Part shown: piece by piece, positions 1 to 64,000 of the stretch
Numbering within the stretch: position 1 is the stretch's first letter
Layout of the letters: each line of letters opens with the position of its first letter
NCBI GenBank assembly: GCA_016783745.1
Contig: JADHVZ010000007.1
Location: forward strand, 259 to 64,258
Length of the DNA: 64,000 bases
DNA from: Candidatus Omnitrophota bacterium
GTDB lineage: Bacteria > Omnitrophota > Gorgyraeia > JAHIPI01
Direction: 5' to 3'
The notes under the pieces: model-generated
Told to the model about the DNA's origin: nothing
Seen by the model: the letters and a program-made list of their open reading frames with translations, nothing else
Database searches by the model: none
Translations under genes and position numbers: made by a program

Positions 1-76
1 CAAAACACTGCTATCAAGGTACAAAATCAACCTTTTTTTTCTTTAACAATAGACAAAAAAAACAGCCTATTGCTAC

Positions 77-1492
77 TTAAAATTTTCCTAACAGACCAAC
101 CCTCCCGGACTTAATTATAGCTTGATACCCCTGATCTTTACCCAGAGTATTCAATCTGTGCCGATCGAAGGTTATGATGCCATCCCCCTTTTTTAGCCTT
201 AGATTGCTCGGGTTTTTATATAGATTGATATCACCTTTTATATACGTATGCAAATAGAAGAAAATCGATTGACTATTCTCGTTCTCATGGATATATATGT
301 CATTGATTTTGCCAAGATCTTCTTTTATACCTTTTACTGCCTGTACTCTTGGGCTTATAATGACTTTTTCTGTATATCCTGTAATTGATGTAACCGGAAG
401 TATCATAATGAGCAAAAATAGAGGTAAAACCACCATCCTTTTAAATCTAAGTAATTCTTGCAAGACCTCAATATTGTAAGCGATCAGAAGGCTCAGGGCC
501 GGATATATCGGCATAAGATACCAAAATATTTTCGTTTGGATGAAAGAGATTATTAAAAAGTATAAAGAAATCCAAATAATCAGAAATGTGGCGGGCTTAT
601 CTTTCTTTCTAAACAAAAATAAGGAATAAATAAAGGCTATGGATAGCAAGATCAATAATATCCAATGCATCCCTCTCTCGTGAAGCGCGTTGAAATAATA
701 ATACCAGGGCCCAAAATGCCCTTCGATCGGCTTGGTAAATCTTTCAAAAATATCAAACTGAAATTTTCTGACAAAGAAGTCTCTTCCTCTTATAAAACGC
801 AGTATGATCCACGGCAAAGCCACGGCAAAAAAAGCGCTAACGGCGTATTTTGTTTCTCTTGAAAAGACCGTCTTTTTAAAAGATTTAAAATACAAAAGGT
901 ATAATGCGGTAATCACCGGAACTATAAGTATGAGCCCTTTTACTAAAAACCCGAGAGCCATTGAGGCTGCCGCGCCAATAGGTATTGCCAGGTTCTTCTT
1001 TCGTTGCCCCAGATAAAAAAGATAAAGTGACAGAGTCAGGAAAAAGGTGACCATGACGTCGCAATCACCTGTCCTTGCTCCATGATAACCGGTGAAACCC
1101 TTGGCGGTTAAAAGGATCAGGGCGGCATACAAACCAACATATCTATTTTTTATATCTAACCCAAATAAATAAACAATTGCGATCGTTCCTACGCCGAAAA
1201 GCGCCGGCCACAATCTTAAAGCAAATTCATTCGGGCCAAAGATCTTAAAGGAGATCGCGATAAGCCAGGCAGGAAGCGGCCCTTTCACATTCCACATATC
1301 AGGTTTTCCGCCATATTGGAGAACTACCCATTCGCCGGTCTTTAGTATCTCCAACGCATTTTCCGCTCGCCGCGCTTCATCCCAGTCCCATATCGTCGTC
1401 GCGCCCAGTTTATTAAAAATTATCGCTGAAGAGATTATTAAAACCAGCGCCAATAATACTAAAGTAATGATTTTATTTTTTGAAATAGCCAT
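77..1492 (-). CDS. Polytopic membrane glycosyltransferase, GT39/GT83-like (ArnT/PMT family)
   Basis: About 12 predicted TM segments. N-terminal periplasmic loop motif WDWDEARRAENALEI resembles the DE-motif loop of ArnT/PMT lipid-linked sugar transferases. Confidence 0.55.
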   Translation of the reverse strand: MAISKNKIITLVLLALVLIISSAIIFNKLGATTIWDWDEARRAENALEILKTGEWVVLQYGGKPDMWNVKGPLPAWLIAISFKIFGPNEFALRLWPALFGVGTIAIVYLFGLDIKNRYVGLYAALILLTAKGFTGYHGARTGDCDVMVTFFLTLSLYLFYLGQRKKNLAIPIGAAASMALGFLVKGLILIVPVITALYLLYFKSFKKTVFSRETKYAVSAFFAVALPWIILRFIRGRDFFVRKFQFDIFERFTKPIEGHFGPWYYYFNALHERGMHWILLILLSIAFIYSLFLFRKKDKPATFLIIWISLYFLIISFIQTKIFWYLMPIYPALSLLIAYNIEVLQELLRFKRMVVLPLFLLIMILPVTSITGYTEKVIISPRVQAVKGIKEDLGKINDIYIHENENSQSIFFYLHTYIKGDINLYKNPSNLRLKKGDGIITFDRHRLNTLGKDQGYQAIIKSGRVGLLGKF

Positions 1493-1702
1493 ATCTCCAC
1501 TGTTTCGCTTTTAGGTATTACTGTGTTCTTATATCAACTTATTTTAGCACTCCCATCACACACTTTCAATAATAATCAACTCCTGTCCGCTCCATTATAG
1601 AATATGTTTGTAATTTATCATTCTAACAAGTATAATTTGTTGTAGGTCGCAAGCGCGCAGCTAGCACATCCAGGTTATAAAGCGTAACGGGTCTTTAAAT
1701 AA

Positions 1703-1711
1703 TGGTATAAT
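1703..1711 (+). promoter_or_regulatory. Extended -10 element (TGGTATAAT) upstream of the 1732 CDS
   Basis: TGGTATAAT at 1703-1711 lies 20 nt before the ATG at 1732 with no obvious RBS, so the mRNA may have a short or absent leader. Confidence 0.3.
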
Positions 1712-1731
1712 CGCTGTAAAATCTATTCAAT

Positions 1732-3222
1732 ATGACACCCTCATCTAACTTAATTGCCAGGCACGCAGGTACGGTTTCCCATCTACTTCTCCCGATTTTA
1801 TTTATAATCATAATTGTTATGACGGTCCCATTTAATGATGTCCTCGAATACGATTGGGATGAAGGCGGCAATCTGATGAAGGCGTCACTTTACTCGAAGG
1901 GTTATTCGCTTTATGAAGAAATATGGAGCGATCAGCCTCCTCTGCTAACACTAATCTTATCGACTTGGTTCAATCTATTTGGGCCATCAGCATATAAGGG
2001 GCGCCTCTTAATCTTGATCCTATCGGCAATCCTTCTATGGGCCTTTCACCAGACTATTAAGAACCGATGGGGCAACCTCTGCGCCTTCATGGCAGTGTTA
2101 TTCCTGGTTTCTTCCGCTATGTATCTTCAGCTAAGTGTCTCGGTTATGATCGGGCTTCCCGCTCTCGCCTTTGCCATGCTTTCAATTTACTGCGTATCCG
2201 TTTACGGTAAATCACAATCAAACCGCGTATTATTTTTATCCGGTATCTTTATGGCCCTGTCTTTACAGACTAAATTTTTTACCATATTTCTCGTTCCGTT
2301 GATCGCGTTAGAGATCATTCGCATAAAATGGTCCGGCCTAAAAAGTGAGGGACAAAAAAAACATTTGGTATTTCCGGTTCTTGCGTGGCTTGGTATTGTT
2401 TTACTTGCATATTTTTGCATAGCTTTAGCATTTTTAAAGAATTTCGATCATCTGACTCAAGAATTGATCCAGCCTCATACCGCAGCAAAGACATTATTTG
2501 GAAAATTCAACGCTCTACCCGGAATGATATCTCAGGATTATGATATTGCTATCTTCGCTTTGATCGGCGCGGTATTGTTTGTCGCCCAGAAGAAATGGCA
2601 CGCCGTCTTTCCGTTTTTATGGGTAATTTCGGCTTCCGCCATATTACTTACACATAATCCTGTCTGGAATCATCATTATCTTCTTATCTCGATTCCCATG
2701 GCCTGGCTTGCCGGAATCAGTTTTGGCGAGTTATTTCGTATCGGCGTTCAACAGGGCTGGTCTTTGAAACATAAAATACGAGATATAATATATATGATCT
2801 ACCGCTTGTCAGCTATAGCTGTTATGATAGTTCCTATAGCAATATTGCCCGGCAAATTCAAAAAAGCGCATAAAGACCTTACAAATAAGCCGTCTATTCG
2901 GAATAACCAGGTTATCGAGTTACTATTGAAATATAAACAGGACACTCGCTGGGTGGTCACTGACAGTCAATTATTACCATTTCATGCCGGATTATTAGTG
3001 CCGCCGGAATTGGTTTCGACCACCTTAAAAAGGAAATTAACGGGGGATCTGACGCCGGGTTATTTTTTAGAAGTGCTGAAAAAGTATAAACCCGAACAGG
3101 TCCTTCTAAGAAGATACGGATACTATGACCGGAAAATTATGCCTTATATTGAAAAAAATTATTTTAAAGTTCATCATCATAAAGACACGAGACTCTACAT
3201 CCGGAAGGATATCAAAAAATAG
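1732..3222 (+). CDS. Polytopic membrane glycosyltransferase, ArnT/PMT-like (second, divergent copy)
   Basis: Multi-TM protein with an N-terminal loop YDWDEGGNLM analogous to the first gene. It is transcribed divergently from the 77..1492 gene. Confidence 0.5.
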   Translation: MTPSSNLIARHAGTVSHLLLPILFIIIIVMTVPFNDVLEYDWDEGGNLMKASLYSKGYSLYEEIWSDQPPLLTLILSTWFNLFGPSAYKGRLLILILSAILLWAFHQTIKNRWGNLCAFMAVLFLVSSAMYLQLSVSVMIGLPALAFAMLSIYCVSVYGKSQSNRVLFLSGIFMALSLQTKFFTIFLVPLIALEIIRIKWSGLKSEGQKKHLVFPVLAWLGIVLLAYFCIALAFLKNFDHLTQELIQPHTAAKTLFGKFNALPGMISQDYDIAIFALIGAVLFVAQKKWHAVFPFLWVISASAILLTHNPVWNHHYLLISIPMAWLAGISFGELFRIGVQQGWSLKHKIRDIIYMIYRLSAIAVMIVPIAILPGKFKKAHKDLTNKPSIRNNQVIELLLKYKQDTRWVVTDSQLLPFHAGLLVPPELVSTTLKRKLTGDLTPGYFLEVLKKYKPEQVLLRRYGYYDRKIMPYIEKNYFKVHHHKDTRLYIRKDIKK

Positions 3223-3319
3223 GGACAATGGACTTCCCCCAATAAAATGGATAGTTAATTAAACATTCTTTGTTTTTCAAATTCCTCAGGGCTTAAGTAC
3301 CCTAAGGACGAGTGAAGTC

Positions 3320-4700
3320 TTTTTCTGTTATAACAGGACTTTGTTAATTTTTCAGTTTTTTCTTAAACCGTTCTGATTTGATTTTATATAGCGAAGCAGC
3401 GATGTCCTTGTTCTTTGAAAGTAAAAACGCGGAATCAATGATAATGAGCGCCGAAACAGCCTGTTTGCATTGGCCGATTGTTTGAGGCGTTTCTTCCAGA
3501 ACCTTAGAGAGGTAACCGTTCTGCTTAATCAAGTAAGCAAGCGTCCATGTCAGGAATGACATAATCCAGTGTCTTTGGATTTGCTCCTGATGGCGAACCT
3601 GATATTGATCAAAACAGAAGGTATCTTTTAGCTCTCTAAAGGATTCTTCAATGCCCCAACGCAAGAGGTAAGTCATTATAACTGATCTGACAGACATTTT
3701 AAGATCGGTGGTTATGAGCACATGAACGGATTTATCGTCACTATCCGACCATTTGTTAAAGACAAAGATGACTTTAACAGGTGTTTTACAACCTTTGAGC
3801 TTGGAGTTAAAAGAATAAGTGAAAACGCTTTTGTCTTCACCTGTATTTTGAGGTATGCGGACAGCCTTTAATTTATGGGGATAAAATTGTCTAATCAAAG
3901 GTATGATTTCGTCGCAGCAGAGATATCTCCACTGCCTGGTCTGGGGATGGGTAAAGAAGACCGAACGGTTAATCTTAACTTCAGCCACCAAGGATATGTT
4001 CTTGGAGGAGACAAATTCTATTAAGTCTGTAGAGGTGTACCAGCTGTCAACGACTACAGAAGAGAAGGTAATATCTTTCTTTATGGCCTCATCGATAAGT
4101 TCTTTGGCAAGATCGAGTTTGCTTTTAAATTGTTTCGCTTCACAGGTATCAAGGGGCAGGTAAGGTGCTGAGCTTACAGGAAAGTGCTTGGTGTCTGAGA
4201 CGAAACAGCTGGCAACAGCAACATTACAATTTTCCTCTCTGCCTAAAGGAGCGCAGTATTGGAATTTGGCCCCTTCTGTATTTTTGGCATAAGGTTTTGG
4301 ACAGGCTGTATCGTCTATAGCGAGGACACCTTTGCTGCTGGATTTACTAGTTCTTTGCTTCTCTATGAGTTTTAAACGAATATCGTTTAGTTCATCGCAA
4401 TTCCAATTGGACTCCGAGAAGAAATATTGTAATTTTTGATAGGTGAGAGAGGTATTATTCGCGATAGCAGCCAGTGACATCCTTTTGTAATCTGCGAACA
4501 GCGCATAGATAAGCTCTCTGAATACCGACAATTGTGTCTTTGAAAAAACATGGTTGAAATGCACACTCTTCGCGCAATCGTCCGTTTTCACGCTTTAACG
4601 CTGCTATATCATCGTTCTTTCGACCACTTCCAGGGAATACAGTTTCGCCTTGCTCTTTGACCATATTTCTCCAAGTATGTAGGTCGTTTTCTTCGTAATT
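3320..4700 (-). mobile_element. IS701-family insertion sequence (boundaries approximate; terminal IRs not identified)
   Basis: Contains a single DDE transposase ORF. It sits directly next to the tRNA-Arg/palindrome locus. Confidence 0.4.
3344..4591 (-). CDS. IS701-family DDE transposase
   Basis: Motif LAIDDTACPKP...QYCAPLGREENCNVAV matches the IS701 signature (DDTgfpKkG...QYCGtlGKvaNCQVAV). The C-terminal WGIEESFRELK is the conserved E/K region of the IS4 superfamily. Confidence 0.8.
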   Translation of the reverse strand: MKTDDCAKSVHFNHVFSKTQLSVFRELIYALFADYKRMSLAAIANNTSLTYQKLQYFFSESNWNCDELNDIRLKLIEKQRTSKSSSKGVLAIDDTACPKPYAKNTEGAKFQYCAPLGREENCNVAVASCFVSDTKHFPVSSAPYLPLDTCEAKQFKSKLDLAKELIDEAIKKDITFSSVVVDSWYTSTDLIEFVSSKNISLVAEVKINRSVFFTHPQTRQWRYLCCDEIIPLIRQFYPHKLKAVRIPQNTGEDKSVFTYSFNSKLKGCKTPVKVIFVFNKWSDSDDKSVHVLITTDLKMSVRSVIMTYLLRWGIEESFRELKDTFCFDQYQVRHQEQIQRHWIMSFLTWTLAYLIKQNGYLSKVLEETPQTIGQCKQAVSALIIIDSAFLLSKNKDIAASLYKIKSERFKKKLKN

Positions 4701-4702
4701 AG

Positions 4703-4759
4703 TAATTAGGGACGGAGCCTAATTAGGGACGGAGCCTAATTAGGCTCCGTCCCTAATTA
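4703..4759. repeat. Perfect 40-bp palindrome TAATTAGGGACGGAGCCTAATTAGGCTCCGTCCCTAATTA plus one extra 17-bp left-arm copy (REP-like)
   Basis: Read directly from the sequence. The same palindrome recurs at 24150-24188. Here it lies immediately 3-prime of the tRNA-Arg on the minus strand, a terminator position. Confidence 0.9.
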
Positions 4760-4763
4760 AAAG

Positions 4764-4840
4764 TGGCGCGCCCGGGCCGATTCGAACGGCCAACCTGCTG
4801 ATTCGTAGTCAGTCACTCTATCCAATTGAGCTACGGGCGC
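4764..4840 (-). tRNA. tRNA-Arg (anticodon ACG)
   Basis: Reverse complement folds as a 77-nt cloverleaf: acceptor GCGCCCG/CGGGCGC, D-arm GCTC-AATTGGATA-GAGT, anticodon loop CTACGAA (U33, ACG, A37), T-arm GGCCG-TTCGAAT-CGGCC, discriminator G and an encoded CCA. There is one A·C mismatch at position 27-43. Confidence 0.85.
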
Positions 4841-5048
4841 AGATTATTCACTACGCTCGCCCTAGTGCCCCGAGGGGTACGGGCGCAGATTATTCACTAC
4901 GCTCGCCCTAGTGCCCCGAGGGGTACGGGCGCAGATTATTCACTACGCTCGCCCTAGTGCCCCGAGGGGTACGGGCGCTTTTTCTTCTCTGAAACTCCCA
5001 GTGCCCCGAGGGGTACGGGCGCAGATTATTCACTACGCTCGCCCTAGT
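4841..5048. repeat. Tandem array of a 46-bp unit AGATTATTCACTACGCTCGCCCTAGTGCCCCGAGGGGTACGGGCGC (3 perfect copies, 1 degenerate, 1 partial)
   Basis: Copies at 4841-4886, 4887-4932 and 4933-4978, a variant at 4979-5022 and a partial at 5023-5048. Each unit ends in TACGGGCGC, the reverse complement of the tRNA 5-prime nonamer GCGCCCGTA. Confidence 0.9.
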
Positions 5049-5360
5049 CTCTCCGAAGCTGAACGCGTAAGCAATTCAGCGAAGGAGGACGGGCGCGGAT
5101 TTGAATTCTTCCGGTATCAGGCCGCTTAATGAGCCGTGCGGCCTGAATGTATTATATTCCTTTCTCCAGTCTTCAATTGAGGTTTACTACATATTTTTTT
5201 AAGGATTGCTCATGATATTAGTGTTAATAATTATACCTGCTAATTATCAATTAATCAAGTTTAATGAAGTCGCTGATTTCTATTGAACAAAAAGTCCTTA
5301 AGTGGTAAAGTATTTATACTCATAAAATGTAAAAATCCACAAACAAGAAAGGAGTTTGTT

Positions 5361-6101
5361 GTGAAAAAAAGATATGTTATCATATCGATCGTCCTGGCTG
5401 TGAGCCTTTATTGCCTTATGCCTTCCCATGCCACCATCAATACGGAGTTACAGCCCTATATAGACTCTGTGGATCAGGTGCAGAAAGGCATGACTCTGTG
5501 GCAGCTGATCAAAACCGGCGGTTTTATAATGGTCGTACTGGGAGGCATGTCGATAGCCGCTATAGCGAGTATAATATTCAACTTTATGACATTGCAGAAA
5601 ACTAAACTTGCGCCGGATGATTTTACCGAGGATATCATGCAAAAGCTTTCCGGGAAAAAGCATAAAATAGCCGAAGAATTATGCAGATCACAAAACAATA
5701 TCATATCAAAGATCGTTCTTGCGGGCTTGAGCAAAAAGATAAAGGGCGCCGTGGTGGCGCGCGAGGCCGCTGAAACCTGCGCCAGGAAAGAAGTCGCCAA
5801 TCTCTGGCAAAACATCAGCTATCTCTCGGATATAGCGATGGTCTCCCCTATGATCGGACTGCTGGGGACAGTGCTCGGCATGATACAGGCATTCAACGTT
5901 ATCGCGTTTCAGACGGCCGTAGTCAAGCCCATGCTGCTGGCGGGCGGCGTATCCAAGGCTATGGTTACAACAGCCGGAGGCCTCATAGTCGCGATACCCG
6001 CTATGATCTTTTACTCCTATTTCAGAGGCAAGGTCCAGGAAATATCAAATGTGGTGGAGAGCCATTCTTCTGATATTCTAAAAATGATGGAAGAGGTGTG
6101 A
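5361..6101 (+). CDS. exbB: MotA/TolQ/ExbB-family proton channel
   Basis: C-terminal three-TM core MVSPMIGLLGTVLGMIQAF...AGGLIVAIPAMIFYSYF is typical of ExbB/TolQ. Likely start is GTG at 5361, 6 nt after GGAG, followed by a signal-like N-terminus. The ORF track starts earlier at 5283. Confidence 0.8.
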   Translation: MKKRYVIISIVLAVSLYCLMPSHATINTELQPYIDSVDQVQKGMTLWQLIKTGGFIMVVLGGMSIAAIASIIFNFMTLQKTKLAPDDFTEDIMQKLSGKKHKIAEELCRSQNNIISKIVLAGLSKKIKGAVVAREAAETCARKEVANLWQNISYLSDIAMVSPMIGLLGTVLGMIQAFNVIAFQTAVVKPMLLAGGVSKAMVTTAGGLIVAIPAMIFYSYFRGKVQEISNVVESHSSDILKMMEEV

Positions 6102-6102
6102 T

Positions 6103-6525
6103 ATGGCCGTTAATCTTAATATATCGGATTATCAAAAGCAGAAGCCCGCTGTCCAGATAGCCCCTCTTATAGATGTTGTATTCCTGACTTTGATATTCTT
6201 TATGGTGCTTTCGATATTCAATCAGCTGGAATCGGAAATAAGCATAAGTGTCCCTAAAGCGAAAGAATCGAAAGAGACCGTAAGGAGCCCGGGCGAAGTC
6301 ATCATAAACATCAAGAAAGACGGGACTGTCATCATCAATCAAAAAACTCTCTCGTTCGAGGGCTTAGACGAAATGCTTAAGAGGGTATCGACGCTTTTTC
6401 CTGACCAGCCGGTCATAATTCGCGCCGATGAAGAAACTTACCATAAATATGTGGTGAAAGTGCTTGATGCCTGCGCGAGAGCCAACATCTGGAACGTCTC
6501 TTTTGCGACGCTTAAAGAAGAATAG
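6103..6525 (+). CDS. exbD: ExbD/TolR biopolymer transport protein
   Basis: 140 aa with a single TM carrying APLIDVVFLTLIFFMV (conserved Asp) and a periplasmic domain. Translationally coupled to exbB. Confidence 0.8.
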   Translation: MAVNLNISDYQKQKPAVQIAPLIDVVFLTLIFFMVLSIFNQLESEISISVPKAKESKETVRSPGEVIINIKKDGTVIINQKTLSFEGLDEMLKRVSTLFPDQPVIIRADEETYHKYVVKVLDACARANIWNVSFATLKEE

Positions 6526-6537
6526 CGGTTACGGGAT

Positions 6538-8904
6538 ATGATTAAAGGAAAATTATTCGTAATAGTTCTGATTCTAATAGGCAGTATTCGGTTTTGTCTT
6601 GCCCAGTATGCCGCGCCCGAGACAGCTGCCCTTGAGCAGTTTGATTTCGCGACGGGGTTGTTCGAGCGCGGCATGTATAAAATGGCGGGCGATGAATATA
6701 AAAAGTTCATCGACGCCTTTGCCCAAAGCGAACATTTAAAAGACGCTTATTTCGGATTTGCTGAAAGTCTATATTTTCAGAAAAGCTATGATGAAGCATT
6801 GTACGAATACAACAAATACCTGGAACGTTTCTCTACGGCGGATAACCAGATGCTTGTCGTAAAGCTCAGGATCGGCGAGGTGTTTTTCTTTACAGAAAGG
6901 TTCGATGACGCCATAGCGCAGCTTGAATCACTTGAAAGGGAGGATTTCAGAAAAGACCAGATGCAAACTCTGTATTATTATCTGGCAAAGGCGTATAGAA
7001 GGAAAGGTGACGATGAAAAAGCCAGGCCTTATTTTAACAAAGCTGCGGAAATTATCGGCGATAACGAATACGCCTTTAATTCTCTCATCGAGCTCGGAGA
7101 TCTATATGCGGGAATGTCGGAATACGATAAAGCGTTAGAACAATACAGTAACGCCCACGAAAAATCAGACTCAGAAAAAACTAAAAGCTTTTCGCTTTAC
7201 AAGATAGCGGAGACGCAGTTCCTTGCCGGAGACTACCCTGCGTCCATAAACAGCTTTAAGCGGGTGTTATCGGACTATCCTGAAAATGAAATATACTCCG
7301 AGGCACTGAGCAACCTGCTTCTTTCGTTATTTAACACGGAAAAATACGAAGAGCTGATAAAGGAGTATGCCGACCGGCGGCATCTTATCAAAAATGAGGA
7401 TAAATTTTTCAATGTTCATTTTACCGCGTATTCCGCGTATACGGAGATCGGGGATCATGAAAAAGCGCTGTCCGGGCTCGATGGCCTTCTCTCATCCGGA
7501 TGGGTCAGTCAGAAAAATAAAGACAGGGCCGCTTTAAAGAAAAGTGAGATCTTTTTGTCGGCAAAACGCTTCGATGAGGCTATTAAGGAAATCGACGCTC
7601 ACCTCTCAAGTGAAGATGATTATGCCGATAATATCATATTCATCAAGGGAGAGGCGCTTTATGGCGCGGGTGATTTTGAGGGAGCTGCAGCGCAGTTCAA
7701 TAAACTCATAGATGAACACCCCGGCTCCCCATTTGCCATAGATGCCATCTATAGCCTGGCATATGTCCAGAAAAATATGGAACAAAACAAGAGCGCCAGA
7801 GACTCCTTTATGAAATATTACGAAAGATCCAAAGATGGGACAAAGAGCCAGGCGGCGTTGTACAACGCGATCTTGCTTGACTTAAAAGATGAAGAGCTTG
7901 GAAAAGCTGTCAAGGACTGTAAGCTGTATCTATCTACATTCGAGCATGGTAAATACAGAGAAAAGATATTATTCACTCTCGGCTCGGTCTATTCACAGAT
8001 AAAAGATTACGGTAACGCTATCCATATGTATAAAGAGTTCATAGAGGTGTATAAAGGCGGCCCCAAATTGCAGGACGCCTATTTTCGAATTGCTTACGGC
8101 CTTCAGATGTCCGATAAATATGATGAAGCGGTAGAGCATTACGATAAGCTGGAAAAGGATATGAATATAGGTGGGCTTTATTACGCCGCTTTAAAAAACA
8201 AAGTACTGATATATTTTGCTAAAGAAAATAAAAGTAAAGCCGCGGAGGTCTATGATCATATTATAAGCGACTTCCCCGGAAATGACTTAGGCATAGAAGG
8301 GCATTTCTGGCTCGCTAAATACTATTTAGAATGCAGTCGCTTTAAGGATGCTATACGCATATTAGAAAAAACCGGGGCCAGGCCTGACGCCAAAGGCAAC
8401 GAAAAGCAAATAGCGTATTTTAAAGCAGAGGCCTATAAAGAGACAGAAGATTTCAGTAAAGCAATAGAAAATTACGACATAGTCTTCTCTTACGGCGATC
8501 AAGGCGATGTCTATTCAGGCGCTTCACGCATAGGCAAAGGGTTGTGCCTTATAGAGACCGGAGAATATGATAAGGCCAAAGAAGAATTTGATAAAGCAAT
8601 ACTTGAAAATCCGGATGACGATACGATCGTTATGCGGGCTAAATTCGAGATAGCCGGCATTGAACAACTTAAAGGGAATATGGAACAAGCGTATAAGCTT
8701 TATATGATGGTCGCCATACTCTATGATAATGATGAATACAGCCCCAGGTCGCTTTTGAAAGCAGCCGACATATTTCAGGATCTTAAAAAGTTCGCAGAAG
8801 CCAAAAAGGCATACCGGGAGATCATAGACAAATACGGAGAGACCGAGTTCGCCCGCGACGCAAGAAATAGACTACAAGGCATAAGATGGAAATTAAACGA
8901 TTAG
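6538..8904 (+). CDS. Secreted tetratricopeptide-repeat (TPR) protein, 788 aa
   Basis: Signal peptide followed by about 15 TPR-like repeats (AxxYxLA...P patterns throughout). Confidence 0.75.
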   Translation: MIKGKLFVIVLILIGSIRFCLAQYAAPETAALEQFDFATGLFERGMYKMAGDEYKKFIDAFAQSEHLKDAYFGFAESLYFQKSYDEALYEYNKYLERFSTADNQMLVVKLRIGEVFFFTERFDDAIAQLESLEREDFRKDQMQTLYYYLAKAYRRKGDDEKARPYFNKAAEIIGDNEYAFNSLIELGDLYAGMSEYDKALEQYSNAHEKSDSEKTKSFSLYKIAETQFLAGDYPASINSFKRVLSDYPENEIYSEALSNLLLSLFNTEKYEELIKEYADRRHLIKNEDKFFNVHFTAYSAYTEIGDHEKALSGLDGLLSSGWVSQKNKDRAALKKSEIFLSAKRFDEAIKEIDAHLSSEDDYADNIIFIKGEALYGAGDFEGAAAQFNKLIDEHPGSPFAIDAIYSLAYVQKNMEQNKSARDSFMKYYERSKDGTKSQAALYNAILLDLKDEELGKAVKDCKLYLSTFEHGKYREKILFTLGSVYSQIKDYGNAIHMYKEFIEVYKGGPKLQDAYFRIAYGLQMSDKYDEAVEHYDKLEKDMNIGGLYYAALKNKVLIYFAKENKSKAAEVYDHIISDFPGNDLGIEGHFWLAKYYLECSRFKDAIRILEKTGARPDAKGNEKQIAYFKAEAYKETEDFSKAIENYDIVFSYGDQGDVYSGASRIGKGLCLIETGEYDKAKEEFDKAILENPDDDTIVMRAKFEIAGIEQLKGNMEQAYKLYMMVAILYDNDEYSPRSLLKAADIFQDLKKFAEAKKAYREIIDKYGETEFARDARNRLQGIRWKLND

Positions 8905-10583
8905 CTTCAGATATATTTAATCGCCTCGGAAACGGCATAAAAGAAAATACCGTGATATTCGCGGCCGTTGTCTCAATTATTCTTCATATGGTGTTTTTTG
9001 TTTACTCGTCTATTGTGGTGCTGCCCGGTATCCGGAGTGAAATAGAAAGATCGAAAGCTATATTCAATATAAAAACTGTGGAGAAAAAACCTGTTGTCAA
9101 AAGAAAAAAGCCGCCTCAAAGCACAAAAACAACATATTTGCAAAAAATTAAATTTGAAAGTCCTGCCCTGCCCACCGGAGCATCATTGAGCGCCGCAGAT
9201 GAAAAAATCGAAAAAGACGGTTTCAGCAAAGAGGCGCAAAAAATCAGCAAGCCTGTATCCATAGAGCAGCTGAAGGATCTGGGGGACCTTGAAAAGGAAA
9301 AAAGGCGTGAACATCTGGCAAAAAAAGGCCAGCGTAAGACAAAAAAAGATATCGTTGAGGTAGATAGGGGCATATTAGACACCGCGGCGGGGCCTGAGGA
9401 CCTGCTTGAAGCCGACTTTTCTGAAGAATTTTTTGAGGAAATGCCCGGTTTCACCCCGAAGTCTGTCGGCGGGATCATGCAGGACCTAAAACGCGGCATA
9501 CTTTCCAGGTTTGGCATCAGCGAGACTTCACCGATCAGGAGAAAAGGCGCATTCTCCGGATTGGAAGAATATCTGGTGTATAATCTTGCCGCATACAGCG
9601 ACCCTGAAAACGGTAAGAAATATTACAAGATCACCATCCATGCGGGAAAGGATGTCGGCCGGCTGAAGCGGATGCCTAAAGAAATCGTATTCTTAATAGA
9701 TTGCTCTCTCAGTATACAAAAAGAACGGCTGGAAGAGTTTAAGGAAGGGCTGCTTTACGCCTTAAAAAATCTAAACCCCGATGACGTATTTAACATAATG
9801 GCATTTAAAGAGACCGTATCATGGTTCAGGGGTGATCCTGTAAAGCCGGATCCGGAGATCATTAAAGAAGCTATGGCTTTTGTCGAAGCCCTAAGCGCCG
9901 GTGAAGGCACTGATGCCTATAAAGCCCTTCTGGAAGCCATACAAAAGGAGGCCTCCATCACCCCCTCATACATCGTGATTTTCAGCGACGGGCGCCCTAC
10001 GTACGGTATAACGGATTCAAGAAAAATCATAAACAAGATCTCCATGACGAATAAAGGCGAAAGGCCCATCTTCGTTTTGAGCGGCGGGTTAAGAGTAAAC
10101 AGGTATTTTCTTGACTTTATTTCATATAAAAACAGGGGCTGGGCAGAATACGCTCAGCGTTCACATCAGGTTGCGGGACACATATCGAAGATGTATGAAA
10201 AAATAAAAGATCCCGTATTCCTGAACCTGAGATACAGGGTAAACGGTTTAAACGTAGACGAGATCTTCCCCAAGACACTACCCGATTTCTACCGGCACGC
10301 TGAATTTAATATTTACGGTGCCTATGAAGATGAGGATGAGTTTTCGCTTCAGTTGTTAGGGGACATAGAAAACGAAGTGAATGAGTTTATCGTAGTGGAC
10401 TCACTTAAAGGCGCCGCTCTAGGCGGGGAAAACATAGCCAGGGAGTGGGCGTTTAATAAGATATATCACCTGATAGGAATACTGGAACACGACAGCAATA
10501 ACAAGGAGATCATCGAAGAAATAAATACCCTTTGCGATAAATTCGGTATAAAAACCCCTTATTCTGACGAGATCAAAAAATAA
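8886..10583 (+). CDS. Membrane-anchored von Willebrand factor A (VWA) domain protein
   Basis: N-terminal TM, a Lys/Pro-rich linker (KKPVVKRKKPPQ), then a VWA domain with MIDAS DxSxS (IVFLIDCSLSI ... IVIFSDGRPTYG). Its start overlaps the TPR gene by 19 nt. Confidence 0.75.
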   Translation: MEIKRLASDIFNRLGNGIKENTVIFAAVVSIILHMVFFVYSSIVVLPGIRSEIERSKAIFNIKTVEKKPVVKRKKPPQSTKTTYLQKIKFESPALPTGASLSAADEKIEKDGFSKEAQKISKPVSIEQLKDLGDLEKEKRREHLAKKGQRKTKKDIVEVDRGILDTAAGPEDLLEADFSEEFFEEMPGFTPKSVGGIMQDLKRGILSRFGISETSPIRRKGAFSGLEEYLVYNLAAYSDPENGKKYYKITIHAGKDVGRLKRMPKEIVFLIDCSLSIQKERLEEFKEGLLYALKNLNPDDVFNIMAFKETVSWFRGDPVKPDPEIIKEAMAFVEALSAGEGTDAYKALLEAIQKEASITPSYIVIFSDGRPTYGITDSRKIINKISMTNKGERPIFVLSGGLRVNRYFLDFISYKNRGWAEYAQRSHQVAGHISKMYEKIKDPVFLNLRYRVNGLNVDEIFPKTLPDFYRHAEFNIYGAYEDEDEFSLQLLGDIENEVNEFIVVDSLKGAALGGENIAREWAFNKIYHLIGILEHDSNNKEIIEEINTLCDKFGIKTPYSDEIKK

Positions 10584-10636
10584 AAAATCCCGGGCATATC
10601 CTGCCGGGGATCTGATTCATGTATATAAAAACCTTA

Positions 10637-11092
10637 CTATACTTGCGCCATCTTCATCTGCTCTCTATTGCCTACAAATTCGAGTACCCTGCTTAAGTCT
10701 TCCTGTTCCGCAGCTCCGAATCTGAGGCCCGAGTCAGTGCCGCGCTTCCATACGATATTGCCCTGCATAAAAACAGATTGACGGTTGAACGGTAATTCGA
10801 CTTCGAGTGAGACAATGGTATTTATATCTATACTATTAAGGAAAAGCCGCACCCCGCCCCTGCTAATATCCTTTATCCATGATATGCCCTCCTCAGCTGG
10901 TGTCTTATATTTTGTTCTTAGCAGGGCCTGATAACGCGGGAATATTCTTTTCTCCTTTATAAAAAACTTTTTTTTCCTACTAAACAAACTGCTTGGACTC
11001 GGGAGGCTTTCTCTGTACCTCGATACCATCAAGGCTATTGCCAGAGAGAGTAATGTTAAACTCCCTATTAGCAAATGCATTTCAACGTCCAC
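10637..11092 (-). CDS. PilZ-domain (c-di-GMP-binding) protein with N-terminal TM segment
   Basis: RxxxR-like segment (FPRYQALLRTKY) and the D-x-S-x-x-G motif (DISRGGV) characteristic of PilZ. Confidence 0.6.
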   Translation of the reverse strand: MDVEMHLLIGSLTLLSLAIALMVSRYRESLPSPSSLFSRKKKFFIKEKRIFPRYQALLRTKYKTPAEEGISWIKDISRGGVRLFLNSIDINTIVSLEVELPFNRQSVFMQGNIVWKRGTDSGLRFGAAEQEDLSRVLEFVGNREQMKMAQV

Positions 11093-11299
11093 TTTGAGCC
11101 CCCCTTTTTAGCAAATAATGGACTAAATTATTTGATTCTTTTTTTTCGCGCTGATATTAAGAGTTTAGTTCTCTTAACGTCAAATTCATGATAACACAAA
11201 ACAAGCATTAAGTCAAATAAAATAATGTCTTTTTGAGTGTGAAAGTATTATAACTAACTTTCTTATATTCTAACTAAAAACTTAGCTTACTTTTTGAAT

Positions 11300-11614
11300 T
11301 TAGTCTTTTATCTCTACTTTAAGACCTCCGAACAGCGCCGCGAAAAAATTATATAAAAGCGCAAATATAGATAATCCAAGCGCCGCGCTTAAGCCGTAGA
11401 GAATACCAAAAACTATCCCCGCGAAAATACCCGGGCGTATCCTGGCCATAAACGGAAAAACGCGCGCGATCTCCAATGATACTATATCTATTCTAAATAT
11501 ACTTCCGAACAGGCCTATGACCAGCCCGATAAGCAAAAATGTGCCCCCAAAAAACCTGAATATACTTACAATGTCAACGCGTCTGACTTCAAGCATCTTT
11601 AACTCTTTCATCAT
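11300..11614 (-). CDS. Small hydrophobic membrane protein, function unknown
   Basis: 104 aa, three predicted TM helices, no recognisable motif. Confidence 0.35.
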   Translation of the reverse strand: MMKELKMLEVRRVDIVSIFRFFGGTFLLIGLVIGLFGSIFRIDIVSLEIARVFPFMARIRPGIFAGIVFGILYGLSAALGLSIFALLYNFFAALFGGLKVEIKD

Positions 11615-11635
11615 CGCCTCCTAAATAAAGTTATA

Positions 11636-12490
11636 TTATACTTTGCTATGTACGTCTTCTTCGGTCCGCTCTCTTTCAAGCGCCCTGATCAGCGGATACA
11701 ATTTCTCCCCGATGAAAAAAGGCCCCTTTGCCAACTCTTCCACTACATGCGCCAGCATCGCAGATGTCCTTGAAAGCAAAAATAGCCCGGTTCCATGCTC
11801 CTTTGTGAATCCAAGAGCAAGCAATATCGCGGAATTAATACCGTCTATATTCGGATATAACCCCTTTTCCTTTTTAGCGGTCTCAGCCACCACATCGTAT
11901 ATTTCAATAAACTCATTTGAATAATTTAAGTCTCTGAGCAGACCTCTAAGTTTTTCGGGTCTTGGATCCTTCTTAAAAAGCGGATGGCCGTATCCATAGA
12001 GCGTTTTCTTTTCGTCAAAAATGATCTTTGTGTATTTTTCGACATGTTCCCTGACCGGCATATCTTCTTTTCTCGAGTTTTTTATTTCACCATAGATCGC
12101 CATCGCGCTTTCAATAGCGCCTACATGATACTTCCCTCCACCGGCATAACCGGCGGATAGCGCATGAGCAACAGGTGTACCGGTTGTGGCTGAAAGGCGG
12201 GCTAATAGCACCGTAGGCGGGCTATACCCGAATCCTCCGTGAAAACTGACAAGAACCGCGTCAAATATTCTGCGCTCGGTCTCAGTCGGCCGCCTGCTCA
12301 GCAATATATGAAAGATGGCTTCGCTGAACGAAAAATCACCTATAAGATCGTTGATATCCTTTCCCCTGACGTATAATCTTTCTTTCAAGAGGTCCGGGCC
12401 GTCAATATCCGTAGTTTTATCATACCTCATATGCTGGATAAACCTCTTCAGCATCTTCCAAAATTTTATCTCCCTGCTTACTCCGATCAT
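11636..12490 (-). CDS. Short-form citrate synthase family protein (citryl-CoA lyase-like)
   Basis: LYGYGHPLFKKDPRPEKL matches the citrate synthase GFGHRVYKxxDPRA motif, and PNIDGINSAILLALGF matches PNVDFYSG. At 284 aa it corresponds to the C-terminal catalytic half only, as in citryl-CoA lyase. Confidence 0.55.
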   Translation of the reverse strand: MIGVSREIKFWKMLKRFIQHMRYDKTTDIDGPDLLKERLYVRGKDINDLIGDFSFSEAIFHILLSRRPTETERRIFDAVLVSFHGGFGYSPPTVLLARLSATTGTPVAHALSAGYAGGGKYHVGAIESAMAIYGEIKNSRKEDMPVREHVEKYTKIIFDEKKTLYGYGHPLFKKDPRPEKLRGLLRDLNYSNEFIEIYDVVAETAKKEKGLYPNIDGINSAILLALGFTKEHGTGLFLLSRTSAMLAHVVEELAKGPFFIGEKLYPLIRALERERTEEDVHSKV

Positions 12491-12528
12491 AACACCCTCC
12501 TCTATAAATAGGCTTACGTCAGGACATT

Positions 12529-13746
12529 CTACTGCGGGCTCCCCCTGCGTTTCAGCGTTTTTCTCCTATCTATCGCCTTGGCCCTTTTATGCTCGGCTTC
12601 ATAAACCACGATAATCTTTGATATTGAGCCGGTTTTTCTGCCAAGATCTTCAAAATATTCCTTTATATGAACTATCTCATGCTTGGATAGGGGCTTGATA
12701 CCGCACGGCCGTAAAGGCGTATTGATCTGTATCTCATCCGGCCTTATTTCAAACGCCAGTTCGGCAAGCTTTTTATACTCATCTTTATTCATCTCGGCGA
12801 ACATTATCTGAAGCGCAAGCTTAGTATCATGTTCGCTTCTAAATGCCTTTATCCCCTCCAGCAAATCACTAAGTCTTATACCATCCGCTGGGGCGTTTAT
12901 CTTCTCAAAACACTCCTGAGTCGCCGCATCCAGCTTGACCATTACCAGATCCGCTAAAGCCAGGTCATCCCTTACGGACTTATCCCGCATCAGAGATGAA
13001 TTTGTAATAACGGCTATCTTTTCTCTCCTTAATTCTCTTATTTTCCTGATGATCTCGCCGAAATTCCTTGCCAAAGTAGGTTCTCCCCTGCCGGAGAATG
13101 TTATGTGGTCTATAGACAAACCGGCGGGTAATGACTTGATCTCCTTGATGACTTTTTCAGTGGGAACATATACCTTTCTCTCTACTGTCTTAATAGGCGT
13201 ACTTCCTATCTGGCAATAAACGCAGTCAAAGACACATATCTTTTCCTCTTGAGAAAGCAGGTCTACCCCGAGAGAACTGCCAAGCCGCCAACTCGGCACC
13301 GGCCCGTAGATATAATCATAAAGGGGACGTTTCACTTGCTCGCAACCTCTTTCCGCGCAATAAGTTACGCTAGTACACTTTTGCTGATCTTTTACGCATG
13401 CCGGACAGGTAATAAACACGTATTTCAACATACCCGCCCCTGTATTCTTTACATCGTGAAGCGTGTCCGGCGGAACGTACAGCGCTGTGTCTTTCGCAAA
13501 CTCCTGGATCCGGACCTTTTCCGGAGTTCCTCCGGACGATTTTATATAAAGTTCACCTTTCCCCTCAAGGATTATAAGGATCTCCTCAAAATCGCCTGTA
13601 TTATGTTCTCCTATGCCCTCACCGGCCTTTAAGACTACATGCCCTGAGCGAAAAGAGGCGGCATTTCCTTCTTTAGCGCTGAAAAGCCGTTTATACTTCT
13701 CTTCCGAATCCAGTCCTATAATACCCGGACATAATCCATTCTTCAT
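12529..13746 (-). CDS. Cupin-domain / radical SAM fusion protein
   Basis: N-terminal cupin segment GHVVLKAGEGIGEHNTGDFEEILIILEGKGELYI. Central CxxxCxxC radical-SAM cluster motif CVFDCVYCQ preceded by GPVPSWRLGSSLG (COG0731-like Fe-S oxidoreductase). Confidence 0.65.
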   Translation of the reverse strand: MKNGLCPGIIGLDSEEKYKRLFSAKEGNAASFRSGHVVLKAGEGIGEHNTGDFEEILIILEGKGELYIKSSGGTPEKVRIQEFAKDTALYVPPDTLHDVKNTGAGMLKYVFITCPACVKDQQKCTSVTYCAERGCEQVKRPLYDYIYGPVPSWRLGSSLGVDLLSQEEKICVFDCVYCQIGSTPIKTVERKVYVPTEKVIKEIKSLPAGLSIDHITFSGRGEPTLARNFGEIIRKIRELRREKIAVITNSSLMRDKSVRDDLALADLVMVKLDAATQECFEKINAPADGIRLSDLLEGIKAFRSEHDTKLALQIMFAEMNKDEYKKLAELAFEIRPDEIQINTPLRPCGIKPLSKHEIVHIKEYFEDLGRKTGSISKIIVVYEAEHKRAKAIDRRKTLKRRGSPQ

Positions 13747-14708
13747 AAATACGTTCTTCCCTTCAAGAAACCCGCGTATTCCCTTACGCCGTCTTCCAAG
13801 CCATAGAATTCCTTTTTATATCCGGCGTTTCTCAACTTAGAGATCTCCGCTTCGGTAAAATACTGGTATTTAGCCTTCAAATTTTCGGGCATATCGAAAT
13901 ATTCGATAACAGGTTCCATGCCCAGGGCATTGAACAAGGCCTTTGCCAGATCATTCCAGGTCCGCGCCTTCCCTGTCCCAATATTGTAAATGCCCCCCTT
14001 ACCGCGATTTTCAAAAAAATAGTAAGTAGCTTCCACCGCGTCTTTGACATAAATAAAATCTCTCTTCTGGCCGCCGTTTTTATATTCGCTGTCATATGAT
14101 TTAAAGAGCCTTATCTTTTTATCCTTTACCGCTTTGTCAAAAGATTTCGCTATGACGCTCATCATGTCTTTTTTATGGTATTCGTTAGGGCCGAATACAT
14201 TAAAATATTTCAAGCCGACGATTTTATCCGCTATACCTTCATTTATGGCCCATAAGTCCACGGCCTGTTTTGAACGGCCGTAGGGATTCAGGGGCTTGAG
14301 CTTTAAGGTGACTTCATCGCCGTCGCTGAACCCAAAGGAACCGTCTCCGTAAGTAGCTCCGGAACTTGCGTAAATAAAACGGATATCATTTGATAGTGAA
14401 TATACGGCGAGTTTTTTAGAATATTCGACGTTATTCTTTACAAAATAAGCCTCATCCATGACTGTAGTCGATGAACAGGCCCCCAGATGGAATATAGCGT
14501 CCGCCTTTTTACCCAGCTTATTAGACGCTATGAGGGACAGTAATTTTTCCTTATCAAGAAGATCGTTGAATTTCTTACCTTTTAAATTCTTCTCTTTTTC
14601 AGGGGATACCGGTTCGTCAACGACTATTATGTCGCTTATCCCTTCTCTATTCAGCTTCCATAGAAGACAGCTGCCTATAAAACCGGCCCCGCCGGTCACT
14701 ATTACCAT
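13743..14708 (-). CDS. hldD: ADP-L-glycero-D-manno-heptose 6-epimerase
   Basis: Extended collinear similarity to E. coli HldD/RfaD: IVTGGAGFIGS, HLGACSSTT, YASSGATYG, PLNPYGRSK, YFNVFGPNE, KRDFIYVKD, NIGTG, YQYFTEA. Start is taken at the second ATG (14708), which has a GGAG RBS. Confidence 0.85.
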   Translation of the reverse strand: MVIVTGGAGFIGSCLLWKLNREGISDIIVVDEPVSPEKEKNLKGKKFNDLLDKEKLLSLIASNKLGKKADAIFHLGACSSTTVMDEAYFVKNNVEYSKKLAVYSLSNDIRFIYASSGATYGDGSFGFSDGDEVTLKLKPLNPYGRSKQAVDLWAINEGIADKIVGLKYFNVFGPNEYHKKDMMSVIAKSFDKAVKDKKIRLFKSYDSEYKNGGQKRDFIYVKDAVEATYYFFENRGKGGIYNIGTGKARTWNDLAKALFNALGMEPVIEYFDMPENLKAKYQYFTEAEISKLRNAGYKKEFYGLEDGVREYAGFLKGRTYL

Positions 14709-14724
14709 GTTCGACTCCATGAGG

Positions 14725-15651
14725 TTATTTTTTATCTAAATGTACTCTAGCTGATGTCAGTGCGACAGTAGCAATGATATCATCAACGCTGCAGCCCCTT
14801 GAGAGATCACTGCAAGGTGTCTTAAGGCCTACCAAAGTCGGGCCCATTGCCCTGGCATTTCCAAGGCGTTCTACCGCCTTATACGTTATATTCGCCGCAT
14901 CCAGGTTCGGAAAGATCAAAATATTGGCCTTTCCTTTCAATGGACTATCGGGCGCTTTGAACTTTTGAACATCCGGTATGATGGCCGCGTCAAATTGAAG
15001 CTCTCCGTCTACAAGAAGGTCCGGCCTTTTCTCTTTTATTATTGTCACGGCATTTTTGACTCTGTCTATAGATTCGCCCTCCGCGCTTCCCGACGTAGAA
15101 TATGTAAGAAGCGCGATCCTCGCGTCCAGCTTAAATAACGCGGTCAACAAATCCGCGCTTGATATCGCTATCCTGGATAACTGTCTTGATGAAGGCATAG
15201 GAATTACGGCGCAATCGGCAAAGGCAAAAAAACCGTTTTCCCCGTTAGGGCGATTTTCGGCCTCTATAAAAAACGCTCCGAATATCGCTCCTACGCTACG
15301 GTCTCTCCCCAGGCACTGCATGGCAGCTATTATCACATCCTTACTCGTATGGGCGGCGCCGGCCACGAAACTATCCGCTTCTCCAAGCCGCACCATCATC
15401 GCCGCGGCATATAAAGGATTATCTAAGGCCTTACCGGCAGCCTCAACCGTCATACCCTTATTTTTCTGAAGCTCATAGTATGCCTGCACCAGTTTTTTCT
15501 TATCTGCTTTCCCGGTAGAGATAAGATGGGCTATGCCTTCCTTTTCGATACGCCTCGCGGCTTCGGCAACCCTTTCATCCTCGATCTCAGGAAGCACGAT
15601 TCTTTTTGGATATTTCTTCGCTCTCTCTATTAAAGATTCTATTCTACCCAT
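14725..15651 (-). CDS. pta: Phosphate acetyl/butyryl-transferase (Pta/Ptb family, short form)
   Basis: 308 aa with the fold-typical layout: N-terminal IVLPEGEDERV-like segment (RIVLPEIEDERV) and C-terminal GPTLVGLKTPCSDLSRG. Confidence 0.7.
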   Translation of the reverse strand: MGRIESLIERAKKYPKRIVLPEIEDERVAEAARRIEKEGIAHLISTGKADKKKLVQAYYELQKNKGMTVEAAGKALDNPLYAAAMMVRLGEADSFVAGAAHTSKDVIIAAMQCLGRDRSVGAIFGAFFIEAENRPNGENGFFAFADCAVIPMPSSRQLSRIAISSADLLTALFKLDARIALLTYSTSGSAEGESIDRVKNAVTIIKEKRPDLLVDGELQFDAAIIPDVQKFKAPDSPLKGKANILIFPNLDAANITYKAVERLGNARAMGPTLVGLKTPCSDLSRGCSVDDIIATVALTSARVHLDKK

Positions 15652-16295
15652 ATATCTTTTTCAAACACGGATGAGATCGCTTGTTTTATATCATCCGGTT
15701 TTGCTTTTATGTTAGTCAAAAAATCCCGGTGGCCGCGCCCCATCCTATATGGCGGCTCCTTTTTGGGCATTTTTATATATTTCTCGATTCTTTCTATTGG
15801 AAAATCATAAAGTATTGTACCGTGGTGGAGTAAGTATTTTTTCCTGCGGGCCTGGGCGTTTCCTGAAAACTTCTTTCCATTAAAAGCGATATCGGAAAGC
15901 GGCTCAAATGTAGCCTTCACGCCTGATCCGCCCAGAGAGTCGCAGATATTATTTAAAATATATCCGTAAGATTTTCTTATATTCTTTAGCAGCGGATCAC
16001 GTTCATATGAAAGTATGAGCGAATAATTCAGGCAGCCCGGCCCCTGTAACACTGTGCCGCCTGCCGATATCCTTCTTAATATTTCAATATTATCCTTCCG
16101 GGCTTCTTTAGTATTTACACTTTCTTCGAGTTTTGAGATCCTGCCTAATACTATAAAAAATGTCTCCGGCTCCCAGAACCTTAAAACCTCGCCGGAAAAA
16201 TCAGCCTCGGCCGATTCAAGAAGGATCTGGTCATATGCTACGTTTTCAAGTGCATTAGGGAAAGATATGTCTTTGATCAACATGTGTAACTGCAA
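15639..16295 (-). CDS. Lipoate-protein ligase / octanoyltransferase family protein (BPL/LPL catalytic domain)
   Basis: 218-aa BPL_LplA_LipB-type catalytic domain with conserved core RRISAGGTVLQGPGCLNYSLIL. Located immediately downstream of gcvPB, consistent with a role in lipoylating GcvH. Confidence 0.6.
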   Translation of the reverse strand: MQLHMLIKDISFPNALENVAYDQILLESAEADFSGEVLRFWEPETFFIVLGRISKLEESVNTKEARKDNIEILRRISAGGTVLQGPGCLNYSLILSYERDPLLKNIRKSYGYILNNICDSLGGSGVKATFEPLSDIAFNGKKFSGNAQARRKKYLLHHGTILYDFPIERIEKYIKMPKKEPPYRMGRGHRDFLTNIKAKPDDIKQAISSVFEKDIWVE

Positions 16296-17725
16296 TTAAG
16301 TTCGCGTGCGGCCTTTGCCTCATCAAGCCTTGATACCGGCATTTCAGCAGGAGCGCTTTTTAAGGCCTCCGGATCGCTCTCAGCAAGCCCTGCCGCCTCA
16401 AGCATGATCTTTATAAATAAGTCGAGCGTCTCTTTTGATTCTGTCTCGGTCGGCTCTACCATCATCGCTTCCTTCACTATAAGCGGAAAATACACCGTGG
16501 GAGGATGTATTCCCTTGTCCATCAGAAATTTTGCTATGTCTAAAGCATGTACACCGTGCTTAAGCTGTTTTGAGGCGGAAAGCACAAACTCGTGCATGCA
16601 TATTCTATCATAAGGGAGGCTGTAAACGCCTTTAAGGCGCGCAAGGCAATAGTTAGCGTTTAAGACAGCGCCCTCGCCTACTTTTATCAATCCGTCTTTC
16701 CCTAAAAGAAGTGTATACGCGTATGCCTTAAGTATTACGCCGTAATTTCCGTAAAAAGGCGCTATCCTGCCGATCGATCTCGGCTTATTTTCGTCAAGCG
16801 CAAATGTGCCGTCTTTTTTCTTTACGACTTTCGGTACAGGTAAAAACTCCGCAAGTTTATTATTGACGCCTACAGGCCCGGCTCCCGGCCCTCCCCCTCC
16901 GTGAGGGGTGCTGAATGTCTTGTGTAAATTAAGATGCGCAACGTCAAACCCGATGTCCCCCGGGCGGCATTTTCCTATCATGCCGTTCAGATTGGCTCCG
17001 TCATAATACATGAGGGCGTCCACCTGATGAGCCAGATCCGCGACTTCTTGAATTTTTGTATTGAAGATCCCGAGCGTGTTCGGGCATGTAAGCATTACGG
17101 CGGCAACTTCATCCGTAAGTTTAGACTTATACACTTCCATATCCATACAGCCGTCATCTGCCGTAGGAATAGAAATAAGTTCATAACCGGCTATCGCGGC
17201 GCTGGCAGGGTTTGTCCCGTGTGAAGAATCAGGGACTATTACGTACTTTTTCTTATTTCCCTTGCTCTTATGGTAGGCGGCAATGAGCATTACTCCGGTG
17301 AGTTCGCCGTGCGCGCCGGCAAGCGGCTCAGTAGTCACCTCTTTCATGCCTGTGATCTCGGCAAGGATCTGCTCCAGGCCATACAAGACTTCCAACGCGC
17401 CCTGGACCAGGCTTGACGCGGAACCGATCTGCGGCATCAGCGGATGAAGTTCCGTAAACCCCGGAAGCCTTGCCACGTCCTCCGTAAACTTAGGATTATA
17501 TTTCATCGTGCAGGAACCGAGCGGGTAGTAGTTGGTATCTACGGAGTAATTCATCCGGGAAAGCCGGGTAAAATGCCTCACAAGATCAAGTTCGGATACT
17601 TCCGGTAAAAGCGCTGGTTCTTTTCTCAGATATTTCGAGTCCAGATCCGCGGCCCTCGGGACATCCGAGTCCGGCAACTTTATCCCTTTTCTTCCCTTTA
17701 CGCTCTTTTCGAATATTAATCTCAT
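16277..17725 (-). CDS. gcvPB: Glycine dehydrogenase (decarboxylating) subunit 2
   Basis: 482 aa, PLP-dependent, with a SxHKT-type lysine region (HLNLHKTFSTPHGGGGPG), typical of GcvPB. Confidence 0.9.
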   Translation of the reverse strand: MRLIFEKSVKGRKGIKLPDSDVPRAADLDSKYLRKEPALLPEVSELDLVRHFTRLSRMNYSVDTNYYPLGSCTMKYNPKFTEDVARLPGFTELHPLMPQIGSASSLVQGALEVLYGLEQILAEITGMKEVTTEPLAGAHGELTGVMLIAAYHKSKGNKKKYVIVPDSSHGTNPASAAIAGYELISIPTADDGCMDMEVYKSKLTDEVAAVMLTCPNTLGIFNTKIQEVADLAHQVDALMYYDGANLNGMIGKCRPGDIGFDVAHLNLHKTFSTPHGGGGPGAGPVGVNNKLAEFLPVPKVVKKKDGTFALDENKPRSIGRIAPFYGNYGVILKAYAYTLLLGKDGLIKVGEGAVLNANYCLARLKGVYSLPYDRICMHEFVLSASKQLKHGVHALDIAKFLMDKGIHPPTVYFPLIVKEAMMVEPTETESKETLDLFIKIMLEAAGLAESDPEALKSAPAEMPVSRLDEAKAARELNCSYTC

Positions 17726-19059
17726 ATCGCCTTCTTTAAAGCCTCCGCGAAATTTTCTATCTCTTCCTTCGTTCTTTTCTCTGTAACGGCTACTAAAAGG
17801 TACTTTTTCATGTCATTATAATATTTCCCGAGAGGCAGGCCCGCCAGGAAATTCTGCGCTATCATCTTCTCCGCCACTTTGTCGGCGTCCGTCGGCAAAA
17901 GTACGGTAAATTCATTAAACGTCGGCGAACTTCTCTTTACTTCAACGCCTTCGATCTTATCTAACAGCCCCTTAGCGTATTCGGCTTTATCGTGAACAAG
18001 TTGAGCAAGCTCACGAAGCCCTTCTTTGCCGAGGCTTGAAAGATACACTATCGCCCTTAACGCGCAAAGGGCTTCATTTGAGCATATGTTTGATGTCGCC
18101 TTTTCCCGTCTTATGTGCTGCTCCCTGGCCTGTAACGTCAGCACAAACCCCCGTTTTCCGTTTTTATCGAGAGTTGCGCCCGCGATCCTGCCTGGTATCT
18201 TTCTGGCAAGTTTTTTTGTCACTGCCATAAACCCTAAATACGGCCCGCCGAAGGAAAGCGGCAGCCCCATGCTCTGGCCTTCTCCGGTAACAATATCAGC
18301 GCCCATCTCGCGCGGGCTTTTTAAAATACCGAGTGATATCGGATAGGCGGATTCGATCGCAAGGGCGCCCGCGGAATGCGCTTTATCGATTATGTCGGAG
18401 TGATCGTCGACAGCTCCGAAAAAATTAGGATTCTGTAAGATTATAGCGGCTGTCTCCTTGTCGATATATTTAAACATCTCTTTTCGCGTTGATTGGCCGT
18501 GGCTTACGGGTATCTCCGCAAACTCAATAGAAAGGTTGCTTGTATAGGCGTATAGGATCTTTCTATATATAGGGTTTACTCCGCTGTCAACGACGATTTT
18601 CTTTCTGCCCGTTGCCCTTATAGCCACCATTGCCGCCTCATAGAGCGCGGTACCGCCTTCATAAAGCGAAGCGTTAGCTATATCCATGCCTGTAAGCGCG
18701 CAGATCGCGCTCTGGTATTCATACATCGCCTGAAGCGTCCCCTGGGAGCATTCGCTCTGGTAAGGCGTATAAGCTGTGTAAAACTCCGCCCGCCCGGAAA
18801 TGGCATCGACAACAGAAGGGATATAATGGTCGTAAAAACCGGCGCCTAAAAATTTTACAATAGTAGAGTGATTCCGGCCGGCAAGACCTTTAAAATGACT
18901 TATGATCTCCTGCTCAGACTTTCCGTCGGGAATATTGAAAGATTTCGGCCTGTATGAAGGCTTTATATCTTTAAATAACTCTTCGATAGAACCGACGCCT
19001 ATTGTTTTCAGCATCGAGATTATTTCTTCTTTTGTATGCGGCGTGTAATAGCTACTCAT
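17722..19059 (-). CDS. gcvPA: Glycine dehydrogenase (decarboxylating) subunit 1
   Basis: 445 aa with N-terminal YTPHTKEE...ML and a length and pattern typical of GcvPA. Stop/start overlaps with the neighbouring genes. Confidence 0.9.
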   Translation of the reverse strand: MSSYYTPHTKEEIISMLKTIGVGSIEELFKDIKPSYRPKSFNIPDGKSEQEIISHFKGLAGRNHSTIVKFLGAGFYDHYIPSVVDAISGRAEFYTAYTPYQSECSQGTLQAMYEYQSAICALTGMDIANASLYEGGTALYEAAMVAIRATGRKKIVVDSGVNPIYRKILYAYTSNLSIEFAEIPVSHGQSTRKEMFKYIDKETAAIILQNPNFFGAVDDHSDIIDKAHSAGALAIESAYPISLGILKSPREMGADIVTGEGQSMGLPLSFGGPYLGFMAVTKKLARKIPGRIAGATLDKNGKRGFVLTLQAREQHIRREKATSNICSNEALCALRAIVYLSSLGKEGLRELAQLVHDKAEYAKGLLDKIEGVEVKRSSPTFNEFTVLLPTDADKVAEKMIAQNFLAGLPLGKYYNDMKKYLLVAVTEKRTKEEIENFAEALKKAI

Positions 19060-19447
19060 GATCTCCCAGCGTTTTCACATATTCGGCGTATTTTTTGCTG
19101 TCCATAAGATTATTTTTTTCGGATTCATCTTTGATCTCGATCACGGCTATCCAGCCTTCGGCATAAGGGGACTTATTAACGGCTTCCGGTGCGGATTCCA
19201 GGCTGCCGTTGACTTCCGTCACTTTACCCGACATCGGCGCGTATATATCGCTTGCGGCTTTGACAGAATCAATTGTAGCGAGGCCTTCGGACTGCTTCAC
19301 TTCCCTGCCGACCTCGGGTACCTCGACATAAGTAACGTCTCCCAGTTGTGACTGAGCAAAGTCTGAGATGCCGACCTTGCCTTTATTACCTTCAATAAGC
19401 ACCCACTCATGTTCTTTGGTATATAATAGATCATCCGGTATATTCAT
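19052..19447 (-). CDS. gcvH: Glycine cleavage system H protein (lipoyl carrier)
   Basis: YTKEHEWV start region and lipoyl-lysine motif ESVKAASDIYAPMSG. The true start is probably the second ATG (MNIPDD), which has a GGAGA RBS. Confidence 0.9.
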   Translation of the reverse strand: MNIPDDLLYTKEHEWVLIEGNKGKVGISDFAQSQLGDVTYVEVPEVGREVKQSEGLATIDSVKAASDIYAPMSGKVTEVNGSLESAPEAVNKSPYAEGWIAVIEIKDESEKNNLMDSKKYAEYVKTLGDHE

Positions 19448-19458
19448 GACTTCTCCCA

Positions 19459-20577
19459 TTATACTACGTTCGAGCCTTGTATAGAACTTTTTTTATAAAA
19501 TGGTTTCTCTACTACGGCTGCCTTTATCTCAGCGGGGCCGTGTTTTATCACGATGGCCTCGCCTGCTTTGGAAAATTTTACGTCGACATAACCCAAGCCT
19601 ATCCCGCAGGAGAGACTTGGTGAAAAGCTGCCGCTTGTCACTTTTCCTATCTCTTTACCGTCTTTTAAGATAGAATAATCATGCCGCGGCGCGCGTCGTG
19701 AATCCGTTTTAAAGGCTATAAGGATCTTTTGAACGCCTTCTTTCTTTTGCCTTACTAAAGCGTCTTTACCGATAAAATCTCTATCAAAATTTACAAATCT
19801 CTCCAGATTCGCCTCGAGCGGAGTCGTTTCTTCGGTGACATCCCGGCCGTATAGGCTGAAACCCATTTCAAGCCTCAGGGTATCGCGCGCGCCCAATCCG
19901 GCGGGCTTCAACCTCTTGTCCTTTAAGAGGTGGTTCCACAACTCGGCTGCTTTTCCGGAGCTTATATAAAACTCATAACCAAGTTCGCCGGTGTAGCCGG
20001 TACGGCTGACTATACTTTTCTCACCCAGGACATCAAAATACTCGAAAGTATAATATTTCAGCCGCCCTATGTCCGGGCTTATTAATCCCGTAACTATTTC
20101 CCGCGAAAGAGGCCCCTGCAGATCAAGCTTCGCGAGCTTTTCTGAGCGGTTTTCAAAGATAGCGCCTTTTTTAAGATTGGCCTTGATGTGCTCCGCGTCT
20201 TTATCTATAGTAGCGGAATTGACGACCACCATCCATTCATCACGGGAGAGCCTATAAACTATAAGGTCATCTTTTATGCCGCCTTCTTTGTTTAACATGG
20301 GGCCGTAACGGCATTTTCCGACTGATATATTGCCTATAGAGAAAGAAAATATATTTTCCAGTCCGGTATCCGCCGCATCGCCCTTAATATAGAATTCACC
20401 CATATGGCATATGTCAAATAGGGATGCTTGCGTCCTTGTGTGGCTGTGCTCGGCAATGATCCCCTCATACTGGATGGGCATATTCCATCCGGCAAAAGGG
20501 ACCATTTTGGCGCTTGATTTTATGTGCTCATTCAGGAGCGGTGTGGATTTTAGGTTTGGCTGCATATCATACTTCAT
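19459..20577 (-). CDS. gcvT: Aminomethyltransferase (glycine cleavage T protein)
   Basis: STPLLNEHIKSSAKMVPFAGWNMPIQY is the canonical GcvT N-terminus. Start is placed at the internal Met with an AGGCGGA RBS. The track ORF extends to 20598. Confidence 0.9.
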   Translation of the reverse strand: MKYDMQPNLKSTPLLNEHIKSSAKMVPFAGWNMPIQYEGIIAEHSHTRTQASLFDICHMGEFYIKGDAADTGLENIFSFSIGNISVGKCRYGPMLNKEGGIKDDLIVYRLSRDEWMVVVNSATIDKDAEHIKANLKKGAIFENRSEKLAKLDLQGPLSREIVTGLISPDIGRLKYYTFEYFDVLGEKSIVSRTGYTGELGYEFYISSGKAAELWNHLLKDKRLKPAGLGARDTLRLEMGFSLYGRDVTEETTPLEANLERFVNFDRDFIGKDALVRQKKEGVQKILIAFKTDSRRAPRHDYSILKDGKEIGKVTSGSFSPSLSCGIGLGYVDVKFSKAGEAIVIKHGPAEIKAAVVEKPFYKKSSIQGSNVV

Positions 20578-20879
20578 CTGGCATATCCGCCTTCGCACAT
20601 ATTCTGTAGTTCAGGGTAGAATGGCTACGGCGGATTAATGCCCCCGCCTATGGCGGGGTCATTAAAAAATGCCTGAGCGAAAACCCAGGCATACGATTTT
20701 CATCGCCGGCTCCTTGACATGCTCGCGATGACCCTGAGCGTAGTCGAAGGGCCTGTTTACTTCACCATGGTCAATTCCATGAAGCCAGAAGTATCATTTA
20801 TAGTTGTTTACTGCTTATAATTATAGTATTAATAAACACACTTGTAAAGCTAAAATTAATAGGGACAGATACCTATTTT

Positions 20880-23540
20880 TTACCTCACATCGAATCGGAC
20901 GGATCTGGGTTCTGATTCAAGCCCGTCTTTATCTCTTGCCTTGACTTGCAAGGCGTGTTCGCCTATATCCAGTCCGCTTGAGATAGAGCCTACTAAAACA
21001 TGATACTCGGATCCCCAATTCGACCATTCTCCATGGTCAATATTGTAAGAATACACGAGGTCACGTCCGTCTTCGGCGTCATTGCCTAACCAATAGACTA
21101 CGAGATTCTGGTAGTTTTCCGCCAATAAGATCGTAGGACGGGATTCTTGTGCTTTTATAGTTATGGTTATCTCTTCTTCGGTTATTGACTTTGGTTGTCC
21201 TGAGGTGTTTAAGTCTTCTGCCGAGAAAGTAACCCTGTACTCTCCTGTTCTATTGTCCTTCGGATACCAGAAGAAGTAATAACCGCTATCGGATAAATTG
21301 TGGCCATTTCTTCTCCACCATTCGACCATAGATGCGGATAGTGGCCTAAAGTATGCCTCTTCCGGGAGACCATCCATGCTATACCGGATTTCGTCTCCGT
21401 CGGGGTCGGTCGCCGATATCGGGAAATAGAAATATTCTCCGACTGATATCTCTTTATCCCCTATCGGAAGCAGAACCGGAGAACTATTACTCTGGGTAAC
21501 GGATCTTGCCGCCTCCTGAGTATTTCCATACGCCCCAAGGTTTATTCTTCCGCCATTCGGCCCTAATTCGTTAGAATAATCTTCCGCAGGATCACCTGCG
21601 TCAATACACAGCGAATCTTCTCTTATACGCAGATCTTCCTTTGAGACAAACATCGGGTCTACATCTATATTGTTACCGAGCTCTCCGACGCTGCCGTTAT
21701 TGTCGCTTAATCCTTCGATGTTGTTATAAGTCACGCTATCATAATCTATACTGTCGCTCCCGTCAGACACATTGAAGAGGTACACATTTTCCTTCAGCTT
21801 TGAAGTAGGGGCGCTCGTCGTATTTCCGTAGACTATATTGTTCCTCACATCCAGATCCGCACTGGTGATCGCGAAAATACCGCTGCCGTTACTGCCTCTT
21901 TCGGTGGCATTGTGGACAATAGTATTATTCACCAATTCTAACGTGCCTGAACCGAGCGCCGTAGCGTATACTCCGCCGGCGGCTTGCGCGCTATTATTGG
22001 CTATCAGATTGTTCCGGATGCTGCAGTGTGCATTTCCGCTGCTGCTGGTTATTGAGATACCGCCTCCGGCTGTCCATGCGGCGGCATTATTACTGACCAC
22101 GTTATCGGTGATCGTGGCTGTTCTGATGCCGTTTCCAAGACATACGCCGCTTCCGTAGTTATCTCTGATGACGCTATCTTCTACGTAGATATCATCTATC
22201 CTTGCCGCATAGATACCGCCGTTTGTATAGTCAGAATCGACGTAGCCGGTCCCTCCGTTTGTGATCTTTAATCCTCTGATCGTCACACTGCCGTCAAAAT
22301 CATGGACATAGACGGTCGACGTACTGCCGTTGCCGCGGATCTCGGGCATAGCATCGGTGCTTCCGAAATTCGCTGCCATGGTGATCGGCCTTGTGATTTC
22401 CACGTTCTCCATGTATACGCCGGGTTCTATGAAGACTTCTCCGCCGTCATCGACGTTGTCTATAGCTTCCTGTATGGAAGCGAAGACAGTTTCATCATCT
22501 CCGCTTGCGTTAAGGTCAACTCTTGTTCTTTGGTAACCCCGACGCATAGGGACGTCGTATGTGATATCATGGACTTTATCGGAGAAACTGAACTGACCAC
22601 TTTTGAAACGTCTGTACCTCCGTACCCTGGCTTCTAAGGTGTAAGACAGATAGGTCGTATTGCCTCCCGAACTTTGGCTATACCTTGCTACGTTAGTCAA
22701 TTCGTAATACCCATCACTGTCCGTTATCGTGGTATATCCTATAGCATTGCCGCGCGCCATGGCAGAAGCGCTTACTGTGGCTCCAGCAATTGCCCTATCT
22801 GTAGCAGCATCATAGACATGGCCGCTGATAGTGCCGGGGCCCCACCATATGAATTGCACTATCACATTGTACTCGAAATCGTACGTACCTTGTGAAAAAA
22901 CGAGAGCTCCACTGTGGAACTCATCATGGTCCTCCTCAACGACATGTAATGTGTAACTAAGATATATCCTCTGTCTGTCACCTGCATGGACATACCTGAG
23001 CACATCGAATAGATATTCTCCGTCGCTGTTCGTCGTGGTCTCATATTCACGGGTGCCGTCGCTTGAAGTAAGTGTCACAGTAGCTCCCGAAAACCGCTCG
23101 GCGTGGTCGCGAACATAGCTGTACACAACACCTCTTATGGTGCCGCTGCTCGATTCGCGAGGAGTCAAAGCTACGTCATGGGTTATCACCATTACACCTT
23201 CAGAGAATGCGAGCGGCTGTTCGGTGTAATACACCTTATATCCTTGTGTTCCGGCAGCTATGTCATAGTTTCTCCATCCGCTTACCTCATCACCTCTCTC
23301 CAGATCGGTAAATACATACTCTCCGTTACTGTCTGTTGAAGTGACAATATAGCCATAGCCTATTAATATAACGGTAGCGTCAGCTAATGCCTCATTTGTC
23401 TCCATATCGTAGACTCTACCCCTTACCGTGCCTGAAGGCTCAGGAGTAAGCGCTACGTCATGAGTGATATCCTCTACCGTAGCGGAAAATACGAGCCAGC
23501 TGCTCTCATAATCCTCATACCCGTCTTTCTGAACATTCAC
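20880..23540 (-). CDS. Large beta-helix protein with three carboxypeptidase-regulatory-like (CarbopepD_reg) domains
   Basis: Three N-terminal repeats of the GT[VI]RGxVYD...ATV...TDSNGEY..F..L type. Central right-handed parallel beta-helix repeats (NNxIxxN runs, for example NNTIVHNATERG and RNNIVYGNTT). GTG start with no obvious signal peptide. Confidence 0.65.
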   Translation of the reverse strand: MNVQKDGYEDYESSWLVFSATVEDITHDVALTPEPSGTVRGRVYDMETNEALADATVILIGYGYIVTSTDSNGEYVFTDLERGDEVSGWRNYDIAAGTQGYKVYYTEQPLAFSEGVMVITHDVALTPRESSSGTIRGVVYSYVRDHAERFSGATVTLTSSDGTREYETTTNSDGEYLFDVLRYVHAGDRQRIYLSYTLHVVEEDHDEFHSGALVFSQGTYDFEYNVIVQFIWWGPGTISGHVYDAATDRAIAGATVSASAMARGNAIGYTTITDSDGYYELTNVARYSQSSGGNTTYLSYTLEARVRRYRRFKSGQFSFSDKVHDITYDVPMRRGYQRTRVDLNASGDDETVFASIQEAIDNVDDGGEVFIEPGVYMENVEITRPITMAANFGSTDAMPEIRGNGSTSTVYVHDFDGSVTIRGLKITNGGTGYVDSDYTNGGIYAARIDDIYVEDSVIRDNYGSGVCLGNGIRTATITDNVVSNNAAAWTAGGGISITSSSGNAHCSIRNNLIANNSAQAAGGVYATALGSGTLELVNNTIVHNATERGSNGSGIFAITSADLDVRNNIVYGNTTSAPTSKLKENVYLFNVSDGSDSIDYDSVTYNNIEGLSDNNGSVGELGNNIDVDPMFVSKEDLRIREDSLCIDAGDPAEDYSNELGPNGGRINLGAYGNTQEAARSVTQSNSSPVLLPIGDKEISVGEYFYFPISATDPDGDEIRYSMDGLPEEAYFRPLSASMVEWWRRNGHNLSDSGYYFFWYPKDNRTGEYRVTFSAEDLNTSGQPKSITEEEITITIKAQESRPTILLAENYQNLVVYWLGNDAEDGRDLVYSYNIDHGEWSNWGSEYHVLVGSISSGLDIGEHALQVKARDKDGLESEPRSVRFDVR

Positions 23541-23564
23541 CCTGTAATTGCTTAAAGAGCCGGT

Positions 23565-24119
23565 TTAGCGTCTAAAATGCCCAAGAATTTTCGCTTCGCC
23601 TAATACGTGGCCATTAATAGCCTGTAGAAGCTCTTTCTTAGTCAGCCCCGACTCCAGATCAAGCATAGCATCGAGAGCATATAACTTAAAATAATACCTA
23701 TGCGGGCCTCCGGGTGGAGGACAAGGCCCACCGTAGCCGATCTTCCTAAAATCGGTCATCCCCTGCTTTGCCCCATTGGAAAGCGCCTCATCAGCCGGCA
23801 CATCTTCCGGCAATTCAATAACACCGGCAGGAATATCGTATACCACCCAGTGCACCCATGTCATACCCGGCGCGTCAGGATCATCACATATTAGCGCGAA
23901 ACTCTGTGTTCCGTCAGGAATTTCACTCCAACTCAACTGAGGAGATACATCAGCGCCGCTGCATGTATACTTCGCGTCTATTATATCTCCGTCTTTAAAG
24001 GCCGCGCTTTTTAATTCCAAAGCCATAACTTCACCTCCCGCGAATATTAAACAACCCACTATTAATAATGCGATAAACTTTATCTTCATATGCCCACCTC
24101 CTATTCTCGATTCTATCAT
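23565..24119 (-). CDS. YbhB/YbcL-family (PEBP/Raf-kinase-inhibitor-like) secreted protein
   Basis: Signal peptide, then CDDPDAPGMTWVHWVVYDIP ... GYGGPCPPPGGPHRYYFKLYALD, the hallmark of bacterial PEBP proteins. Confidence 0.75.
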   Translation of the reverse strand: MIESRIGGGHMKIKFIALLIVGCLIFAGGEVMALELKSAAFKDGDIIDAKYTCSGADVSPQLSWSEIPDGTQSFALICDDPDAPGMTWVHWVVYDIPAGVIELPEDVPADEALSNGAKQGMTDFRKIGYGGPCPPPGGPHRYYFKLYALDAMLDLESGLTKKELLQAINGHVLGEAKILGHFRR

Positions 24120-24149
24120 ATTACCACTGTATTAACAATTATAATTAGT

Positions 24150-24188
24150 ATAATTAGGGACGGAGCCTAATTAGGCTCCGTCCCTAAT
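24150..24188. repeat. Second copy of the 40-bp palindrome TAATTAGGGACGGAGCCTAATTAGGCTCCGTCCCTAATT (REP-like)
   Basis: Identical to 4720-4759 except for the last base. Located just 3-prime of the 1676-aa gene (minus strand) in a terminator position. Confidence 0.9.
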
Positions 24189-24190
24189 TC

Positions 24191-27100
24191 TTAGTACACT
24201 CCCATGCCCGCACAATTACTATTCTGCGGGGTGTAGTCGTAGTCATCAGGGTCCCTGAAATATGGATCTTCGCTTATAGTCTCAAATATGCCTTCTCCGG
24301 CCACATCATACTGCTGGATATCAGAATTGAGAATGGTTATCGATAGAGCTTCATTATCACTTTGAGAAATATCCATGGGATCTTCTGTGTCATTAGTGTT
24401 ATTCCACATAATTGAATTGACCACACTAAGTTGATCGTTACCGTAACGGCCGGCGATCCCTGTATTATTCCTGTGCACAGCCCCATAATTGACTTTACCA
24501 TAACCACTTTGTCCATAGCCATTCTGGTAAGAATAAGTCATTAAGTCACAATAATTATCCGCTATTGTCGAACGGATGGCATAAAAAGCGGCATAGTTAT
24601 CCAGGAATATCGCGCCGCAATAGGAATCCGGCCCTGCCAGATATAGTGAAGCGGGCTGAGCAAGCCTGACCGTAAGATTATAATTATCAGCTATCAGGGT
24701 ATTATTAATACGCAGTGTTGATTGCCATAGAGTGTATACAGCCGATGCCCTTATGCCTTCGTTATCTATGATCCTGCAGTTGTTAAGTGTGAGATTCTCC
24801 GCATAGCTTTGTATGGGGCCATTCACACTTATGCCTCTATATCCCCTTATAGTAATTCCTTCTATCGCCACATCGCCTAAGCCTCCGAATGGATTTGCGT
24901 CGGTCGGCGTATGGCCGGGTACTTTTATCAAAATATGGTATCCTCCAAGCATGAAGACAGTGTTTTCAGGATCAGGATCCCTTGAGATCAAAGTGATATC
25001 TTGCGCGATCTCCAGATTTGAGGTAAATTGATAGATACTCGGAGTTATTTCTATTTCTTCTCCATCGTAAGCATTGTCTATTCTTGCTTTCAGTTGTTCA
25101 AAGTCCATCGTATTGTCGGCAACGCTTATAAGATCACTTTTTATCACAGCATCGCTTCCTCCGGGTCCTGTGACAGTAAGGGTTACATCGTAGTCTCCCG
25201 CCTCAGTATATGTATGGCTTGGCCTATCACCGTAGCCTGTATTGCCGTCTCCGAAGTCCCAGCTCCAATCGTATATTGTGCCCGTAGACGTGTTCACAAA
25301 GTATACTGTCAGAGGAGCCGCCCGTTCCGTCGGAGAAGCTGTAAAGTCAGCCGTTGGGAGCGGATAGGTTACATTGATAAAATTGATCTTTCTTTCTTCA
25401 GCGCTGCCACCGAGCCTGCCTATTACAATAAGCCGCACTGTATAAATACCCGGGCTTCTATATTCATGGGTAGGATTTCGCTCGCTGCCTATCCCGCCGT
25501 CACCAAAGCTCCATGCCCAGTATGAAATATCCCCTTCTGAGTTGTCCAAAAATTGTACGGTATGAGGTGCGGGGCCTGCCCTTGAGGAAAACTCTGGATC
25601 AATGTCAAAAACCGCTTTTAAAGACGAGCCGCTTACAGTCACAAGGCCTGCCTTAGTCTCAGTGTTACTTCCTCCCGGGCCTGTAGCCGTAAGAGCCACA
25701 TTATAAGTACCAGCTATATTATAGGTATGGCTTACCATCTGGCCGTATCCTGACTGTATTATATTGTCGTATCCTGACTCGTCCCCGAAGTTCCACTGTA
25801 AGGTGGATATGGTACCCATTGATGTATCTGTGAATGCCACTGTTAAGGGCGCATCTCCGCTCGTGCGACTGGTTGTGAAATTTGCCACAGGCGGATCAGG
25901 TATTTGGGCAGTGACTGTTATATAACTAAGCTTCATCTCATCGTCCCATCTGCGGCTTGGACCTCTCACTGCAAGGGCCACAGGATAGACTCCGGGATTA
26001 TTATAGATGTACAAAGGATTCTGTTCCCTGCTACTACCCCCGTCTCCAAAGTTCCAGAACCACTCGATAATATTGCCTGTAGATAGATCACTGAACTGTA
26101 TAGTAAGAGGTGCAAGTCCTGTTCTTGGATATCTTGCTGAGACACCGAAGCCTGCCACCGGAGCGGGGCTGCTAACTGTTACAAGGTTAGTCTTTACCTC
26201 TTCGTCGCTTCCTCCGGGGCCTGTAGCGGTCAAGCTTACAGTATATGTACCCGGATCATTATAGGTATGTGTTACGGTTTCACCATAGCCTGATTGTAAG
26301 ATGTTGCCGTAGCCTGACTGGTCTCCGAAGTTCCATGCGCTGCTTGTTATAGTGCCTGTGGATGTGTTGGTAAATGTCACCGTAAGCGGCGCATCTCCGC
26401 TCGTGGGACTGGTTGTGAAATTTGCCACAGGCGGATCGGGCGTCGGAGCGGTAACGGTTATATACCGTTTCTTTGTCATCGAGTCTCTCACGTCAGGACC
26501 TGACGCTATAAGCGTCACATTGTACGTGCCGGGGGTATTATAGGTATAGAAAGGGTTCTTTTTTGTATCTCTGCTCACTTGAACGCCGTCATGGAAATAC
26601 CACTGCCGGCTTGTAAAGTCTTCCGTAGATTCATCCTTGAATTGCACTGTAAGCGGCGCTGCCCCGTTTGTTGGAGTAGCGGTAAAGTCCGTGACAGAAG
26701 GGTCAGGTTGCGGTTCGGAGACAATTACATAGTCCTCCTTTATTACATAATCACTGCCGCCCGGGCCCCTGACAGCGTAGATGATATTGTAGGTGCCGGG
26801 TGTATTGTAAGTGTAGCTTGGGTCTTTCTCGGTGCTGATACTCTGCATGTCCACTCCAAATGACCATATATGATTGGTGACCTCGCCCACGGCCAGGGAT
26901 GTGAAGTGTATAGTAAGCGGCGCTTCATCTGTAGGCGGGTCGGGAGAGGTCGTGAAGTCCGCGGTAGGAGGAGGATACAGGATGGATATATAGTTATACT
27001 TTGTCTCTGTGTCTGTGTTTACGTCTGTTGTTATAGTAAGGCTTACCGTGCGATCTCCGGGATCATTGTATGTGTGTGTCGGGTCCTCTTGTGTGCTTGT

Positions 27101-29221
27101 TACCCCGTCCCCGAATTGCCAGAGATGGCTCTCTATGACACCTGTTGATAAGTCTGTGAAGTGTACTGTGAGAGGCAGATCTCCTTCCGTGACATCAGCG
27201 GTAAAGTCCGCTATGCCGTGGTTCGCTTCTTCGTCTTCAGTAACGATTATAGTGATATCCTGAGAAACGCTCTCGCCATTCGTATCAGTTACGATGATCC
27301 TTACGGGAGAGTACGGGCTCTGTTCGGATGAGCCAAGAGGCAGTCTCCAGCTGAATCTGCCCATATATCTTGATCTGCCCTGCCGGGTAGTTATTACGGC
27401 ATTTACCATGTAACGGTCTTGGAATCTGTTTAACTCACTGGTATCAATAGAGAATTCGAGTGGCAGGCCTTCAGGATGCGAGGCTATTACTATTATCTCA
27501 AGAAGCTCTCTTTCTTCAACGGTCCATATTTCATCAATAGGGTCCATCTCAGGGCCGCCTGATACCCCTGTAAATAGTTCTCTTAAGCTATAATAGGCCT
27601 GGCGGGGCTCTACCTCATCGATACCGTCACCGGAGGTGTTCCAGGGATGCTCTAAAAAGTCTATTCCGTCATCGGCAATTCTCACAATGCCCCAGTATTC
27701 CTCACTGGCGCGTCCGTCAGGCAGATTACCGCCCCAGTCCGCTTCCGGTCCGGTCTCATGCTCCGATGGGCTGCCGGCAGCGTCCTTCCACCATTCATCA
27801 GAATATTCCATGATGGTCCCGCCGAGACAGATATCTGATGCCATGATCTGCCGGGTGTTCGCCACTACCCATGCGGCCTGAGCATCTTCATCCTCTTCTC
27901 CCGCCCCTGTGTTATAGGCATCAGCGCCATACTCCGTTATGACGAGCGGCTTATCGCTCCTTTGTCTGTAAAAGTCAAAAAAGCTTCCGGCCTGGCCAAA
28001 AAAGTCTATGTTATGAAAGTCCCTGTAATAGGCGTTAACCCCCCATACATCTATGAAGGGCAGCTGTTGATCGTGGCCTCCGAACTCGCTTTCACCGATA
28101 TACAAGATACCGCCGTTGATGATCATGACGGGATGATAAGAATCGCCTTCTATCTCATACGCTACCTCTGCGAGTCTATTGCAAAGGCTGTAAAATCCAT
28201 TGGCTATGTCGGTCTTACTCCTTCCGTAGGCCGCGGCTATCTCGTCGAATGACAGGCTAAGCTCATTGCCTAATGCCCACATAAGAACTGAATCTTCATT
28301 TCTATATGCGCTGACAAAATTCCTGAAATTCTGTTCTATCGAATTCCGTTGGCTGGCTTGGGTGAAATCGACCTTGTTAATCCAGAAGCCGGCTATGACC
28401 TTCAATCCATATTCCTCGGCCTTGGCCAGGATATTCCTTCCCGGCAATCCCCACGATCTTATAGTATTGAAGCCCGCATCGACCAGGAGAGGAAAGTCTC
28501 TGTCGTAAAATCTTGAGTCGTCGGAGGGAGGTGGCAGGCCGCCTATGGGCGTGGGCTGGTATCCTACGCCTTTAATGGTGAATGGCTCGCCGTTCACATA
28601 AAGAGTTTTGTCTGATTTTATGATGACTACCGGGCCTGTGCTTTCGGGCTTTTCGGGGGGCGGCGGCGGAGGTGCGACTTCGCCCATTTTAAAGCTGAGG
28701 TTATCAAGATAAATAGTGCCGCTACCTTGAAAGACTATGCTTACAGATCTCATCTTAGTCTTATCCATGCCTATGAATTCGTGCAAAGGGATATCTATTT
28801 CCTGCCATTCGGTCGTTGTATCTGAGAAGTTGACCGATGGATGAGGTGGTATACCAGATCCGGATTGAAGCTCCAATCTCATTGTTTCCCCGCCCCTATC
28901 GCCTCTTATTGAGAAAGATAAGAACGCGTAATCACTGATGTCCAGGTAAGTCCTGTCATCCCATACATTAGATGCGTACCAGTTATTATTTTGATATATA
29001 AATCTTCGGCTCTTTGACCCATCAAATGAGCCTGAGGCCGTCTCGGTCATGGAGGCACTGCCGCCCGTCCAGAATCTTAGCGTATTAGCGTTAGAATTAC
29101 TGTCATTATAATCATCGATCATAAGAGATGACTGTTGGGCATAGGTCACCGGACAGGCCGCTGCCATAATGGCAAAGGCTACGCCAAACATCAAAATTTT
29201 AGATTTTGAGTTATGCTTCAT
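24191..29221 (-). CDS. Giant secreted protein: clan GH-A (GH5-like) glycoside hydrolase domain, about 8 PKD domains and a C-terminal beta-helix
   Basis: Signal peptide MKHNSKSKILMFGVAFAIMAAA. GH-A motifs WALGNELS (acid/base NE) and VITEYGADA (nucleophile E). Repeated PKD signatures WxFGDGxxSxxxxPxHxYxxPGxYxVxLxxxG appear at least 8 times. The C-terminus has NNT/NNC beta-helix repeats. Confidence 0.8.
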   Translation of the reverse strand: MKHNSKSKILMFGVAFAIMAAACPVTYAQQSSLMIDDYNDSNSNANTLRFWTGGSASMTETASGSFDGSKSRRFIYQNNNWYASNVWDDRTYLDISDYAFLSFSIRGDRGGETMRLELQSGSGIPPHPSVNFSDTTTEWQEIDIPLHEFIGMDKTKMRSVSIVFQGSGTIYLDNLSFKMGEVAPPPPPPEKPESTGPVVIIKSDKTLYVNGEPFTIKGVGYQPTPIGGLPPPSDDSRFYDRDFPLLVDAGFNTIRSWGLPGRNILAKAEEYGLKVIAGFWINKVDFTQASQRNSIEQNFRNFVSAYRNEDSVLMWALGNELSLSFDEIAAAYGRSKTDIANGFYSLCNRLAEVAYEIEGDSYHPVMIINGGILYIGESEFGGHDQQLPFIDVWGVNAYYRDFHNIDFFGQAGSFFDFYRQRSDKPLVITEYGADAYNTGAGEEDEDAQAAWVVANTRQIMASDICLGGTIMEYSDEWWKDAAGSPSEHETGPEADWGGNLPDGRASEEYWGIVRIADDGIDFLEHPWNTSGDGIDEVEPRQAYYSLRELFTGVSGGPEMDPIDEIWTVEERELLEIIVIASHPEGLPLEFSIDTSELNRFQDRYMVNAVITTRQGRSRYMGRFSWRLPLGSSEQSPYSPVRIIVTDTNGESVSQDITIIVTEDEEANHGIADFTADVTEGDLPLTVHFTDLSTGVIESHLWQFGDGVTSTQEDPTHTYNDPGDRTVSLTITTDVNTDTETKYNYISILYPPPTADFTTSPDPPTDEAPLTIHFTSLAVGEVTNHIWSFGVDMQSISTEKDPSYTYNTPGTYNIIYAVRGPGGSDYVIKEDYVIVSEPQPDPSVTDFTATPTNGAAPLTVQFKDESTEDFTSRQWYFHDGVQVSRDTKKNPFYTYNTPGTYNVTLIASGPDVRDSMTKKRYITVTAPTPDPPVANFTTSPTSGDAPLTVTFTNTSTGTITSSAWNFGDQSGYGNILQSGYGETVTHTYNDPGTYTVSLTATGPGGSDEEVKTNLVTVSSPAPVAGFGVSARYPRTGLAPLTIQFSDLSTGNIIEWFWNFGDGGSSREQNPLYIYNNPGVYPVALAVRGPSRRWDDEMKLSYITVTAQIPDPPVANFTTSRTSGDAPLTVAFTDTSMGTISTLQWNFGDESGYDNIIQSGYGQMVSHTYNIAGTYNVALTATGPGGSNTETKAGLVTVSGSSLKAVFDIDPEFSSRAGPAPHTVQFLDNSEGDISYWAWSFGDGGIGSERNPTHEYRSPGIYTVRLIVIGRLGGSAEERKINFINVTYPLPTADFTASPTERAAPLTVYFVNTSTGTIYDWSWDFGDGNTGYGDRPSHTYTEAGDYDVTLTVTGPGGSDAVIKSDLISVADNTMDFEQLKARIDNAYDGEEIEITPSIYQFTSNLEIAQDITLISRDPDPENTVFMLGGYHILIKVPGHTPTDANPFGGLGDVAIEGITIRGYRGISVNGPIQSYAENLTLNNCRIIDNEGIRASAVYTLWQSTLRINNTLIADNYNLTVRLAQPASLYLAGPDSYCGAIFLDNYAAFYAIRSTIADNYCDLMTYSYQNGYGQSGYGKVNYGAVHRNNTGIAGRYGNDQLSVVNSIMWNNTNDTEDPMDISQSDNEALSITILNSDIQQYDVAGEGIFETISEDPYFRDPDDYDYTPQNSNCAGMGVY

Positions 29222-29256
29222 CGTATCCTCTTTTTTCGAAACTTATTAAAACAACT

Positions 29257-29286
29257 AAAAAAGAGGGCTTAAAAAAAAGCCCCCTC
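29257..29286 (-). terminator. Rho-independent terminator downstream of feoB
   Basis: On the minus strand, hairpin GAGGGGGCTT-TTTTTT-AAGCCCTC is followed by TTTTTT. Confidence 0.5.
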
Positions 29287-29417
29287 CTCCTATTGTCACT
29301 ATAAGTATAGCATATATATACAAGCAGTCAATAGCAAATATATAGCTTTTTTATACCCTAACTAAATAAGGAAAGTGACCCATTTTTAAGAATAAAATAG
29401 TTGGATTTAGCAGATTT

Positions 29418-31133
29418 TTATAAGATGAGGTTGAGGAGGGCGCCGACTATTATTGCGGTGGTAAGCATTATGAGGGCTGACTTGAACATATCTTTGGCGC
29501 CAAGCTCCTTGGCCAGGATAGTGAATGTCGCTATGCAGGGAAAATATATAGAAAGGATGACACTTCCGATAACTAACTGTTTAGTGGTAAGATTTAACGG
29601 CCCGAGCATCCCCACAGCTACATCTTTTCTCAAAAAACCTATTATCAACGCCCCGATAGATTCTTCCGGCAAACCCCATATACGCTCGAGTATCGGCGCG
29701 AATATTCCTGAAACAAAATCAATAATACGCAGCGCGTACAAAACATTAACAAACAGTATACCTAAGAGGACAAGGGGAACGGCCTCTTTTATAAAACTAT
29801 AAATTCGCATATATAACTTTTTTATCACTGATCTGGCATGCGGAATCCGGTAGGGCGGTATTTCCACCAGTATCTCAGGGCTCTTGCCTTTTATGAACCT
29901 ATTTAGGATGAGGCCTTTAGCGATAAGAAGAAGGAATAATATTAAAAATATTAGCGCGACATATCTTCCTCCTCTCTGGCCTACCAGGCCCACTATCATC
30001 GCTATCTGCGCCATGCACGGCACAGCGATCGCCATCATCGTGGCGGCTATAAATTTTTCACGTTTGCCTTCGAGAAGGCGTGTAGCGAGAGCGCCGGGAA
30101 CATTGCAGCCCAAGCCTAAGATCATCGGGATTATCGCGTAACCGTGAAGTCCGAATCTGTGCATAATATTATCCGCTAAAACAGCCAGGCGCGGAAGATA
30201 TCCAAAATCCTCCAGAACGCCCAGCACAAGATAGAAGCTGATAATATATGGCAGTACCATCGCGAGCGGCACAAAGAGGCCCGTAGTAAAAAGCCCGAAA
30301 GACTGTGCGAAATCGATCCGGCCTTCTACTAAATTACCTATCAAAATTCCGCTCAATAGACTGTTCGCGCCGAAAAGGTGGTATAACTTCATCATCAAAG
30401 GCGCCCAGACATATTCAAAAAACGGCTCACACACGTAGCCTATCAAGGACTCCCCGGTAAAACGTATGACTAAAAAAGAAAGCGCCATAATGAGCAAAGA
30501 TATCGGTATGCCGGTGACAGGCCTTATGCTTAGATCAGCCAGCCGTTCTAAAAATGTATGATGCCTGTGGTGAAGGTGCTGTACTTCTTTCACTATCTTG
30601 CCGATATATTCCCACCTCTCGCTATCCTTAAGAGGTTCCATCTTTTTGGGCCTTGCTTTAGAAATATGCTCGACGAGCTCCTTAACGCCTTCTCCCGTAA
30701 GGCCGCAGGTCGTCACTACAGGGACACCCAGGATCTTTTCAAGTCTTTTTACATCTATCTGAATACCTTTGTGTTTTGTATCGTCCCACATATTGAGCGC
30801 CACGATAACGGGTATGTTTTTCTCCAGCAACTCTACCGTAAGATACAGGTTCCTCTCGAGATTCGTCGCATCCACGACATTGATTATCACGTCACCTTCT
30901 TCTATCATGCGCACCGCGACTTCTTCGGCTTTAGATGTGGGTTCCAGCGCGTATGTGCCGGGGATATCGATAATAGCGGGATTTGCCTCTCCTAATTTTA
31001 TATAACCCTGGGTAAATTCCACCGTTGTGCCGGGATAATTCGATATGATCACCCTGGCCCCTGTTAAACGTGAAAAGAGCGCGCTCTTTCCCACATTAGG
31101 ATTACCCATTAATAAGATCTTGTTTATAGCCAT
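29418..31133 (-). CDS. feoB: Ferrous iron transporter B (short form)
   Basis: N-terminal G-domain LMGNPNVGKSALF (G1) with DIPGTYAL and NMWD motifs, then a polytopic membrane domain. Confidence 0.85.
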   Translation of the reverse strand: MAINKILLMGNPNVGKSALFSRLTGARVIISNYPGTTVEFTQGYIKLGEANPAIIDIPGTYALEPTSKAEEVAVRMIEEGDVIINVVDATNLERNLYLTVELLEKNIPVIVALNMWDDTKHKGIQIDVKRLEKILGVPVVTTCGLTGEGVKELVEHISKARPKKMEPLKDSERWEYIGKIVKEVQHLHHRHHTFLERLADLSIRPVTGIPISLLIMALSFLVIRFTGESLIGYVCEPFFEYVWAPLMMKLYHLFGANSLLSGILIGNLVEGRIDFAQSFGLFTTGLFVPLAMVLPYIISFYLVLGVLEDFGYLPRLAVLADNIMHRFGLHGYAIIPMILGLGCNVPGALATRLLEGKREKFIAATMMAIAVPCMAQIAMIVGLVGQRGGRYVALIFLILFLLLIAKGLILNRFIKGKSPEILVEIPPYRIPHARSVIKKLYMRIYSFIKEAVPLVLLGILFVNVLYALRIIDFVSGIFAPILERIWGLPEESIGALIIGFLRKDVAVGMLGPLNLTTKQLVIGSVILSIYFPCIATFTILAKELGAKDMFKSALIMLTTAIIVGALLNLIL

Positions 31134-31366
31134 TAGCGTTCTACCTCGACGAATATCTTCGATGCCATCCCGTGGCCTATTGCCACCTGAAATTTATCCA
31201 CCATGATAGTCTGCGGGCCTCTCCAGAAATGCGAGCCCACCTTCTTTATCTCCTTACCCGTACGTATACCTATGTTCTGGACCCTGGACGTGATCCCGTG
31301 GCCGCCCTGGATCTCGGCGATTTTGCCTATCTCTCCGCGCTTCATTTCAACGATGCTTATCTTCAT
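31133..31366 (-). CDS. feoA: FeoA family protein
   Basis: 77-aa SH3-like FeoA with GEIGKIAEIQGG. Overlaps the feoB start. Confidence 0.7.
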   Translation of the reverse strand: MKISIVEMKRGEIGKIAEIQGGHGITSRVQNIGIRTGKEIKKVGSHFWRGPQTIMVDKFQVAIGHGMASKIFVEVER

Positions 31367-31815
31367 CTCTTTCCTCTCTTCTTTACTTTATTTCCGCAAT
31401 CCTTGCAAATACCGTATATCTCCATCTTATGGCTTTTCGGTGTGAATGAAAATCTTTTAGCCAGTTTTAGCTGGAGCCTTTCGATCTCATCATCGGTAGC
31501 TTCAATGCACTTCCCGCATTCGCTGCATACCAGATGGTCATGGTGGGGATGGCCCAGTTTGTGCTCAAACCTCGCCGCCTTGTCGCCTAAGCCTACCCGC
31601 CTGGCCAGGTCCGCCTCACACATAAGCTTAAGCGTTCTAAACACTGTCGCGTGACCGACATACGGGTATCTTTTTCTGACAATAGCGTAAAGCTCTTCGG
31701 TAGTGACATGTTTTTCTGTACCCAAAAAGGCCTTTAATATTTCCTCGCGCTGGTGCGTAAACTTAAGACGTTGCGTCTTCAGGTACTTATTGAACACATC
31801 ATACGGCCCTGCCAT
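31363..31815 (-). CDS. fur: Fur-family metal-uptake transcriptional regulator
   Basis: THQREEILKAF...HVTTEELY and C-terminal HHDHLVCSECGKCIE metal sites. Start is placed at MAGPYDV, which has a GGGAGG RBS. The track ORF extends spuriously into the promoter. Confidence 0.8.
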   Translation of the reverse strand: MAGPYDVFNKYLKTQRLKFTHQREEILKAFLGTEKHVTTEELYAIVRKRYPYVGHATVFRTLKLMCEADLARRVGLGDKAARFEHKLGHPHHDHLVCSECGKCIEATDDEIERLQLKLAKRFSFTPKSHKMEIYGICKDCGNKVKKRGKR

Positions 31816-31843
31816 GTGCACCTCCCGATGCCTTACATCTATT

Positions 31844-31893
31844 TGAAATTGAATTTCAATGTCAATTGTAACACAAAAAAATATACCTGTCAA
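31844..31893 (-). promoter_or_regulatory. sigma70 promoter (TTGACA-N17-TACAAT) followed by Fur-box-like palindrome TGAAATT-C-AATTTCA upstream of fur-feoAB
   Basis: Minus-strand reading: TTGACA (31893-31888), 17-nt spacer, TACAAT (31870-31865), then a 7-1-7 inverted repeat at 31858-31844, then GGGAGG and ATG. Confidence 0.5.
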
Positions 31894-31897
31894 GCGT

Positions 31898-32155
31898 TTA
31901 TTTTTTTATCAGCTTCATCATAACGTTCTTTATTCCTATTAGCTCCCCTATCTCGTTTTTCTCAATATAAGTATGCCCTATCCACTGCCAGAGGTACCCT
32001 AGGAATATGTTAAGAAGCCCTATCTTCCATCTACCTGTCAAAAGCTGAAATAACCCAAAAACAGCTTCAGGTATACCTATTATATGAAGAACCATATTGA
32101 CGTTGTTCGCGTGCCTGGACCTGTAATTCTTTATGTATTTGATCAAAGCTTTCAT
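31898..32155 (-). CDS. Small membrane protein, weak DUF962-like N-terminal motif
   Basis: 85 aa. HANNVNMVLHIIGIP loosely resembles the DUF962 motif, but the protein is much shorter than that family. Confidence 0.3.
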   Translation of the reverse strand: MKALIKYIKNYRSRHANNVNMVLHIIGIPEAVFGLFQLLTGRWKIGLLNIFLGYLWQWIGHTYIEKNEIGELIGIKNVMMKLIKK

Positions 32156-32157
32156 CT

Positions 32158-33069
32158 CTATCCTTTAAAACGCGAGCCCTGTTTTGTTTTTCTTTTTTTG
32201 AATTCTTCGTTCACCGCGCCTATTACTTCTGCCTTTTGATTGATCCATTTCGGCGCCACAAGAACGTCGTCACTTGCGTCTGAAATAAGCCGGAATATTA
32301 CGCACTCAGGGCTTATTATCTCCAGAAAATCGCAAATCGTTTGCACATACTCACTCTTCTGCATCAAATGTATATTTGAATCTTCGTATAACTGCCGGAG
32401 CTTCGTATCTTTAAGGACATGCAGTATGTGAAATTTAATACCGGAAACCGGCAGTTTAGCGATCTTCTCGGCAGTCTTGAGCATATCATCTTTTGTCTCC
32501 CCCGGCAAGCCTAATATGACATGAGCGGCTACTTTGATATTTCGCTCCGCTGCCATCTCCGAGGCTCTGACAAAGTCATGATAGGCATGCCCCCTGTTTA
32601 TAAATTTTAGAGTCCTTTCGTGGCTGGTCTGCAGTCCGTATTCGATCCATGTATCATAGTCATCGCTATAAGACTTAATGAGGTCGAGCTTTTTCTCATC
32701 CACACAGTCCGGACGCGTGGAAATATATAAGCCGATGATATCGGGGTACTCCTTAATAGTATCATACGCGTCTTTAAGCCTGTTCAAAGGCGCGTAGGTA
32801 TTGGTGGCATTCTGGAAATAAGCTATAAACTTCTTCGCGTTATAACGCTTTTTCACGTGATCTATGGACTGCCGTATTTGATCATCCAGAGAAAGTCCGG
32901 TATTGGCAAAATGCGAAAACCCTTTATCGTTGCAATAGATGCAACCTTCTTCGCTGATCTTCCCGTCTTTATTCGGACAAGTAAAACCCGCGTTGAGGCT
33001 CAACCGCTGCACCCTCTCCCCGAATTTACCCTTTAAATAATCATTGAATGAGTAATAATGCGTTTCCAT
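32158..33069 (-). CDS. Radical SAM protein, TIGR01212/YhcC family
   Basis: CPNKDGKISEEGCIYCN cluster near the N-terminus. The roughly 300-aa length and motif order are typical of the TIGR01212 family. Confidence 0.7.
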   Translation of the reverse strand: METHYYSFNDYLKGKFGERVQRLSLNAGFTCPNKDGKISEEGCIYCNDKGFSHFANTGLSLDDQIRQSIDHVKKRYNAKKFIAYFQNATNTYAPLNRLKDAYDTIKEYPDIIGLYISTRPDCVDEKKLDLIKSYSDDYDTWIEYGLQTSHERTLKFINRGHAYHDFVRASEMAAERNIKVAAHVILGLPGETKDDMLKTAEKIAKLPVSGIKFHILHVLKDTKLRQLYEDSNIHLMQKSEYVQTICDFLEIISPECVIFRLISDASDDVLVAPKWINQKAEVIGAVNEEFKKRKTKQGSRFKG

Positions 33070-33101
33070 GTTAAGCCTATAAAAAGCGGAAAACGTCCCC
33101 T

Positions 33102-34961
33102 CTACTTATGCAGTTTCACCATAAGGAGTGAGACGGCTGCCGGCGTGATCCCGGAGATCCTTGCCGCCTGGCCTAAAGAATGCGGCTTGAAGTGTTTTAA
33201 TTTTTCTCTGATCTCATTTGAGAGGCCGTTTACCGAAGAATAATCAAACCCGCCGGGTATCTTCATAGAATCAATTCGCTCCAGCTTCTTTATGTTCATA
33301 AGTTCTCTTCTGACATAACCCTCGTATTTTATGTCGACTTCAACCTGAACCTTTTCATAGTAATCAAGACACTTGAGTTTGCCCATTTTTAACACATCCT
33401 TGTAAGATACGCCGGGCCTTTTCAAGATCTGGTTAAGCCTCGCGGGATTTGATATCGGCGCGCTATTTAACCTCTTAAGAGAATCATTGACGCGCTTTGA
33501 GGGCTTTACGATAATGGAATCAAGTTTGGCCTTTTCTGACTCTACTTTCTTTATTTTATTTTTCATAAACGATAACCTGCTTTTTGAAACAAGGCCTACG
33601 TCCTGTCCGATACCCATAAGACGTATATCGGCATTGTCTTCTCTTACCAGCAAGCGATGCTCCACCCGGGAAGTAAACATCCTGTACGGCTCACTTGTCC
33701 CCTTGGTCACCAGATCATCTATAAGGACTCCGATATAGGCCTGTGACCTGTTAAGGATAAGCGGTTTTCTTTTTTTGATCTTTAGCGCGGCATTGATCCC
33801 GGCCATAAGCCCTAAAGACGCGGCTTCTTCATAACCTGTCGTGCCGTTTATCTGGCCGGCCATATAAAGCCCGCTGACAATTTTTGTCTCAAGAGTAGCG
33901 TAGAGAGAAGTCGGATCCACAAAATCGTATTCTATACCGTATCCGGGTTTGTTTATCCTGACCTTCTCAAGTCCCTTTACGCTGTGAAGGATATCTTCCT
34001 GGACATCGACGGGCAGGCTTGTGGCTATCCCGTTGGGATAATACTCATCCGTATCTAAGCCTTCCGGCTCCAAGAATACGGTATGAGAATCTCTCCCGGA
34101 AAAACGCAGGACCTTATCTTCTATGGACGGGCAATATCTTACACCTGTCGATTTGATCACTCCTGTATAAAGGGGGGACCTATCCAGGTTGTCCCTGATG
34201 ATCTTATGCGTCTTTTTGTTTGTCTGTGTGATATAGCACGGGACCTGTTTAAGCTTCAGCTTTTTTGTTGAAAAGGAAAAAGGGATGACCTCTTTGTCGC
34301 CGTACTGGGCCTTTAAAACGGAAAAATCTATTGTTTTCCCGTCGAGCCGCGGCGTAGTCCCGGTCTTAAGGCTGCCTACACTGAATCCGTGCTTTTTAAG
34401 GCTTTTCGACAGGTCAATACAGGCCTGCTCGCCCATTCTCCCGCCGGGGAAATGTTCAAGCCCTAAGTGAATAAGCCCGTTCAAGAATGTCCCTGTGGTC
34501 AATATGACCGCGGAGGCGTTTATCTTTTTGCCTGGTTTTGTGACCACACCTTTACAGGCCTTGTCTTTTATTATCAGGTCTGCTACTTCATCTTCCAGCA
34601 CATCAAGGTTTTTTTGTTTCAAAACACGTTCCCGCATATACTGATTATACTTAACGCGGTCCGCCTGAATGCGCGAAGAACGAGCCGCGTAGCCTTTTGA
34701 AGAATTGAGCATCCTGTACTGGATCGCCGCGGCATCAGCGGCTTTTGCCATCTCCCCGCCAAGCGCGTCTACTTCCTTTACAAGCTGCCCCTTACCCAAA
34801 CCTCCTATCGCGGGATTGCAGGACATAAAACCTATTTTTTCCGCGCTTAAGGTCACAAGCAGCGTCTTAAGCCCTGACCTTCCGCCGCATAACGCCGCTT
34901 CACAACCCGCGTGTCCGCCGCCTACCACGATGATGTCATATTTATTTTTTGCCCGAGCCAT
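33102..34961 (-). CDS. mnmG: tRNA uridine-5-carboxymethylaminomethyl modification enzyme MnmG (GidA)
   Basis: YDIIVVGGGHAGCEAAL FAD-binding start and collinear MnmG motifs throughout. Start is placed at MARAKNKYD, which has a GGAAGAAGG RBS. Confidence 0.9.
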   Translation of the reverse strand: MARAKNKYDIIVVGGGHAGCEAALCGGRSGLKTLLVTLSAEKIGFMSCNPAIGGLGKGQLVKEVDALGGEMAKAADAAAIQYRMLNSSKGYAARSSRIQADRVKYNQYMRERVLKQKNLDVLEDEVADLIIKDKACKGVVTKPGKKINASAVILTTGTFLNGLIHLGLEHFPGGRMGEQACIDLSKSLKKHGFSVGSLKTGTTPRLDGKTIDFSVLKAQYGDKEVIPFSFSTKKLKLKQVPCYITQTNKKTHKIIRDNLDRSPLYTGVIKSTGVRYCPSIEDKVLRFSGRDSHTVFLEPEGLDTDEYYPNGIATSLPVDVQEDILHSVKGLEKVRINKPGYGIEYDFVDPTSLYATLETKIVSGLYMAGQINGTTGYEEAASLGLMAGINAALKIKKRKPLILNRSQAYIGVLIDDLVTKGTSEPYRMFTSRVEHRLLVREDNADIRLMGIGQDVGLVSKSRLSFMKNKIKKVESEKAKLDSIIVKPSKRVNDSLKRLNSAPISNPARLNQILKRPGVSYKDVLKMGKLKCLDYYEKVQVEVDIKYEGYVRRELMNIKKLERIDSMKIPGGFDYSSVNGLSNEIREKLKHFKPHSLGQAARISGITPAAVSLLMVKLHK

Positions 34962-35118
34962 ATAGCGCCTTCTTCCTGTTAAATCAATACGCGTTCCAAT
35001 ACGATACCACAAATAACTTCCAAAATCAATTTTAAAAATATTTGAATTATCGGGGTTTTGTGATATACTTATAGCTGATAATTAAATTATATTATAGTCA
35101 AATACAAAGGAGTAATTG

Positions 35119-35991
35119 ATGAAAAAAGTAATACTATTTGGATTGATCGTCAGTTTGTTTATAGGCCTCTTTTTACCCTGCCGGGTATCCGCGCAGACCA
35201 GAGTAGCAAAAATAATCTTTATGGATGGAGAAGTACAAGTCCAGCGCGGAGGCGGCGGTAATTGGACGGATGCCGAAAAAGGCATGGTGCTGGCTGCCGG
35301 CGATAAGTTAAAGACAGGTGATGATTCCTGGTCGGAAGTAAGCATCGGAGAAGGGCATCAAAACGTCGTAAGGGTGCAACAGCAGACCCTGACAGAGGTC
35401 AAAGACCTGGGCCCCGTACGGATATATCTTCTCAAGGGCGAATTACGTACACTGCTTGAGGAACTCAACCCTGATGAGACTTTCGAGATCGTGACTCCTA
35501 CGGCTGTATGCGGCACCAGAGGAACAGGCTGGGATACTATCACTGACGGCGTCAAGACAGTGGTTGACGTGTACGAAGCCTCTATCTTCTTCGGCAAGCT
35601 ATCCGATGAGGGCGAATTAATGGCAGGCCCCATAATCAAGACCGGCAAAAGAGGTGTTCTGGAAGACCGTGTCAGGCCCATTAAGATCAAAAATATCCCG
35701 GCCGGCAGGAAGCGCTCCTGGAATAAGTGGAAGAAGGACTTCAGCCAAAGGCGCGCCGTTGAAACAGGTAAAAGCGGTGACAGTGACGAGGGTGATGGCG
35801 GTAACGGCGGAGATGACGGTGAAGGCAGTGACGGAAAAGGAGAATTGGCCGAAAAAGTCAAAGTCACAAACAAACAACAAAAATCTATCGAATCCATCAA
35901 AGAAAGTAAAACAAATGTTTCCGACAGGCTCGATGAAGGCGATATAGATAACAGGACCAAGGACAATAGTGACGGCGGCGGCCAGTATTAA
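35119..35991 (+). CDS. Secreted protein with FecR-like beta domain and Gly/Asp-rich low-complexity tail
   Basis: Signal peptide, then a VAKIIFMDGEVQVQRGG...AGDKLKTGDDSWSEV pattern resembling FecR/DUF4974 sensor domains. C-terminus reads GDSDEGDGGNGGDDGEGSDG. ATG at 35119 is preceded by GGAG. Confidence 0.4.
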   Translation: MKKVILFGLIVSLFIGLFLPCRVSAQTRVAKIIFMDGEVQVQRGGGGNWTDAEKGMVLAAGDKLKTGDDSWSEVSIGEGHQNVVRVQQQTLTEVKDLGPVRIYLLKGELRTLLEELNPDETFEIVTPTAVCGTRGTGWDTITDGVKTVVDVYEASIFFGKLSDEGELMAGPIIKTGKRGVLEDRVRPIKIKNIPAGRKRSWNKWKKDFSQRRAVETGKSGDSDEGDGGNGGDDGEGSDGKGELAEKVKVTNKQQKSIESIKESKTNVSDRLDEGDIDNRTKDNSDGGGQY

Positions 35992-36027
35992 AAAAAGAAC
36001 GAGTAAATCAAGAAAGGGACTTATAGT

Positions 36028-37053
36028 ATGAGACCTCGATATTTAACGACAGTTTTATTCATTTTGTGTCTTCTGTTGACCCGTCCCCTTTTTGCCGTTG
36101 AGGATGGGGATATTCTGTATCCCACAATAGGTAAGGGAGAAGATATCGCCCTCGAAGAGTCTGAGAAATATGAATTTGAAAATTTCGATTATGCGTTGTC
36201 CGGCTCTACGCTGCTCGGATATGATACCAACGTCCATCTGGAGCACTATGACCCGGCTTCAAGTATTTTTATGCAAAACGCCTTCGGCGCGAACTCCACC
36301 TCTCAGCTTTTCGAACTCTGTACGTTGCGATTGAGCTATGACATTACTTCCATAAAGTATTTCAGGTTTTCGGAACCGGATCTTCTGGACAATATCCTGG
36401 GCGCCGGCATAGACACAAAGGTGACCGATGGCCTGCTGTTTTCACTTGATTATACATTCGATTTTGTGGATTTCCCGCATGATAAGGCCAGTGAATATAC
36501 AATGGGCGAAATATCGGCCGGCGTAAAGCATGACATAACGGATTCTCTTTATCATCAGTTAATATATAAATTTTCAAATAAACATTATCCCAAGTGGAAG
36601 ACCAGAAATGACGGTGGTATAGTACGGATGGGCGATAGAAAAGATGTAAGAAATACTTTCATGCACCGGCTGGGCTGGTATATCAGCGATAAAACATTCC
36701 TGCAGGCTGAAAATTCACTTTACTTCAATAACTCAAATGATATGTTTCTGGACTTTTATGACTACACGGCGATAAAGACTAAAGGATCCATCCTTCACCT
36801 TATAACGGATAAATTCTACGCTCTGGCAAATGCCGGATATCAATATCAGGTTTACAGAAACCGCGTCGTATCGGACCATGTCGACGGCGATGAGCGGGAT
36901 AAACTCCTGATGTGCGGCGCATCATTGTTTTACGATGTAAAACCCGGGGTCTCTGCGGGGTTAAATCTGGATTACAGCAAAAATTTCTCCAATGAAGGGG
37001 AGGAAAAATATCAGGATCTTATGATCTCAAGCGGATTATACTGGAATTACTAG
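36028..37053 (+). CDS. Putative outer-membrane beta-barrel protein
   Basis: Signal peptide, alternating amphipathic beta-strand patterns, and a C-terminal aromatic end (YWNY) typical of OMPs. Confidence 0.4.
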   Translation: MRPRYLTTVLFILCLLLTRPLFAVEDGDILYPTIGKGEDIALEESEKYEFENFDYALSGSTLLGYDTNVHLEHYDPASSIFMQNAFGANSTSQLFELCTLRLSYDITSIKYFRFSEPDLLDNILGAGIDTKVTDGLLFSLDYTFDFVDFPHDKASEYTMGEISAGVKHDITDSLYHQLIYKFSNKHYPKWKTRNDGGIVRMGDRKDVRNTFMHRLGWYISDKTFLQAENSLYFNNSNDMFLDFYDYTAIKTKGSILHLITDKFYALANAGYQYQVYRNRVVSDHVDGDERDKLLMCGASLFYDVKPGVSAGLNLDYSKNFSNEGEEKYQDLMISSGLYWNY

Positions 37054-37436
37054 CCCTTTGGCGTCTTCTTCTGGATATAATCAAGGTATTTATCTAACTC
37101 TTCCCTGTTTTCAAAAATATTCTCTTTGGGCAATGCCTTTACGATATCTATTACTTTCTTCACTTGCGGCTGCAGGCTCGCTATGACCAGCGACCCGTTC
37201 TTTTCTTCGATGAATTTCTTTATCTGAAATATAACGGCTAATCCGGCGCTGCTTACGTAGTTTACCTTTTCCATATCGAGGATGATAAGCTTTGTAGTGG
37301 GCACCAGAATAGGCTTGATTTTTTCATCCAGGACGCTATATGTATCCGAATCCACGCGGCCCCTCAACCGGACTAAAAAACCGCCTTCTACTTTTTTTTC
37401 TATATTAATACCGATATCCGCTTTATCCTCAAACAT
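37050..37436 (-). CDS. STAS-domain anti-sigma-factor antagonist
   Basis: 128-aa SpoIIAA-like protein carrying a VNYVSSAGL segment (conserved phosphorylatable Ser region). Confidence 0.7.
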   Translation of the reverse strand: MFEDKADIGINIEKKVEGGFLVRLRGRVDSDTYSVLDEKIKPILVPTTKLIILDMEKVNYVSSAGLAVIFQIKKFIEEKNGSLVIASLQPQVKKVIDIVKALPKENIFENREELDKYLDYIQKKTPKG

Positions 37437-37504
37437 ATAACCCCCCTTATGTTACGGTATAGAGCATTGTATCACATCTAAGTACCGCGTCAATGCCAAA
37501 CACA

Positions 37505-37861
37505 TCAAAACAGATGCGCGAACTGTTCGATGGCCTCTCTTCTGCTATTAAATATATCAAATATCTTATCCAGATTCGTGGCCGCGAGCACCGCCTTCAC
37601 GCTATGCGTCACGCTGCACAAGACCAGGTTACCGCCGATCTCCTGCGCTCTTTTGAGCATATACACCAGCGAAGCAAGGACTATTGAGGATACGAACGTG
37701 ATACCGGTCAGATCCAATATTATATTTTTGATGCCTCCGTCAATCAGCGCGCTGAAAGCCCTCTTTAATTCCTCATTTTGCAGCATGGTTATGTTCTCAA
37801 GCAGCAAAGTAAATATGGCGAGCTGTCCTATTTTTTCAACCTCGTAGGTCTGTCCGCCCAT
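37505..37861 (-). CDS. STAS-domain anti-sigma-factor antagonist (second paralogue)
   Basis: 118-aa SpoIIAA-like protein with an equivalent ITFVSSIVL segment. Sits in tandem with the first STAS gene. Confidence 0.7.
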   Translation of the reverse strand: MGGQTYEVEKIGQLAIFTLLLENITMLQNEELKRAFSALIDGGIKNIILDLTGITFVSSIVLASLVYMLKRAQEIGGNLVLCSVTHSVKAVLAATNLDKIFDIFNSRREAIEQFAHLF

Positions 37862-37916
37862 CTATACCCCCTCCGTATAGTTCCATTAGAGATTATACCC
37901 GAAATACCGCCTGCTG

Positions 37917-39233
37917 TCAAACTCGAAGGAGTGGGATCTTAAGGCGTTTGCGGGGTGTTTCCCCCTTAAGCAGTTCCTGCTTCCGCCAGGCCACATTGTT
38001 TCTGGGGTGGCCATTCCCGGCTGTCTTCAGCGTGTCTGAGGCGGCCACATGGAGCGTATGCTTGCCGTATTTTATGTTTATCGTATCCGTGACTTTCGAG
38101 AGCCTGGCTATTTTTTCTATCCTTACGGGGTCGTCAAAGAGCGTCCTCGAATCAACGCCCTCCGGCACAATATCGGACAGTACAACGCCCGTCGCTCTAT
38201 ACATGATATTCTCATTAAAGGCTATATTGAAAAGTTTACCGCATATACCCATAAAATCAAGCGTGGAAGACGAATGCCTGTTAAGTTTTGCCTCAAGGCC
38301 ACATGTTTTAAAGTCTGAGGCCTTAAGATAGATAAGAAGCTTGGCGGCGCTCAAACTGTGCCTTCTAAGTTTTATACAAGCGGACTCAAGGTTTCTTGTC
38401 AACCTGGCCTTCACATGATCCTCCTCCCGCGAAGCAGGCATGAACGTCCTGGTCTTGCTTATTGAAAGATATTTTTTCTTCTCTTCCCGGCATAGCTTAT
38501 AAACACTTTCTCCGCGTAATTCGCGCCATAGCTCGATGCCGACTTTGCCAAGCAGCCTTTTCGCGAAATCCTCCGGCCTGTTCACGTAATCAAACACATT
38601 TTTAATGCCGTGTTTTCTTAAAAGCTCGACGGTGTTTGGACCAAAGCCGCATACCGTATCAAGATGAGAACACTTAAGGAACTTGTGCAGTCTGTAGCCC
38701 GGGACCGCTGTAAATCCATCGGGCTTATCATGCCGCGAACATATCTTGGCGAGTGTCTTGGACAGGCTTAAGCCCACGGAGACTGTCAGGCCCAGCTCCT
38801 TTTGTATCCGCTCCTTCATCCTGCCGGCGATCTCCGGATAGGAAGCCCTGTATACCCGTCTCAGGCCTGTTATGTCACAGAATGCCTCATCAATGGAAAA
38901 TTCCTCGACTGACGGCGTAAAGCGTTTTATGATATCGAACATCCTCTCGGAATATAAGCTGTAGGTCTCATAATCGCTTGGGAGGATCAGCAGGGCCGGA
39001 CAGAGCCTTTTCGCTTCAGAGAGCCGGATGCCGCGCTTGACACCGAAGGCCTTCGCCTCATAACTGGCGCAGGATATTATGCCCCTCTCCTTTCCTGTGA
39101 CTATGGGTTTTCCTTTGAGGCGCGGGTCTCCTGCCTGCTCACAGGAAGCGAAGAAGGCATCACAGTCAATATGTAATATAGCCCGCGGATAAGACGAAAG
39201 GGTTATAAAATATTTATCTGTATTTTCTGACAT
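37917..39233 (-). CDS. Y-family translesion DNA polymerase (DinB/UmuC-like)
   Basis: N-terminus ILHIDCDAFFASCEQAGDPRLKGKPIVTG is the Y-family catalytic signature. Overlaps the lexA stop and is co-transcribed with lexA. Confidence 0.85.
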   Translation of the reverse strand: MSENTDKYFITLSSYPRAILHIDCDAFFASCEQAGDPRLKGKPIVTGKERGIISCASYEAKAFGVKRGIRLSEAKRLCPALLILPSDYETYSLYSERMFDIIKRFTPSVEEFSIDEAFCDITGLRRVYRASYPEIAGRMKERIQKELGLTVSVGLSLSKTLAKICSRHDKPDGFTAVPGYRLHKFLKCSHLDTVCGFGPNTVELLRKHGIKNVFDYVNRPEDFAKRLLGKVGIELWRELRGESVYKLCREEKKKYLSISKTRTFMPASREEDHVKARLTRNLESACIKLRRHSLSAAKLLIYLKASDFKTCGLEAKLNRHSSSTLDFMGICGKLFNIAFNENIMYRATGVVLSDIVPEGVDSRTLFDDPVRIEKIARLSKVTDTINIKYGKHTLHVAASDTLKTAGNGHPRNNVAWRKQELLKGETPRKRLKIPLLRV

Positions 39234-39798
39234 TAGCTATGACGACACCGGCTATGATCAATTCCTGTTTGGGCATTATGGTAGGGTATTTCCGGTTGGC
39301 TGACTTTAAGACGGCGATCTTTCCCCTTTTCTCAAAATACTTGAGCGTCCATTCACCGTCTACCTGCGCCACTACGATATCCCCTGTCTTCGGGGCGATA
39401 TTTCTCTGGGTGAGAATAAGGTCTCCGGGATGGATCCCCGCGTCTATCATGGAATCACCGTCTACCTTTAATATATAGGTAGCCTGCGGATTAGATATGA
39501 GATACTCATCCAGGCTCATCGTATCCACAAGTTCCTCTTCAGCCGGGCTGGGAAAGCCTGCCGCGATGACCCCCAGGACCCTTGTAGGCTTAAGCAGCCT
39601 TCCCGGCACTATCCTGCCTTTAGAGTCCTTATCGAGAAAACCTTCCCTGACCAGGGAAAGTACTCTTTTGAAGACGGCATTCTTGGACCTGAGGCGGAAT
39701 AATTTCAGCATCTCCGAATACGACGGCATCCTCTTATGGTCGGAATAGAATAAATTTATCTCTTTAGCCTGCCTGATAAGATCCTTCCTGTCTCTCAT
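39214..39798 (-). CDS. lexA: LexA repressor (S24 peptidase)
   Basis: N-terminal wHTH and C-terminal S24 domain with GDSM (Ser nucleophile) and a downstream Lys region. Start is placed at MRDRKD because the upstream 12 codons of the track ORF are the operator/promoter. Confidence 0.8.
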   Translation of the reverse strand: MRDRKDLIRQAKEINLFYSDHKRMPSYSEMLKLFRLRSKNAVFKRVLSLVREGFLDKDSKGRIVPGRLLKPTRVLGVIAAGFPSPAEEELVDTMSLDEYLISNPQATYILKVDGDSMIDAGIHPGDLILTQRNIAPKTGDIVVAQVDGEWTLKYFEKRGKIAVLKSANRKYPTIMPKQELIIAGVVIANVRKYR

Positions 39799-39804
39799 GG
39801 TATA

Positions 39805-39834
39805 TAGTATAGTGAACAATCGTTCACTTGTCAA
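39805..39834 (-). promoter_or_regulatory. lexA promoter with SOS (Cheo-type) box GTGAACGATTGTTCAC filling the -35/-10 spacer
   Basis: Minus-strand reading: TTGACA-AGTGAACGATTGTTCAC-TATACT-atatacc-ATG. The box is a perfect GAAC-N4-GTTC palindrome and the leader is only about 7 nt. Confidence 0.6.
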
Positions 39835-39836
39835 TA

Positions 39837-39955
39837 GAAAAAGGGGACAGACACTTTTATAGCGTTGTAAAGGGGACAGACACTTTTTTGAGGCTACATA
39901 CAGAGCTTCAAAAAAGTGTCTGTCCCCATAATCGTAAAAGTGTCTGTCCCCTTTT
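39837..39955 (-). terminator. Nested inverted repeats: four copies of GGGGACAGACACTTTT (two direct, two inverted) forming a long hairpin terminator
   Basis: Outer copies at 39841-39856 and 39936-39951 and inner copies at 39873-39888 and 39909-39924, with A/T runs on both sides. The element sits between the membrane-protein gene and the lexA promoter. Confidence 0.5.
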
Positions 39956-39959
39956 TCTA

Positions 39960-41771
39960 TTATTTTCTCTTAAAGAGGGCGATGCCGTACTGTTCCGTGG
40001 TAAAGGGGAAGGGGCCGAACTGCTTGTGCAGCCTGTAGTTTTTCACTATATATTTGAATATATCCTGCGCGTAGTCTTTGCCGAAAACGGCGTACCCGTA
40101 TTTATCCGTTCTTCTTTGCGTCAGGACTATATAGTCCACTTTCTTCTCATCCATCTCCCGGATGACATCGTCGGCAACACCCTGCTTGGCCAGGTCTATC
40201 GGATGATAACTGTAATAATAAAGCGGGTTCTCCCTGTCCAATAGGAAATTGACCACCACCCCTTCGGGAAAAACCACTAATGTTTCGTCTTTGCCTGTAG
40301 AGGTTTCCAAATATTTCATCAACTCCGCCAGCCTCTGCTCCCTGCTTGTGCCGAAGACGTTCATGCTGCCCCTGCCGGAAGTAACCCTTAACGTACGGTT
40401 CTTATAGCAAAAGTTCGAGATCTTACAATGACTCGCTATAAACAGGATGAATATAAACAAAAGACCGGCCCTGAAATATCCTCTGGCCAGATCCGACTTT
40501 AAGGGCGCGGCCGCGATCTTGAGGAAGAATACATAGTAAACGATTATGGCGGGCGTCAGGATATAGAAACCATAATGGCCCGCCCAGACATGCAAGAGCA
40601 TCCTTGTCATCAGGAAAAATGAGAAAAATGATATCGTCAGCATAAAGATGTTTTCAGTCCTGTTCTTTTGCCTGAGGGCGCCTATCGCGGAAATGATCAT
40701 CACCGCCAGGCATATCACGGGTAGCGACCTGTACTGCAGATCATAGGAAACGAAAAACACTCTGTAAAGAAAAAACGCCGCCGCAATAACGGCTAAGCCG
40801 ATGGCGGAGGATAGCGCTATCCTCGAGGCGGTTTTTTTCCGGCATAAAAGGCTTATGATGACCCCGCCCGCGGCGAAAAGCAGGCATAACGCCGAATAAT
40901 GCAGGATATTCTTAAGTATGATCAATATGTTCCCGGGCATATCATCCAGGCCGGAAAGCCAGCCCGCGAAGGCGGTCCTGACATCGGAACTTTTTACCCA
41001 TATATCGAACAGGTTGCTATTCTGCACCGCGCTGCTTCCCAGAAATGCGGCATAGACAAAAAAAGCGATGATCAACGGTATTATAACGCAAAGCGCCAGC
41101 CTGTTGCCCGATAGCCGCGCCGGATCACCGCCGCGGCGGAACGATATCGTATAAAAAATAACGCCCGCAAGCATGGACAGGACAAGCATTATCCCCACAT
41201 CCACCCTTGACAGGAGCGTAAGCAGGATGAACGACGAACTTAAATAGGCGTATTTGCTCGATCTTTTTTTCATCAGGATGTAGAAGAAATAAAGCGCCGC
41301 AAGAGAGAAAGCTATGGCATGGATCGATGAATAACTATAAGGCAGGAAGAAATTATAGTTACCCAGATACGTATAATGGCCGAACCCGAATACGATCAAA
41401 AAAGTAAAGACCGTGAATGTGGAAAATAATATACTGAGAAAGCGCCGCGATATCTTGTATATCAGCACGCTGACCGCGCAAAGGGTAATAAACCCGCTTA
41501 AGTAAAGGATATAAAGGTTTGCGCTGAAGATCTTAAATAGAGTCGCGTTAAAATACGGCGAAAAAGGCCCGTATATGTAAAAAACGTCCCTGTATAATAG
41601 CTTTCCGAGGCCGAGCTGCAATGGCACATACATCTCTCGGCCCACATCTACTATCAGATCACCCCACTTCAGCCATGTGAACTTCAGTAAAAAAAGCAGG
41701 CATACCGAGCTCAATAAAACAGAGATCCAGCCACTTTTCCAGTATTTTTTTAAAAGCAGTTTATATCTCAT
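39960..41771 (-). CDS. Large polytopic integral membrane protein, possibly a lipid-linked glycosyltransferase or polymerase
   Basis: 603 aa with at least 14 TM helices and a C-terminal soluble domain of about 150 aa. No confident family motif. Confidence 0.35.
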   Translation of the reverse strand: MRYKLLLKKYWKSGWISVLLSSVCLLFLLKFTWLKWGDLIVDVGREMYVPLQLGLGKLLYRDVFYIYGPFSPYFNATLFKIFSANLYILYLSGFITLCAVSVLIYKISRRFLSILFSTFTVFTFLIVFGFGHYTYLGNYNFFLPYSYSSIHAIAFSLAALYFFYILMKKRSSKYAYLSSSFILLTLLSRVDVGIMLVLSMLAGVIFYTISFRRGGDPARLSGNRLALCVIIPLIIAFFVYAAFLGSSAVQNSNLFDIWVKSSDVRTAFAGWLSGLDDMPGNILIILKNILHYSALCLLFAAGGVIISLLCRKKTASRIALSSAIGLAVIAAAFFLYRVFFVSYDLQYRSLPVICLAVMIISAIGALRQKNRTENIFMLTISFFSFFLMTRMLLHVWAGHYGFYILTPAIIVYYVFFLKIAAAPLKSDLARGYFRAGLLFIFILFIASHCKISNFCYKNRTLRVTSGRGSMNVFGTSREQRLAELMKYLETSTGKDETLVVFPEGVVVNFLLDRENPLYYYSYHPIDLAKQGVADDVIREMDEKKVDYIVLTQRRTDKYGYAVFGKDYAQDIFKYIVKNYRLHKQFGPFPFTTEQYGIALFKRK

Positions 41772-41853
41772 TTGCCTTTTTATATTTTAACATCGGAAGG
41801 CCTGTTTTAAAAGAACTATTTGTCTTTACTCGGGATTACCTCCGGTTTATAAT

Positions 41854-43053
41854 ATGATCAGTATGAATAAGCTATATAATGTAAAATACACCGGAAATGC
41901 GGCCGCAAACCTTCTATCTGTGCCTCTGCAGGTCCATCGCCGCGCCACAAAACGCTTTCGCCGTATCCCGCGCGCCCATCCCGTAAAGAAAATACTTGCC
42001 ATGAAGATGTGGGGTATAGGCAATCTCACTATCCTTCTGCCGATACTAAAAAGGATAAGAGAACAATATGCTGAAGCGGACATATATTTTCTGACTCTTG
42101 ACTCCAATAAGGGCCTGCTGGAAAGTTCATTGCCCGGAGTAAAAATTTTATATGTCAAGCTGACTACAAACGTGTTTAGAATAGCTATGGATTTTTTTAA
42201 ATACATAGTGATATTCAGCAGATTAAAGTTGGACCTATTGCTGAATTTTGAACAATGTAACAGGCTTTCTATTATATTCAGTTATATGATGGGCGCTAAG
42301 AGGCGTGTCGGATTCGAGATCGCGAAATGCGGATATAACTCTCTTTACACCGATACGGTTAAAAACGATCCCGGACTGCATGTCTCCCGTAACTTCACAA
42401 GGCTTGCCCGTCGGGCTGGTATCGATATCAATGGATACCGGTATATGGCCCCCGAACCGGAACAACATTCCAGAGAAAACGCCAAAAATATCTTGAGGCG
42501 GTTCGGCCTCGAAGATAAAACTATAGTCGCATTACATGCGGGTTCCGGAGAAAACTTCACGGGCAAACGGTGGAAAAATTCTAATTTTGCCTGTCTGGCC
42601 GATGGCCTCATTGAAAGATACGGCGTAACCATAGTATACACGGGCACGGAAAAAGAGGATGAATTGATCGAAAATACTCGGGCGAAAATGAAATATAAGG
42701 CGCATAATCTCTGCGGTTATTTCACCCTGCAGGAGCTTACCGTGTTTTTACAGCGATGTCATCTTTTTATTTCCAATGACACCGGCCCATTGCACATCGC
42801 GATATCACTCGGGATCAACACTGTGGGATTATACGGCCCTATGGATCCGGGCCAGTACGGATCATTAAATGACCGTAGCCTGTCTTTCTATAAGCCCATG
42901 GAATGCAGCCCCTGCCTCACTGACCTAAACAATAAAACAAGCTTATGCGAGAGATCGGAATGTCTGGACAATATAACATATGAAGAGGTCATGGAAAAGG
43001 TATCGGACAAATTTTTCAAGCATGAGGAGGCCGCGGTTGTCAGTTCTGCCTAA
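41854..43053 (+). CDS. Glycosyltransferase family 9 (LPS heptosyltransferase-like)
   Basis: N-terminal region KKILAMKMWGIGNLTILLPILKRIRE and C-terminal region HAGSG...FISNDTGPLHIAISLGINTVGLYGP are GT9 hallmarks. The true start may be internal, around 42001. Confidence 0.75.
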   Translation: MISMNKLYNVKYTGNAAANLLSVPLQVHRRATKRFRRIPRAHPVKKILAMKMWGIGNLTILLPILKRIREQYAEADIYFLTLDSNKGLLESSLPGVKILYVKLTTNVFRIAMDFFKYIVIFSRLKLDLLLNFEQCNRLSIIFSYMMGAKRRVGFEIAKCGYNSLYTDTVKNDPGLHVSRNFTRLARRAGIDINGYRYMAPEPEQHSRENAKNILRRFGLEDKTIVALHAGSGENFTGKRWKNSNFACLADGLIERYGVTIVYTGTEKEDELIENTRAKMKYKAHNLCGYFTLQELTVFLQRCHLFISNDTGPLHIAISLGINTVGLYGPMDPGQYGSLNDRSLSFYKPMECSPCLTDLNNKTSLCERSECLDNITYEEVMEKVSDKFFKHEEAAVVSSA

Positions 43054-44065
43054 AGCCCTTTTTTTAAACAGGATCATCCGCTCAAACTTCGGCAGGCCGA
43101 GCTTTCCCTACAAGCTTACCTTCGCCGTGACATATCGGTGCAATTTAAGATGTAAGACTTGCCTTATATGGTCCAAAGAACCGAAACAGGAGTTGAGCCT
43201 TGACGAGATAAGCGAATTTTTTAAAAGATCGAACGGTTTCTCATGGGTCGACCTGACCGGAGGCGAGATATTTTTAAGGGAAGACCTGCCGGAAATAATC
43301 GATATCATACTCTCGAATTGCCGGTCTCTCTGCATACTGCATTTTCCGACAAACGGACAGTTGACAGAAAAGGCATTGATGGCCGCTGAAAAAATACGGA
43401 ACGATAGCCGGGCGGCGCCGGTCGTGACTGTCAGCATAGACGGCCCTGAAGGTATACATAACCGCATAAGGGGATCTGAAAACGCGTGGAAAAAAGCCGT
43501 TGATACTTTTATTGAGCTTAAAAAATCGGGCCTCAGGCATGTATATATAGGGTACACGATATCTGAGTTCAATATCGGCAAGATCGATGAGACCTTTCTG
43601 GAAATCAAAAATTTATATCCTCTCTTAAACTATAACGACATTCACGCCAATCTCTTCCATACCTCACAGCATTACCTGAACAACTCATCAATAGATGCCC
43701 CGAAAAATGATCTGGTTCTTGAGGAGTACGGATATCTTCAAAAAAAGAGGCGGAATAAAAAATTAAAATACATTTTAGAAAAACGTTATTTCGCCATGGC
43801 GCCGCGTTATCTGGCGACAAAAAAAATGCCCGTAAAATGCCAGGCATTGGGCTCGAGTTTTTTCCTGGATCCGTACGGCGACATCTATCCGTGCAGTATT
43901 TTCGATAGAAAAATATCAAATATACGCGATATCGGTTATGACCTCAAAAAAATATGGAATAACGGTGAAAAGCTTGCGGATACAAGAAATGATATTCTTA
44001 ATAAAAACTGTGACGGCTGCTGGACGCCGTGCGAGGCCTATCCCTCCCTGTTAGGCTCACTCTAA
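42980..44065 (+). CDS. Radical SAM / SPASM-domain protein
   Basis: CNLRCKTC (CxxxCxxC) near the N-terminus. C-terminal Cys-rich SPASM-like region CQALGSSFFLDPYGDIYPCS...CDGCWTPCEA. The start likely lies at MRRPRL, around 43022. Confidence 0.65.
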   Translation: MKRSWKRYRTNFSSMRRPRLSVLPKALFLNRIIRSNFGRPSFPYKLTFAVTYRCNLRCKTCLIWSKEPKQELSLDEISEFFKRSNGFSWVDLTGGEIFLREDLPEIIDIILSNCRSLCILHFPTNGQLTEKALMAAEKIRNDSRAAPVVTVSIDGPEGIHNRIRGSENAWKKAVDTFIELKKSGLRHVYIGYTISEFNIGKIDETFLEIKNLYPLLNYNDIHANLFHTSQHYLNNSSIDAPKNDLVLEEYGYLQKKRRNKKLKYILEKRYFAMAPRYLATKKMPVKCQALGSSFFLDPYGDIYPCSIFDRKISNIRDIGYDLKKIWNNGEKLADTRNDILNKNCDGCWTPCEAYPSLLGSL

Positions 44066-44078
44066 AAATTCCCGGCTA

Positions 44079-44936
44079 TTATTCACCAAACGGAAGCTTG
44101 ATCTTTTCCTGTAACTCTTTAGCGGTATTTTCTATGGTCTTTTGAACGTCTGAGAGGACTTTTTCAGCTTCACGCTGAGCCTGTTCAGCGGCTTCATGCG
44201 TCCGCCTCGCGGCCGCTTGCACTTGAGCCGCGGCATCCTCGGCAACTTTCTGAGCCGATGAAAGCGTATCCGAAATAGATCCCTTTAGTCCGCCGAGATC
44301 GAAATCTGTCAGGCCCGCTATTGTGGTGTTCATAAGAGTCCTTACCACGATAAGTTTTATGAGGGCATACGGATCCGTTATATTTTCATATTTCTCATTT
44401 AAGTCGACCTTGAACTCCTTTACGCTCGGAGTAGAGCCTCTTGAATAATCCTTAAATACGACCTTACCTATCTTAAGCTCCAGGCTGTCTATTTGTATCT
44501 GGGGGGTCTTTCCTCCCTCACTTGCCGTTTTCTGCCGGGGCTCCTTGCCTTCTTTTTGAGCCTGCACCACCTTCAATGAGTCTAAATTGAGTTCACCTTT
44601 TTCATTTTTTACGACCGTAAACTCCTCCATATCTATCCTCATCTCCTCGAGATGCACCTTGCCCCTAAAAATAGGAGACAGGTTATAATCAACGTATATC
44701 TCAGGCATGCTGAACATTATCCTGTCCTTATATCCGCTCGGGTTATGAAGCCTGAGTCCTTTGATCCCTACAAGTGTGTTTATGATACCGACCTTAAAAC
44801 TTCTTATCTCAAGCGGAAGGCCTGTGACCACCTGCACACCTTTTTCCACGGATATCTTTACCAGCATATCCTTGGCAAATGACAATACAAGCAATATCAC
44901 CAGTATGCCTGCCAATATACTTATCGGCTTTTTCAT
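44079..44936 (-). CDS. Membrane-anchored hypothetical protein (AsmA/DUF748-like N-terminus, C-terminal coiled coil)
   Basis: N-terminal TM anchor and a C-terminal Ala/Glu/Gln-rich helix AEDAAAQVQAAARRTHEAAEQAQREAEK. Confidence 0.35.
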   Translation of the reverse strand: MKKPISILAGILVILLVLSFAKDMLVKISVEKGVQVVTGLPLEIRSFKVGIINTLVGIKGLRLHNPSGYKDRIMFSMPEIYVDYNLSPIFRGKVHLEEMRIDMEEFTVVKNEKGELNLDSLKVVQAQKEGKEPRQKTASEGGKTPQIQIDSLELKIGKVVFKDYSRGSTPSVKEFKVDLNEKYENITDPYALIKLIVVRTLMNTTIAGLTDFDLGGLKGSISDTLSSAQKVAEDAAAQVQAAARRTHEAAEQAQREAEKVLSDVQKTIENTAKELQEKIKLPFGE

Positions 44937-44957
44937 TCCAAACCTCCTCTTAGAAAA

Positions 44958-46640
44958 TTATTTCTTTTTTTCGATCTTAGCCCAGGTATCACGCAGGCTT
45001 ACTATACGGTTAAAGACCGGTTTTCCGTCGGAAGGATCCGCGCTATCGACGCAAAAGTAGCCTTTTCGTTCAAATTGATACCTGGAACCCGGCTTCGCTT
45101 TTTTCAGGCCAGGCTCTATCCTGCAGGATCTTAACACCTCAAGCGAGTTTGGATTCAGATTAGATTTAAAATCACCGCCTTCACCCTCTTCAGGGTCCCG
45201 CTTAGTAAACAGCTCTTCATATAGCCGCACTTCAGCTTCAAGCGCGTGGCAGGCTGATACCCAGTGCAATGTTGCCTTTACCTTACGCCCGTCCGGGGAA
45301 TCTCCGCCTTTTGTGGCAGGATCATATGTGCAGTGGATCTCTTTGACCTCTCCGGTCTTTTCATCCTTTATAACGTCAACGCATTTGATGTAGTAGGCGT
45401 ATCTTAAACGTACTTCCCTCCCGGGGGACAAACGATAGAATTTTCTGTGCGGGTCTTCTTGAAAATCTTCCCGCTCGATATAAAGTTCCCGCGAGAATGG
45501 TACTTTTCTTGTACCCATACCATGATCTTCCGGATTATTGATAGCGTCAAGTCCTTCCTCTTTATCGAGCGGATAATTGGTGATGACCACCTTGAGCGGG
45601 CGTAAAACCGCCATAACGCGGGGAGCTGTCCTGTTCAATTCAGCGCGAATGGAATTTTCAAGCACATTGATGTCTATTATACTGTTAAACTTCGCTATGC
45701 CTATCTCGTCGCAAAAATTACGTATGGATCCCTGTGTATAGCCGCGCCTTCTAAGGCCCGATAAAGTCGGCATGCGCGGATCATCCCATCCGCTCACATG
45801 TTTGCCCTCCACCAGTTGTAAAAGCTTCCGCTTACTTAAAACGGTATAGCTTAGATTAAGCCGCGCGAATTCGATCTGTTGAGGCCGGTAGATATCAAGC
45901 CCCTTGAGTATCCAGTCATAAAGCGGGCGGTTGTTTTCAAATTCAAGCGTGCAAAGCGAATGCGTTATGCCCTCTACCGAATCGGATATACAATGCGCAA
46001 AATCATACATCGGATAAAGGCACCACTGATCGCCTTTTCTATAATGAGAGGCCTTTTTGATCCGGTACAGCGGCGGATCCCGCATGATCATGTGGGGAGA
46101 TCTCATGTCGATCTTCGCGCGGAGCGTCCGGGAGGCATCTTCAAATTCGCCTTTTTTCATGCGGCCGAAAAGGTCAAGATTTTCTTCAGCCGAACGGCCG
46201 CGGTACGGGCTATCCTTACCCGGTTCCGTCACTGTGCCGCGGTATTTGCTTACCTCCTCCGGGCTCAGGTCGCAGACATAAGCCTTCCCTTTATTAATAA
46301 GCTGTATAGCGCATTCGTAAAGCTTGTCAAAGTAGTCTGAGGCATAAAACTCTCTATCCCGCCAGTCAAACCCGAGCCATTTCATGTCACTTTTGATGGA
46401 TTCAACGTAACTGATCTCTTCTGTCTCCGGGTTAGTATCGTCAAACCGCAGGTTACATAACCCCTTATAATCAGCCGCCACTCCGAAATTAAGGCATATA
46501 GACTTGGCGTGGCCGATATGTAAAAAACCATTTGGCTCGGGTGGAAAACGGGTGTGGACCCTCCCCTCATATTTATCTGTTTTTAGATCTTTATCGATAA
46601 TATCCCGTATAAAATTAGCTCGCGCCTTTGAAGCCGTCAT
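44958..46640 (-). CDS. glnS: Glutamine--tRNA ligase
   Basis: [42 protein letters not shown] is nearly identical in pattern to the E. coli GlnRS HIGH region. The anticodon-binding beta-barrel C-terminus is present. Confidence 0.9.
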
Positions 46641-46654
46641 CAGTTTACCTCATT

Positions 46655-48418
46655 TTAATCAAACTCGTGAAATATATTATACAACCTTTCAAACTGCACG
46701 ATGAAAGGGTCTTCCAGCTCTTCGAATTTAGCCATATAATCTCTGAATTCGTTGTCCACAACCCTCAAGTCTTTACCTATATATTCGATGAGCCAGTTTA
46801 TGTCCTCCTGGCCTTCGGCCTTCACCCCCGCCATTCTTTCCTGGTATTTCATAAACTCATCCGGATAACTATTCATCAAGAAAGTCACAAAGGCCCAGCT
46901 CTGGGCGTACATATATAACATTGACTCGTAGTAGACTCCCGGAAAACTTCCCATCCTATAAACAGTCAAGGCTTCAATGGGGTTTACCGCATTTTTCCTT
47001 ACTGCTTCCTGAAAGAGATAAAGCCATCGTTTGTTCCGGCTTCCTGTCGGATTGGTCTCACAATACGTCGCTATACCTTCGACAAGCCATGAATTCGCCG
47101 CCCTCATATCCGGCAGTTCACCTTTTCCTTTTATAGCTATGATCGATTTTACTATCTCCGCTTTTTTGGCGTAATCATCGGTTTCGAGAAATTCCTTTTT
47201 CTTTTTTATCAATCTCTCTTTGTCTCTTTCGACCTTTGAAAGCATTATGTTCTGAAGGCCCCAGCTAGAGAACATCTGATGGGTGAATTCATGCCGCAAT
47301 GTGGAAAGCGTCCCTTCCCTGTAAAGATTCTTATAGTAGCTGTATGCCTCCCAGTATTTATTTCTGATACCTTTCGCTTCTCCCTCGATAAAAATATCAT
47401 ATCTGTCGTCATACCTGTTTTCAGCCCTTTCCACTAATTCATCGATCTGCCTTCCGCTTTCGCCGACTAAAGCTTCAAACAATATCTCCGAAAACTCCTC
47501 CCCCAGAACATTAAAAAGATATAAGATCTTATCATCCGGCCGGAAATACCCCGCCACCATCCACCCGGGTACTCCGTCAGCTATGGCATACTCCACAAAA
47601 TCAATAAAGCTGTCAAAAATTACAACGTAGTTCTGCGCCTGGGGGGTTCTGTCCTTCAAGAGTCCGAAAAACTTGAAATATATGTTTGTATAGACGTTTC
47701 TCAGCACCTGGCTGCATTCATTGACCCATAAAATATTGGAGTCGGACACAATAGTGAAATTTCCGAACCGGTAAAATTCCATCTCAGGAAAAAATTTTTC
47801 CAAAGTAGACCGCGTCTTCCTGCTTTCATCGTTCTCGATCGGCTTAAAAATAAGATGCTCCACTTTAGAGCGCTTTACGTCCTGTTCTATGCTCCCTCCT
47901 TCGTCTACCAAATACAATAGCGTGATGTGATCTTCCTCCACATCCTTTATTACGGCGTCCAGCACCGCCCTGTTTGTCAATCTTACCACAATATCATTAT
48001 TAAAGGGCCAAAAATCGGATACCTCCTTGTCCGAAAGGACCCGTTTTTTACTTAATGCTTCTTTCGGGTCCCCTATACGGTCTAACTGGCTCGCGAATAT
48101 AACCGTCTCCTGGCCCTTCCAGTTTATCACATACTCCCCGCCCGATACCGCTACGAGATCACCTACCATAGAACTTCCGTCTTTGAAAAATAGGGCTACC
48201 TCATCCCCGACCGCGTAGTCTCCCGAGACTTTTTTCGCCGGCAGGGCTTTCTCCGCATCAGAAGACACAGCGGCCTTCCTTGTCTTTGGCCTTTGCAGGT
48301 CGGTCCTTCCGGTGGCCGAAAGCACCTTTGCCCTCAAAATCCCACCGGCCTTTACAGCCGCGAATATAACCGCCGCCAATACAATTATGAATATTATGAT
48401 GCCCTTTAAATTCTTCAT
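46655..48418 (-). CDS. Membrane-anchored putative gluzincin metallopeptidase (HExxH...E; DUF1570-like)
   Basis: N-terminal TM, HEFTHQMF zinc motif and a downstream WLVEGIATY motif analogous to M1-family NEGFA. Confidence 0.5.
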   Translation of the reverse strand: MKNLKGIIIFIIVLAAVIFAAVKAGGILRAKVLSATGRTDLQRPKTRKAAVSSDAEKALPAKKVSGDYAVGDEVALFFKDGSSMVGDLVAVSGGEYVINWKGQETVIFASQLDRIGDPKEALSKKRVLSDKEVSDFWPFNNDIVVRLTNRAVLDAVIKDVEEDHITLLYLVDEGGSIEQDVKRSKVEHLIFKPIENDESRKTRSTLEKFFPEMEFYRFGNFTIVSDSNILWVNECSQVLRNVYTNIYFKFFGLLKDRTPQAQNYVVIFDSFIDFVEYAIADGVPGWMVAGYFRPDDKILYLFNVLGEEFSEILFEALVGESGRQIDELVERAENRYDDRYDIFIEGEAKGIRNKYWEAYSYYKNLYREGTLSTLRHEFTHQMFSSWGLQNIMLSKVERDKERLIKKKKEFLETDDYAKKAEIVKSIIAIKGKGELPDMRAANSWLVEGIATYCETNPTGSRNKRWLYLFQEAVRKNAVNPIEALTVYRMGSFPGVYYESMLYMYAQSWAFVTFLMNSYPDEFMKYQERMAGVKAEGQEDINWLIEYIGKDLRVVDNEFRDYMAKFEELEDPFIVQFERLYNIFHEFD

Positions 48419-48427
48419 ATTATAGCC

Positions 48428-49306
48428 TTAGTCCTTTGATATCGCGATATTCTCAAATTCCCTGTTTATATCCTTAAAAGGGGTTTCATAGATATCTTCG
48501 CAGGCCACTTTGAAATCCCGGCCCTTTGAGACCTCAAGCGCCAGCTCATAAAACTTTTCACGTCCGTAAGCCAGCACAAGGTGCCTGATAAGAAGCTCAC
48601 TCTCGTCATAAAACGCTATAACGTTTTCCGGAAGTTTTTTCATATAGATCATCTCATCAAGATCTATAAACTCATCCCTGGCTATCCGGTTGATCTTTCT
48701 TACCTTATACTCATTCCCTTTGAAGCGTACGGCCAGCGCGCGCGCACTCGCGTATTGGGCAAGCCCTTCGTTTAAGAAAAGCGGAATAGGCCCTTCTAAA
48801 AATCTAAACACAATAACGTGTGAGATCTCATGCGCTATAGTCTTCATCGGAGCCAGCCAGTAAGGGCTTGGATAGATATAAAGCTCCCAGCCGTTAGTAA
48901 AAGCCCCTGCGCCGGAGATAAAGCTTATTCTATCTTTAAAGGCATTCCAGTTTTCATCACTCGAAAATATAAAAATATGGCTTTTTTTCTTCCAGTTGTC
49001 ATCATCCACACCAAAAAAAATTTTGACCCACTTATAGTAATACTCGGCTTTCAGGTAGATGATCTCGGCCTTTTCTTCATCCATGAAATGATAGACAAAA
49101 TGATCCGTCTCGGCGTGTTTCCAATCCTTCTCGTATAAAGAGAGGGCTGCCCTGCCCTTAGGCGAGACGTCTGTATCGGATATGTTTCTCAGGCTTACGG
49201 CAGGAATGGATCCGGGCTCAGCGCACGGAGCGGGAATAAAAGCGGCGCCGAAGGAGGCGCATAAAAACACGATCATGATCACTTTGGCCGGATCTATGAT
49301 ATTCAT
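48428..49306 (-). CDS. Secreted putative gluzincin metallopeptidase (paralogue of the preceding gene)
   Basis: Signal peptide, HEISHVIVFRF and LNEGLAQYAS (HExxH plus an NEG glutamate). Confidence 0.5.
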   Translation of the reverse strand: MNIIDPAKVIMIVFLCASFGAAFIPAPCAEPGSIPAVSLRNISDTDVSPKGRAALSLYEKDWKHAETDHFVYHFMDEEKAEIIYLKAEYYYKWVKIFFGVDDDNWKKKSHIFIFSSDENWNAFKDRISFISGAGAFTNGWELYIYPSPYWLAPMKTIAHEISHVIVFRFLEGPIPLFLNEGLAQYASARALAVRFKGNEYKVRKINRIARDEFIDLDEMIYMKKLPENVIAFYDESELLIRHLVLAYGREKFYELALEVSKGRDFKVACEDIYETPFKDINREFENIAISKD

Positions 49307-49456
49307 ACCAGTCTTCTTTTATGGGGTGATTAGAGTAATGTATATTATACAGCTTTTCAGAGGATTTTACAAGCGGGCCGGGCTTGGCGGTGAGAAATGA
49401 TCCCTCTCCATAACATGGTTACTTCAAGAACTTTCTTCGTCTAGCGGCCGACATAT

Positions 49457-50203
49457 TTAGTACCGCCTGCCTATACCTACTACAACTGATGTACCTGCCG
49501 ATGCAAATGTCTCTCCTGTTACCGGATCCGCTATAGTAAGGTCTATCGAATAAGAGCCCGGTTCTGTATAAGCGTGAGAAACACTGCTGCTTCCGCTGCT
49601 TGAGCTGCCGTCGCCAAAATTCCAGTAGTATTCTCCGGGGCCGTCATATGATGCTGAAAGTAGTACTCCAAGAAAGCTCCTTCCTCCCACCATGACTGAG
49701 ATCTCCGGATCATCGTAGTTTTTCTGGCCGTATCCGCTCTCACCGTAACCGCTCTGGCCGTATCCGCTCTCGCCATAGCCGCCCTGACCAGGGCCTACTG
49801 GTTCATAAACTCTGATCTCTACAGATGCAGTGTCGCTTCCATCAGGCCCTATTATTTCAAGCGTCGCGGTGTAATCTCCGGGTTCATCATACGTATAGGA
49901 TGCGCTTGTGCCTTGTCCATCCCTGAAAACACCGTTTCCGTCCAGGTCCCACGCGCGGATAATTATATTGCCTGTTGAATGGTCTGAGAACGAGACTGAA
50001 AGAGGCGCGTATCCGTCAGCCGGAAAAGCGGAGATGGCGGCGCCAAAGGCCTCAAGCACAGTGATCGCTTGTGATGCGGTGTCGCTTCCGTCAGGACCTA
50101 TTATTTCAAGCGTTACAGTGTACTCACCGGCTGCCTCATAACTGCAGCTCGCGTCCTGGCCATGACTCGGCCGTCCGCCGTTTCCAAAATACCATGAGCT
50201 CAT
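49457..50203 (-). pseudogene. N-terminally truncated PKD-domain surface-protein gene fragment
   Basis: The ORF begins inside a PKD domain (SSWYFGNGG...), has no signal peptide, holds three PKD-like repeats plus GESGYGQSGYG spacers, and abuts the TIR element. Confidence 0.5.
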
Positions 50204-50230
50204 GCGGAGGCTCTTCGATTCGGCTTCTTC

Positions 50231-50383
50231 GTGTCTGGCGAATTTTGCCCTACAGAAATTTGCTTTTAGTAATTAACACCTTGTAAGCAAATTTCTATTA
50301 GGACTAGTCCCATAAAAATTGCCTGTGCATTTCTGAATGTCGAGGCAATTTTTGTGGGGGTGGGGGCAAAATTCGCCAGACAC
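50231..50383. repeat. MITE-like 153-bp element with perfect 20-bp terminal inverted repeats GTGTCTGGCGAATTTTGCCC and three internal palindromes
   Basis: Left TIR at 50231-50250 and right TIR at 50364-50383 (exact reverse complement). Internal inverted repeats AGAAATTTGCTT/AAGCAAATTTCT, GGACTAGTCC and AAAAATTGCCT/AGGCAATTTTT. Confidence 0.8.
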
Positions 50384-50830
50384 TTTGCGTCCTCTTCCTC
50401 GCAAAAATCCTTTATTTTTTAGGCGGCCAATTTATCCCGAGCAGAGTCGAGGGAAAAATTTTTAAAAGGTGTTTGATTTTTGCTCGGTCAAGTCCGCCCC
50501 CGAAGGTAGAACTTCATAGAAGTTTCTCCATGCGGGGGAAGCCTCATCTCATGGACGCGTTGCGCTGCAGCGGAGCACCTGCAGTCACAGTACCTAAAGG
50601 TAGGCTTCGCGCTACATAAATGTAGCGCTCCGCACTCGGGCGGCTTCAGCCCGGAGTTTATCCGCCGTAGCCTTGGCGAAGGCGGAGGCTTCCGTAGCGC
50701 CCTTTGTGCGCCTGCTTTTCTCAAGAGGAATGCGATTGACAAAAGAGTATTTTTATGATATATATGAAATCGACAAAAAGATATAGCCGTCCCGTGTTTA
50801 AAGGGGGAACCCGGACGTTAAAAAAGTAAA

Positions 50831-50864
50831 ACCTTCGCAGGATAAGAATTGCGAAGGTTTTTTA
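50831..50864 (+). terminator. Rho-independent terminator just upstream of radC
   Basis: ACCTTCGCA-ggataagaat-TGCGAAGGT followed by TTTTTT on the plus strand. Confidence 0.55.
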
Positions 50865-50880
50865 ATTGTATAGGAGAATT

Positions 50881-51597
50881 ATGATAACTAAAGAAAGAGA
50901 GAAAGCGTTCGGGCAGTCTATTAAATCATGGCCGATAAGTGAACGTCCGCGCGAATTACTTCTGGACAATGGACCTGATTGTGTTTCTGATGCCGGGTTA
51001 ATTGCAATATTGTTGCGATCCGGCACGAAAGGCAAAGATGCTGTGTCACTTGCCAGAGACTTGATTAAGCATTTTGGCAGCTTGAGAGGGTTGTTATCTG
51101 CCAGGAAGGCAGATTTAGAAAAGATAAAGGGACTAGGCCAGGCAAAGATTGCGCAACTTATGGCAGTGATAGAAATTGCCAAACGCCAACTTAAAGAGGA
51201 AATTATCGGTAAGCCCTACATTGAGAACGAAAAAGATGTCATGGATTATTTATCTCTGACTATGCGCGATTTAAAAGAAGAGTTTTTCAAAGTGTCGTAC
51301 CTAAATAAAGCAAATATCATCATCTCAGTAGAAGATTTAGCCAAAGGGACTATAGATCAATCCTCTGTCTATCCGCGAGAAATCATAAAGAGGGCCCTGG
51401 AAATAGGGTCTTGCGCTATTGTTTGCGTCCATAATCACCCGTCAGGAAACTTAGAGCCCAGCAAATTTGATATAGAGGTTACTAAGAGGCTCACTTCTGC
51501 CTGTCAGGCTGTTGATATTACCCCTTTAGATCATATAATAGTATCTCCCCCGCGGTCAGTTAAGCTTAAAAAGCAGGGGTGTATTTTCAAATATTGA
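50881..51597 (+). CDS. radC: RadC-like JAB/MPN domain protein
   Basis: N-terminal HhH region and C-terminal JAMM motif HNHPSG. Start is taken at ATG 50881, preceded by GGAG. Confidence 0.8.
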   Translation: MITKEREKAFGQSIKSWPISERPRELLLDNGPDCVSDAGLIAILLRSGTKGKDAVSLARDLIKHFGSLRGLLSARKADLEKIKGLGQAKIAQLMAVIEIAKRQLKEEIIGKPYIENEKDVMDYLSLTMRDLKEEFFKVSYLNKANIIISVEDLAKGTIDQSSVYPREIIKRALEIGSCAIVCVHNHPSGNLEPSKFDIEVTKRLTSACQAVDITPLDHIIVSPPRSVKLKKQGCIFKY

Positions 51598-51663
51598 AAA
51601 TACGTGATATTATAGTTTAACTTCAGTAAAAATGTAGATAAACTATAAAATATCAAATTTTAC

Positions 51664-51692
51664 TTGACAACAATGATTTTTTATTGTATACT
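51664..51692 (+). promoter_or_regulatory. sigma70 promoter TTGACA-N17-TATACT for the hsdM operon
   Basis: TTGACA at 51664-51669, 17-nt spacer and TATACT at 51687-51692. A GGAG RBS lies at 51733, before the ATG at 51744. Confidence 0.5.
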
Positions 51693-51743
51693 TCTGTATC
51701 GGCAGCAGGAATAGTAATTCATACAATACACAGGAGAACAATC

Positions 51744-53231
51744 ATGGAAAGAGTAAATTTAGAAACCTTAAAATCTCACCTTTGGAAATCTGCTGATATT
51801 CTGAGAGGGCATATTGACGCGGCAGATTACAAAAACTATATTTTTGGACTTTTATTCTTAAAACGCATTTCCGACTGTTTTGATGAAGAAGTGGAAAATA
51901 TAATAAAGGAAACAGGCGCTGAGAGACGAGCACATGAAGATAGGGATTATCATGATTTCTTTGTGGATAAAAAAGCATATTGGAAGCACCTTAAATCACG
52001 CACACATGATATAGGCACGGCAATCAATACCGCAAATGATAAACTTGAAGAAGACAATCCGGAAACGTTAGAAGGAGTTTTAACTACAATTGACTTCAAT
52101 GATAAGGAGCGCCTGCCGGATAATATTCTTTCTCAGCTTATTGCCCATTTTTCCAGCATAAGATTAGGAAACAAAGATTTAGAAAAGCCGGATATTTTGG
52201 GCGACGCGTACGAATATTTAATAGCGCAATTTGCCTCAAGCGCCGGAAAAAAAGGAGGGGAATTTTATACACCTAAGGAAGTGGTTGAATTATTAGTGGA
52301 AATTTTAGACCCGCAAGAACGTATGAGAATATGCGATCCTGCCTGCGGCTCCGGTGGCATGCTGGTTCAATCTGTATATCATTTAAGAGAGAACAAGCAA
52401 AATCCTAAAAACATATCCCTTTACGGGCAAGAGATAAACGTAGGCACATGGGCAATTTGTAAAATGAATTTACTTCTGCATGGCCTGCGCAATGCGCAGA
52501 TAAAAAGATGCGATACACTAAGAGATCCTCATCCGCTCGTTAAAGGAAAGCTGATGCAGTTTGATATAGTGATTGCAAATCCACCTTTTTCCCTTAAAAA
52601 CTGGGGATATGAAAAGGCTCAGAATGATTCTTATGGAAGGTTTAGATTTGGTATACCTCCAAAAGGATATGGCGATTATGCCTTTGTCCAACATATGATA
52701 GCCGCCATTAAGCCCACGGGTAAAATTGGAGTTGTTTTGCCTCACGGCGCATTATTTCGCGGAGGCACAGAAGGAAAGATAAGAAAAGGCATAATAGAAG
52801 AGGATCTTATTGAGGCAGTAATAGGTTTACCTTCTAAGTTGTTTTATGGCGCCGGTATCCCGGCGTGCCTATTAATAATTAACAGAAATAAGCCAAAAAA
52901 CAGAGCTGGCAAGATATTTTTTGTCTATGGCGCAAATGATTACTTAGAAGGTAAAAAACAGAATAAACTGCGCAGGGAAGATGTTGAAAAAATAGTTTCA
53001 GCATTCAGGGGGCATAAGGAAATAGAAAAATACTCCAGGGCTGTTTCTCTTACTGAAATCCAGGAAAACGATTATAACCTTAACATCACAAGATACATTG
53101 ATGTTACCGAAGAAGAGGAAAAGATAGACATTCAAAAGACAATTGACGATTTAAAAGAGGCCAAAAAAGAATATAGGCGGTTTGAAGGCAAAGTTTTGGA
53201 TTTTTTAAAAGAATTAAACTACAAGGTATAA
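51744..53231 (+). CDS. hsdM: Type I restriction-modification system DNA methyltransferase subunit
   Basis: N6-adenine MTase motifs: FYTP (motif I region), DPACGSGGML (SAM binding) and VIANPPF (NPPF catalytic). The HsdM N-terminal domain is present. Confidence 0.9.
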   Translation: MERVNLETLKSHLWKSADILRGHIDAADYKNYIFGLLFLKRISDCFDEEVENIIKETGAERRAHEDRDYHDFFVDKKAYWKHLKSRTHDIGTAINTANDKLEEDNPETLEGVLTTIDFNDKERLPDNILSQLIAHFSSIRLGNKDLEKPDILGDAYEYLIAQFASSAGKKGGEFYTPKEVVELLVEILDPQERMRICDPACGSGGMLVQSVYHLRENKQNPKNISLYGQEINVGTWAICKMNLLLHGLRNAQIKRCDTLRDPHPLVKGKLMQFDIVIANPPFSLKNWGYEKAQNDSYGRFRFGIPPKGYGDYAFVQHMIAAIKPTGKIGVVLPHGALFRGGTEGKIRKGIIEEDLIEAVIGLPSKLFYGAGIPACLLIINRNKPKNRAGKIFFVYGANDYLEGKKQNKLRREDVEKIVSAFRGHKEIEKYSRAVSLTEIQENDYNLNITRYIDVTEEEEKIDIQKTIDDLKEAKKEYRRFEGKVLDFLKELNYKV

Positions 53232-53234
53232 AAT

Positions 53235-53834
53235 ATGTTTGAAGGCAAAGAAAAAATAGAAAAAGTTTTTATGGCGCTTTCGGAACAGCTTGATGCTGAA
53301 GGCGTTATTCATCTTGAGATGGTTGTTTGCGGAGGCATAGCGTTGAATATGCTGGGATATATTAAGCGGACGACCAGGGATGTGGATGTTATTGCGTTTG
53401 TAGATAAAAACAAAGATGGCCTGACCGTTTTATCTAAGGCAATCCCTATGAAACCCGAGCTTATAAAGGCAGCAGAAAAAGTTAAAAGAGATTTTAATTT
53501 GCCTGATAACTGGCTTAATGCAGGGCCGGCATCAGTTATGGATTTTGGCCTACCGGACGGGCTTATGGACAGGGCTGAAACCCGTTCATACGGCAAAAAC
53601 CTCATTATTCATTTTTTATCAAGATACGACCAGATTCATTTTAAACTTCATGCGGCAGTTGACCAGGCAGGAGGCAAGCACTACGACGACCTTATGGAAC
53701 TGAAGCCGTCTGCTGAAGAGCTGGAAAAGGCCGCGCGCTGGAGCATCACCCATGATTCGTCACCGGGCTATAGACAGGTTTTGAAGGATTTCCTTAAACA
53801 GATGGGGCATGAAGATGTCGCGGGAAAGCTTTAA
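53235..53834 (+). CDS. Minimal nucleotidyltransferase-fold protein (AbiEii/DUF1814-like NTase signature), function unknown
   Basis: VVCGGIALNMLGYIKRTTRDVDVIAF fits the hG[GS]x(9-15)Dh[DE]h pol-beta NTase motif. Starts 4 nt after the hsdM stop. Confidence 0.45.
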   Translation: MFEGKEKIEKVFMALSEQLDAEGVIHLEMVVCGGIALNMLGYIKRTTRDVDVIAFVDKNKDGLTVLSKAIPMKPELIKAAEKVKRDFNLPDNWLNAGPASVMDFGLPDGLMDRAETRSYGKNLIIHFLSRYDQIHFKLHAAVDQAGGKHYDDLMELKPSAEELEKAARWSITHDSSPGYRQVLKDFLKQMGHEDVAGKL

Positions 53835-54861
53835 AAATTATTATCTGGATAACGTACTGGATTTTTTGTGGCGTCAATGGTCTGCATTAGGTGTCGCCGG
53901 CAGCGCCAGGCAGGAAGACAGCTGGGCAATTGACCCTGAGGCATTGATAGTTTTTTCTTTAGAATTCGCACGCTATGAACCACGTCTTTTCGATGAAATA
54001 CTCGATTGGTTGGTAACGAATGGGAAGTGGATTGACATCCAAAGGTTAAGAAGCATTTTAAAAACCAAGGGCGAAAAAATTCAGCGTTTGGCAAGTTCCG
54101 CAGCCGCGTTTATATCTTTACTTCCTGGTTCATATCAACGTAAATGGCGGGCGCTAAGCTTATTTAGAAAGGCCGATTCTAAAACTCAAATTGAGCCGCT
54201 TTTTTTTACTAAGACAGGAGAGCCTTATCTGAAATCGCGGACGAAATCGCAGGTTTTTACAGATTACGGTTTTTTGCGGGAATCTTTTGCCTTGCGGAGA
54301 ATGACAAAAACTACCTCTATATCCAGCAGCAGCAATATACGGTTTTTGTTAAGAGCGCTCTTTGGCATTGGCTCAAGGTCAGAATGTATACTCTACCTTT
54401 TAACCCATGAAGCGGGACACCCTTCTGAAATAGCAAAGGGAATCGGGATTTCTGTCAGGGGGACGCAAGATGCCTTAATTGAACTTGCAGAGTCAAGCCT
54501 GATTCTCACGCGTATCAAGGGAAAACGAAAGATCGAATACTGGCTTTCGCAGAAAAAATGGTGGGAATTCTTAAAGAATCAGCCTTTGAGTGATACAAAA
54601 CCGTCTCTTTGGGTTAACTGGATCGCAGTATTTAACGCGCTTTCAGGAGTTTGGAACGTATTAAAGGAAATAGAAGCGCCGGAGACTTCTGACTACATGA
54701 AAAGTTCCAAATTACACGAGGCAATGGAGGTCTTTATCGCAGGGGAATTTGAAAAAAGCGGCCTTGACATCCCACCTGCTCCGGGAAAAGATATAACCAT
54801 AGAAGAATATGCTAAAGCGTTTGAGGAATTTATCAAGAGAATTCTCGGGACCAATAAGTAA
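53809..54861 (+). CDS. Hypothetical protein with internal winged-helix DNA-binding region, function unknown
   Basis: 350 aa. ECILYLLTHEAGHPSEIAKGIGISVRGTQDALIELAESSLI...KGKRKIEY is wHTH-like. Overlaps the preceding ORF by 26 nt and ends 3 nt before hsdS. Confidence 0.4.
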   Translation: MKMSRESFKNYYLDNVLDFLWRQWSALGVAGSARQEDSWAIDPEALIVFSLEFARYEPRLFDEILDWLVTNGKWIDIQRLRSILKTKGEKIQRLASSAAAFISLLPGSYQRKWRALSLFRKADSKTQIEPLFFTKTGEPYLKSRTKSQVFTDYGFLRESFALRRMTKTTSISSSSNIRFLLRALFGIGSRSECILYLLTHEAGHPSEIAKGIGISVRGTQDALIELAESSLILTRIKGKRKIEYWLSQKKWWEFLKNQPLSDTKPSLWVNWIAVFNALSGVWNVLKEIEAPETSDYMKSSKLHEAMEVFIAGEFEKSGLDIPPAPGKDITIEEYAKAFEEFIKRILGTNK

Positions 54862-54863
54862 CC

Positions 54864-56072
54864 ATGGCGCAAATACAAAACCTAAAAACCGAAAACAAAT
54901 TCAAAAAGACCGAAATTGGCGATATTCCGGTTGATTGGGAAATAGCCGAGCTTGGTAAAATCACACAAATTGTAATGGGGCAATCTCCGCCATCATCGAC
55001 CTACTTTGATTATGAAAATGGAATACCATTTTTTCAGGGCAAGGCAGAGTTTGGAGTAAAATATCCAAAGATAACTAAGTGGTGTAATGAACCACGCAAA
55101 CTTGCAGAGAAGGACGATACTTTAATTAGTGTAAGAGCTCCAGTAGGTGATGTAAATATTGCGCCTGAGAAATGCTGTATTGGGAGAGGCCTTGCAGCCA
55201 TTAGAGGTGTTAGCGCTTATAATAATTTCATATATTTTGTGATGTTTTCAGCAAGAGATATTTTAGCAAAGATAGGGCAGGGCAGCACCTTCGAGGCAAT
55301 AAACAAGGATGTTCTATTCAAGTTAAAAGTAACCGTTCCCCCTATTCGCGAACAACAAAAAATCGCCAAAATCCTATCAACTGTCGATGATGCCATTGAC
55401 AAGAGCGGTAAAGTCACTGAAAAAACAAAACAGCTCAAAAGAGGCCTGATGCAGGAGCTCTTGTCCCATGGCATCGGGCATAAGAAATTTAAAAAGACAA
55501 AAATTGGCGAGATTCCCTCGCACTGGAAAGTAGCGAAGATTGAAAATTGTTGTGACATTCTTGACTCTCAACGCATTCCTTTAAATGACGTTACTAGGCG
55601 TGATATGAAAGGACCCTTTCCTTATTACGGTGCAAATGGGCTTTTAGATAGCGTAAACAAGTATATTTTTGATGATGACTTAATCTTGATGGCGGAAGAT
55701 GGAGGGTATTTTGATGAATATAAAACCAGACCTATTGCATATCTTGTAAACGGTAAATGCTGGGTGAATAATCATGCTCATGTTTTACGAGCAAAAAAAG
55801 AATACTGTCGCGAATGGATATATTATAGCATTGTCCATAAAAATATATTGCAGTACATTGGGGGTGGCACACGCGCGAAACTCAACCAAAAAGAATTAAG
55901 AGCTATCCCGATATTAGCGCCCCCATTATTCGAACAAAAACAAATTGCCGAGATTTTATCCTCAGTTGATGATAGAATAGAGAAAGAAAATGTGAATAAG
56001 GAATGGCTGGAAAAACTCAAAAAAGGTTTGATGCAAGTACTGCTAACAGGAAAAGTGAGAGTAAAGATATAA
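54864..56072 (+). CDS. hsdS: Type I restriction-modification system specificity subunit
   Basis: Two target-recognition domains separated and followed by the conserved coiled-coil repeats (...LKRGLMQELLSHG... and ...LKKGLMQVLLTGK...). Confidence 0.85.
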   Translation: MAQIQNLKTENKFKKTEIGDIPVDWEIAELGKITQIVMGQSPPSSTYFDYENGIPFFQGKAEFGVKYPKITKWCNEPRKLAEKDDTLISVRAPVGDVNIAPEKCCIGRGLAAIRGVSAYNNFIYFVMFSARDILAKIGQGSTFEAINKDVLFKLKVTVPPIREQQKIAKILSTVDDAIDKSGKVTEKTKQLKRGLMQELLSHGIGHKKFKKTKIGEIPSHWKVAKIENCCDILDSQRIPLNDVTRRDMKGPFPYYGANGLLDSVNKYIFDDDLILMAEDGGYFDEYKTRPIAYLVNGKCWVNNHAHVLRAKKEYCREWIYYSIVHKNILQYIGGGTRAKLNQKELRAIPILAPPLFEQKQIAEILSSVDDRIEKENVNKEWLEKLKKGLMQVLLTGKVRVKI

Positions 56073-56074
56073 TT

Positions 56075-58555
56075 ATGCCAAAGCCAAAATTCAACGAAGA
56101 CACATTGTCAGAACAACCTCTCATAAAACAGCTCCATGAGCGGATGGGCTATGAATATATTCATGGAGACAATCTTGACCCTGATTTGCATGATGAATGT
56201 GAGCGCAAGTCACGTAGAGAAGTTATTCTGGTTGAGCGGTTGAAAAAGAAGCTCAAAGAGATTAACGATAATTTAACAGATGAATCAGTCGACAAGGCAA
56301 TACGCAAGATTACTCATATCCAGGCGGAGACCGCGCTTGAGGCAAATAAGATATTCCACAGCCGTTTGATTTCCGGGGTTTCAGTTGAGCAGGATGTGGG
56401 CGCGAGGCGGCAGAATGTAACAGTAAATTTTATAGACTTTAAGGATATTGGTAAAAATGAGTTTTTGGCTGTCAATCAATTTTGGGTAAGGGGCCCTAAA
56501 GAAACCTGCAGGCCGGATGTAGTTATTTTTATAAACGGTGTGCCCATAGTTGTCATTGAGTGTAAAAGCCCCGTAGCTAAAGACACAGGTGTTATTGACG
56601 CACAGCGCCAGTTAAGGCGCTATCAAAGAGATATTCCAGACCTATTCAGGACAAATGAAATTCTCATAGGCTGTAATCTTTTTGGCGCAAAATACGGGAC
56701 CATAGAAGCCCCTGAAGACAAATACCACGAATGGAAGGAGCAGGGTAAAGAGAAATTACCAAATATGGCCGAGCACCCTTCGGTGAAAGAGATGCTCAGA
56801 TTAGGACTGATTGACAAAAAAGACATAGGCAAACATCCTCCGATGCAGGAAATCCTCGCAGCGGCGGTACTCAATAAGAAAAATTTGTGCGATATAGTGC
56901 GGAATTTTATTGTTTTTGATTATGACAAAGAAAGCCATAAAGTAATTAAAAAGATTTGCCGTTATCAGCAGTTTACAGCTGTTAACAAAATTGTAAGGCG
57001 TGTTGTAGAAGAACCTGATAAGAAAGGAATTATTTGGCATTGGCAGGGTTCCGGCAAGTCGCTTATTATGGTCTTTGCCGCCATTAAATTAAGGCGGGAA
57101 GAAGAAAAGCTTAAGAACCCAATTATTCTGATTGTTACAGATAGGACTAAGCTGGATAGGCAAATAACAGAAAACTTCCAGAATTGTAATTTTCCAAATC
57201 CCCAGCGAGCCAAAAACATGAAGGAGTTGTACGCCTTACTTAAAAGTGGCACAGGCAACACTATTATGACTACTGTTCAGAAATTCAGGGCTGTTTTGGA
57301 TAAACCGTTATCACAAGAAGAGAATATTATTGTTATGACTGATGAAGCTCACAGGACTCAATACGGCGCCTTTGCCCTTAACTTACGAAAGGCATTGCCG
57401 AATGCGGGCTTTTTCGCGTTTACCGGCACGCCGCTCAATAAGCGGGACAGGAATACATACCGCCATTTCAGCCCGTCGCATGAACGTTATTTAGATAGAT
57501 ATGATATGCGCCAATCTAAGGAAGATGGGGCAACGGTCGATGTCAAGTACGAAGGCCGTATGGCTAATCTGCAGGTTGTTTGCGCCTCAATTGATAAACT
57601 TTTAAAAGAACTGTTTCCCGAAAAGACAAGCAGAGAAATTGCCGAGATTAAAAGGCGGTATGCCCGCATTGACACGATTTTAGAAGCGCCTCGTAGAATA
57701 GAACGGGTCGCTATGGATATCGTAACTCACTATAATGCTAAAATTGCGCCTAACGGTTTTAAGGCAATGATTGTTACTAACAGCCGGAAAGCTGCGGACA
57801 AATATAAGAAAACGCTTGATAAGCTAATAGATCCCTCCTGGTCAACGATTGTTATGACAGTAGATAATGATAGCCCGCAAGAATGGAAAGATAACTATAA
57901 GAGGACGCCCACAGAAGAAGAACACCTTACAGGCAAGGAAGTGTTTCAGAATCCGTCAAACCCTTTAAAATTTCTTATAGTCTGCGATAAACTATTGACG
58001 GGTTTTGACGCGCCTATTATGCAGGTTATATATCTTGACCAAAGGATGAAAGAACATGGACTTTTGCAGGCAATTGCAAGGACAAACAGGCCATACCCCA
58101 GAAAGAATTTCGGCTTAGTTGTAGATTATGCCGGGGTCGGGAAAGAATTAACACAGGCTCTGGCGATATTTGACAGAGAGGATCTTGACGGGCTTTTTAG
58201 CGTCGATGATATAAAGAAAGAATTAGCATCTATGAACGATGCCCACAGAAAGATAATGTGTATATTTAAGAAAATCAAACGCGAAAACAAGCCTAGTGAA
58301 GTAATTCAGCAGCGGGAGACTAAAAAGCTAATAATAAATCTGCTTTTTAAAAACATCAAAATCTCCCCCAAACGTCTTTTTTCTTTTAATTTCTTCGCCC
58401 CCTTCAATTTTTTCTTTTTTGAGGAAAAACAAAAATGTCAAGTCGTGAATTTACAAAGGGTTATGAAAAATCGCCCCCGAAGGTCTTTATCCGGACTTTC
58501 GGATAGGGGATGGGTGAGTAAATTTGGGTTATTTCTTCCAGGATATCGGGGATAG
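56075..58555 (+). CDS. hsdR: Type I restriction enzyme R subunit, apparently 3-prime truncated
   Basis: HsdR_N nuclease-like N-terminus, helicase motif I (WHWQGSGKS), motif II (TDEAH) and motif VI (QAIARTNR). Only about 110 plausible residues follow motif VI, whereas about 300 are typical. The ORF tail (FFAPFNFFFF...) is non-protein-like and overlaps the convergent trkH. Confidence 0.75.
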   Translation: MPKPKFNEDTLSEQPLIKQLHERMGYEYIHGDNLDPDLHDECERKSRREVILVERLKKKLKEINDNLTDESVDKAIRKITHIQAETALEANKIFHSRLISGVSVEQDVGARRQNVTVNFIDFKDIGKNEFLAVNQFWVRGPKETCRPDVVIFINGVPIVVIECKSPVAKDTGVIDAQRQLRRYQRDIPDLFRTNEILIGCNLFGAKYGTIEAPEDKYHEWKEQGKEKLPNMAEHPSVKEMLRLGLIDKKDIGKHPPMQEILAAAVLNKKNLCDIVRNFIVFDYDKESHKVIKKICRYQQFTAVNKIVRRVVEEPDKKGIIWHWQGSGKSLIMVFAAIKLRREEEKLKNPIILIVTDRTKLDRQITENFQNCNFPNPQRAKNMKELYALLKSGTGNTIMTTVQKFRAVLDKPLSQEENIIVMTDEAHRTQYGAFALNLRKALPNAGFFAFTGTPLNKRDRNTYRHFSPSHERYLDRYDMRQSKEDGATVDVKYEGRMANLQVVCASIDKLLKELFPEKTSREIAEIKRRYARIDTILEAPRRIERVAMDIVTHYNAKIAPNGFKAMIVTNSRKAADKYKKTLDKLIDPSWSTIVMTVDNDSPQEWKDNYKRTPTEEEHLTGKEVFQNPSNPLKFLIVCDKLLTGFDAPIMQVIYLDQRMKEHGLLQAIARTNRPYPRKNFGLVVDYAGVGKELTQALAIFDREDLDGLFSVDDIKKELASMNDAHRKIMCIFKKIKRENKPSEVIQQRETKKLIINLLFKNIKISPKRLFSFNFFAPFNFFFFEEKQKCQVVNLQRVMKNRPRRSLSGLSDRGWVSKFGLFLPGYRG

Positions 58556-60074
58556 GGCTATGAGGACTGTGTAGATCTCTAGTCGGCCCAGCAACATGCA
58601 GAAGACCAGGACCCACTTTCCGCCGATCGGGATCCAGGCGTAATTCTCTGTCGCGCCGATACCTGATAGGCCCGGGCCTATGTTACACATGGTCGCCGCG
58701 ACAGTAGTAAAAGAGGTGGTAAAATCTCCTATAAAAAAGCTCATGATCAGCGAACAAACAGTAAATAGCGCCAGGAAAAGCACGACAAAACCTACGATGC
58801 TGGCTACCTGCCTGTCTTCTATCGTTTTCTTCGCTATCTTGACCGGCGCTATGATCCTGGGCTGAATAATCGTCCTTATCTCCCTGAAAGCGCTTTTAAT
58901 AGTGACCATGACCCTTACCATCTTTATACCGCCGCCGGTCGAGCCGGCACATCCTCCGAAAAACATAAGGACGACCAGCATATAACGGATAAAATTAGGC
59001 CATATATCAAAATCCGCAGTGCAGTATCCCGTAGTAGTAGTGATCGACACTACCTGGAATGCCGCGTGGCGCAGCCTGCCGCCAAAAGAGTCTATTTTTG
59101 TTCCTTCAATATTTATTTTTTCAGTAATAGCCTCTTCGGTCAAGGGCCGGCTGCGATAGCTTCTGCTTATCTGTTCCCGAGAATTAATGCCGCTTGATTG
59201 AAGGACAAATGTACTCAGTAAAACCGCTATTAAGATAACAGCCAGGTAGAAATGGAGTTCTTTATTGCTTCTGAGGAGGGTGAATTTTCTTCCGAATAAG
59301 ATCCTGTAGTGAATGACAAAATTCATGCCGGCGAAAAACATAAATATAATGATCACCCACTCTATAAAGGCGCTGTTATAGGCCCCTATAGACGCGTTCT
59401 TTGTGGAAAATCCGCCGGTAGCCATGGTGCCGAATGAATGACATATCGCGTCAAAAAACGTCATTCCGCCTATTTTGAGAAGGGCTGTTTCGATCAAAGT
59501 CAGCACAACATAAGTCCCCCCACAGGATCTTCGCGGTCTGCGCAAGCCGGGGTTTAAGCCGTTCAGCGGCAGGCCCCGGGACTTCACCCCGAAACATCTG
59601 GTATCCGGCGATGCCAAAAACCGGTAATATAGCAAGGGCAAGGGTTATAATACCCATCCCGCCCAGCCAGTGCGTTAAGCTCCGCCAGAAAAGTATACCC
59701 TGCGGCAATCCCTCGATCTCGGTCATGATGGTGGCGCCGGTAGTGGTAAAACCGCTCATGATCTCGAAGTAGGCGTCAGTAAAGGCGTGTGTAAAAACAC
59801 TCAATGTGAGGCCTCCGGCCTGAGAAAGAAAATAGGCCGTAAGAGGTATGCAACCGAAAAGCGTTAACAAAAACCAGCCAAATGTCACTATGGCAAACCC
59901 TTCTCTTATGCCGGTTCCCGTCAACTCGTTTTTTCCGAAGAGTTTAAGGATGTTTCCGAATATAAATGAAGCTGCTATAGCGATAATAAAACCGAAAAGC
60001 CTGTGATCAAAAATAACTGCGGGAAAATTTCTTGAGGGGATCTCGAAGAACGCTATTAATGCCGGCACGATCAA
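58529..60074 (-). pseudogene. trkH: TrkH/KtrB-family K+ uptake protein, split by a frameshift
   Basis: ORF 59451..60074 encodes the N-terminal half up to ...[12 protein letters not shown] 58529..59641 resumes in another frame at [33 protein letters not shown]. The roughly 190-nt overlap contains the frameshift. Confidence 0.7.
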
Positions 60075-61374
60075 CAGATATGAAAGGATCTCCAGCAGTT
60101 TCCCTATCGAATAGGTATGGAATGATCACTTTATCTTCACGCACAATAGCGCCGACAATAATGGATTTCTTGAATGACGTATCAAGTTCCCGTAAAGATT
60201 TGCCGGTGACGAAACTGCGCCTGCCCGCTTTAAGGCGCAGGATCTCAATGGCGGCTGTCTTCAGTTTTAGGCATGTGCCGATAGGGGCTATCTGGATGTT
60301 TTCTATGATCATATTAGCCGTTATTTCCTGAGGATTGACTACGTGGTCTATCCCCAGAGAGTCAAAGAGCCCTATATAACGATCGTCATTTCTGAGGGCG
60401 ATGACCATATCGGCTCCCGTATTTTTTGCCATTAGACACGACATGATATTATCCTCCGAGTCTTTACCCGCGGCGATAAAGCAATCGGCATGCTCGATGT
60501 GCAGGTCCTGCAGGATCTCGCTGTTCGTACAATCACCATGGAAGACCTGGACGCCATCAAGTATCGTGGCCGCCATATTTCCGTGATCATGGTCCGGATC
60601 GATAAGTAATATCTGCTCACCTAAAGGTTTTAATGTCTTAGCAAGGTTGATGGCTATCAAAGATTCGCCCGATATCACGATCTTCTTCAGCTTGGCGGAT
60701 CTGCTGCCTATGAGTAGACGAAAATCCTTAAATGATTCTTTAGGCATAATAGCTACGATCTTATCTCCGGGTGAAAGCCTCTGGCTTCCTATAGGGGGCA
60801 GACTCTTCTCATCGCGTATGATCGCTACTATAAGTATGGGTGAGGGCGCGGACATCTGTTTTACTTCGGCAAGCGTTTTATTAGCAATAGGCATATTTTC
60901 GGTTACGCGATAATCACGAAGGTAGATATTTCCTGACTGAAAATTCGCCGTCTCGATAACACCCGGCAATTCAACATATTGAAGGATCTTCTTCGCCACT
61001 TCCCGTTCAGGCTCTATTACATTGGTAACGCCCAGCTTTTTGAGATCGACACAGAAGGCGGTAGTATACATATCGGATTTGAGCCTTGCGATGCGCTTTT
61101 CAACACCGTTCTGCATAGCAAAGTTACAAGCCAGCAGATTGGTCTCATCATCAGGAGTGACGGCAATAAGCATGTCCGCAGATTTTATTCCGGCAGCCTC
61201 AAGAATGGCGGGAGAACTGCCCTTGCCCATCACCACAAGGATATCAAGCTTTCTTTTTATCTGTTCACAAAGAGACTTATCCTGCTCGATGATAGAAATA
61301 TGGTATTGCAGGTTGTAGAAATATTCAGCCAGGCTGAATCCCACTGTCCCCGCGCCGACGATAATGATATCCAT
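60007..61374 (-). CDS. trkA: Trk system K+ uptake protein TrkA (two RCK/NAD-binding domains)
   Basis: [12 protein letters not shown] Rossmann start, a second GxGxxG-like half, and a length of about 455 aa. Confidence 0.85.
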
Positions 61375-61468
61375 ATCATATTCTCCCGATAATCGGATAA
61401 TAGGTTACAATATAAGCTGTTTATTGTCGAGAGATTAAGCAGTTAAAGGAAGGTCACAAGGGGCTATT

Positions 61469-62170
61469 TTAATCCGCCAACGCGTTTAACTTTTCCTGCG
61501 TCAGGTCTCTCAGGCGGGAAAAATCGCCGGCCTTAAGGTCTGTGGTGTCGATCGGCGGAAGAACCGTCAGCTTTCCGTTTACCTTGGCCTTAAAGACCCA
61601 GCTGCCCTTAGGTATAGCGTCCCTCGTACCGCTTATGCAGACCGGAAGGATCGGTTTCTTTTCTTTTATAGCGAGCTTAAAGGCGCCGTTCTGGAACTTG
61701 TTCATATCATCCGTATCGCTGCGCGTGCCTTCCGGAAAAAAGAGTACGGACATGCCGTTTCTCAGCCATAAAGCGGCCTCACGATATATCTTTTTAATAC
61801 TCCCGAAATCCCCCCGGGAAAGCACAATATGGTCACCGACCCAGATCAGGCCTCCGATAAACGGTATGTTGAGCAGGCTCTTCTTCGCCACCCATTTGAA
61901 CTGCATACGGGTCTTATACATAACGACGATATCGGCCAGGCTCTGATGGTTGGCCACTATCACATACGTCTGATCGCGAACGATATTCTCCAGCCCCTTT
62001 ACTTCAAGGCCCCAATACGGGTTCAGGCCTAAAAGGGCATCTGCCCACCAGAAGCACTGTGCGTGGACGATCCTTCTCTGCTTATCGAAAGGATAGAGCA
62101 CTATTCGCAAGAAAAGGCTCACTAAATAGACCAACATAGTTAAAAAAGCGCTGGCCACCCATATCGCCAT
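61469..62170 (-). CDS. plsC: 1-acyl-sn-glycerol-3-phosphate acyltransferase
   Basis: Acyltransferase motifs HQSLADIV (HxxxxD) and FPEGTRS, preceded by an N-terminal TM. Confidence 0.8.
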   Translation of the reverse strand: MAIWVASAFLTMLVYLVSLFLRIVLYPFDKQRRIVHAQCFWWADALLGLNPYWGLEVKGLENIVRDQTYVIVANHQSLADIVVMYKTRMQFKWVAKKSLLNIPFIGGLIWVGDHIVLSRGDFGSIKKIYREAALWLRNGMSVLFFPEGTRSDTDDMNKFQNGAFKLAIKEKKPILPVCISGTRDAIPKGSWVFKAKVNGKLTVLPPIDTTDLKAGDFSRLRDLTQEKLNALAD

Positions 62171-62388
62171 TGATTTTATACTTTGCGGGAAAAGCTGTAT
62201 TGGGTTAGTTATTATTAAACTCCTTTATACTTATATACTTAAAGTGTGACTTGACAGCTTTGGTCCTGATCACGGCGCTCTTGTGTCTGATTAAATTTTC
62301 TTGCACTTGTGTCATTATTGCATAAACTTAAACACAATTCAAGAACTTATCCATGAAGATTGCCATATCCATATAGTTCCGGGCAGCT

Positions 62389-62916
62389 TTATTCGGGGTA
62401 ATTTTTTAAACGCTGTAAAAAACGTTTATATAGGAAATAAAGGCCGACAAGGACGATAAATCCGACGATCATCTCCTTTGTCGATCGCTGGTTCATGAAC
62501 TCGATGTAGCCTTCTTTTTCGACTTCCGGCCGTAATAGAATCGGGCCTTTTTTCATCGTTTGATCAGTTTCAAATGGCCTCTTTCTCACCTGTGGCCTTT
62601 CCCATCTGGCCTTCCTCAGTATGCGCTGCTTCTCCTTCTTGATCTCCTTTATGCCTCCGCCCTCTGTGCCTAACCCGCTTTCTGAAGGTACGTACTTCCT
62701 TGTTGGAGCTACTTGCTCATAATCGACTGTCCCGGCCCGCTCGCCGCGTTCCAGCTCTTCCTCCGGCGCCTGTGCGTCGTCTGAAGCTTCTCTGAATTCA
62801 ATACCCTCGCCCCGCTCTATCGGCATAAGCGCTTGCAGAGAATATGGCATTGCCAAAAGAACAATAAATATAAATAAGACGATTAAAATAGGATTTATTT
62901 TGACATTCTTATTCAT
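62389..62916 (-). CDS. Hypothetical secreted/bitopic protein (signal peptide, charged Glu/Arg-rich middle, C-terminal TM)
   Basis: Only compositional and topological features are visible. No family motif. Confidence 0.3.
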   Translation of the reverse strand: MNKNVKINPILIVLFIFIVLLAMPYSLQALMPIERGEGIEFREASDDAQAPEEELERGERAGTVDYEQVAPTRKYVPSESGLGTEGGGIKEIKKEKQRILRKARWERPQVRKRPFETDQTMKKGPILLRPEVEKEGYIEFMNQRSTKEMIVGFIVLVGLYFLYKRFLQRLKNYPE

Positions 62917-62940
62917 GCCTGGCTCCTATAAGATGAACCA

Positions 62941-64000
62941 TTAGGGCGCTTCTTCCCACCAGCCGACCACTTCCGCATGTTCTGAGAACGGCAGTTCCAG
63001 ATCGATCAGCCAGTTAGGATCGTCATTATATCTACTGTGGAGCCTTTCATCGTAATTCATGGTTATGGTGTAATAGGAAGCTACCGCTTCGTCTTTGGAG
63101 ATTATCGCGCCGTTGACGACTATTCTGTTGCCCCACCCCGCGAGTGAGTGATTGGTGTAAAATATGCCTTCAATCTTACTGATATTATCTGTGGCAATAT
63201 CGTTGAATTCTTCGACACCCTCCGGAACATTGTTAAAAGCGGTGATGTCGGCCCCCGTCTGCACGTCTGTCCAGCTATAATTCTCATCGAATACGCCGTC
63301 TTCGTCGAGGTCTTCATAGCCGGCCTGAAATGTCCCGTCATCCTCTCCGGTATCATCGGTATCGGGAATGCCGTCTTGCCCGACATCCTCGCTGCCCATG
63401 CCGAAAAGGTAATTGTTGGCCAGCCACTGCCAATTGCCGCTTGTATAGTCTCCCATGACAATATTCTCGGAAGCCGCAAAACCAACGATATCCTTACCGG
63501 CATTGTCATCCACCCATTGGTTTATCGTCTCAATGTCATCGGAAGAAGGCCTGGAAGTATTTGGAGGATCATCGTATTCTATGTTTCCCGCAACATAGAG
63601 ATTCCTTCCCGCATAGATCGTCCCTTGTCCGGTCACGTTGCCCCTGATGACGACATCTCCTCTCACCACAACAGGACCGTTTATCTCTATCGGCTGATCC
63701 GGTGTCCCTATCAATACGATGTTACCGCTTTCTCCTTCGTCGTCCCCATACACACCGCTTACGATGGTGGTGCCGCCTGATGAGATAACGCCCTCTTTCG
63801 CCGTGGCCCTTGTTTCATAGTAGGTCAAATCCCGCAGGTTAGGCATCTCCAGGATAGGCGAATTCGGATGCTGATAAATATACTCGCCATCCTGTACCGT
63901 GCCGGCTTTACCCAATACATTCTCTCCGCCGCCGATCTCCTGTCCGGCATATATCTCCCCTTCGACGGTCGGACCGTAGCGGAAGTCGAATCTACCGTTT
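62941..64000 (-). CDS. Secreted Asp-rich calcium-binding-repeat protein (5-prime partial; runs off the window edge)
   Basis: The reading frame stays open from 63915 to position 64000 with no stop. Contains DGIPDTDDTGEDDG thrombospondin-type-3-like acidic repeats and a beta-helix-like N-terminal part. Confidence 0.4.
   Translation of the reverse strand, partial: NGRFDFRYGPTVEGEIYAGQEIGGGENVLGKAGTVQDGEYIYQHPNSPILEMPNLRDLTYYETRATAKEGVISSGGTTIVSGVYGDDEGESGNIVLIGTPDQPIEINGPVVVRGDVVIRGNVTGQGTIYAGRNLYVAGNIEYDDPPNTSRPSSDDIETINQWVDDNAGKDIVGFAASENIVMGDYTSGNWQWLANNYLFGMGSEDVGQDGIPDTDDTGEDDGTFQAGYEDLDEDGVFDENYSWTDVQTGADITAFNNVPEGVEEFNDIATDNISKIEGIFYTNHSLAGWGNRIVVNGAIISKDEAVASYYTITMNYDERLHSRYNDDPNWLIDLELPFSEHAEVVGWWEEAP

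Follow-up and report, generated by a model that had tools for sequence, protein, structure and literature searches.

The analyzed window, a 64-kb stretch of a Candidatus Omnitrophota MAG, carries four co-directional genes on its + strand (5361–10583), which encode an ExbB/TolQ-like protein, an ExbD/TolR-like protein, a TPR protein, and a VWA protein. The genes are contiguous, with a 1-nt gap (6102), a 12-nt gap (6526–6537), and a 19-nt overlap (8886–8904), and their coordinates agree exactly with the layout described in the first-pass annotation. The start of the ExbB-like gene was placed at the GTG at 5361, because orthologue N-termini begin there (MRKRF at the equivalent position in the L005 orthologue); the longest open reading frame would begin with a TTG at 5283. 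Reading of the sequence revealed a Shine–Dalgarno-like aaggag (5349..5354, + strand) 6 nt 5′ of this GTG. A tRNA and a transposase are found upstream of the cluster. A promoter and terminator scan of the locus returned counts at the shuffle level, and none of the four proteins (0/4) matched PADLOC models of known anti-phage defence systems, such as the MotAB-like Zorya.

The cluster is near-universal in Omnitrophota, a largely uncultured phylum of ultra-small, host-dependent bacteria. Among the 57 related loci with enough upstream DNA, 54 contain the four genes in the same order and on the same strand, so that the arrangement first seen in the window recurs as an ordered cluster. Protein identity among the syntenic clusters is 33–75%, and the median intergenic distances are 7, 7.5, and −6 nt. 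The flanking genes, by comparison, vary from locus to locus. Because the cluster is near-universal while its flanks are variable, a core envelope function is favoured over an accessory one. Neither a secretin nor a T2SS, Tad, or OM component is conserved near the cluster, nor is an OM partner gene conserved in its neighbourhood. The Omnitrophota publications PMC10066038, bioRxiv 10.1101/2023.11.21.568195, and 10.64898/2026.06.07.730766 do not mention ExbB, TolQ, or VWA.

The first two genes encode putative subunits of a 5:2 motor. The ExbB/TolQ-like protein (5361..6101, + strand; 246 aa), which would form the pentamer, begins with a signal-peptide-like segment and matches Pfam MotA_ExbB (6.6e-29). 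The ExbD/TolR-like protein (6103..6525, + strand; 140 aa), the putative dimer, matches Pfam ExbD (7.1e-29). This homology places them in the ExbB/TolQ and ExbD/TolR motor-subunit families, respectively. With NCBIfam models, the ExbB-like protein scores 92 bits for TolQ (cut-off 221) and 55 bits for ExbB (cut-off 206), both far below the equivalog cut-offs, and the ExbD-like protein scores 61 bits for TolR (cut-off 127) and 38 bits for ExbD (cut-off 123). In PDB sequence searches, the ExbD-like protein was nearer to ExbD than to TolR, and Tol was not clearly favoured over Exb. Key motor residues are conserved: the two pore Thr residues of the ExbB-like protein, T170 in TM2 and T204 in TM3, align with T145 and T178 of TolQ (8odt) and are kept in 56/57 and 57/57 orthologues, and the TM residue D24 of the ExbD-like protein, the proton-binding Asp, aligns with E. 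coli ExbD D25 and is kept in 56/57. A distinct variation is found in TM3 of the ExbB-like protein, where K199 replaces the conserved Glu (TolQ E173/ExbB E176); Lys is present in 55/57 orthologues, whereas the canonical ExbB2 of the relative L019 retains the Glu. Lys199 was also considered as a mark of all vWA-linked motors, which was rejected, as a Planctomycetota vWA-like cluster has Glu and the L086 homologue has Gln at this position.

The third gene (6538..8904, + strand) encodes a 788-aa all-alpha TPR solenoid of about 20 hairpins, as judged from Pfam, TIGR02795, and an AF2 model. Its description as a secreted TPR protein following exbD was borne out by matches to many Pfam TPR families (e.g., TPR_2, 4.6e-35) and by a Sec-type signal peptide, recognized by eye, which is also seen in 61 orthologues and carries a lipobox in only 2 of these. 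The YbgF-type TPR model TIGR02795 matches six stretches with 179 bits, the cut-off being passed only by summing the six. In the AF2 model (pLDDT 90), all 42 helices are TPR-like. The most conserved parts are the two ends of the protein, aa 36–54 (DFAxGLxxRxxY) and aa 718–766. Foldseek searches with this model returned only generic long TPR scaffolds, with TM-scores of at most 0.3. These include the Campylobacter flagellar-motor periplasmic scaffold 9hmf, which we treat as an analogy and not as evidence. Remote homologues of the TPR protein adjoin ExbB/ExbD in Bacteroidota, Ignavibacteriales, and Planctomycetota.

The composition of the cluster raises the question of whether it is an analogue of Tol-Pal that serves cell division and OM stabilisation. 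In such a system, the VWA protein would take the role of TolA, the TPR protein would act as a multiple CpoB, and the target captured at the septum by the MIDAS head of the VWA protein would be an OMP or a lipoprotein of the OM. Several features shared with Tol-Pal and CpoB point in this direction, including the higher scores for TolQ and TolR than for ExbB and ExbD, a neighbouring periplasmic protein matched six times by the YbgF/CpoB TPR model, a TolA-like TM helix (ISAVLH in TolA, VVSIILH in the Omnitrophota VWA protein), and the near-universal presence of the cluster with housekeeping-like variable flanks. Furthermore, in Ignavibacteriales, a SPOR protein, which binds septal peptidoglycan, is encoded within a related TPR-ExbB-ExbD-TonB cluster. 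However, TolA domain III is missing, and the window lacks both TolB and a Pal/OmpA_C gene, as do the annotated flanks of related loci. The TPR protein also differs from CpoB/YbgF, which has about 260 aa with an N-terminal coiled coil and a single C-terminal TPR triplet; the coiled-coil trimerisation domain (PF16331) has no Pfam match in the Omnitrophota protein. Considering also the PDB searches, which lacked a clear Tol preference, we regard a Tol-Pal analogue as possible, though rather improbable.

The fourth gene (8886..10583, + strand) encodes a 565-aa VWA protein with a TonB/TolA-like anchor, which we consider a putative force transducer. It is 100% identical to the NCBI entry [quoted passage not shown]. 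Its full-length homologues number more than 120, and among representatives of clusters at 50% identity, each of the best 150 scores E ≤ 1e-87. Its N-terminal TM helix (aa 22–43; 8949..9014, + strand), modelled by AF2 with pLDDT 80–90, contains the motor-binding (SHLS) signature of TonB/TolA, S30-x3-H34, within VVSIILHMVFF (codons of S30 and H34 at 8973–8975 and 8985–8987). In two alignments, H34 is invariant in 28/28 and His in 68/69 orthologues; at position 30, Ser (54) predominates over Ala (10). Homologues from other lineages have SLGLH (L084) and SIGAH (L086), while L089 has AIAIH instead. An hhalign comparison of the VWA family with TolA N-termini (from the PMC12204202 supplement) put Ser and His in register, but over only 19 columns (E 0.0034, probability 9.6%); the S-x3-H match to TolA thus rests on conservation, not statistics.

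The TM helix is followed, 25 residues after H34, by a conserved amphipathic strand motif (I-F-N-I-K-T-V, aa 59–65; 9060..9080, + strand). Its pattern in orthologues, FxhKxh, combines F60, present in 65/73, with K63 and with hydrophobic residues that alternate at positions 62 and 65. Position and pattern agree with the TolA/TonB "motor box" of PMC12204202, which suggests a putative contact with ExbD. The following linker (aa 60–222, about 160 residues; 9063..9551, + strand) is predicted to be disordered (AF2 pLDDT <50 over aa 60–184 and 195–222). The first-pass annotation described it as Lys/Pro-rich; its Lys content (K 15%) agrees with this, but with P 6% and E 10% it is better termed Lys/Glu-rich. 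Embedded in the linker is a short linear motif, M-P-G-F-T-P (aa 186–191; 9441..9458, + strand), conserved in 55–60 of 73 orthologues, where the local pLDDT rises to about 50.

The remainder of the protein forms a folded head (aa 223–565; 9552..10580, + strand; AF2 pLDDT 80–97), which consists of two leading strands, a VWA domain (266–440), a beta-sandwich (443–506), and a helical tail. The VWA domain matches Pfam VWA_3 (8.2e-13, aa 266–400) and has the MIDAS residues expected from the initial reading of the protein as a membrane-anchored, MIDAS-containing VWA protein: D272xS274xS276 (9699–9713), T342, and D368, conserved in 72–73 of 73 orthologues. In Foldseek searches with aa 223–565, the top match was ITIH1 (6fpy; E 1.2e-23, 358 columns, 21% identity), and the model for VIT-VWA sortase targets, TIGR03788, matches aa 236–560 with 127 bits (cut-off 552 bits). 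ITIH1 and the bacterial VIT-VWA proteins thus share with the head a MIDAS-containing VWA domain flanked by beta and helical elements. They differ from the Omnitrophota protein, in which no complete VIT domain was detected and which is N-terminally membrane-anchored rather than secreted or sortase-linked.

The nature of the head bears on whether the protein is simply a divergent TonB that energises TonB-dependent transporters. The cluster has in common with Ton the motor families, the ExbD Asp and ExbB Thr residues, and a third component that adjoins exbBD and contains an S-x3-H TM anchor and a long, extended periplasmic linker. The C-terminus, on the other hand, adopts the ITIH1-like VWA fold, and neither TonB_C (PF03544) nor TolA domain III (PF06519) was detected in the protein by Pfam or by a custom TonB/TolA C-terminal-domain HMM. 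Across 1.19 Mb of sequence, the sole match to this HMM was the true TonB of L019. There is also no TBDT in the 64-kb window, and the ExbB TM3 Glu of Ton systems is replaced by Lys. An ordinary TonB is thereby effectively refuted, and the view that the operon is unlike the classical Ton and Tol systems stands. The related statement that TonB is lacking holds for the operon and for all 40 other annotated open reading frames of at least 150 aa in the window, but need not extend to the genome, given the canonical TonB in a related Omnitrophota genome.

That relative, L019, contains both the VWA cluster and a canonical TBDT-ExbB-ExbD-TonB-BtuF/FecCD set, and the VWA cluster is therefore a system of its own rather than a degenerate Ton. 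The same relative bears on a further explanation, according to which the VWA and TPR proteins are not coupled to the motor: they would be Bat-like or other independent proteins of the periplasm that share only a transcript with an ExbBD pair, the TonB partner of which is encoded elsewhere. TonB_C proteins do occur in some Omnitrophota, and BatB and a second Bat-related VWA structure (3ibs, 4jdu) are among the Foldseek matches of the head, with superposable VWA cores. As in the Bat operon (BatA/BatB VWA, BatC TPR), membrane-anchored VWA proteins are encoded together with TPR proteins. Moreover, the verrucomicrobial VWA homologues L084 and L085 have no adjoining ExbBD; motor linkage is therefore not obligatory for the VWA protein family. 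Nevertheless, the canonical TonB of L019 has its own ExbB and ExbD, and without motor contact it is difficult to account for an invariant TM His preceded by Ser at −4. The tight synteny with overlapping genes also speaks against independent proteins. Pfam searches found no BatA_N, MoxR, DUF58, or BatD/E in the four proteins or their neighbours, in agreement with the original view that this is not a Bat operon, and Bat in turn lacks an ExbBD motor. We consider such uncoupled proteins very unlikely. The TM S-x3-H motif, the synteny, and the conserved ExbD Asp and ExbB Thr residues instead support the proposal of the first-pass annotation that an ExbBD-type motor is coupled to the membrane-anchored VWA protein.

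A comparable class of proteins, the vWA force transducers, was proposed in silico in 2025 for Kiritimatiellota/PVC bacteria (Williams-Jones, Webby, Bray, Maiden, Kleanthous, Szczepaniak; Mol Biol Evol; PMC12204202). The class was seeded on Tichowtungia aerotolerans (Kiritimatiellota) and is not reported from Omnitrophota in that study, whose "Omnitrophica" entry belongs to Hinthialibacteria with a canonical tol-pal locus. The published transducers and the Omnitrophota protein share a single TM helix with a SHLS-type His, a disordered linker with a motor-box strand (a motor-box-like motif in Omnitrophota), a vWA C-terminal domain in place of TonB_C, and synteny with tolQ-like, tolR-like, and TPR genes. 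The Tichowtungia proteins, however, have 474–476 aa and a degenerate MIDAS (DADKR), and are encoded as two paralogues beside two TolR-like genes, whereas the Omnitrophota protein is longer (about 565 aa), its MIDAS is intact, it bears an ITIH-like extension, and it is encoded with one ExbD in the order motor-TPR-vWA. Sequence similarity to the Tichowtungia seed is limited to the TM region in BLASTP (24/81, E 0.018) and to a weak hhalign match to part of the vWA domain (probability 23%), and orthology was rejected on these grounds. The Omnitrophota family is thus a sequence-distinct variant of the proposed vWA force transducers, characterized by an intact MIDAS, one ExbD, a different gene order, and the Glu-to-Lys exchange in ExbB TM3.

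Taken together, the four genes probably encode a self-contained, PMF-driven module for force transduction in the envelope, which acts in parallel to Ton and Tol. Its steps can be outlined from cryo-EM structures of TonB and TolA (cited in PMC12204202), which serve as an analogy. In this scheme, the ExbB-like and ExbD-like proteins would assemble into a 5:2 proton-driven inner-membrane motor, with the S30-x3-H34 TM helix docking the VWA protein on the outside of the ExbB pentamer and the post-TM FxhKxh strand engaging the periplasmic domain of ExbD. The disordered linker would then cross the periplasm, so that the ITIH1/integrin-like head could capture a ligand via the metal ion of its intact MIDAS, and motor activity would pull on the ligand held in this way. 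The secreted TPR solenoid may act in the periplasm as a scaffold or adaptor, with the MPGFTP linker motif or the target as a possible binding partner. Counting against this mechanism are the ExbB Lys at a position where TolQ/ExbB keep Glu, the VWA homologues L084 and L085 without adjacent ExbBD, the shortness of the S-x3-H alignment to TolA, and the lack of a conserved OM partner gene nearby.

To which process such a module would be dedicated is a separate matter, and the PMF-energised adhesion or secretion role suggested in the first-pass annotation is speculation. One version of this idea is a host-attachment or predation device, in which ultra-small epibiotic bacteria would use the motor-driven head to power adhesion or to display or secrete surface proteins, giant ones among them. 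VWA-MIDAS heads like those of ITIH proteins and integrins serve as adhesion modules, and a gliding-related role of vWA force transducers has been raised as a speculation (PMC12204202). The Agl-Glt gliding machinery of Myxococcus offers an analogy, as it links a TolQR-type motor (AglRQS) and TonB-like proteins (GltG/J) to a VWA adhesin (CglB) and involves TPR proteins. There, the adhesin is a separate OM lipoprotein in a complex of at least 17 proteins, whereas the Omnitrophota module has four genes and combines VWA domain and TonB-like anchor in one protein. Members of a single Omnitrophota sub-clade carry a giant gene, encoding at least 2,000 and up to 6,460 aa, directly upstream of the cluster on the same strand. 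This linkage was rejected as a general feature, since it is confined to that sub-clade and absent from the window, where the tRNA and the transposase lie upstream instead. The C-terminal parts of these giant proteins have no Pfam match. Given also that an inner-membrane anchor with a linker of this length can reach the OM but is unlikely to extend beyond it, and that the surroundings of the cluster lack conserved secretin, T2SS, Tad, and OM components, we judge an attachment or predation device to be unlikely.

To our knowledge, Ton and Tol have long been regarded as the sole trans-envelope systems powered by ExbBD/TolQR. The VWA-headed version in Omnitrophota is distinct in sequence, conserved across the whole phylum, equipped with an intact metal-dependent adhesion site, and, in at least one genome, found together with a canonical Ton. 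It adds weight to the view that the envelope processes driven by 5:2 motors are more numerous than currently known. In a bolder form, which we put forward only tentatively and with considerable doubt, the cluster would be a third, phylum-wide PMF-driven envelope machine, a "motorised integrin" whose TonB-like arm with an intact MIDAS head pulls an outer-membrane or host-contact ligand. With its dedicated TPR scaffold and charge-inverted (Glu to Lys) ExbB channel, it might serve a function distinct from nutrient import (Ton) and OM stabilisation (Tol), such as epibiotic attachment or predation. The conserved signatures H34, F60, MPGFTP, the MIDAS residues, and ExbB K199 can be mutated in a heterologous or cultured system such as Velamenicoccus.

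Four closely packed ORFs occupy positions 5361-10583 of the forward strand, and their Pfam assignments bear out the ExbB-ExbD-TPR-VWA series recognized in the first-pass annotation. The ExbB-like ORF (5361-6101, +; GTG start, aaggag at 5349-5354) is followed by an ExbD-like ORF (6103-6525, +), an ORF encoding a TPR array (6538-8904, +), and a VWA ORF (8886-10583, +), coordinates that agree with the 1-nt gap, 12-nt gap, and 19-nt overlap originally described. An NCBI entry, [quoted passage not shown], matches the VWA protein at 100% identity; the protein has more than 120 full-length homologues (35-75% identity), of which the named ones are nearly all from Omnitrophota. When its profile was searched against 1.84 billion cluster representatives, the best 150 matches all had E <= 1e-87 and were mostly 540-610 aa long. 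One genome per GTDB species was scanned and 80 loci were fetched; the synteny count was restricted to the 57 with at least 3.7 kb of upstream DNA, of which 54, including one from a Hydrogenedentes MAG (L083), keep the order and strand of all four genes. Median intergenic distances across loci are 7, 7.5, and -6 nt. Because the flanks vary while the cluster order is kept, the four genes behave as a self-contained operon. A convergent PilZ-domain protein gene just 3' of the VWA gene (10637-11092, -) is not kept in related loci. One Omnitrophota sub-clade carries a giant gene of the same orientation directly 5' of the cluster, preceding exbB in L001, L003, L040, L044, L052, L053, and L059 and the TPR gene in L062, where TPR-VWA follows directly without exbBD. 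Its product has at least 2,000 aa (6,460 aa in L001) and precomputed Pfam matches to AprA_N, WHD_AprA, and Methyltransf_36.

The first two proteins belong to the MotA_ExbB (6.6e-29) and ExbD (7.1e-29) families of Pfam. The catalytic residues are conserved: D24 of the ExbD-like protein, aligned to E. coli ExbD D25, and T170 and T204 of the ExbB-like protein, aligned to TolQ T145 and T178, are kept in 56-57 of 57 orthologues. Lys occupies the site equivalent to TolQ E173 and ExbB E176 in 55 of 57 ExbB orthologues. Glu is retained there in the canonical ExbB paralogue of L019, an Omnitrophota MAG locus, and is also found in the ExbB of a Planctomycetota cluster with a vWA-like protein; this makes the Lys a trait of the Omnitrophota family alone, and the Planctomycetota Glu rules it out as a general mark of vWA-linked motors. 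In NCBIfam, both proteins are nearer to TolQ/TolR than to ExbB/ExbD, with every score far under the equivalog cut-offs. A Tol-like role of the module in the envelope or in division is a possibility that we hold only tentatively.

Residue conservation in the VWA protein was read from an alignment of 28 orthologues and another of 73. Its N-terminal TM helix (aa 22-43 in the AF2 model) carries S30-x3-H34 (VVSIILHMVFF); the His is present in 68 of 69 orthologues, and at position 30, 54 orthologues have Ser and 10 have Ala. The SHLS signature is the motor-binding site of TonB (S16/H20) and TolA (S18/H22, ISAVLH) (PMC12204202 summary), and, judged by sequence, we take S30-x3-H34 to be this signature. 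A strand-like motif, F60-x-[LVI]-K-x-[VLI], lies 25 residues past the His (F in 65/73) and shares position and pattern with the "motor box" of TolA/TonB in the supplement sequences of PMC12204202. In a comparison with a profile of TolA N-termini, S and H fall in register over just 19 columns (E 0.0034, probability 9.6%), which supports a TonB/TolA-like arm without being decisive. The following stretch, aa 60-222, is predicted to be disordered (pLDDT <50) and holds a near-invariant MPGFTP motif; described at first as Lys/Pro-rich, this linker is instead rich in Lys and Glu, with Pro at 6%. Apart from its head, the VWA protein has a TonB/TolA-like build.

The head (aa 223-565) is confidently folded in the AF2 model, with two leading strands, a VWA domain (VWA_3/VWA_2/VWA at aa 266-400 in Pfam), a beta-sandwich, and a helical tail. 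The MIDAS (D272xS274xS276, T342, D368) is kept in 72-73 of 73 orthologues. The C-terminus does not have a TonB_C or TolA fold: Pfam finds neither domain in the protein, an HMM built from TolA and TonB C-terminal domains gives zero matches, and the top Foldseek match is ITIH1 (6fpy; E 1.2e-23, 358 columns). Despite the TonB-like arm, it is thus highly improbable that the protein is an ordinary TonB. ArnB, Sec23/24-type VWA domains, and integrin beta I domains follow in the Foldseek ranking. Within the motor-driven reading, a role in attachment or predation is, like the Tol-like one, a tentative possibility, given slightly less weight. BatB matches the VWA core only. A Bat-like arrangement, in which VWA and TPR proteins are uncoupled from the motor, appears unlikely; S30-x3-H34, the conserved motor residues, and the synteny in 54/57 loci support the original reading of an ExbBD motor coupled to a membrane-anchored VWA protein.

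The TPR protein family is secreted, with signal peptides in 61 orthologues and a lipobox in just two. Its AF2 model is a 42-helix solenoid (pLDDT 90) that retrieved only generic long TPR scaffolds in Foldseek, and conservation peaks at its two ends (aa 36-54 and 718-766). Six stretches of the protein match the YbgF/CpoB TPR model, but the CpoB coiled-coil domain is absent. Remote homologues also adjoin ExbB/ExbD genes in Bacteroidota, Ignavibacteriales, and Planctomycetota, so that large YbgF-type TPR proteins seem to be repeatedly paired with motors of this family. In Bacteroidota and Ignavibacteriales they are accompanied by TonB-like and OMP-like proteins; the Planctomycetota order is a 416-aa protein (AIAIH in its TM helix and a vWA-like DxTxT...D pattern), TPR, TPR, ExbB, ExbD, ExbD. 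The common Bacteroidota/Ignavibacteriales cluster (L087, 7001-14630; L088, 7001-15282), which may be another uncharacterized motor module, consists of the remote TPR homologue (~1,000 aa), an OMP-like protein of ~535 aa, an intervening protein that in L088 is a SPOR protein, ExbB, ExbD, and a TonB-like protein.

The reported lack of TonB holds for the 64-kb window, which encodes no TonB_C, TolA, TolB, Pal, or TBDT. Omnitrophota can possess a conventional Ton import system, and one Omnitrophota paper reports TonB_C proteins in some members. In L019 (MAG OFTM38), a full canonical Ton cluster (9947-16378; TBDT-ExbB-ExbD-TonB-BtuF-like-FecCD-ABC ATPase) lies directly 3' of the VWA gene, with Plug and barrel domains in the TBDT, its own ExbB and ExbD, and a TonB_C match of 81 bits. 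The VWA module is hence a paralogous, separate system, and this complete second set excludes both a decayed Ton and a Ton sharing the module's motor. Verrucomicrobial VWA homologues (L084, 7311-9101; L085, 10001-11773; 23% identity, SLGLH in the TM helix) adjoin Tsp/S41 tail-specific protease and polysaccharide-export genes, not ExbBD.

Systems of this kind have already been published, as an in-silico proposal: in the vWA force transducers of Williams-Jones et al., the TM helix carries the His of SHLS, a motor box sits in the disordered linker, and the C-terminus is a vWA domain; their genes are syntenic with tolQ-like, tolR-like, and TPR genes, and their function is given as unknown (PMC12204202). 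The Tichowtungia seed proteins have 474-476 aa and a degenerate MIDAS (PMC12204202), and their likeness to the Omnitrophota protein is confined to the TM region (E 0.018) and a weak vWA match. What that paper lists as "Omnitrophica" is a genome of Hinthialibacteria, whose tol-pal locus is canonical, and the four-gene cluster goes unmentioned in Omnitrophota papers. The form found in Omnitrophota is a variant of this kind of system, distinct in sequence and spread across the phylum. We consider it fairly probable that the module pulls on a captured ligand: PMF would drive a 5:2 ExbB/ExbD motor, the TonB-like arm would dock on ExbB and add a strand to ExbD, and force would pass from the motor through the arm to an integrin/ITIH-like MIDAS head holding the ligand, presumably assisted by a periplasmic TPR scaffold.

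Elsewhere in the window, a 46-nt unit is repeated in 4.8 tandem copies at 4832-5048 (TACGGGCGCAGATTATTCACTACGCTCGCCCTAGTGCCCCGAGGGG), abutting the 5' end of tRNA-Arg(ACG) (4764-4840, -). The first 9 nt of the tRNA recur, as their complement, at the start of every unit; either an attachment-site-like duplication or an assembly artefact could account for the array. Just past the tRNA 3' end, at 4703-4760, 2.5 copies of a 17-nt direct repeat are followed by an inverted copy (taattagggacggagcc / ggctccgtccctaatta); these adjoin a DDE_5/DDE_Tnp_1 transposase gene (3344-4591, -), and an IS element was therefore probably inserted beside the tRNA. The region at 20880-29221 (-) encodes two large putative surface proteins: one, 1,676 aa long, combines seven PKD domains with a GH2-like TIM barrel and CBM11, and the other (886 aa) has CarboxypepD_reg and beta-helix domains. 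The genes at 51684-58555 form a type I restriction-modification locus of hsdM, two unannotated ORFs, hsdS, and hsdR. At 37917-39834 (-), the genes for an S24 peptidase (LexA/UmuD-like) and a Y-family polymerase (IMS) overlap and form an SOS-mutagenesis-type pair.

Follow-up and report, generated by a model that had tools for sequence, protein, structure and literature searches.

A solitary MITE-like palindrome at a rearrangement junction in an Omnitrophota genome

For the analysis of a palindromic element in the MAG of an Omnitrophota bacterium, a stretch of 64,000 nucleotides was examined, which is called the window in the following. The element has a length of 153 bp and is non-coding. Its neighbours are the remnant of a PKD-repeat gene on the left side and radC together with type I R-M genes on the right side. 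The features of the locus are listed here in the order of their position.

49457-50203, minus strand: 5'-truncated remnant of a multi-PKD surface-protein gene, 248 codons, with PKD repeats in the ORF
50231-50383, no strand: the whole nested palindromic element, 153 bp, consisting of two mirror-image halves of about 76 bp
50231-50250, plus strand: left terminal inverted repeat GTGTCTGGCGAATTTTGCCC, which includes the motif GAATTTTGC
50254-50296, no strand: hairpin 1 with a perfect 12-bp stem (AGAAATTTGCTT/AAGCAAATTTCT) and a 19-nt loop
50301-50310, no strand: central 10-bp palindrome GGACTAGTCC, 1.5 nt off the geometric centre of the element
50309-50358, no strand: hairpin 2 with a 16-bp stem (CCCATAAAAATTGCCT/AGGCAATTTTTGTGGG) including one G-T, and an 18-nt loop
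50364-50383, minus strand: right terminal inverted repeat, complementary to the left arm at every position
50384-50795, no strand: non-coding, hairpin-rich structured DNA between the element and the radC cassette
50796 to about 58311-58320, plus strand: cassette of radC leader, radC, hsdM, DUF6036 nucleotidyltransferase gene, gene for a 350-aa protein, hsdS and hsdR

The terminal repeats are complementary at 20 of 20 positions, as described in the initial annotation, and are unique in the window. When the terminal 20-mer was searched with up to 3 mismatches, 2 matches were obtained in the 64 kb, which are the two arms themselves (0.01 expected from shuffled sequences), and no second copy of the element was found in the window. 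The palindrome formed by the terminal repeats is real and lies far beyond chance. If the true ends of the element are TGT...ACA, it extends from 50232 to 50382. The last 7 nt of the right arm form, together with TTT, the 10-mer CAGACACTTT (50377-50386). The initial annotation had also listed three internal palindromes, all of which are present. The 12-bp repeat was located in the stem arms of hairpin 1 (50254-50265 and 50285-50296) and the 10-bp palindrome at 50301-50310, but the third one, described as an 11-bp repeat, is the core of hairpin 2. The stem of this hairpin comprises 50309-50324 and 50343-50358, its loop contains a small inner stem, and it can be read as a longer imperfect inverted repeat (50309-50331/50336-50358, 23 nt at 83%).

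The element shows a two-fold symmetry, in which each half consists of a 20-nt end, a short spacer and a hairpin with a loop of 18-19 nt. Outside of the 20-nt ends, the two halves are about 45% identical. Hairpin 2 is a mirror copy of hairpin 1, with the same pair at 8 of 12 stem positions, compensatory differences at 3 and a mismatch at 1; a similarity as high as that between the hairpin arms is reached by 0.4% of the 12-mers of the window. Since the stems differ by three double changes, the shape of the hairpins has been kept despite the divergence of their sequence. A GAWWTTTGC-like motif is present in all six arms of the element, and two extra motifs of this type are located just outside of it, at 50401-50409 (minus strand) and 50475-50483 (plus strand). 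The interior is rich in A+T (36% G+C). For the whole element, folding energies of -82 kcal/mol (plus-strand RNA), -73.2 kcal/mol (minus-strand RNA) and -50.3 kcal/mol (DNA) were predicted. The z-scores are between -11 and -13, with -12 for the plus-strand RNA, and none of the shuffled sequences folded equally well. Stop-free frames of more than 103 codons were not found in the element or overlapping it, and a chimeric query of 505 aa, joined from all stop-free frames of 50204-50880 in six frames, gave no protein homologues.

The PKD gene remnant on the left side aligns collinearly (44% identity, GYGQ linker included) with residues 706-932 of a multi-PKD protein in the relative L018. This protein has at least 952 aa, and its gene occupies the syntenic position upstream of a peptidase-MA gene. 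In the window, the PKD homology stops at about 50212, corresponding to position 33 of the 85 positions of the Pfam PKD_4 profile. As the ORF starts in the middle of a domain and the gene of the relative encodes at least 952 aa, it represents a gene remnant truncated at its 5' end, with the break no more than 19 nt away from the element's left end. The element had been described as sitting exactly at the truncation point of the PKD gene. The truncation beside it is real, and its distance from the element is more accurately given as up to 19 nt. Between the end of the PKD homology and the element there are 18 nt which can be assigned to neither of them. At least 2 kb of the 5' part of the PKD gene is missing at the junction. 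A 1954-aa C25/PKD gene located beyond the window was considered as the missing part and was rejected, because it shows only weak similarity at the domain level. An excision of the element that restores the PKD frame was rejected as well, because the upstream frame is not PKD-like and carries a stop at 50432. The peptidase gene neighbouring the remnant is 100% identical to ISS26_02585 of a "Candidatus Omnitrophica bacterium" MAG.

On the right side, the element is followed by the non-coding segment 50384-50795, with a G+C content of 50% overall and 59% at 50490-50720, compared to 45% for the window. For 50384-50795, neither an Rfam match (E ≤ 10) nor a protein homologue was found. Its G+C-rich part of about 230 nt (50490-50720) is rich in hairpins and may represent a relic or a structured RNA of an undescribed type. 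The cassette behind it is partly of low G+C content (0.37-0.42) and shows 75-77% DNA identity to cassettes in unrelated contigs (L020, L021 and L025-L027). Its hsdR gene has 826 codons in the window compared to 1018-1021 aa in the homologous cassettes, so that about 200 codons are lacking. The hsdR frame (56075-58555) continues from about 58320 into a junk tail, which overlaps the 3' end of trkH (58529-60074). The trkH gene appears as two overlapping ORFs in every assembly and is a frameshifted pseudogene or contains a recoding site. The truncated hsdR indicates that deletions did happen at this locus. The DNA right of the element is not collinear with the relatives. The non-coding segment and the acquired, truncated cassette together make up about 8 kb of imported DNA in partial decay, and the element lies on its left border.

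Two tyrosine recombinase genes are located directly upstream of radC in the homologous contigs L025 and L026. L025 (3561-5778; ENA ERZ24794679 NODE_2728) belongs to a co-occurring organism and carries a cassette of 75% identity with the two recombinase genes in tandem. This arrangement suggests that, in certain hosts, recombinases mobilise or rearrange the radC-type I R-M cassettes of this family. Remnants of the two integrases of L025 were not detected in the window by tblastn. The leader of radC (50738-50880; L020 7920-8000; L025 5830-6000) is conserved and contains a promoter-like TTGACA-17-TATATA. A short stem around the conserved AAGGGGGAACC is formed by GTCC/GGAC or by AGTGG/CCACT, changing on both sides between the homologues, and a terminator-like hairpin (50828-50861) is found right before the start codon of radC. 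Judged from these elements, the leader looks like an attenuator or a small cis-regulatory RNA; no Rfam family matched it.

The reading of the element as a MITE implies a family of copies, and the search for such copies was extended beyond the window. In additional flanks of about 10 kb on the left and about 9 kb on the right side (about 19 kb, in total about 83 kb of the genome), no second copy was found. In three samples, Logan contigs assembled with k=31 enter the element from the PKD side, cross it completely without a branch and end at 50409. An identical second copy would have broken these contigs about 30 nt into the element, and the unbroken passage therefore means that no other copy sharing 31-mers is present in these three metagenomes. 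For copies elsewhere in the MAG, the detection limit of the copy-number tests is roughly 90% identity. The expected multiplicity was thus not found, as the element is single-copy in about 83 kb and at the 31-mer level in three metagenomes. A blastn comparison of the element and its flanks with loci of relatives (L017 and L018), cassette homologues (L019-L021 and L025-L027) and extended flanks (L022-L024) gave no match except for the conserved radC leader.

The exact terminal 20-mer is absent from the GTDB species representatives, the JGI metagenome contigs and IMG/VR, barring one chance match. The matches in GTDB and JGI both belong to the same coding sequence of Thauera with 64% G+C, in which the partner arm is missing; judged by reading the sequence, it is presumably an acyl-CoA synthetase gene. 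In IMG/VR, no match was obtained for the terminal 20-mer, for two 24-25-mers of 50384-50795 or for one oligomer of 58472-58496. The comparison of 50204-50880 with plasmids and phages (blastn, distant mode) gave no match. Assemblies from at least eight samples, in ENA and Logan, contain the region of the element, and its sequence and orientation are identical in 8 of 8 assemblies. These assemblies represent one near-clonal population, so that their identity is uninformative with respect to constraint.

Several known types of palindromic elements were compared with the locus. Correia elements of Neisseria have a length of about 104-156 bp and terminal repeats of 26 bp; like other MITEs, they are multi-copy and have a defined target duplication, which is TA in their case. 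The element resembles them in its size of about 150 bp, the terminal inverted repeats, the non-coding interior, the strong fold and the location between genes or at a gene junction. It differs in being single-copy in all data examined and in having no clean duplication, and its ends (GTGTCTGG...) are unrelated. REP doublets, REPINs and ERIC sequences likewise consist of two inverted hairpin-forming units that make up one long intergenic stem-loop, but these families comprise tens to hundreds of copies and REPINs are associated with a RAYT transposase. Membership in the REP/REPIN group was rejected because of the single copy and because no gene of this Y1 transposase was found in a Pfam scan of 41.8-64 kb of the window.

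Homology to an attC site or a terminator had been named in the initial annotation as an argument against a MITE or a small RNA, and membership in both classes is excluded by the following observations. Integron attC sites are imperfect palindromes of 57-141 bp with a variable central structure, which work as a folded single strand, and are similar to the element in this respect. However, the element has the ends GTGTCTGG ... CCAGACAC without RYYYAAC/GTTRRRY core sites, and its outer stem consists of 20 uninterrupted pairs without extrahelical bases. An integron integrase or a cassette array is also missing, and an attC site was therefore rejected. An intrinsic terminator was rejected because no T-run follows the stem, the flanks being CACTTTGCG on the plus and CACGAAGAA on the minus strand; the terminator scan reported none at the element. 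No sigma-70-type site was found within 50231-50383. A sigma-54 promoter reading of TGGCGAATTTTGC was rejected, since the spacing from GG to GC is 10 rather than 12.

Taken as a whole, the reading of the element as a MITE or a structured small RNA is partly supported, as the shape is right but the properties of a family are missing. The architecture of a MITE is present with terminal repeats, small size, a non-coding and A+T-rich interior and a strong fold, whereas multiple copies and a clean duplication of the target site were not found. Among the outcomes that the initial annotation had listed as refuting, a single copy and missing target-site duplications are largely what was observed. A perfect target-site duplication of 3-12 bp does not occur at the flanks. 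The best candidate is CTTCG/CTTTG with 4 of 5 identical positions, and it is obtained only with TGT...ACA as the ends. Such a match has a chance probability of about 1.6% for one chosen length and offset, and a higher one when several are tried. The right flank does not consist of PKD sequence, so that the target-site duplication may have been lost in a later rearrangement.

We tentatively read the element, with a probability of about 35%, as a solitary relic of a MITE-like transposon, or as a transposon terminus, which marks a rearrangement junction. It would be non-autonomous, or would be the remaining end of a larger mobile unit, with terminal repeats of 19-20 bp and with subterminal hairpins of the GAWWTTTGC-type motif as putative sites for a transposase supplied in trans. 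It could have been inserted into the large PKD-repeat gene, or could have arrived as the left edge of imported DNA. A later rearrangement, either an adjacent deletion or the loss of the other end, would then have removed the 5' part of the PKD gene and the matching target-site duplication. In its present state, the element would form the junction at which the PKD 5' part is gone and an unrelated G+C-rich segment begins, followed by the radC-type I R-M cassette. The anatomy of the element, the truncation of the adjacent gene, the foreign and decayed DNA on the right side and the lack of other copies in the data examined were observed directly; from these we infer the origin from a transposase and the second rearrangement.

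A relic followed by a further rearrangement accounts for the position at the junction, the missing duplication and the single copy, and this history is the most economical reading, held at the tentative level given above. It leaves the perfect ends unexplained. For a perfect repeat in an old orphan relic, special pleading is needed, namely a recent arrival with the imported DNA or a selection on the structure. The sole IS in reach, with a DDE_5/DDE_Tnp_1 transposase gene at 3344-4591 beside a tRNA-Arg and a palindrome cluster, has termini that are unrelated to the ends of the element. The relic is favoured by the presence of at least one IS in this genome and by other intergenic elements flanked by inverted repeats, which exist in this genome and in a relative.

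Two further palindromes were identified in the window. A nested palindrome of 129 nt (39833-39961) has perfect outer inverted repeats of 27 nt, inner ones of 24 nt and four copies of AAAGGGGACAGACACTTTT. It is located between the stop of the gene 39960-41771 and the start of a LexA-like (Peptidase_S24) gene. The syntenic spot in the relative L017 (19358-19714), with about 69% protein identity, carries an element of 357 nt with 48-nt inverted repeats and the related motif GGGACGTGCCACTTT. The palindrome beside the LexA-like gene may be a conserved operator array for an SOS-type repressor. Of the five exact occurrences of the 10-mer CAGACACTTT in the window, four fall into this palindrome (39848-39946), and the fifth extends across the right end of the element of 153 bp. 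By chance, about 0.1 additional copies would be expected. A perfect 39-nt palindrome (TAATTAGGGACGGAGCCTAATTAGGCTCCGTCCCTAATT), unrelated to the 153-bp element, is found at 4703-4759 and at 24151-24189, 19 kb apart. One copy directly follows the 3' end of the tRNA-Arg, the other one the stop of a 1676-aa gene, and the two represent a small REP-like or terminator family. Five tandem repeats of 46 nt (4832-5080) start inside the 5' end of the tRNA-Arg (4764-4840, minus strand). The contig ERZ24794672 NODE_91 is about 240 nt shorter at these repeats, which points to a variable copy number or to an assembly collapse. ARAGORN reported only this tRNA-Arg and no tmRNA.

Unlikely is a cis-acting structure of the host, in which a cluster of inverted half-sites of the GAWWTTTGC type, or a cruciform, in a long divergent intergenic region would act as an operator, insulator or RNA-processing site for the flanking operons. 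The motif in all six arms and its two copies just outside argue for this, as do the compensatory differences by which the hairpins keep their shape and the other long perfect palindromes at gene boundaries (4703-4759, 24151-24189 and 39833-39961). Outside of the element, the 10-mer CAGACACTTT is found only in the palindrome before the LexA-like gene, which contains it four times, but the chance expectation for the extra copy at the element, about 0.1, weakens this link. The identity of the element in eight assemblies would also fit, but it comes from the near-clonal population and is no evidence of constraint. With a truncated remnant on one side and imported DNA on the other side, the place is not an old conserved regulatory region. 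Similar sequence was not found in the readable relatives, and a sigma-70-type promoter or an intrinsic terminator was not detected in or at the element.

Quite unlikely is a second alternative, in which the palindrome is the boundary of a mobile segment starting at about 50380, serving a trans-acting recombinase as a hairpin target or as a structure recognised at the terminus. It arises from the assembly graph. Logan contigs (k=31) end or start at 50409, 50810/50812, 58359 and 58668, and SPAdes contigs (k=55) end at 50428, 58384 and 58643. Both kinds of contigs stop at 3 of 4 junctions, and at 2 of these 3 the contigs with k=55 extend 25 nt further than those with k=31, as expected for a unique flank that runs into a segment with another context. 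From these k-dependent ends we infer that the source metagenomes contain 50380 (or 50374)-50839 and 58330-58697 in a second context as well. The start of the first shared segment falls 4-10 nt within the element's right arm and may represent a recombination boundary at the hairpin or microhomology. The two segments 50380-50839 and 58330-58697 do not match each other, and each of them is present once in the window. The related radC-R-M cassettes beside two tyrosine recombinase genes in a co-occurring organism agree with a mobile segment. However, the second context was never seen directly, a recombinase gene or remnant was not found near the locus in the window, direct repeats at the two ends are limited to one 13-mer expected by chance, and the estimates of the left edge from k=31 and k=55 lie 6 nt apart. 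In its most specific form, the palindrome would be the recognition hairpin for a recombinase that acts in trans and moves the DNA from about 50380, which would amount to a hairpin-guided placing of defence cargo (radC-type I R-M) in Omnitrophota. This would explain the branch of the graph 4-10 nt inside the right arm and the cassettes travelling with tyrosine recombinases, and we regard it as very unlikely.

For the remaining explanations, a small RNA, a by-product of the breakpoint and an inverton, there is little support, and the rest of the probability falls to none of the readings discussed here. A structured small RNA or a 5' leader, transcribed from the plus strand, would fit the very stable predicted fold (-82 kcal/mol, z = -12). 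The two transition-type imperfections of hairpin 2 are G-U on the plus strand and A-C on the minus strand, and the plus strand is more stable by 9 kcal/mol, but with G-U on one strand in 2 of 2 cases (p = 0.25) the bias is not significant. None of the Rfam 15 families matched the element in the window at the gathering thresholds, and none reached its threshold in a relaxed search (E ≤ 10, three sub-regions) either. The latter returned eukaryotic miRNA hairpin models with at most 18.5 bits, compared to gathering thresholds of 40-105, which represent noise. A promoter-like site or a terminator was not detected, and homologues for a covariation test are lacking. The long perfect stems and the nearly equal folding of both strands are the signature of a symmetry at the DNA level rather than of a selected RNA. 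The small-RNA part of the initial annotation has thus gained no positive support, and this explanation is a poor candidate.

A by-product of the rearrangement, that is an inverted duplication from the repair of the break which truncated the PKD gene, would fit the location at a compound breakpoint and the overall two-fold symmetry about the central palindrome. However, the halves are only about 45% identical past their 20-nt ends. Had the duplication arisen recently by snap-back, it would be near-perfect over its whole length, and an old one would have lost the match of 20 of 20 positions at the ends. Neither half is similar to the flanking PKD or G+C-rich DNA, and this origin has a very low probability. 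Least credible of all is an inverton, in which the interior of 113 bp would switch its orientation between the 20-bp repeats and thereby control a flanking operon: size and repeat length are like those of known switches such as the flagellar (flgB) switch of Clostridioides difficile (154 bp, 21-bp repeats), and the position between a surface-protein operon and an R-M operon is typical for switch targets, but 8 of 8 assemblies show one orientation at the assembly level, no internal sigma-70-type promoter and no nearby recombinase gene were found, and the adjoining surface-protein gene is a remnant.

The element is best filed as an orphan MITE-like palindrome at a rearrangement junction in an Omnitrophota MAG. 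In the present data, no signal of conservation, copy number or expression lifts it above this status. To our knowledge, almost nothing has been described about the mobile elements and the cis-regulatory DNA of this uncultured phylum. If the element is a transposon relic, it marks the loss of most of a giant surface-protein gene from a reduced Omnitrophota genome and the acquisition of an R-M cassette, which would help the annotation of the MAG but would be ordinary. It would carry greater weight if it was a recognition structure for the insertion of the island, or a conserved regulatory cruciform.

Follow-up and report, generated by a model that had tools for sequence, protein, structure and literature searches.

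What kind of element fills the gap of 677 nt that separates a minus-strand PKD-domain gene (49457-50203) from radC on the plus strand (ATG at 50881) in this Omnitrophota genome? Throughout, the window is the whole 64-kb stretch of DNA that was analyzed, and coordinates without a contig name refer to it. On one side of the gap, the operon headed by the PKD gene continues with genes for an MA-type peptidase, a DUF1570 protein, GlnS, and AsmA, and on the other side a type I restriction-modification (R-M) operon lies downstream of radC. An earlier note on this DNA had proposed a single structured non-coding RNA (ncRNA) of ~450 nt (50390-50864) that ends in an intrinsic terminator. We found two independent features in the flagged stretch, a mosaic of hairpin modules at 50217-50735 and the promoter, leader, and terminator of radC at 50736-50866 (Table 1). 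According to our preferred joint reading, which we hold with about even confidence, the former would be a copy of a mosaic hairpin repeat that serves as RNA punctuation, and the latter a terminator-gated radC leader.

Base composition and folding

The GC content was 0.59 at 50500-50699 compared to 0.449 across the whole window, and the 260-nt segment starting at 50441 ranked at the 98.6th GC percentile. The region is thus enriched in GC as noted before, but a level "far above background" is somewhat overstated, given that the PKD gene next door reaches 0.55-0.575. Compared to shuffled sequences, the GC-rich part folded with only a moderate excess of stability (z = -2.5 on the plus and -3.5 on the minus strand), which amounted to ~-2.3 once regressed on GC. 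The strongest structure is the near-perfect three-way junction (z = -12.3), which lies just left of the coordinates flagged originally. Homology extends to 50217, so that the GC-rich part reaches ~170 nt further to the left than the start at ~50390 assumed before.

The individual hairpins listed in the earlier note are all present, namely GCGCTACAT-AA-ATGTAGCGC (50609-50628), TACCT-AA-AGGTA (50591-50602), CGGGC-GGCTTCA-GCCCG (50638-50654), and TCCGCC...GGCGGA (50661-50686). The same is true for the terminator on the plus strand, which has a stem of 13 pairs (50828-50861) followed by a T-run.

Table 1 Features of the mosaic and of the radC upstream region (window coordinates).
Feature	Position	Strand	Description and basis
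Whole mosaic, non-coding element	50217..50735	+	colinear with L010 (reverse complement), ~70% identity overall
Three-way junction	50231..50383		20-bp perfect closing stem 50231-50250 / 50364-50383
Hairpins inside three-way junction	50254-50296 and 50309-50358		enclosed by the 20-bp stem
Block A	50384..50414	+	conserved linker TTTGCGTCCTCTTCCTCGCAAAAATCCTTTA; alignment with L010
Block B hairpin	50437..50487	+	10-bp stem CCGAGCAGAG / (T)TTTTGCTCGG, AT-rich loop
Hairpin H1	50497..50538	+	CCCCCG...CGGGGG, inner GAACTTC/GAAGTT stem
Variable region	50539..50579	+	CTGCAG...CTGCAG hairpin, not conserved in L010
Core four-stem unit	50580..50716	+	alignments and RNAalifold consensus
Core P1	50581-50589 / 50705-50715		GCAG.CACA / TGTG..CTGC; closes three hairpins
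Core P2	50591-50602		TACC-TAAA-GGTA
Core P3	50609-50628		GCGCTACA-TAAA-TGTAGCGC
Core P4	50638-50644 / 50694-50702		GGGCGGC...GCNGCGCCC, tip length variable
Conserved 3' tail of core	50717..50735	+	TTTCTCAAGAGGAATGCGA; consensus CYTAAGAGRAA
radC promoter	50736..50764	+	TTGACA, 17 nt, TATATA, upstream TG; sequence scan
radC leader hairpin	50788..50817	+	CGTCC...GGACG, loop GTGTTTAAAGGGGGAACCC
radC intrinsic terminator	50828..50866	+	12-13 bp stem and T-run; relatives' sequence TTAAAAAAGTAAAACCTTCGC...GCGAAGGTTTTT

A chain of hairpin modules around a four-stem core

The mosaic (~520 nt) takes up nearly all of the space from the PKD start (50203, minus strand) to the -35 box of radC. Its colinearity with contig L010 spans GATTCGGCTT to GAGGAAT, and both copies have the same order of parts: large hairpin, block A, AT-rich spacer, block B, H1, variable region, core, and tail. 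The 20-bp stem of the three-way junction is kept in L010 with three compensatory double changes. Inside the large hairpin, L010 has an 8-nt loop, whereas the window has a 113-nt insert with two further perfect hairpins that is found in the window only among the copies; in L015 the large hairpin is truncated to its 5' arm. At the position of H1, L010 also has a hairpin, but with a different stem (CCCAGCCGCC/GGCGGCTGGG).

A consensus of the core was obtained with RNAalifold from four copies, all of which keep the multi-stem architecture closed by P1. P2 and P3 together represent a 22-nt tandem duplication (Tandem Repeats Finder) and differ from each other by a compensatory C-G to A-T change. Between copies of the core we observed zero compensatory double changes, because the copies are too similar. 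The unpaired linkers are as invariant as the stems, which points to a sequence-specific partner rather than to generic hairpins. An insert in the tip of P4 (~50651-50690) is specific to the window. The long-range pairing of GCGCTAC (50609) with GTAGCGC (50696) proposed earlier did not hold beyond the window: both segments exist, but the homologues read GCAGCGC or GCTGCGC at the second one, which pairs with GGGCGGC instead. A canonical intrinsic terminator within or just after the core was found in none of the copies.

Copies of the core in unrelated contexts

A scan of 241 million metagenome records with exact 20-mers yielded two true copies (L010 and L012), and a scan of 185,579 GTDB genomes with exact 21-mers yielded three (L015, L016, and L017), all in Omnitrophota-type MAGs; exact words of 20-21 nt miss diverged copies, and MAGs lose repeats. 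Other 20-mer matches (L009, L011, L013, and L014) turned out to be unrelated hairpins or terminators matching by chance. A stretch of ~60 nt (50586-50646, CACAGTACCTAAAGGTAGGCTTCGCGCTACATAAATGTAGCGCTYCGCACTCGGGCGGCTT) shares 94-98% identity across the window, L010, L012, L015, and L017, while the mosaic flanks of this near-invariant stretch diverge to 60-70% identity. BLAST E-values of the core against the latter four contigs ranged from 1e-23 to 1e-38. It is this conservation that speaks most strongly against chance, because the core matches four unrelated contigs. A covariance model (R1) built from four core copies scored 62 bits in L017, from which P1 is absent, as against 127-147 bits in the other full copies (window, L010, L012, and L015). 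L016 carries a deleted variant of the core without the P3 hairpin. The R1 search detected no further core copy in 177 kb of related Omnitrophota loci. There is no second core copy in the 64-kb window, neither inverted nor direct, and we saw one core per contig throughout.

The copies have different neighbours: two HTH (excisionase-like) genes in L010, ubiA upstream and a GIY-YIG gene downstream in L012, dtxR-feoB-oprB in L015, and a P-type ATPase gene in L017. The genes downstream of the core are thus unrelated among the copies (radC, HTH, dtxR, GIY-YIG). The modules around the core also change places. In L012, block B is found in reverse orientation on the downstream side of the core, and in L015 it is joined to the 5' arm of the large hairpin; the module CACTGCATCGCTCGCT... 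precedes the core in L010 and follows it in L012, where it is inverted; and an extra hairpin inside the L010 core reappears at 5051-5089 of the window. Modules that are shuffled, inverted, and deleted in this way look like interspersed mosaic repeats, unlike a single fixed RNA gene. The idea of one fixed ~450-nt RNA is at odds with this pattern, as its GC-rich part consists of modules that are separate, inverted, or deleted in other genomes.

We also noticed that in L012 (700-1700) the GIY-YIG gene, of 90 aa, lies between hairpin modules rich in GC, and a TTGACA-type promoter comes after each of them. L010 shares some of the modules around this gene, several in number.

We read the mosaic as a new family of dispersed intergenic repeats similar to BIME/REP and BOX elements, of which one core per contig was seen. 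The main weakness of the dispersed-repeat reading lies in this single core per contig and in the small number of exact-word matches. The element would be a non-autonomous chain of hairpin modules around the near-invariant core, and it may spread or rearrange via recombination between its modules.

Orientation and strand-specific pairing

When block B was compared to L010, ten of ten pairs were kept on the plus strand, whereas a consensus of the minus strand retained only six. The three one-sided changes in block B are purine or pyrimidine transitions opposite U or G. Likewise, all three one-sided stem changes in the core result in G-U pairs on the plus strand. In each of the five full copies, the core and its downstream gene are co-oriented, as are the core and the upstream gene in three of four, and in L012 and L017 the core begins 10-45 nt past the upstream stop codon. 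Four copies (window, L012, L015, and L017) have a sigma-70-like promoter downstream of the core on the same strand. The window copy has no plus-strand gene upstream and only a weak candidate promoter (50273-50301).

Wobble pairing confined to the plus strand, together with the co-orientation with genes, favours a plus-strand RNA transcribed from the upstream unit, whereas the lack of a canonical terminator in or after the core, and of an upstream plus-strand gene at the window copy, speaks against it. As far as the sequence can tell, this suggests that the mosaic works as RNA. On the plus strand it would form a stable hairpin cluster that punctuates transcription units, and we infer a role as insulator, 3'-end protector, or processing site, as in REP/BIME, BOX, and ERIC.

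An alternative that we consider unlikely is that the core by itself (four stems in ~105-140 nt) constitutes a separate gene for a new type of structured ncRNA, which has been transferred horizontally between Omnitrophota genomes, has incidental flanks, and interacts with a sequence-specific partner, be it a protein or a nucleic acid. Such a gene would account well for a 60-nt stretch that is near-invariant including its unpaired linkers amid much more variable flanks, and for the P1-closed architecture in four copies. The wobble-only changes on the plus strand, the consistent orientation, the single copy per contig, and the absence of an Rfam family are in line with it as well. It fits less well with the observation that neither a promoter nor a terminator is conserved around the core, and that the core starts so close behind the upstream stop codon in L012 and L017. 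The loss of P1 in L017 and of P3 in L016, the rarity of the core in large databases, and the lack of compensatory changes likewise speak against such a gene.

A break in gene order and in assemblies

The two sides of the gap have relatives that are not joined by a mosaic. Two left-hand relatives (L018 and L019; MA-type peptidase with 69-70% identity) have other genes upstream, and no mosaic modules were detected in either of them. On the right-hand side, L024, L026, and L029 carry radC (76-77% identity) together with the same R-M operon, and the GC-rich mosaic upstream of radC is absent from all three. In L024, only 154 nt lie between a PLD-like gene and radC (3326-4846), while the corresponding place in L026 is taken up by two genes for tyrosine integrases (2561-4778). 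Since L024 and L026 differ there, the left border of the radC/R-M block represents a rearrangement hot spot. The mosaic would have been gained in this lineage at the gene-order break between the PKD/GlnS operon and the radC and R-M operon.

Several public assemblies yielded contigs whose flanking proteins are exactly those of the window. The mosaic interrupts four independent ones: three Logan contigs end at 50409 and one ENA contig ends at 50428. On the radC side, the contigs start at 50810 or 50812. The gap is bridged by a single ENA contig, which shows no difference from the window in the stretches that were compared. That the same break points recur in independent samples points to branching of the assembly graph, as expected for repeated or polymorphic sequence, and not a random loss of coverage. 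The break at 50409 coincides with the end of the conserved block A. An invertible segment was rejected as the cause of the breaks, as there are no inverted repeats at 50409 or 50810.

Additional modules were observed at the ends of gene blocks. The radC/type I R-M block has at its far end a small hairpin module (GGTCTTTATCCGGACTTTCGG, 58475-58502) with 93% identity to L012 968-995, and is therefore bracketed by modules that accompany the core in other contigs. The 5.1-kb contig L015 ends in 26-nt inverted copies of one module (4-29 and 5136-5161); the contig is either a cassette with inverted repeats on its flanks or the product of an assembly that entered the same repeat from both sides.

The position at a gene-order break next to the radC/R-M block, with tyrosine integrases at the same place in L026, raises the alternative that the mosaic acts as double-stranded DNA, i.e. 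as a binding or recombination site (res/hix-like, att-like, or an operator array) at cassette junctions. The proposal rests on the AA-centred palindromes TACCT-AA-AGGTA and GCGCTACAT-AA-ATGTAGCGC, which are 22 bp apart, a spacing of about two helical turns. It gains further from another member of this module family at the opposite end of the block, from the bracketing of the L015 cassette by inverted module copies, and from neighbouring genes that are typical accessory genes. Nevertheless, we regard this alternative as rather improbable: no recombinase gene adjoins the element in the window or any of the other copies, the window has no second core copy in either orientation, and the strand-asymmetric changes, confined to G-U, as well as the orientation bias would be unexpected for a DNA site. 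The reading of the mosaic as a repeat that acts at the RNA level accommodates these last two observations.

A probable terminator-gated leader upstream of radC

The mosaic ends at 50735, immediately before the -35 box of a strong radC promoter, which is conserved in the relatives with TTGACA-17-TACAAT in L024, TTGACA-17-TATAGT in L026, and the same arrangement in L029. These three relatives keep the order of promoter, hairpin, terminator, and ribosome-binding site before radC. The stem of the leader hairpin covaries (GTCC/GGAC compared to GTGG/CCAC) around a conserved loop (GAGTTYGAAGGGGGAA), and the terminator stem is kept, with a compensatory G-C to A-U change in L026. The RNAalifold consensus of the leader has 20 pairs, of which five show compensatory double changes among four sequences. 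The covariation for which the earlier note suggested a test is present among the four radC leaders and nil in the core. In the minimum-free-energy fold, the leader forms the two hairpins only.

The terminator belongs to the radC leader, because it is kept in relatives that lack the GC-rich part. It ends 5 nt upstream of the ribosome-binding site (AGGAG, 50872-50876), which implies that expression of the radC/R-M operon would depend on read-through. In the proposed mechanism, transcription would start at the sigma-70-type promoter, pass through a leader of ~95 nt with the covarying hairpin, and reach the terminator; we infer that whatever controls read-through would determine expression of the operon. 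Judged by sequence, 50765-50866 looks like an attenuator-type leader of radC.

In attenuator leaders, a promoter is followed by a leader hairpin, an intrinsic terminator, and a ribosome-binding site, and expression occurs by read-through. The radC leader shares this order of elements; it differs from the classical examples in that it is assigned without a leader peptide, an antiterminator, a ligand, or a protein partner. A structured RNA upstream of radC has been described before: in Proteobacteria, the radC RNA motif (RF01754) lies on the 5' side of genes for RadC, integrases, and DNA methylases (Weinberg et al. 2010, PMC2864571). The Omnitrophota leader is similar in being conserved, structured, and located 5' of radC near DNA-modification genes. 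It differs with respect to the phylum and in that its terminator abuts the ribosome-binding site, and RF01754 had no match in cmscan at E<=10 over 50150-50950.

These data leave little room for the original proposal of one ~450-nt structured ncRNA, or a riboswitch-like radC leader, running from 50390 to 50864. The terminator is indeed real and on the plus strand, any plus-strand transcript of the mosaic would run into it, and the plus-strand pairing signal fits. However, a strong promoter (50736-50764) that is conserved in the relatives intervenes between the GC-rich part and the terminator, the relatives keep promoter, leader, and terminator without the GC-rich part, the core copies elsewhere precede unrelated genes, and the homology extends left to 50217. 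We consider a single RNA of this kind to be very improbable. A riboswitch or other 5' cis-regulatory leader within the GC-rich part was likewise rejected, since the radC promoter is downstream of it and unrelated genes follow the copies.

Searches of sequence and literature collections

At the Rfam 15 gathering score, a tRNA (4767-4840) was the sole match in the whole window. The comparison with Rfam proposed in the earlier note was extended to E<=10 over 50150-50950, and no match fell within 50390-50735; L010 and L012 had none at E<=1. These searches cover RNase P, tmRNA, SRP, 6S, group I/II introns, and ribozymes, none of which matched. Weak matches at permissive thresholds (GibS, His_leader, and others) were discarded, as they reflect the terminator only. 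Overall, the view of a structured region that is conserved in other contigs and has no Rfam match was borne out for the GC-rich part.

The 84-aa open reading frame on the minus strand (50488-50742) exists, and the region is non-coding as stated before, with no Pfam family matched by peptides from six frames. A chimeric peptide that joins the core's three open frames had no homologue among 5.8 billion proteins, a minus-strand frame of 109 codons gave one marginal match and nothing usable among 1.84 billion representatives, and an exact look-up of the 84-aa and a 48-aa reading frame returned no record. That the region is a decayed protein-coding gene, to which its PKD-like GC content and open frames of 82-109 codons crossing it might point, is hardly credible in view of these protein searches, of conservation at the nucleotide level, of indels of any length, and of modules in both orientations.

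Comparison to plasmid and phage collections by blastn revealed nothing similar. A plasmid or phage origin was also dismissed after k-mer scans of viral contigs, which gave nothing or two chance matches inside a coding region. A genome scan with the 292-aa neighbour protein found no relative, and full-text searches of the literature for non-coding DNA, repeats, or structured RNAs of Omnitrophota retrieved nothing specific.

Relation to known repeat families and significance

REP sequences and BIMEs of Enterobacteria are extragenic, non-coding hairpin modules that occur in variable combinations and orientations, are oriented relative to genes, and are part of the mRNAs of their neighbours. REP sequences are species-specific, and a high copy number is the hallmark of elements of this type. 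The mosaic resembles them in being extragenic, in consisting of hairpin modules in variable order and orientation, in its orientation relative to neighbouring genes, and in having no coding capacity. It differs in its longer modules, in the phylum, and in the near-invariance of its 60-nt core across different MAGs. As for copy number, the 64 kb contain one core and two related modules (5051-5089 and 58475-58502), and the assembly breaks suggest repetition. Furthermore, the window ORFs that were scanned included no RAYT (REP-associated tyrosine transposase); the sole transposase among them was of the DDE type (3344-4591).

BOX, RUP, ERIC, and Correia-type repeats or MITEs are modular (boxA-B-C), 100-500 nt in length, and intergenic near promoters, and they form stable RNA folds. 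The mosaic is also modular, intergenic near promoters, and stably folded, and it breaks short-read assemblies. In contrast to MITEs, it has neither terminal inverted repeats (at 50217 and 50735) nor a target-site duplication, no transposase is associated with it, and its boundaries of homology vary by copy.

A bolder view, which is possible but on the doubtful side, is that the core belongs to an undescribed, Omnitrophota-specific class of structured RNA that has a sequence-specific partner (a protein or a nucleic acid), moves between genomes together with the modules, and seeds junctions of accessory gene cassettes. If true, the core would be a functional mobile RNA element and not passive repeat DNA, with the radC/R-M block as an example of a junction.

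In the uncultured Omnitrophota, a mosaic family with an unusually invariant core that marks variable genome junctions helps to judge the fragmentation of MAGs and to trace the exchange of gene cassettes. The conserved, apparently terminator-gated leader before radC and a type I R-M operon recalls the radC motif of Proteobacteria, itself unexplained, and may hint at the way in which these DNA-processing genes are turned on. Neither the mosaic nor the radC leader overturns current ideas.

Other repeats and features in the window

The window holds other, unrelated palindromic intergenic repeats, which indicates that this genome tolerates repeat elements. Adjoining the minus-strand tRNA gene (4767-4840), a tandem array (4832-5048) comprises 4.8 copies of a 46-nt unit; in every copy the initial bases of the tRNA (GGGCGC...) recur together with a GTGCCCCGAGGGGTAC hairpin, and the hairpin module at 5051-5089 comes after the array. 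A 39-nt palindrome (TAATTAGGGACGGAGCCTAATTAGGCTCCGTCCCTAATTA) is identical at two distant intergenic sites (4703-4759 and 24151-24189), one of which adjoins the DDE_5/IS4-like transposase ORF (3344-4591, minus strand).

The trkH gene (58529-60074, minus strand) falls into two ORFs that overlap (58529-59641 and 59451-60074), each with a match to Pfam TrkH; this reflects either a frameshift or pseudogene or a sequencing error. With respect to folding, the intergenic regions 20411-20800, 29056-29380, and 23986-24300 fold better than their GC content predicts (~-3 sd). The most over-folded site of the window is a 129-nt imperfect palindrome (39833-39961; 82% self-complementary, ~-7.6 sd after correction for GC), which is located between an operon encoding a LexA-like S24 peptidase and a Y-family polymerase and a gene of 603 aa.

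Follow-up and report, generated by a model that had tools for sequence, protein, structure and literature searches.

A DUF6036 nucleotidyltransferase and a winged-helix partner between hsdM and hsdS of Type I restriction operons: a candidate self-regulated cassette of the AbiE/MenAT kind

AbiE (AbiEi-AbiEii; COG5340-COG2253/DUF1814; type IV/VII) is a two-gene system in which a pol-beta-type nucleotidyltransferase (NTase) with motifs I to IV (I, hG[GS]; II, DhD with a nearby Arg; III, KLxA; IV, a +DxxD-like acidic motif) is encoded with a winged-helix partner (PMC3985639). Autoregulation via inverted repeats at the promoter and toxicity of the NTase are established for AbiE and for MenAT (PMC3985639, PMC7450476). 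MenAT toxins carry a conserved Ser/Thr phospho-acceptor two residues ahead of the first catalytic Asp, and MenT1 requires T39, D41, K137 and D152 (PMC11375011). NTase toxins of this AbiE/MenT superfamily are among the commonest phage-defence and stress modules, and the pairs studied so far are exclusively regulator-first, with AbiEi-type or very small antitoxins. Suicide effectors that target translation are also found inside hsd operons, namely the anticodon nucleases PrrC and RloC, which are modelled to fire as a back-up once restriction is defeated (PMC2610378); embedding within Type I restriction-modification (R-M) operons has been surveyed and was published as predictive of a role in defence (bioRxiv 10.1101/2024.01.29.577857).

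In the window (the whole stretch of 64,000 nucleotides of Candidatus Omnitrophota DNA analysed here), the original prediction placed a short NTase gene (X) and a winged-helix gene (Y) between hsdM and hsdS of a Type I operon read from a single promoter (Table 1). Pfam confirmed the identities of HsdM, HsdS and HsdR, and the ORF coordinates confirmed the tight packing of all five genes, which are separated by gaps of 2-3 nt or overlap: there are 3 nt between hsdM and X and 2 nt between Y and hsdS, and also 2 nt between hsdS and hsdR if the latter starts at 56075, as called in an independent assembly. X and Y overlap by 26 nt, or by 20 nt if Y starts at ATG 53815; this second start is more likely, as MSQ or MSR forms the N terminus of the identical protein in the database and of its homologues. 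The proposed promoter matches the consensus at 11 of 12 positions, and no terminator-like site was found on the + strand between it and the end of hsdR.

Table 1. Positions of the operon, its control elements and the adjoining upstream gene in the window
Feature	Position	Strand	Remarks
RadC-like JAB-domain gene, directly upstream of the operon	50866..51597	+	Pfam RadC 3.4e-37
Palindrome TATAGTTTA-N19-TAAACTATA, 37 bp, candidate operator of Y	51611..51647	.	Seen directly in the sequence
Sigma-70-type operon promoter	51664..51692	+	TTGACA 51664-51669, TATACT 51687-51692, 17-nt spacer
hsdM, Type I methyltransferase subunit	ORF opens 51684, likely start ATG 51744, end 53231	+	AGGAG precedes the ATG; Pfam N6_Mtase 5e-111, HsdM_N 8.5e-29
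X, DUF6036 nucleotidyltransferase, AbiEii/MenT-like superfamily, presumed toxin/effector	53235..53834	+	199 aa
Y, unmodelled family, presumed regulator/antitoxin	53809..54861	+	350 aa; probably 348 aa from ATG 53815
hsdS, specificity subunit, two target-recognition domains	54864..56072	+	Pfam Methylase_S 1.6e-44, two stretches
hsdR, restriction subunit, 3'-truncated	ORF from 56003, or start 56075, to 58555	+	Pfam HSDR_N, SWI2_SNF2, T1R_D3-like

The RadC-like gene lies upstream of hsdM in about a quarter of related loci; it is a frequent companion of the operon and forms context outside the X-Y module. At the other end of the operon, the truncation of hsdR in this genome had been overlooked. 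When a 978-aa HsdR was compared by tblastn, only residues 1-709 were matched, with homology ending at window position 58312; the last ~270 residues of full-length HsdR are absent and an unrelated tail stands in their place. An assembly chimera was ruled out as the cause, as an independent ENA assembly contains the same junction, with the same 826-aa hsdR gene adjoining TrkH. Orthologous operons of the L002 or L004 type have a full-length hsdR.

The pol-beta NTase signature claimed for X was borne out, with CGG (residues 32-34) and R45-x-T47-x-D49-V-D51 present and invariant in homologues; together with F-K137-L-x-A-A and K-H149-Y-D-D152-L, all four AbiE-type motifs can be recognised, each unvaried in the diverse relatives that have these positions. 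The predicted catalytic residues (G33/G34, D49/D51, K137 and D152) and T47-[R/K]48-D49 were identical in every relative having them (n=21 diverse relatives, with identities down to ~30-40%), an invariance which argues that X is an active enzyme. T47 itself was invariant in 31 close as well as these 21 diverse relatives. If residues are equated by motif pattern rather than by residue alignment, T47 corresponds to T39 of MenT1 and is a candidate phospho-acceptor two residues before the first catalytic Asp; the other MenT1 residues were equated in the same way.

The structural model of X is confident and has the pol-beta nucleotidyltransferase fold, its closest solved folds including toxins MenT1, MenT3 and MenT4. 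Sequence and profile searches of the PDB with X returned only a marginal match to the fungal NTase-like protein 5uvd. X scored just above the cut-off for Pfam DUF6036 (PF19502; 24.9 bits against 23.6), the family given to most X homologues in precomputed annotation, and just below that for Pfam AbiEii (DUF1814, PF08843; 21.5 bits against 22.5), which is annotated in a minority of close homologues. The PADLOC AbiEii model matched only with an E value of 0.027, and AbiEii is the longer protein by ~100 aa. No paper mentioning DUF6036 turned up in the literature searched. The slightly acidic pI of X (6.0) is atypical of RNA-binding toxins and counts against the toxin reading.

Y is predicted to consist of an N-terminal helical domain (residues 8-117), a linker, a winged helix (residues 174-245) and three C-terminal helices. 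As proposed, it has a winged helix and otherwise belongs to no described family in Pfam, NCBIfam, PADLOC or the PDB: Pfam, NCBIfam, PADLOC and PHROGs gave only weak generic wHTH matches, none significant, and sequence and profile searches of the PDB returned wHTH fragments only, again with no significant match. By comparison with AbiEi, in which an N-terminal wHTH is followed by the AbiEi C-terminal domain, Y is larger and its wHTH is central, and none of 117 Y family members matched the AbiEi Pfam models (AbiEi_1/3/4). It is also unlike the partner of MenT1 (Rv0078A, COG4849), MenA1, which has 68 aa and no wHTH; MenA2 (Rv0837c, COG4861; with MenT2, Rv0836c) is larger than its toxin. We regard Y as probably a new multi-domain partner family. 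Most X and Y homologues carry the JGI/IMG label 'hypothetical protein', which we take to be weak evidence against a COG4849/COG4861 assignment. The description of the pair as unrecognised goes too far: X falls within DUF6036, and NTases with wHTH regulators are a known kind (COG2253-COG5340 and COG4849-COG4861; PMC3985639).

The Y family comprises at least 1,728 clusters at 50% identity and diverges faster than X, identity across the same loci falling from 62% to 35% for Y and from 69% to 44% for X. Its N-terminal domain has strongly conserved polar residues (D42, E44, R55, R59, D62, R79 and R157), and this conservation, with a size unusually large for an antitoxin, suggests that Y may have intrinsic activity rather than acting by simple sequestration. 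Some Y proteins are fused to DUF5677, to Schlafen/AlbA_2 or to a giant C-terminal extension, which we count against a toxin-antitoxin reading. The same properties bear on whether the roles could be reversed in the manner of MNT-HEPN (type VII) systems, with X a protective NTase that modifies and silences Y, and Y the effector. The NTase-first order is that of MntA-HepT, the conserved N-terminal domain of Y could be catalytic, and the AlbA_2 and DUF5677 fusions are effector-like. A HEPN domain with the Rx4-6H motif is absent from Y, and a HEPN toxin was ruled out by the lack of such a motif or fold and by the occurrence of Y without X; we consider a reversal of roles very unlikely.

X-then-Y is an obligate pair. 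Y followed X in 70 of 71 loci selected by X, the sole exception being a decayed X, and in every locus examined X came first and overlapped Y by ~20-26 nt. As had been noted for this locus, the order is the reverse of AbiEi-AbiEii, in which the antitoxin gene precedes the toxin gene; it is also opposite to all four MenAT pairs of M. tuberculosis, likewise antitoxin-first, and to the order COG4861-COG4849 described by Dy et al. Intact X without Y was never found among the sampled loci, whereas Y occurred without X (L003, L028, L052, L079 and L080) and elsewhere with a DUF3800 protein or an AAA_14/DUF4143 ATPase in the place of X. Such an asymmetry would be expected of a pair in which X does the harm, with the qualification that sampling was partly Y-selected.

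Recurrence within Type I R-M operons was confirmed for 45 of 61 Y-selected and 65 of 68 X-selected loci. The order hsdM-X-Y-hsdS was found in about three-quarters of the sampled loci, spanning more than 10 phyla, the remainder being free-standing, and the embedding occurs in two separate clades of HsdM, at 66-79% and 42-43% identity. Judged from the 66-79% identity between the window hsdM and those of X-Y-bearing operons in many phyla, the operon clearly moves horizontally as a unit. Outside any R-M operon were the pairs at 13 of the 61 Y-selected loci and all six further Y family members obtained by contig look-up, three of them Y fusions. Free-standing copies adjoin an integrase, a DUF3987 gene, ParA/MobC genes and other defence-like genes, neighbours that fit a mobile cassette and recall the patchy, mobile, defence-associated spread of AbiE. 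Almost all sampled records carrying the cassette were metagenome-assembled genomes, and tblastn found no match to Y in 50,697 phage records. Homologues do lie beside defence genes, and because the pairs also stand free of hsd genes, X and Y are not ordinary Hsd domains; this same occurrence outside hsd operons, together with the absence of any Hsd signal in Pfam, also ruled out split HsdS or HsdM domains. A literature search for hsdM/hsdS with AbiE found no account of this arrangement.

This distribution also bears on the idea that X is a small-molecule NTase of the aminoglycoside/lincosamide type with Y as its regulator, a resistance or metabolic cassette lying in R-M operons by chance. Placement between hsdM and hsdS is, however, recurrent, of fixed order and translationally coupled in two HsdM clades and more than 10 phyla; conservation extends to the MenT-type K137 and D152 and to the Thr proposed as phospho-acceptor; and none of 72,556 plasmids, the replicons in which resistance cassettes concentrate, was matched by X or Y in tblastn. 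We hold such a cassette to be highly improbable.

The embedded position is shared with PrrC and RloC, as is a translation-targeting suicide effector, which is presumed for X. The position is the only common ground between the proteins, an ABC-ATPase with a nuclease being entirely unlike an NTase with a wHTH protein, and neither ABC-ATPase nor anticodon-nuclease domains were found in X or Y with Pfam and PADLOC. PrrC, moreover, is encoded by one gene and kept silent by the R-M enzyme itself, whereas X-Y comprises two genes and is also free-standing.

A conserved palindrome through which Y would control the entire operon had escaped the original prediction. Its extended imperfect arms occupy 51597-51625 and 51633-51661, and it lies 14-17 nt upstream of the hsdM -35 box; in most homologous loci a -35-like hexamer follows at the same distance. 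With its 19-nt spacer fixed, TATAGTTTA-N19-TAAACTATA was found at 67 sites across 1.7 Mb of related loci, compared with 0-2 in shuffles, and is highly specific to the promoter region. Of these 67 sites, 59 were no more than 250 nt upstream of hsdM, four were upstream of X in free-standing pairs (L017/L088, L160) and one preceded a Y without X (L052). In distant cassettes, different palindromes are found directly before X. In the Verrucomicrobiota/Acidobacteriota clade, where the cassette lies between hsdM and hsdS, a palindrome of its own likewise stands immediately ahead of X, and none of this kind precedes hsdM. The class of palindrome tracks the recognition-helix variant of Y, FGRAVQN for example occurring with TATAGTAC and FERAVQG with GCTATTTAT. 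From this co-occurrence in sequence, the palindrome is probably the operator of Y, and the inverted repeats at the AbiE promoter offer a likeness. Counted from the probable start of transcription, it spans about -88 to -51 in the window-type clade, a placement upstream of the -35 box that suits activation as well as repression.

Such a layout resembles that of Type II systems with C proteins, in which a DNA-binding protein encoded in the operon is accompanied by a palindromic site beside the operon promoter; it would allow a mobile R-M system to regulate itself. C proteins are Xre-type HTH proteins of ~80 aa, whereas Y is a 350-aa multi-domain wHTH protein that is paired with an NTase and also occurs without R-M genes. 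Y might nonetheless chiefly control the Type I operon in a C-protein-like manner, timing or limiting expression of hsdM, hsdS and hsdR after transfer, with X an accessory that, for example, nucleotidylates an Hsd subunit or Y, and no toxin-antitoxin function. A palindrome and promoter before hsdM that govern the whole operon, the activator-like position of the palindrome, operons that have Y but not X (L003, L028) and the horizontal mobility of the operon all accord with such a controller. Cassettes with their own palindromes are, however, common outside R-M (the 13 of 61 loci and six further members described above), indicating that X-Y has a function independent of restriction, and the palindrome directly before X, rather than hsdM, in the Verrucomicrobiota/Acidobacteriota clade also speaks against it. 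We regard control of restriction as the chief role of Y as unlikely.

The reading that we prefer, and to which we give about an even chance, is that X-Y is a self-regulated two-gene cassette of the toxin-antitoxin or abortive-infection type, akin to AbiE and MenAT, which shares its promoter with the restriction operon. X would be an active small nucleotidyltransferase that, by analogy with MenT toxins, most likely blocks translation by nucleotide addition to an essential RNA, for instance at the 3' ends of tRNA. The winged helix of Y probably binds the 37-bp palindrome by the promoter and thereby controls transcription, and Y would hold X in check, whether through direct binding or, in the way MenA1 acts on MenT1, by bringing about phosphorylation of Thr47. 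In the widely transferred lineage the promoter and presumed operator of the cassette stand in front of hsdM, which would place methylase, toxin, regulator, specificity subunit and nuclease on one Y-controlled transcript. The cassette would then probably serve as a second defensive line, or as an addiction module by which the restriction island is kept stable.

A more elaborate form of this coupling would be a cassette that acts as a guard within restriction, with Y occupying the hsd operator while silencing X. If a phage blocked defence proteins that bind DNA (by means of DNA-mimic anti-restriction proteins, for example) or stopped host transcription, Y would become titrated or be lost, freeing the NTase to arrest translation. 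We think this distinctly improbable, but if true it would amount to PrrC-like retaliation logic built from unrelated parts, and would give the N-terminal domain of Y a new sensing or enzymatic function.

X-Y adds to the AbiE/MenT superfamily a large and widespread branch with the opposite gene order, a probably new multi-domain partner and, across more than 10 phyla, a presumed operator in front of a complete Type I operon type. The 37-bp palindrome and the invariant residues provide ready-made targets for mutation. If confirmed, the arrangement would be a concrete and testable case of an embedded regulator controlling transcription of a Type I system, and of a translation toxin coupled to restriction both physically and in its regulation.

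The genes hsdM, X, Y, hsdS and hsdR form a head-to-tail run of five on the + strand of the window, and their tight packing behind a TTGACA-N17-TATACT promoter, as claimed in the original prediction, was borne out: a 3-nt gap separates hsdM from X, the X/Y overlap is 26 nt (20 nt with the likelier Y start), 2-nt gaps lie at both the Y/hsdS and hsdS/hsdR junctions, and the promoter (TTGACA at 51664, TATACT at 51692) has 11 of 12 consensus matches. A terminator scan found no terminator-like sites on the + strand inside the operon. The best database matches were from Candidatus Omnitrophica metagenome-assembled genomes. G+C content is 0.33–0.43 across the RadC-hsdM-X-Y-hsdS-hsdR block (50866–58555) versus 0.44–0.52 in most flanking windows, and HsdM identity is 66–79% between unrelated phyla; the whole block behaves as a horizontally transferred island, and the low operon G+C is as expected for an acquired one. 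RadC lies upstream of hsdM in about one-quarter of related loci. Its stop codon in the window is overlapped by a perfect 10-nt inverted repeat (GTATTTTCAA/TTGAAAATAC), just 5' of a 37-bp palindrome; this repeat may be the stem of a RadC terminator or a second site for a protein, and the terminator scan gave no call at it despite its + strand position.

Coordinates of features in the window and in related loci (L handles)
Feature	Position	Strand	Remarks
RadC-like gene	50866-51597		upstream of hsdM; Pfam
Inverted repeat GTATTTTCAA/TTGAAAATAC	51581-51603	+	
Palindrome TATAGTTTA-N19-TAAACTATA	51611-51647		-35 box starts 16 nt further on
hsdM	51684/51744-53231	+	Hsd subunit confirmed by Pfam
X	53235-53834	+	199-aa ORF
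Y	53809-54861	+	350-aa ORF; likelier start 53815
hsdS	54864-56072	+	Hsd subunit confirmed by Pfam
hsdR	56003/56075-58555	+	Hsd subunit confirmed by Pfam
TrkH gene	58529-60074	-	split
TrkA gene	60007-61374		intact
L051, X-slot gene	9074-9859		
L055, X-slot gene	8936-9739		
L058, X-slot gene	1519-3039		
L060, X-slot gene	8468-9982		
L059, DUF4143 gene before Y	82-918		short contig without hsdM match
L053, extra ORF	2349-3371		340 aa, between hsdM and X
L073, two X-Y cassettes	5061-6444; 6996-8448		convergent
L166, separate Type I operon with Fic-domain gene	7807-11026		between hsdM and hsdS

Window hsdR (56075–58555) is truncated at its 3' end, with a homology break at 58312: a full-length HsdR of 978 aa can be aligned to it through residue 709 only, the C-terminal ~270 residues are missing, and the last ~80 codons, unrelated and of low complexity, extend into the trkH region. 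An assembly chimera was ruled out, as the same 826-aa hsdR gene adjoins TrkH in an independent ENA assembly. Given the missing C-terminus, restriction is perhaps inactive in this genome, and the organism may be left with methylation and X-Y. The adjoining potassium-transporter gene trkH is split into two overlapping ORFs of 370 and 207 aa (325 and 205 aa in the gene calls of the ENA assembly), which suggests a frameshift or genuine split beside the island boundary; trkA follows.

X scored above the cut-off for Pfam DUF6036 (24.9 versus 23.6 bits) and borderline below that for AbiEii (PF08843; 21.5 versus 22.5 bits); its AlphaFold model is confident (pLDDT 88.9) and the protein is mildly acidic (pI 6.0). 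All 21 relatives drawn from distant cassettes share residues G33, G34, T47, D49, D51, R113, R130, D132 and K137 with X, and the 20 full-length ones also share D143, H149 and D152. The conserved residues correspond to motifs I–IV of AbiEii (PMC3985639), and T39 (the phospho-acceptor), D41, K137 and D152 of MenT1 (PMC11375011) are matched in X by motif pattern rather than residue alignment. We conclude that X is a predicted active NTase of the AbiEii/MenT-related superfamily, for which antitoxin-induced auto-phosphorylation at the invariant Thr47 would be a specific possibility. Fold scores failed to separate RNA-modifying from small-molecule NTases.

Y had no significant match in Pfam, NCBIfam, PADLOC or PHROGs, or in PDB sequence and profile searches. 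Its structure model (pLDDT 85.8, pTM 0.85) has four parts: an N-terminal helical domain (residues 8–117), a linker that includes short strands, a winged helix (residues 174–245) and a C-terminus of three long helices. Profile searching across 1.84 billion cluster representatives yielded at least 1,728 members with E ≤ 1e-3, and 362 with E ≤ 1e-30, almost all of them ~340 aa long; 117 diverse members matched only weak generic wHTH models in Pfam, and none matched any AbiEi family. The N-terminal domain and linker are the most conserved parts (W21, G28, D42, R59 and W67 invariant; W24, P43, E44, R55, F61, D62, R79, W113, F132, F150, G154 and R157 nearly so), while the recognition helix and C-terminus vary. 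In a few members the C-terminus is fused to a domain of the DUF5677 or Schlafen/AlbA_2 type or to a giant extension of ~1,400 aa with a weak AAA_16 signal; the gene preceding fusion proteins P0252, P0254 and P0345 (loci L168, L081 and L164) is DUF6036-like, except that in L164 its place is taken by a 204-aa gene without annotation.

A Y-profile scan with one genome per species gave 219 relatives; the 80 loci retained span Aminicenantes, Omnitrophota, Spirochaetales, Clostridia, Desulfobacterota, Nitrospirota, NC10, Elusimicrobiota, Verrucomicrobiota, Acidobacteriota and others. Recurrent placement inside Type I R-M operons was upheld: where flanking sequence sufficed (61 of the 80), the order was hsdM-X-Y-hsdS in 41, hsdM-Y-hsdS with no X or another gene in its place in four, X-Y outside any complete hsd operon in 13 (one beside an hsdM fragment) and Y alone in three. 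In 80 metagenomic loci selected by X, Y followed X in 70/71, the sole exception being a decayed X; hsdM lay upstream of X in 65/68 and hsdS downstream of Y in 41/46. The cassette is embedded with two HsdM clades (66–79% and 42–43% identity to window HsdM). Some Elusimicrobiota operons keep Y and fill the X slot with a DUF3800 protein or an AAA_14/DUF4143 ATPase, so that Y may partner with interchangeable upstream genes. Six additional members of the Y family, including three fusion proteins, were examined on their contigs: a 137–205-aa gene, annotated DUF6036 in most, lay upstream of Y in every case, overlapping it by ~25 nt in five; most were outside R-M operons, beside housekeeping, mobile-element or defence-like genes. 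By tblastn, X and Y had no match in a plasmid collection, nor Y in a phage collection. Other arrangements were also seen: the two cassettes of L073, a Verrucomicrobiia contig, lie tail-to-tail, the second pair having ~30–37% identity to the window proteins; the extra ORF of L053, an Elusimicrobia operon, has no Pfam match; and L166, which bears ParA/MobC and an X-Y pair, has a Fic-domain gene as another cargo at the hsdM-hsdS junction of a separate Type I operon.

The 37-bp palindrome, missed in the original prediction, recurs upstream of hsdM in loci of many phyla. With one mismatch tolerated in each arm, 67 occurrences were counted in the 1.7 Mb of loci fetched, versus 0–2 in shuffles; the spacer is exactly 19 nt in 63. 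Fifty-nine are no more than 250 nt upstream of hsdM and four directly upstream of X in pairs without hsdM (e.g. L017/L088 and L160); of the remaining four, one precedes a lone Y by ~100 nt (L052) and another lies 326 nt upstream of an hsdM. A -35-like hexamer usually follows after 14–17 nt. Distant cassettes have other palindromes immediately before the X start codon (e.g. GCTATTTAT...ATAAATAGC and TATAGTAC-N7-GTACTATA), even when they occupy the hsdM-hsdS junction with an 80–160-nt spacer of their own. As only X and Y are common to all contexts and Y has a DNA-binding domain, the palindrome is most simply read as the operator of Y; in the window-type lineage, the promoter and operator of the cassette would then govern the entire restriction operon. 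The start of the Y recognition helix changes with palindrome class (ISVRGTQD with TATAGTTTA, YFGRAVQN with TATAGTAC, YFERAVQG with GCTATTTAT; L051 and L052 are exceptions), which is suggestive only, the sample being small and confounded by phylogeny.

AbiE and MenAT are the nearest kinds. We favour, at about even odds, an AbiE/MenAT-like toxin–antitoxin or abortive-infection cassette, in which X would be the NTase effector and Y an autoregulating partner that also neutralises X. This reading draws on the conserved X active site, the obligate overlapping gene pair, the survival of Y without X but not of X without Y, the faster divergence of Y than of X, the operator-like palindromes, the mobile and patchy distribution, and published AbiE and MenAT behaviour (PMC3985639, PMC7450476, PMC11375011). 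Counted against it are the reversed gene order, the acidic pI of X, the size of Y and its conserved N-terminal domain, and the activator-like position of the palindrome. Less probably, Y may be a controller akin to C proteins, X and Y may have reversed roles as in MNT-HEPN, or the pair may serve as an NTase cassette acting on small molecules. We keep the cassette out of AbiE itself, because Y falls outside the AbiE antitoxin family, the NTase gene comes first and the PF08843 score of X is borderline. The COG4849-COG4861 pair, in which a small NTase is joined by a larger wHTH protein, was predicted in 2014 and is represented by MenT2/MenA2 (PMC3985639, PMC7450476); its described order is regulator first, whereas X-Y is NTase first. 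Neither X nor Y had a significant match in PADLOC-DB v2.0.0 (2023), and embedding in Type I R-M operons is a published defence predictor (bioRxiv 10.1101/2024.01.29.577857). On computational evidence X-Y is a real, recurrent, uncharacterised module, moderately surprising to a specialist for its new partner family, its reversed order and a presumed operator shared with the Type I operon across phyla.
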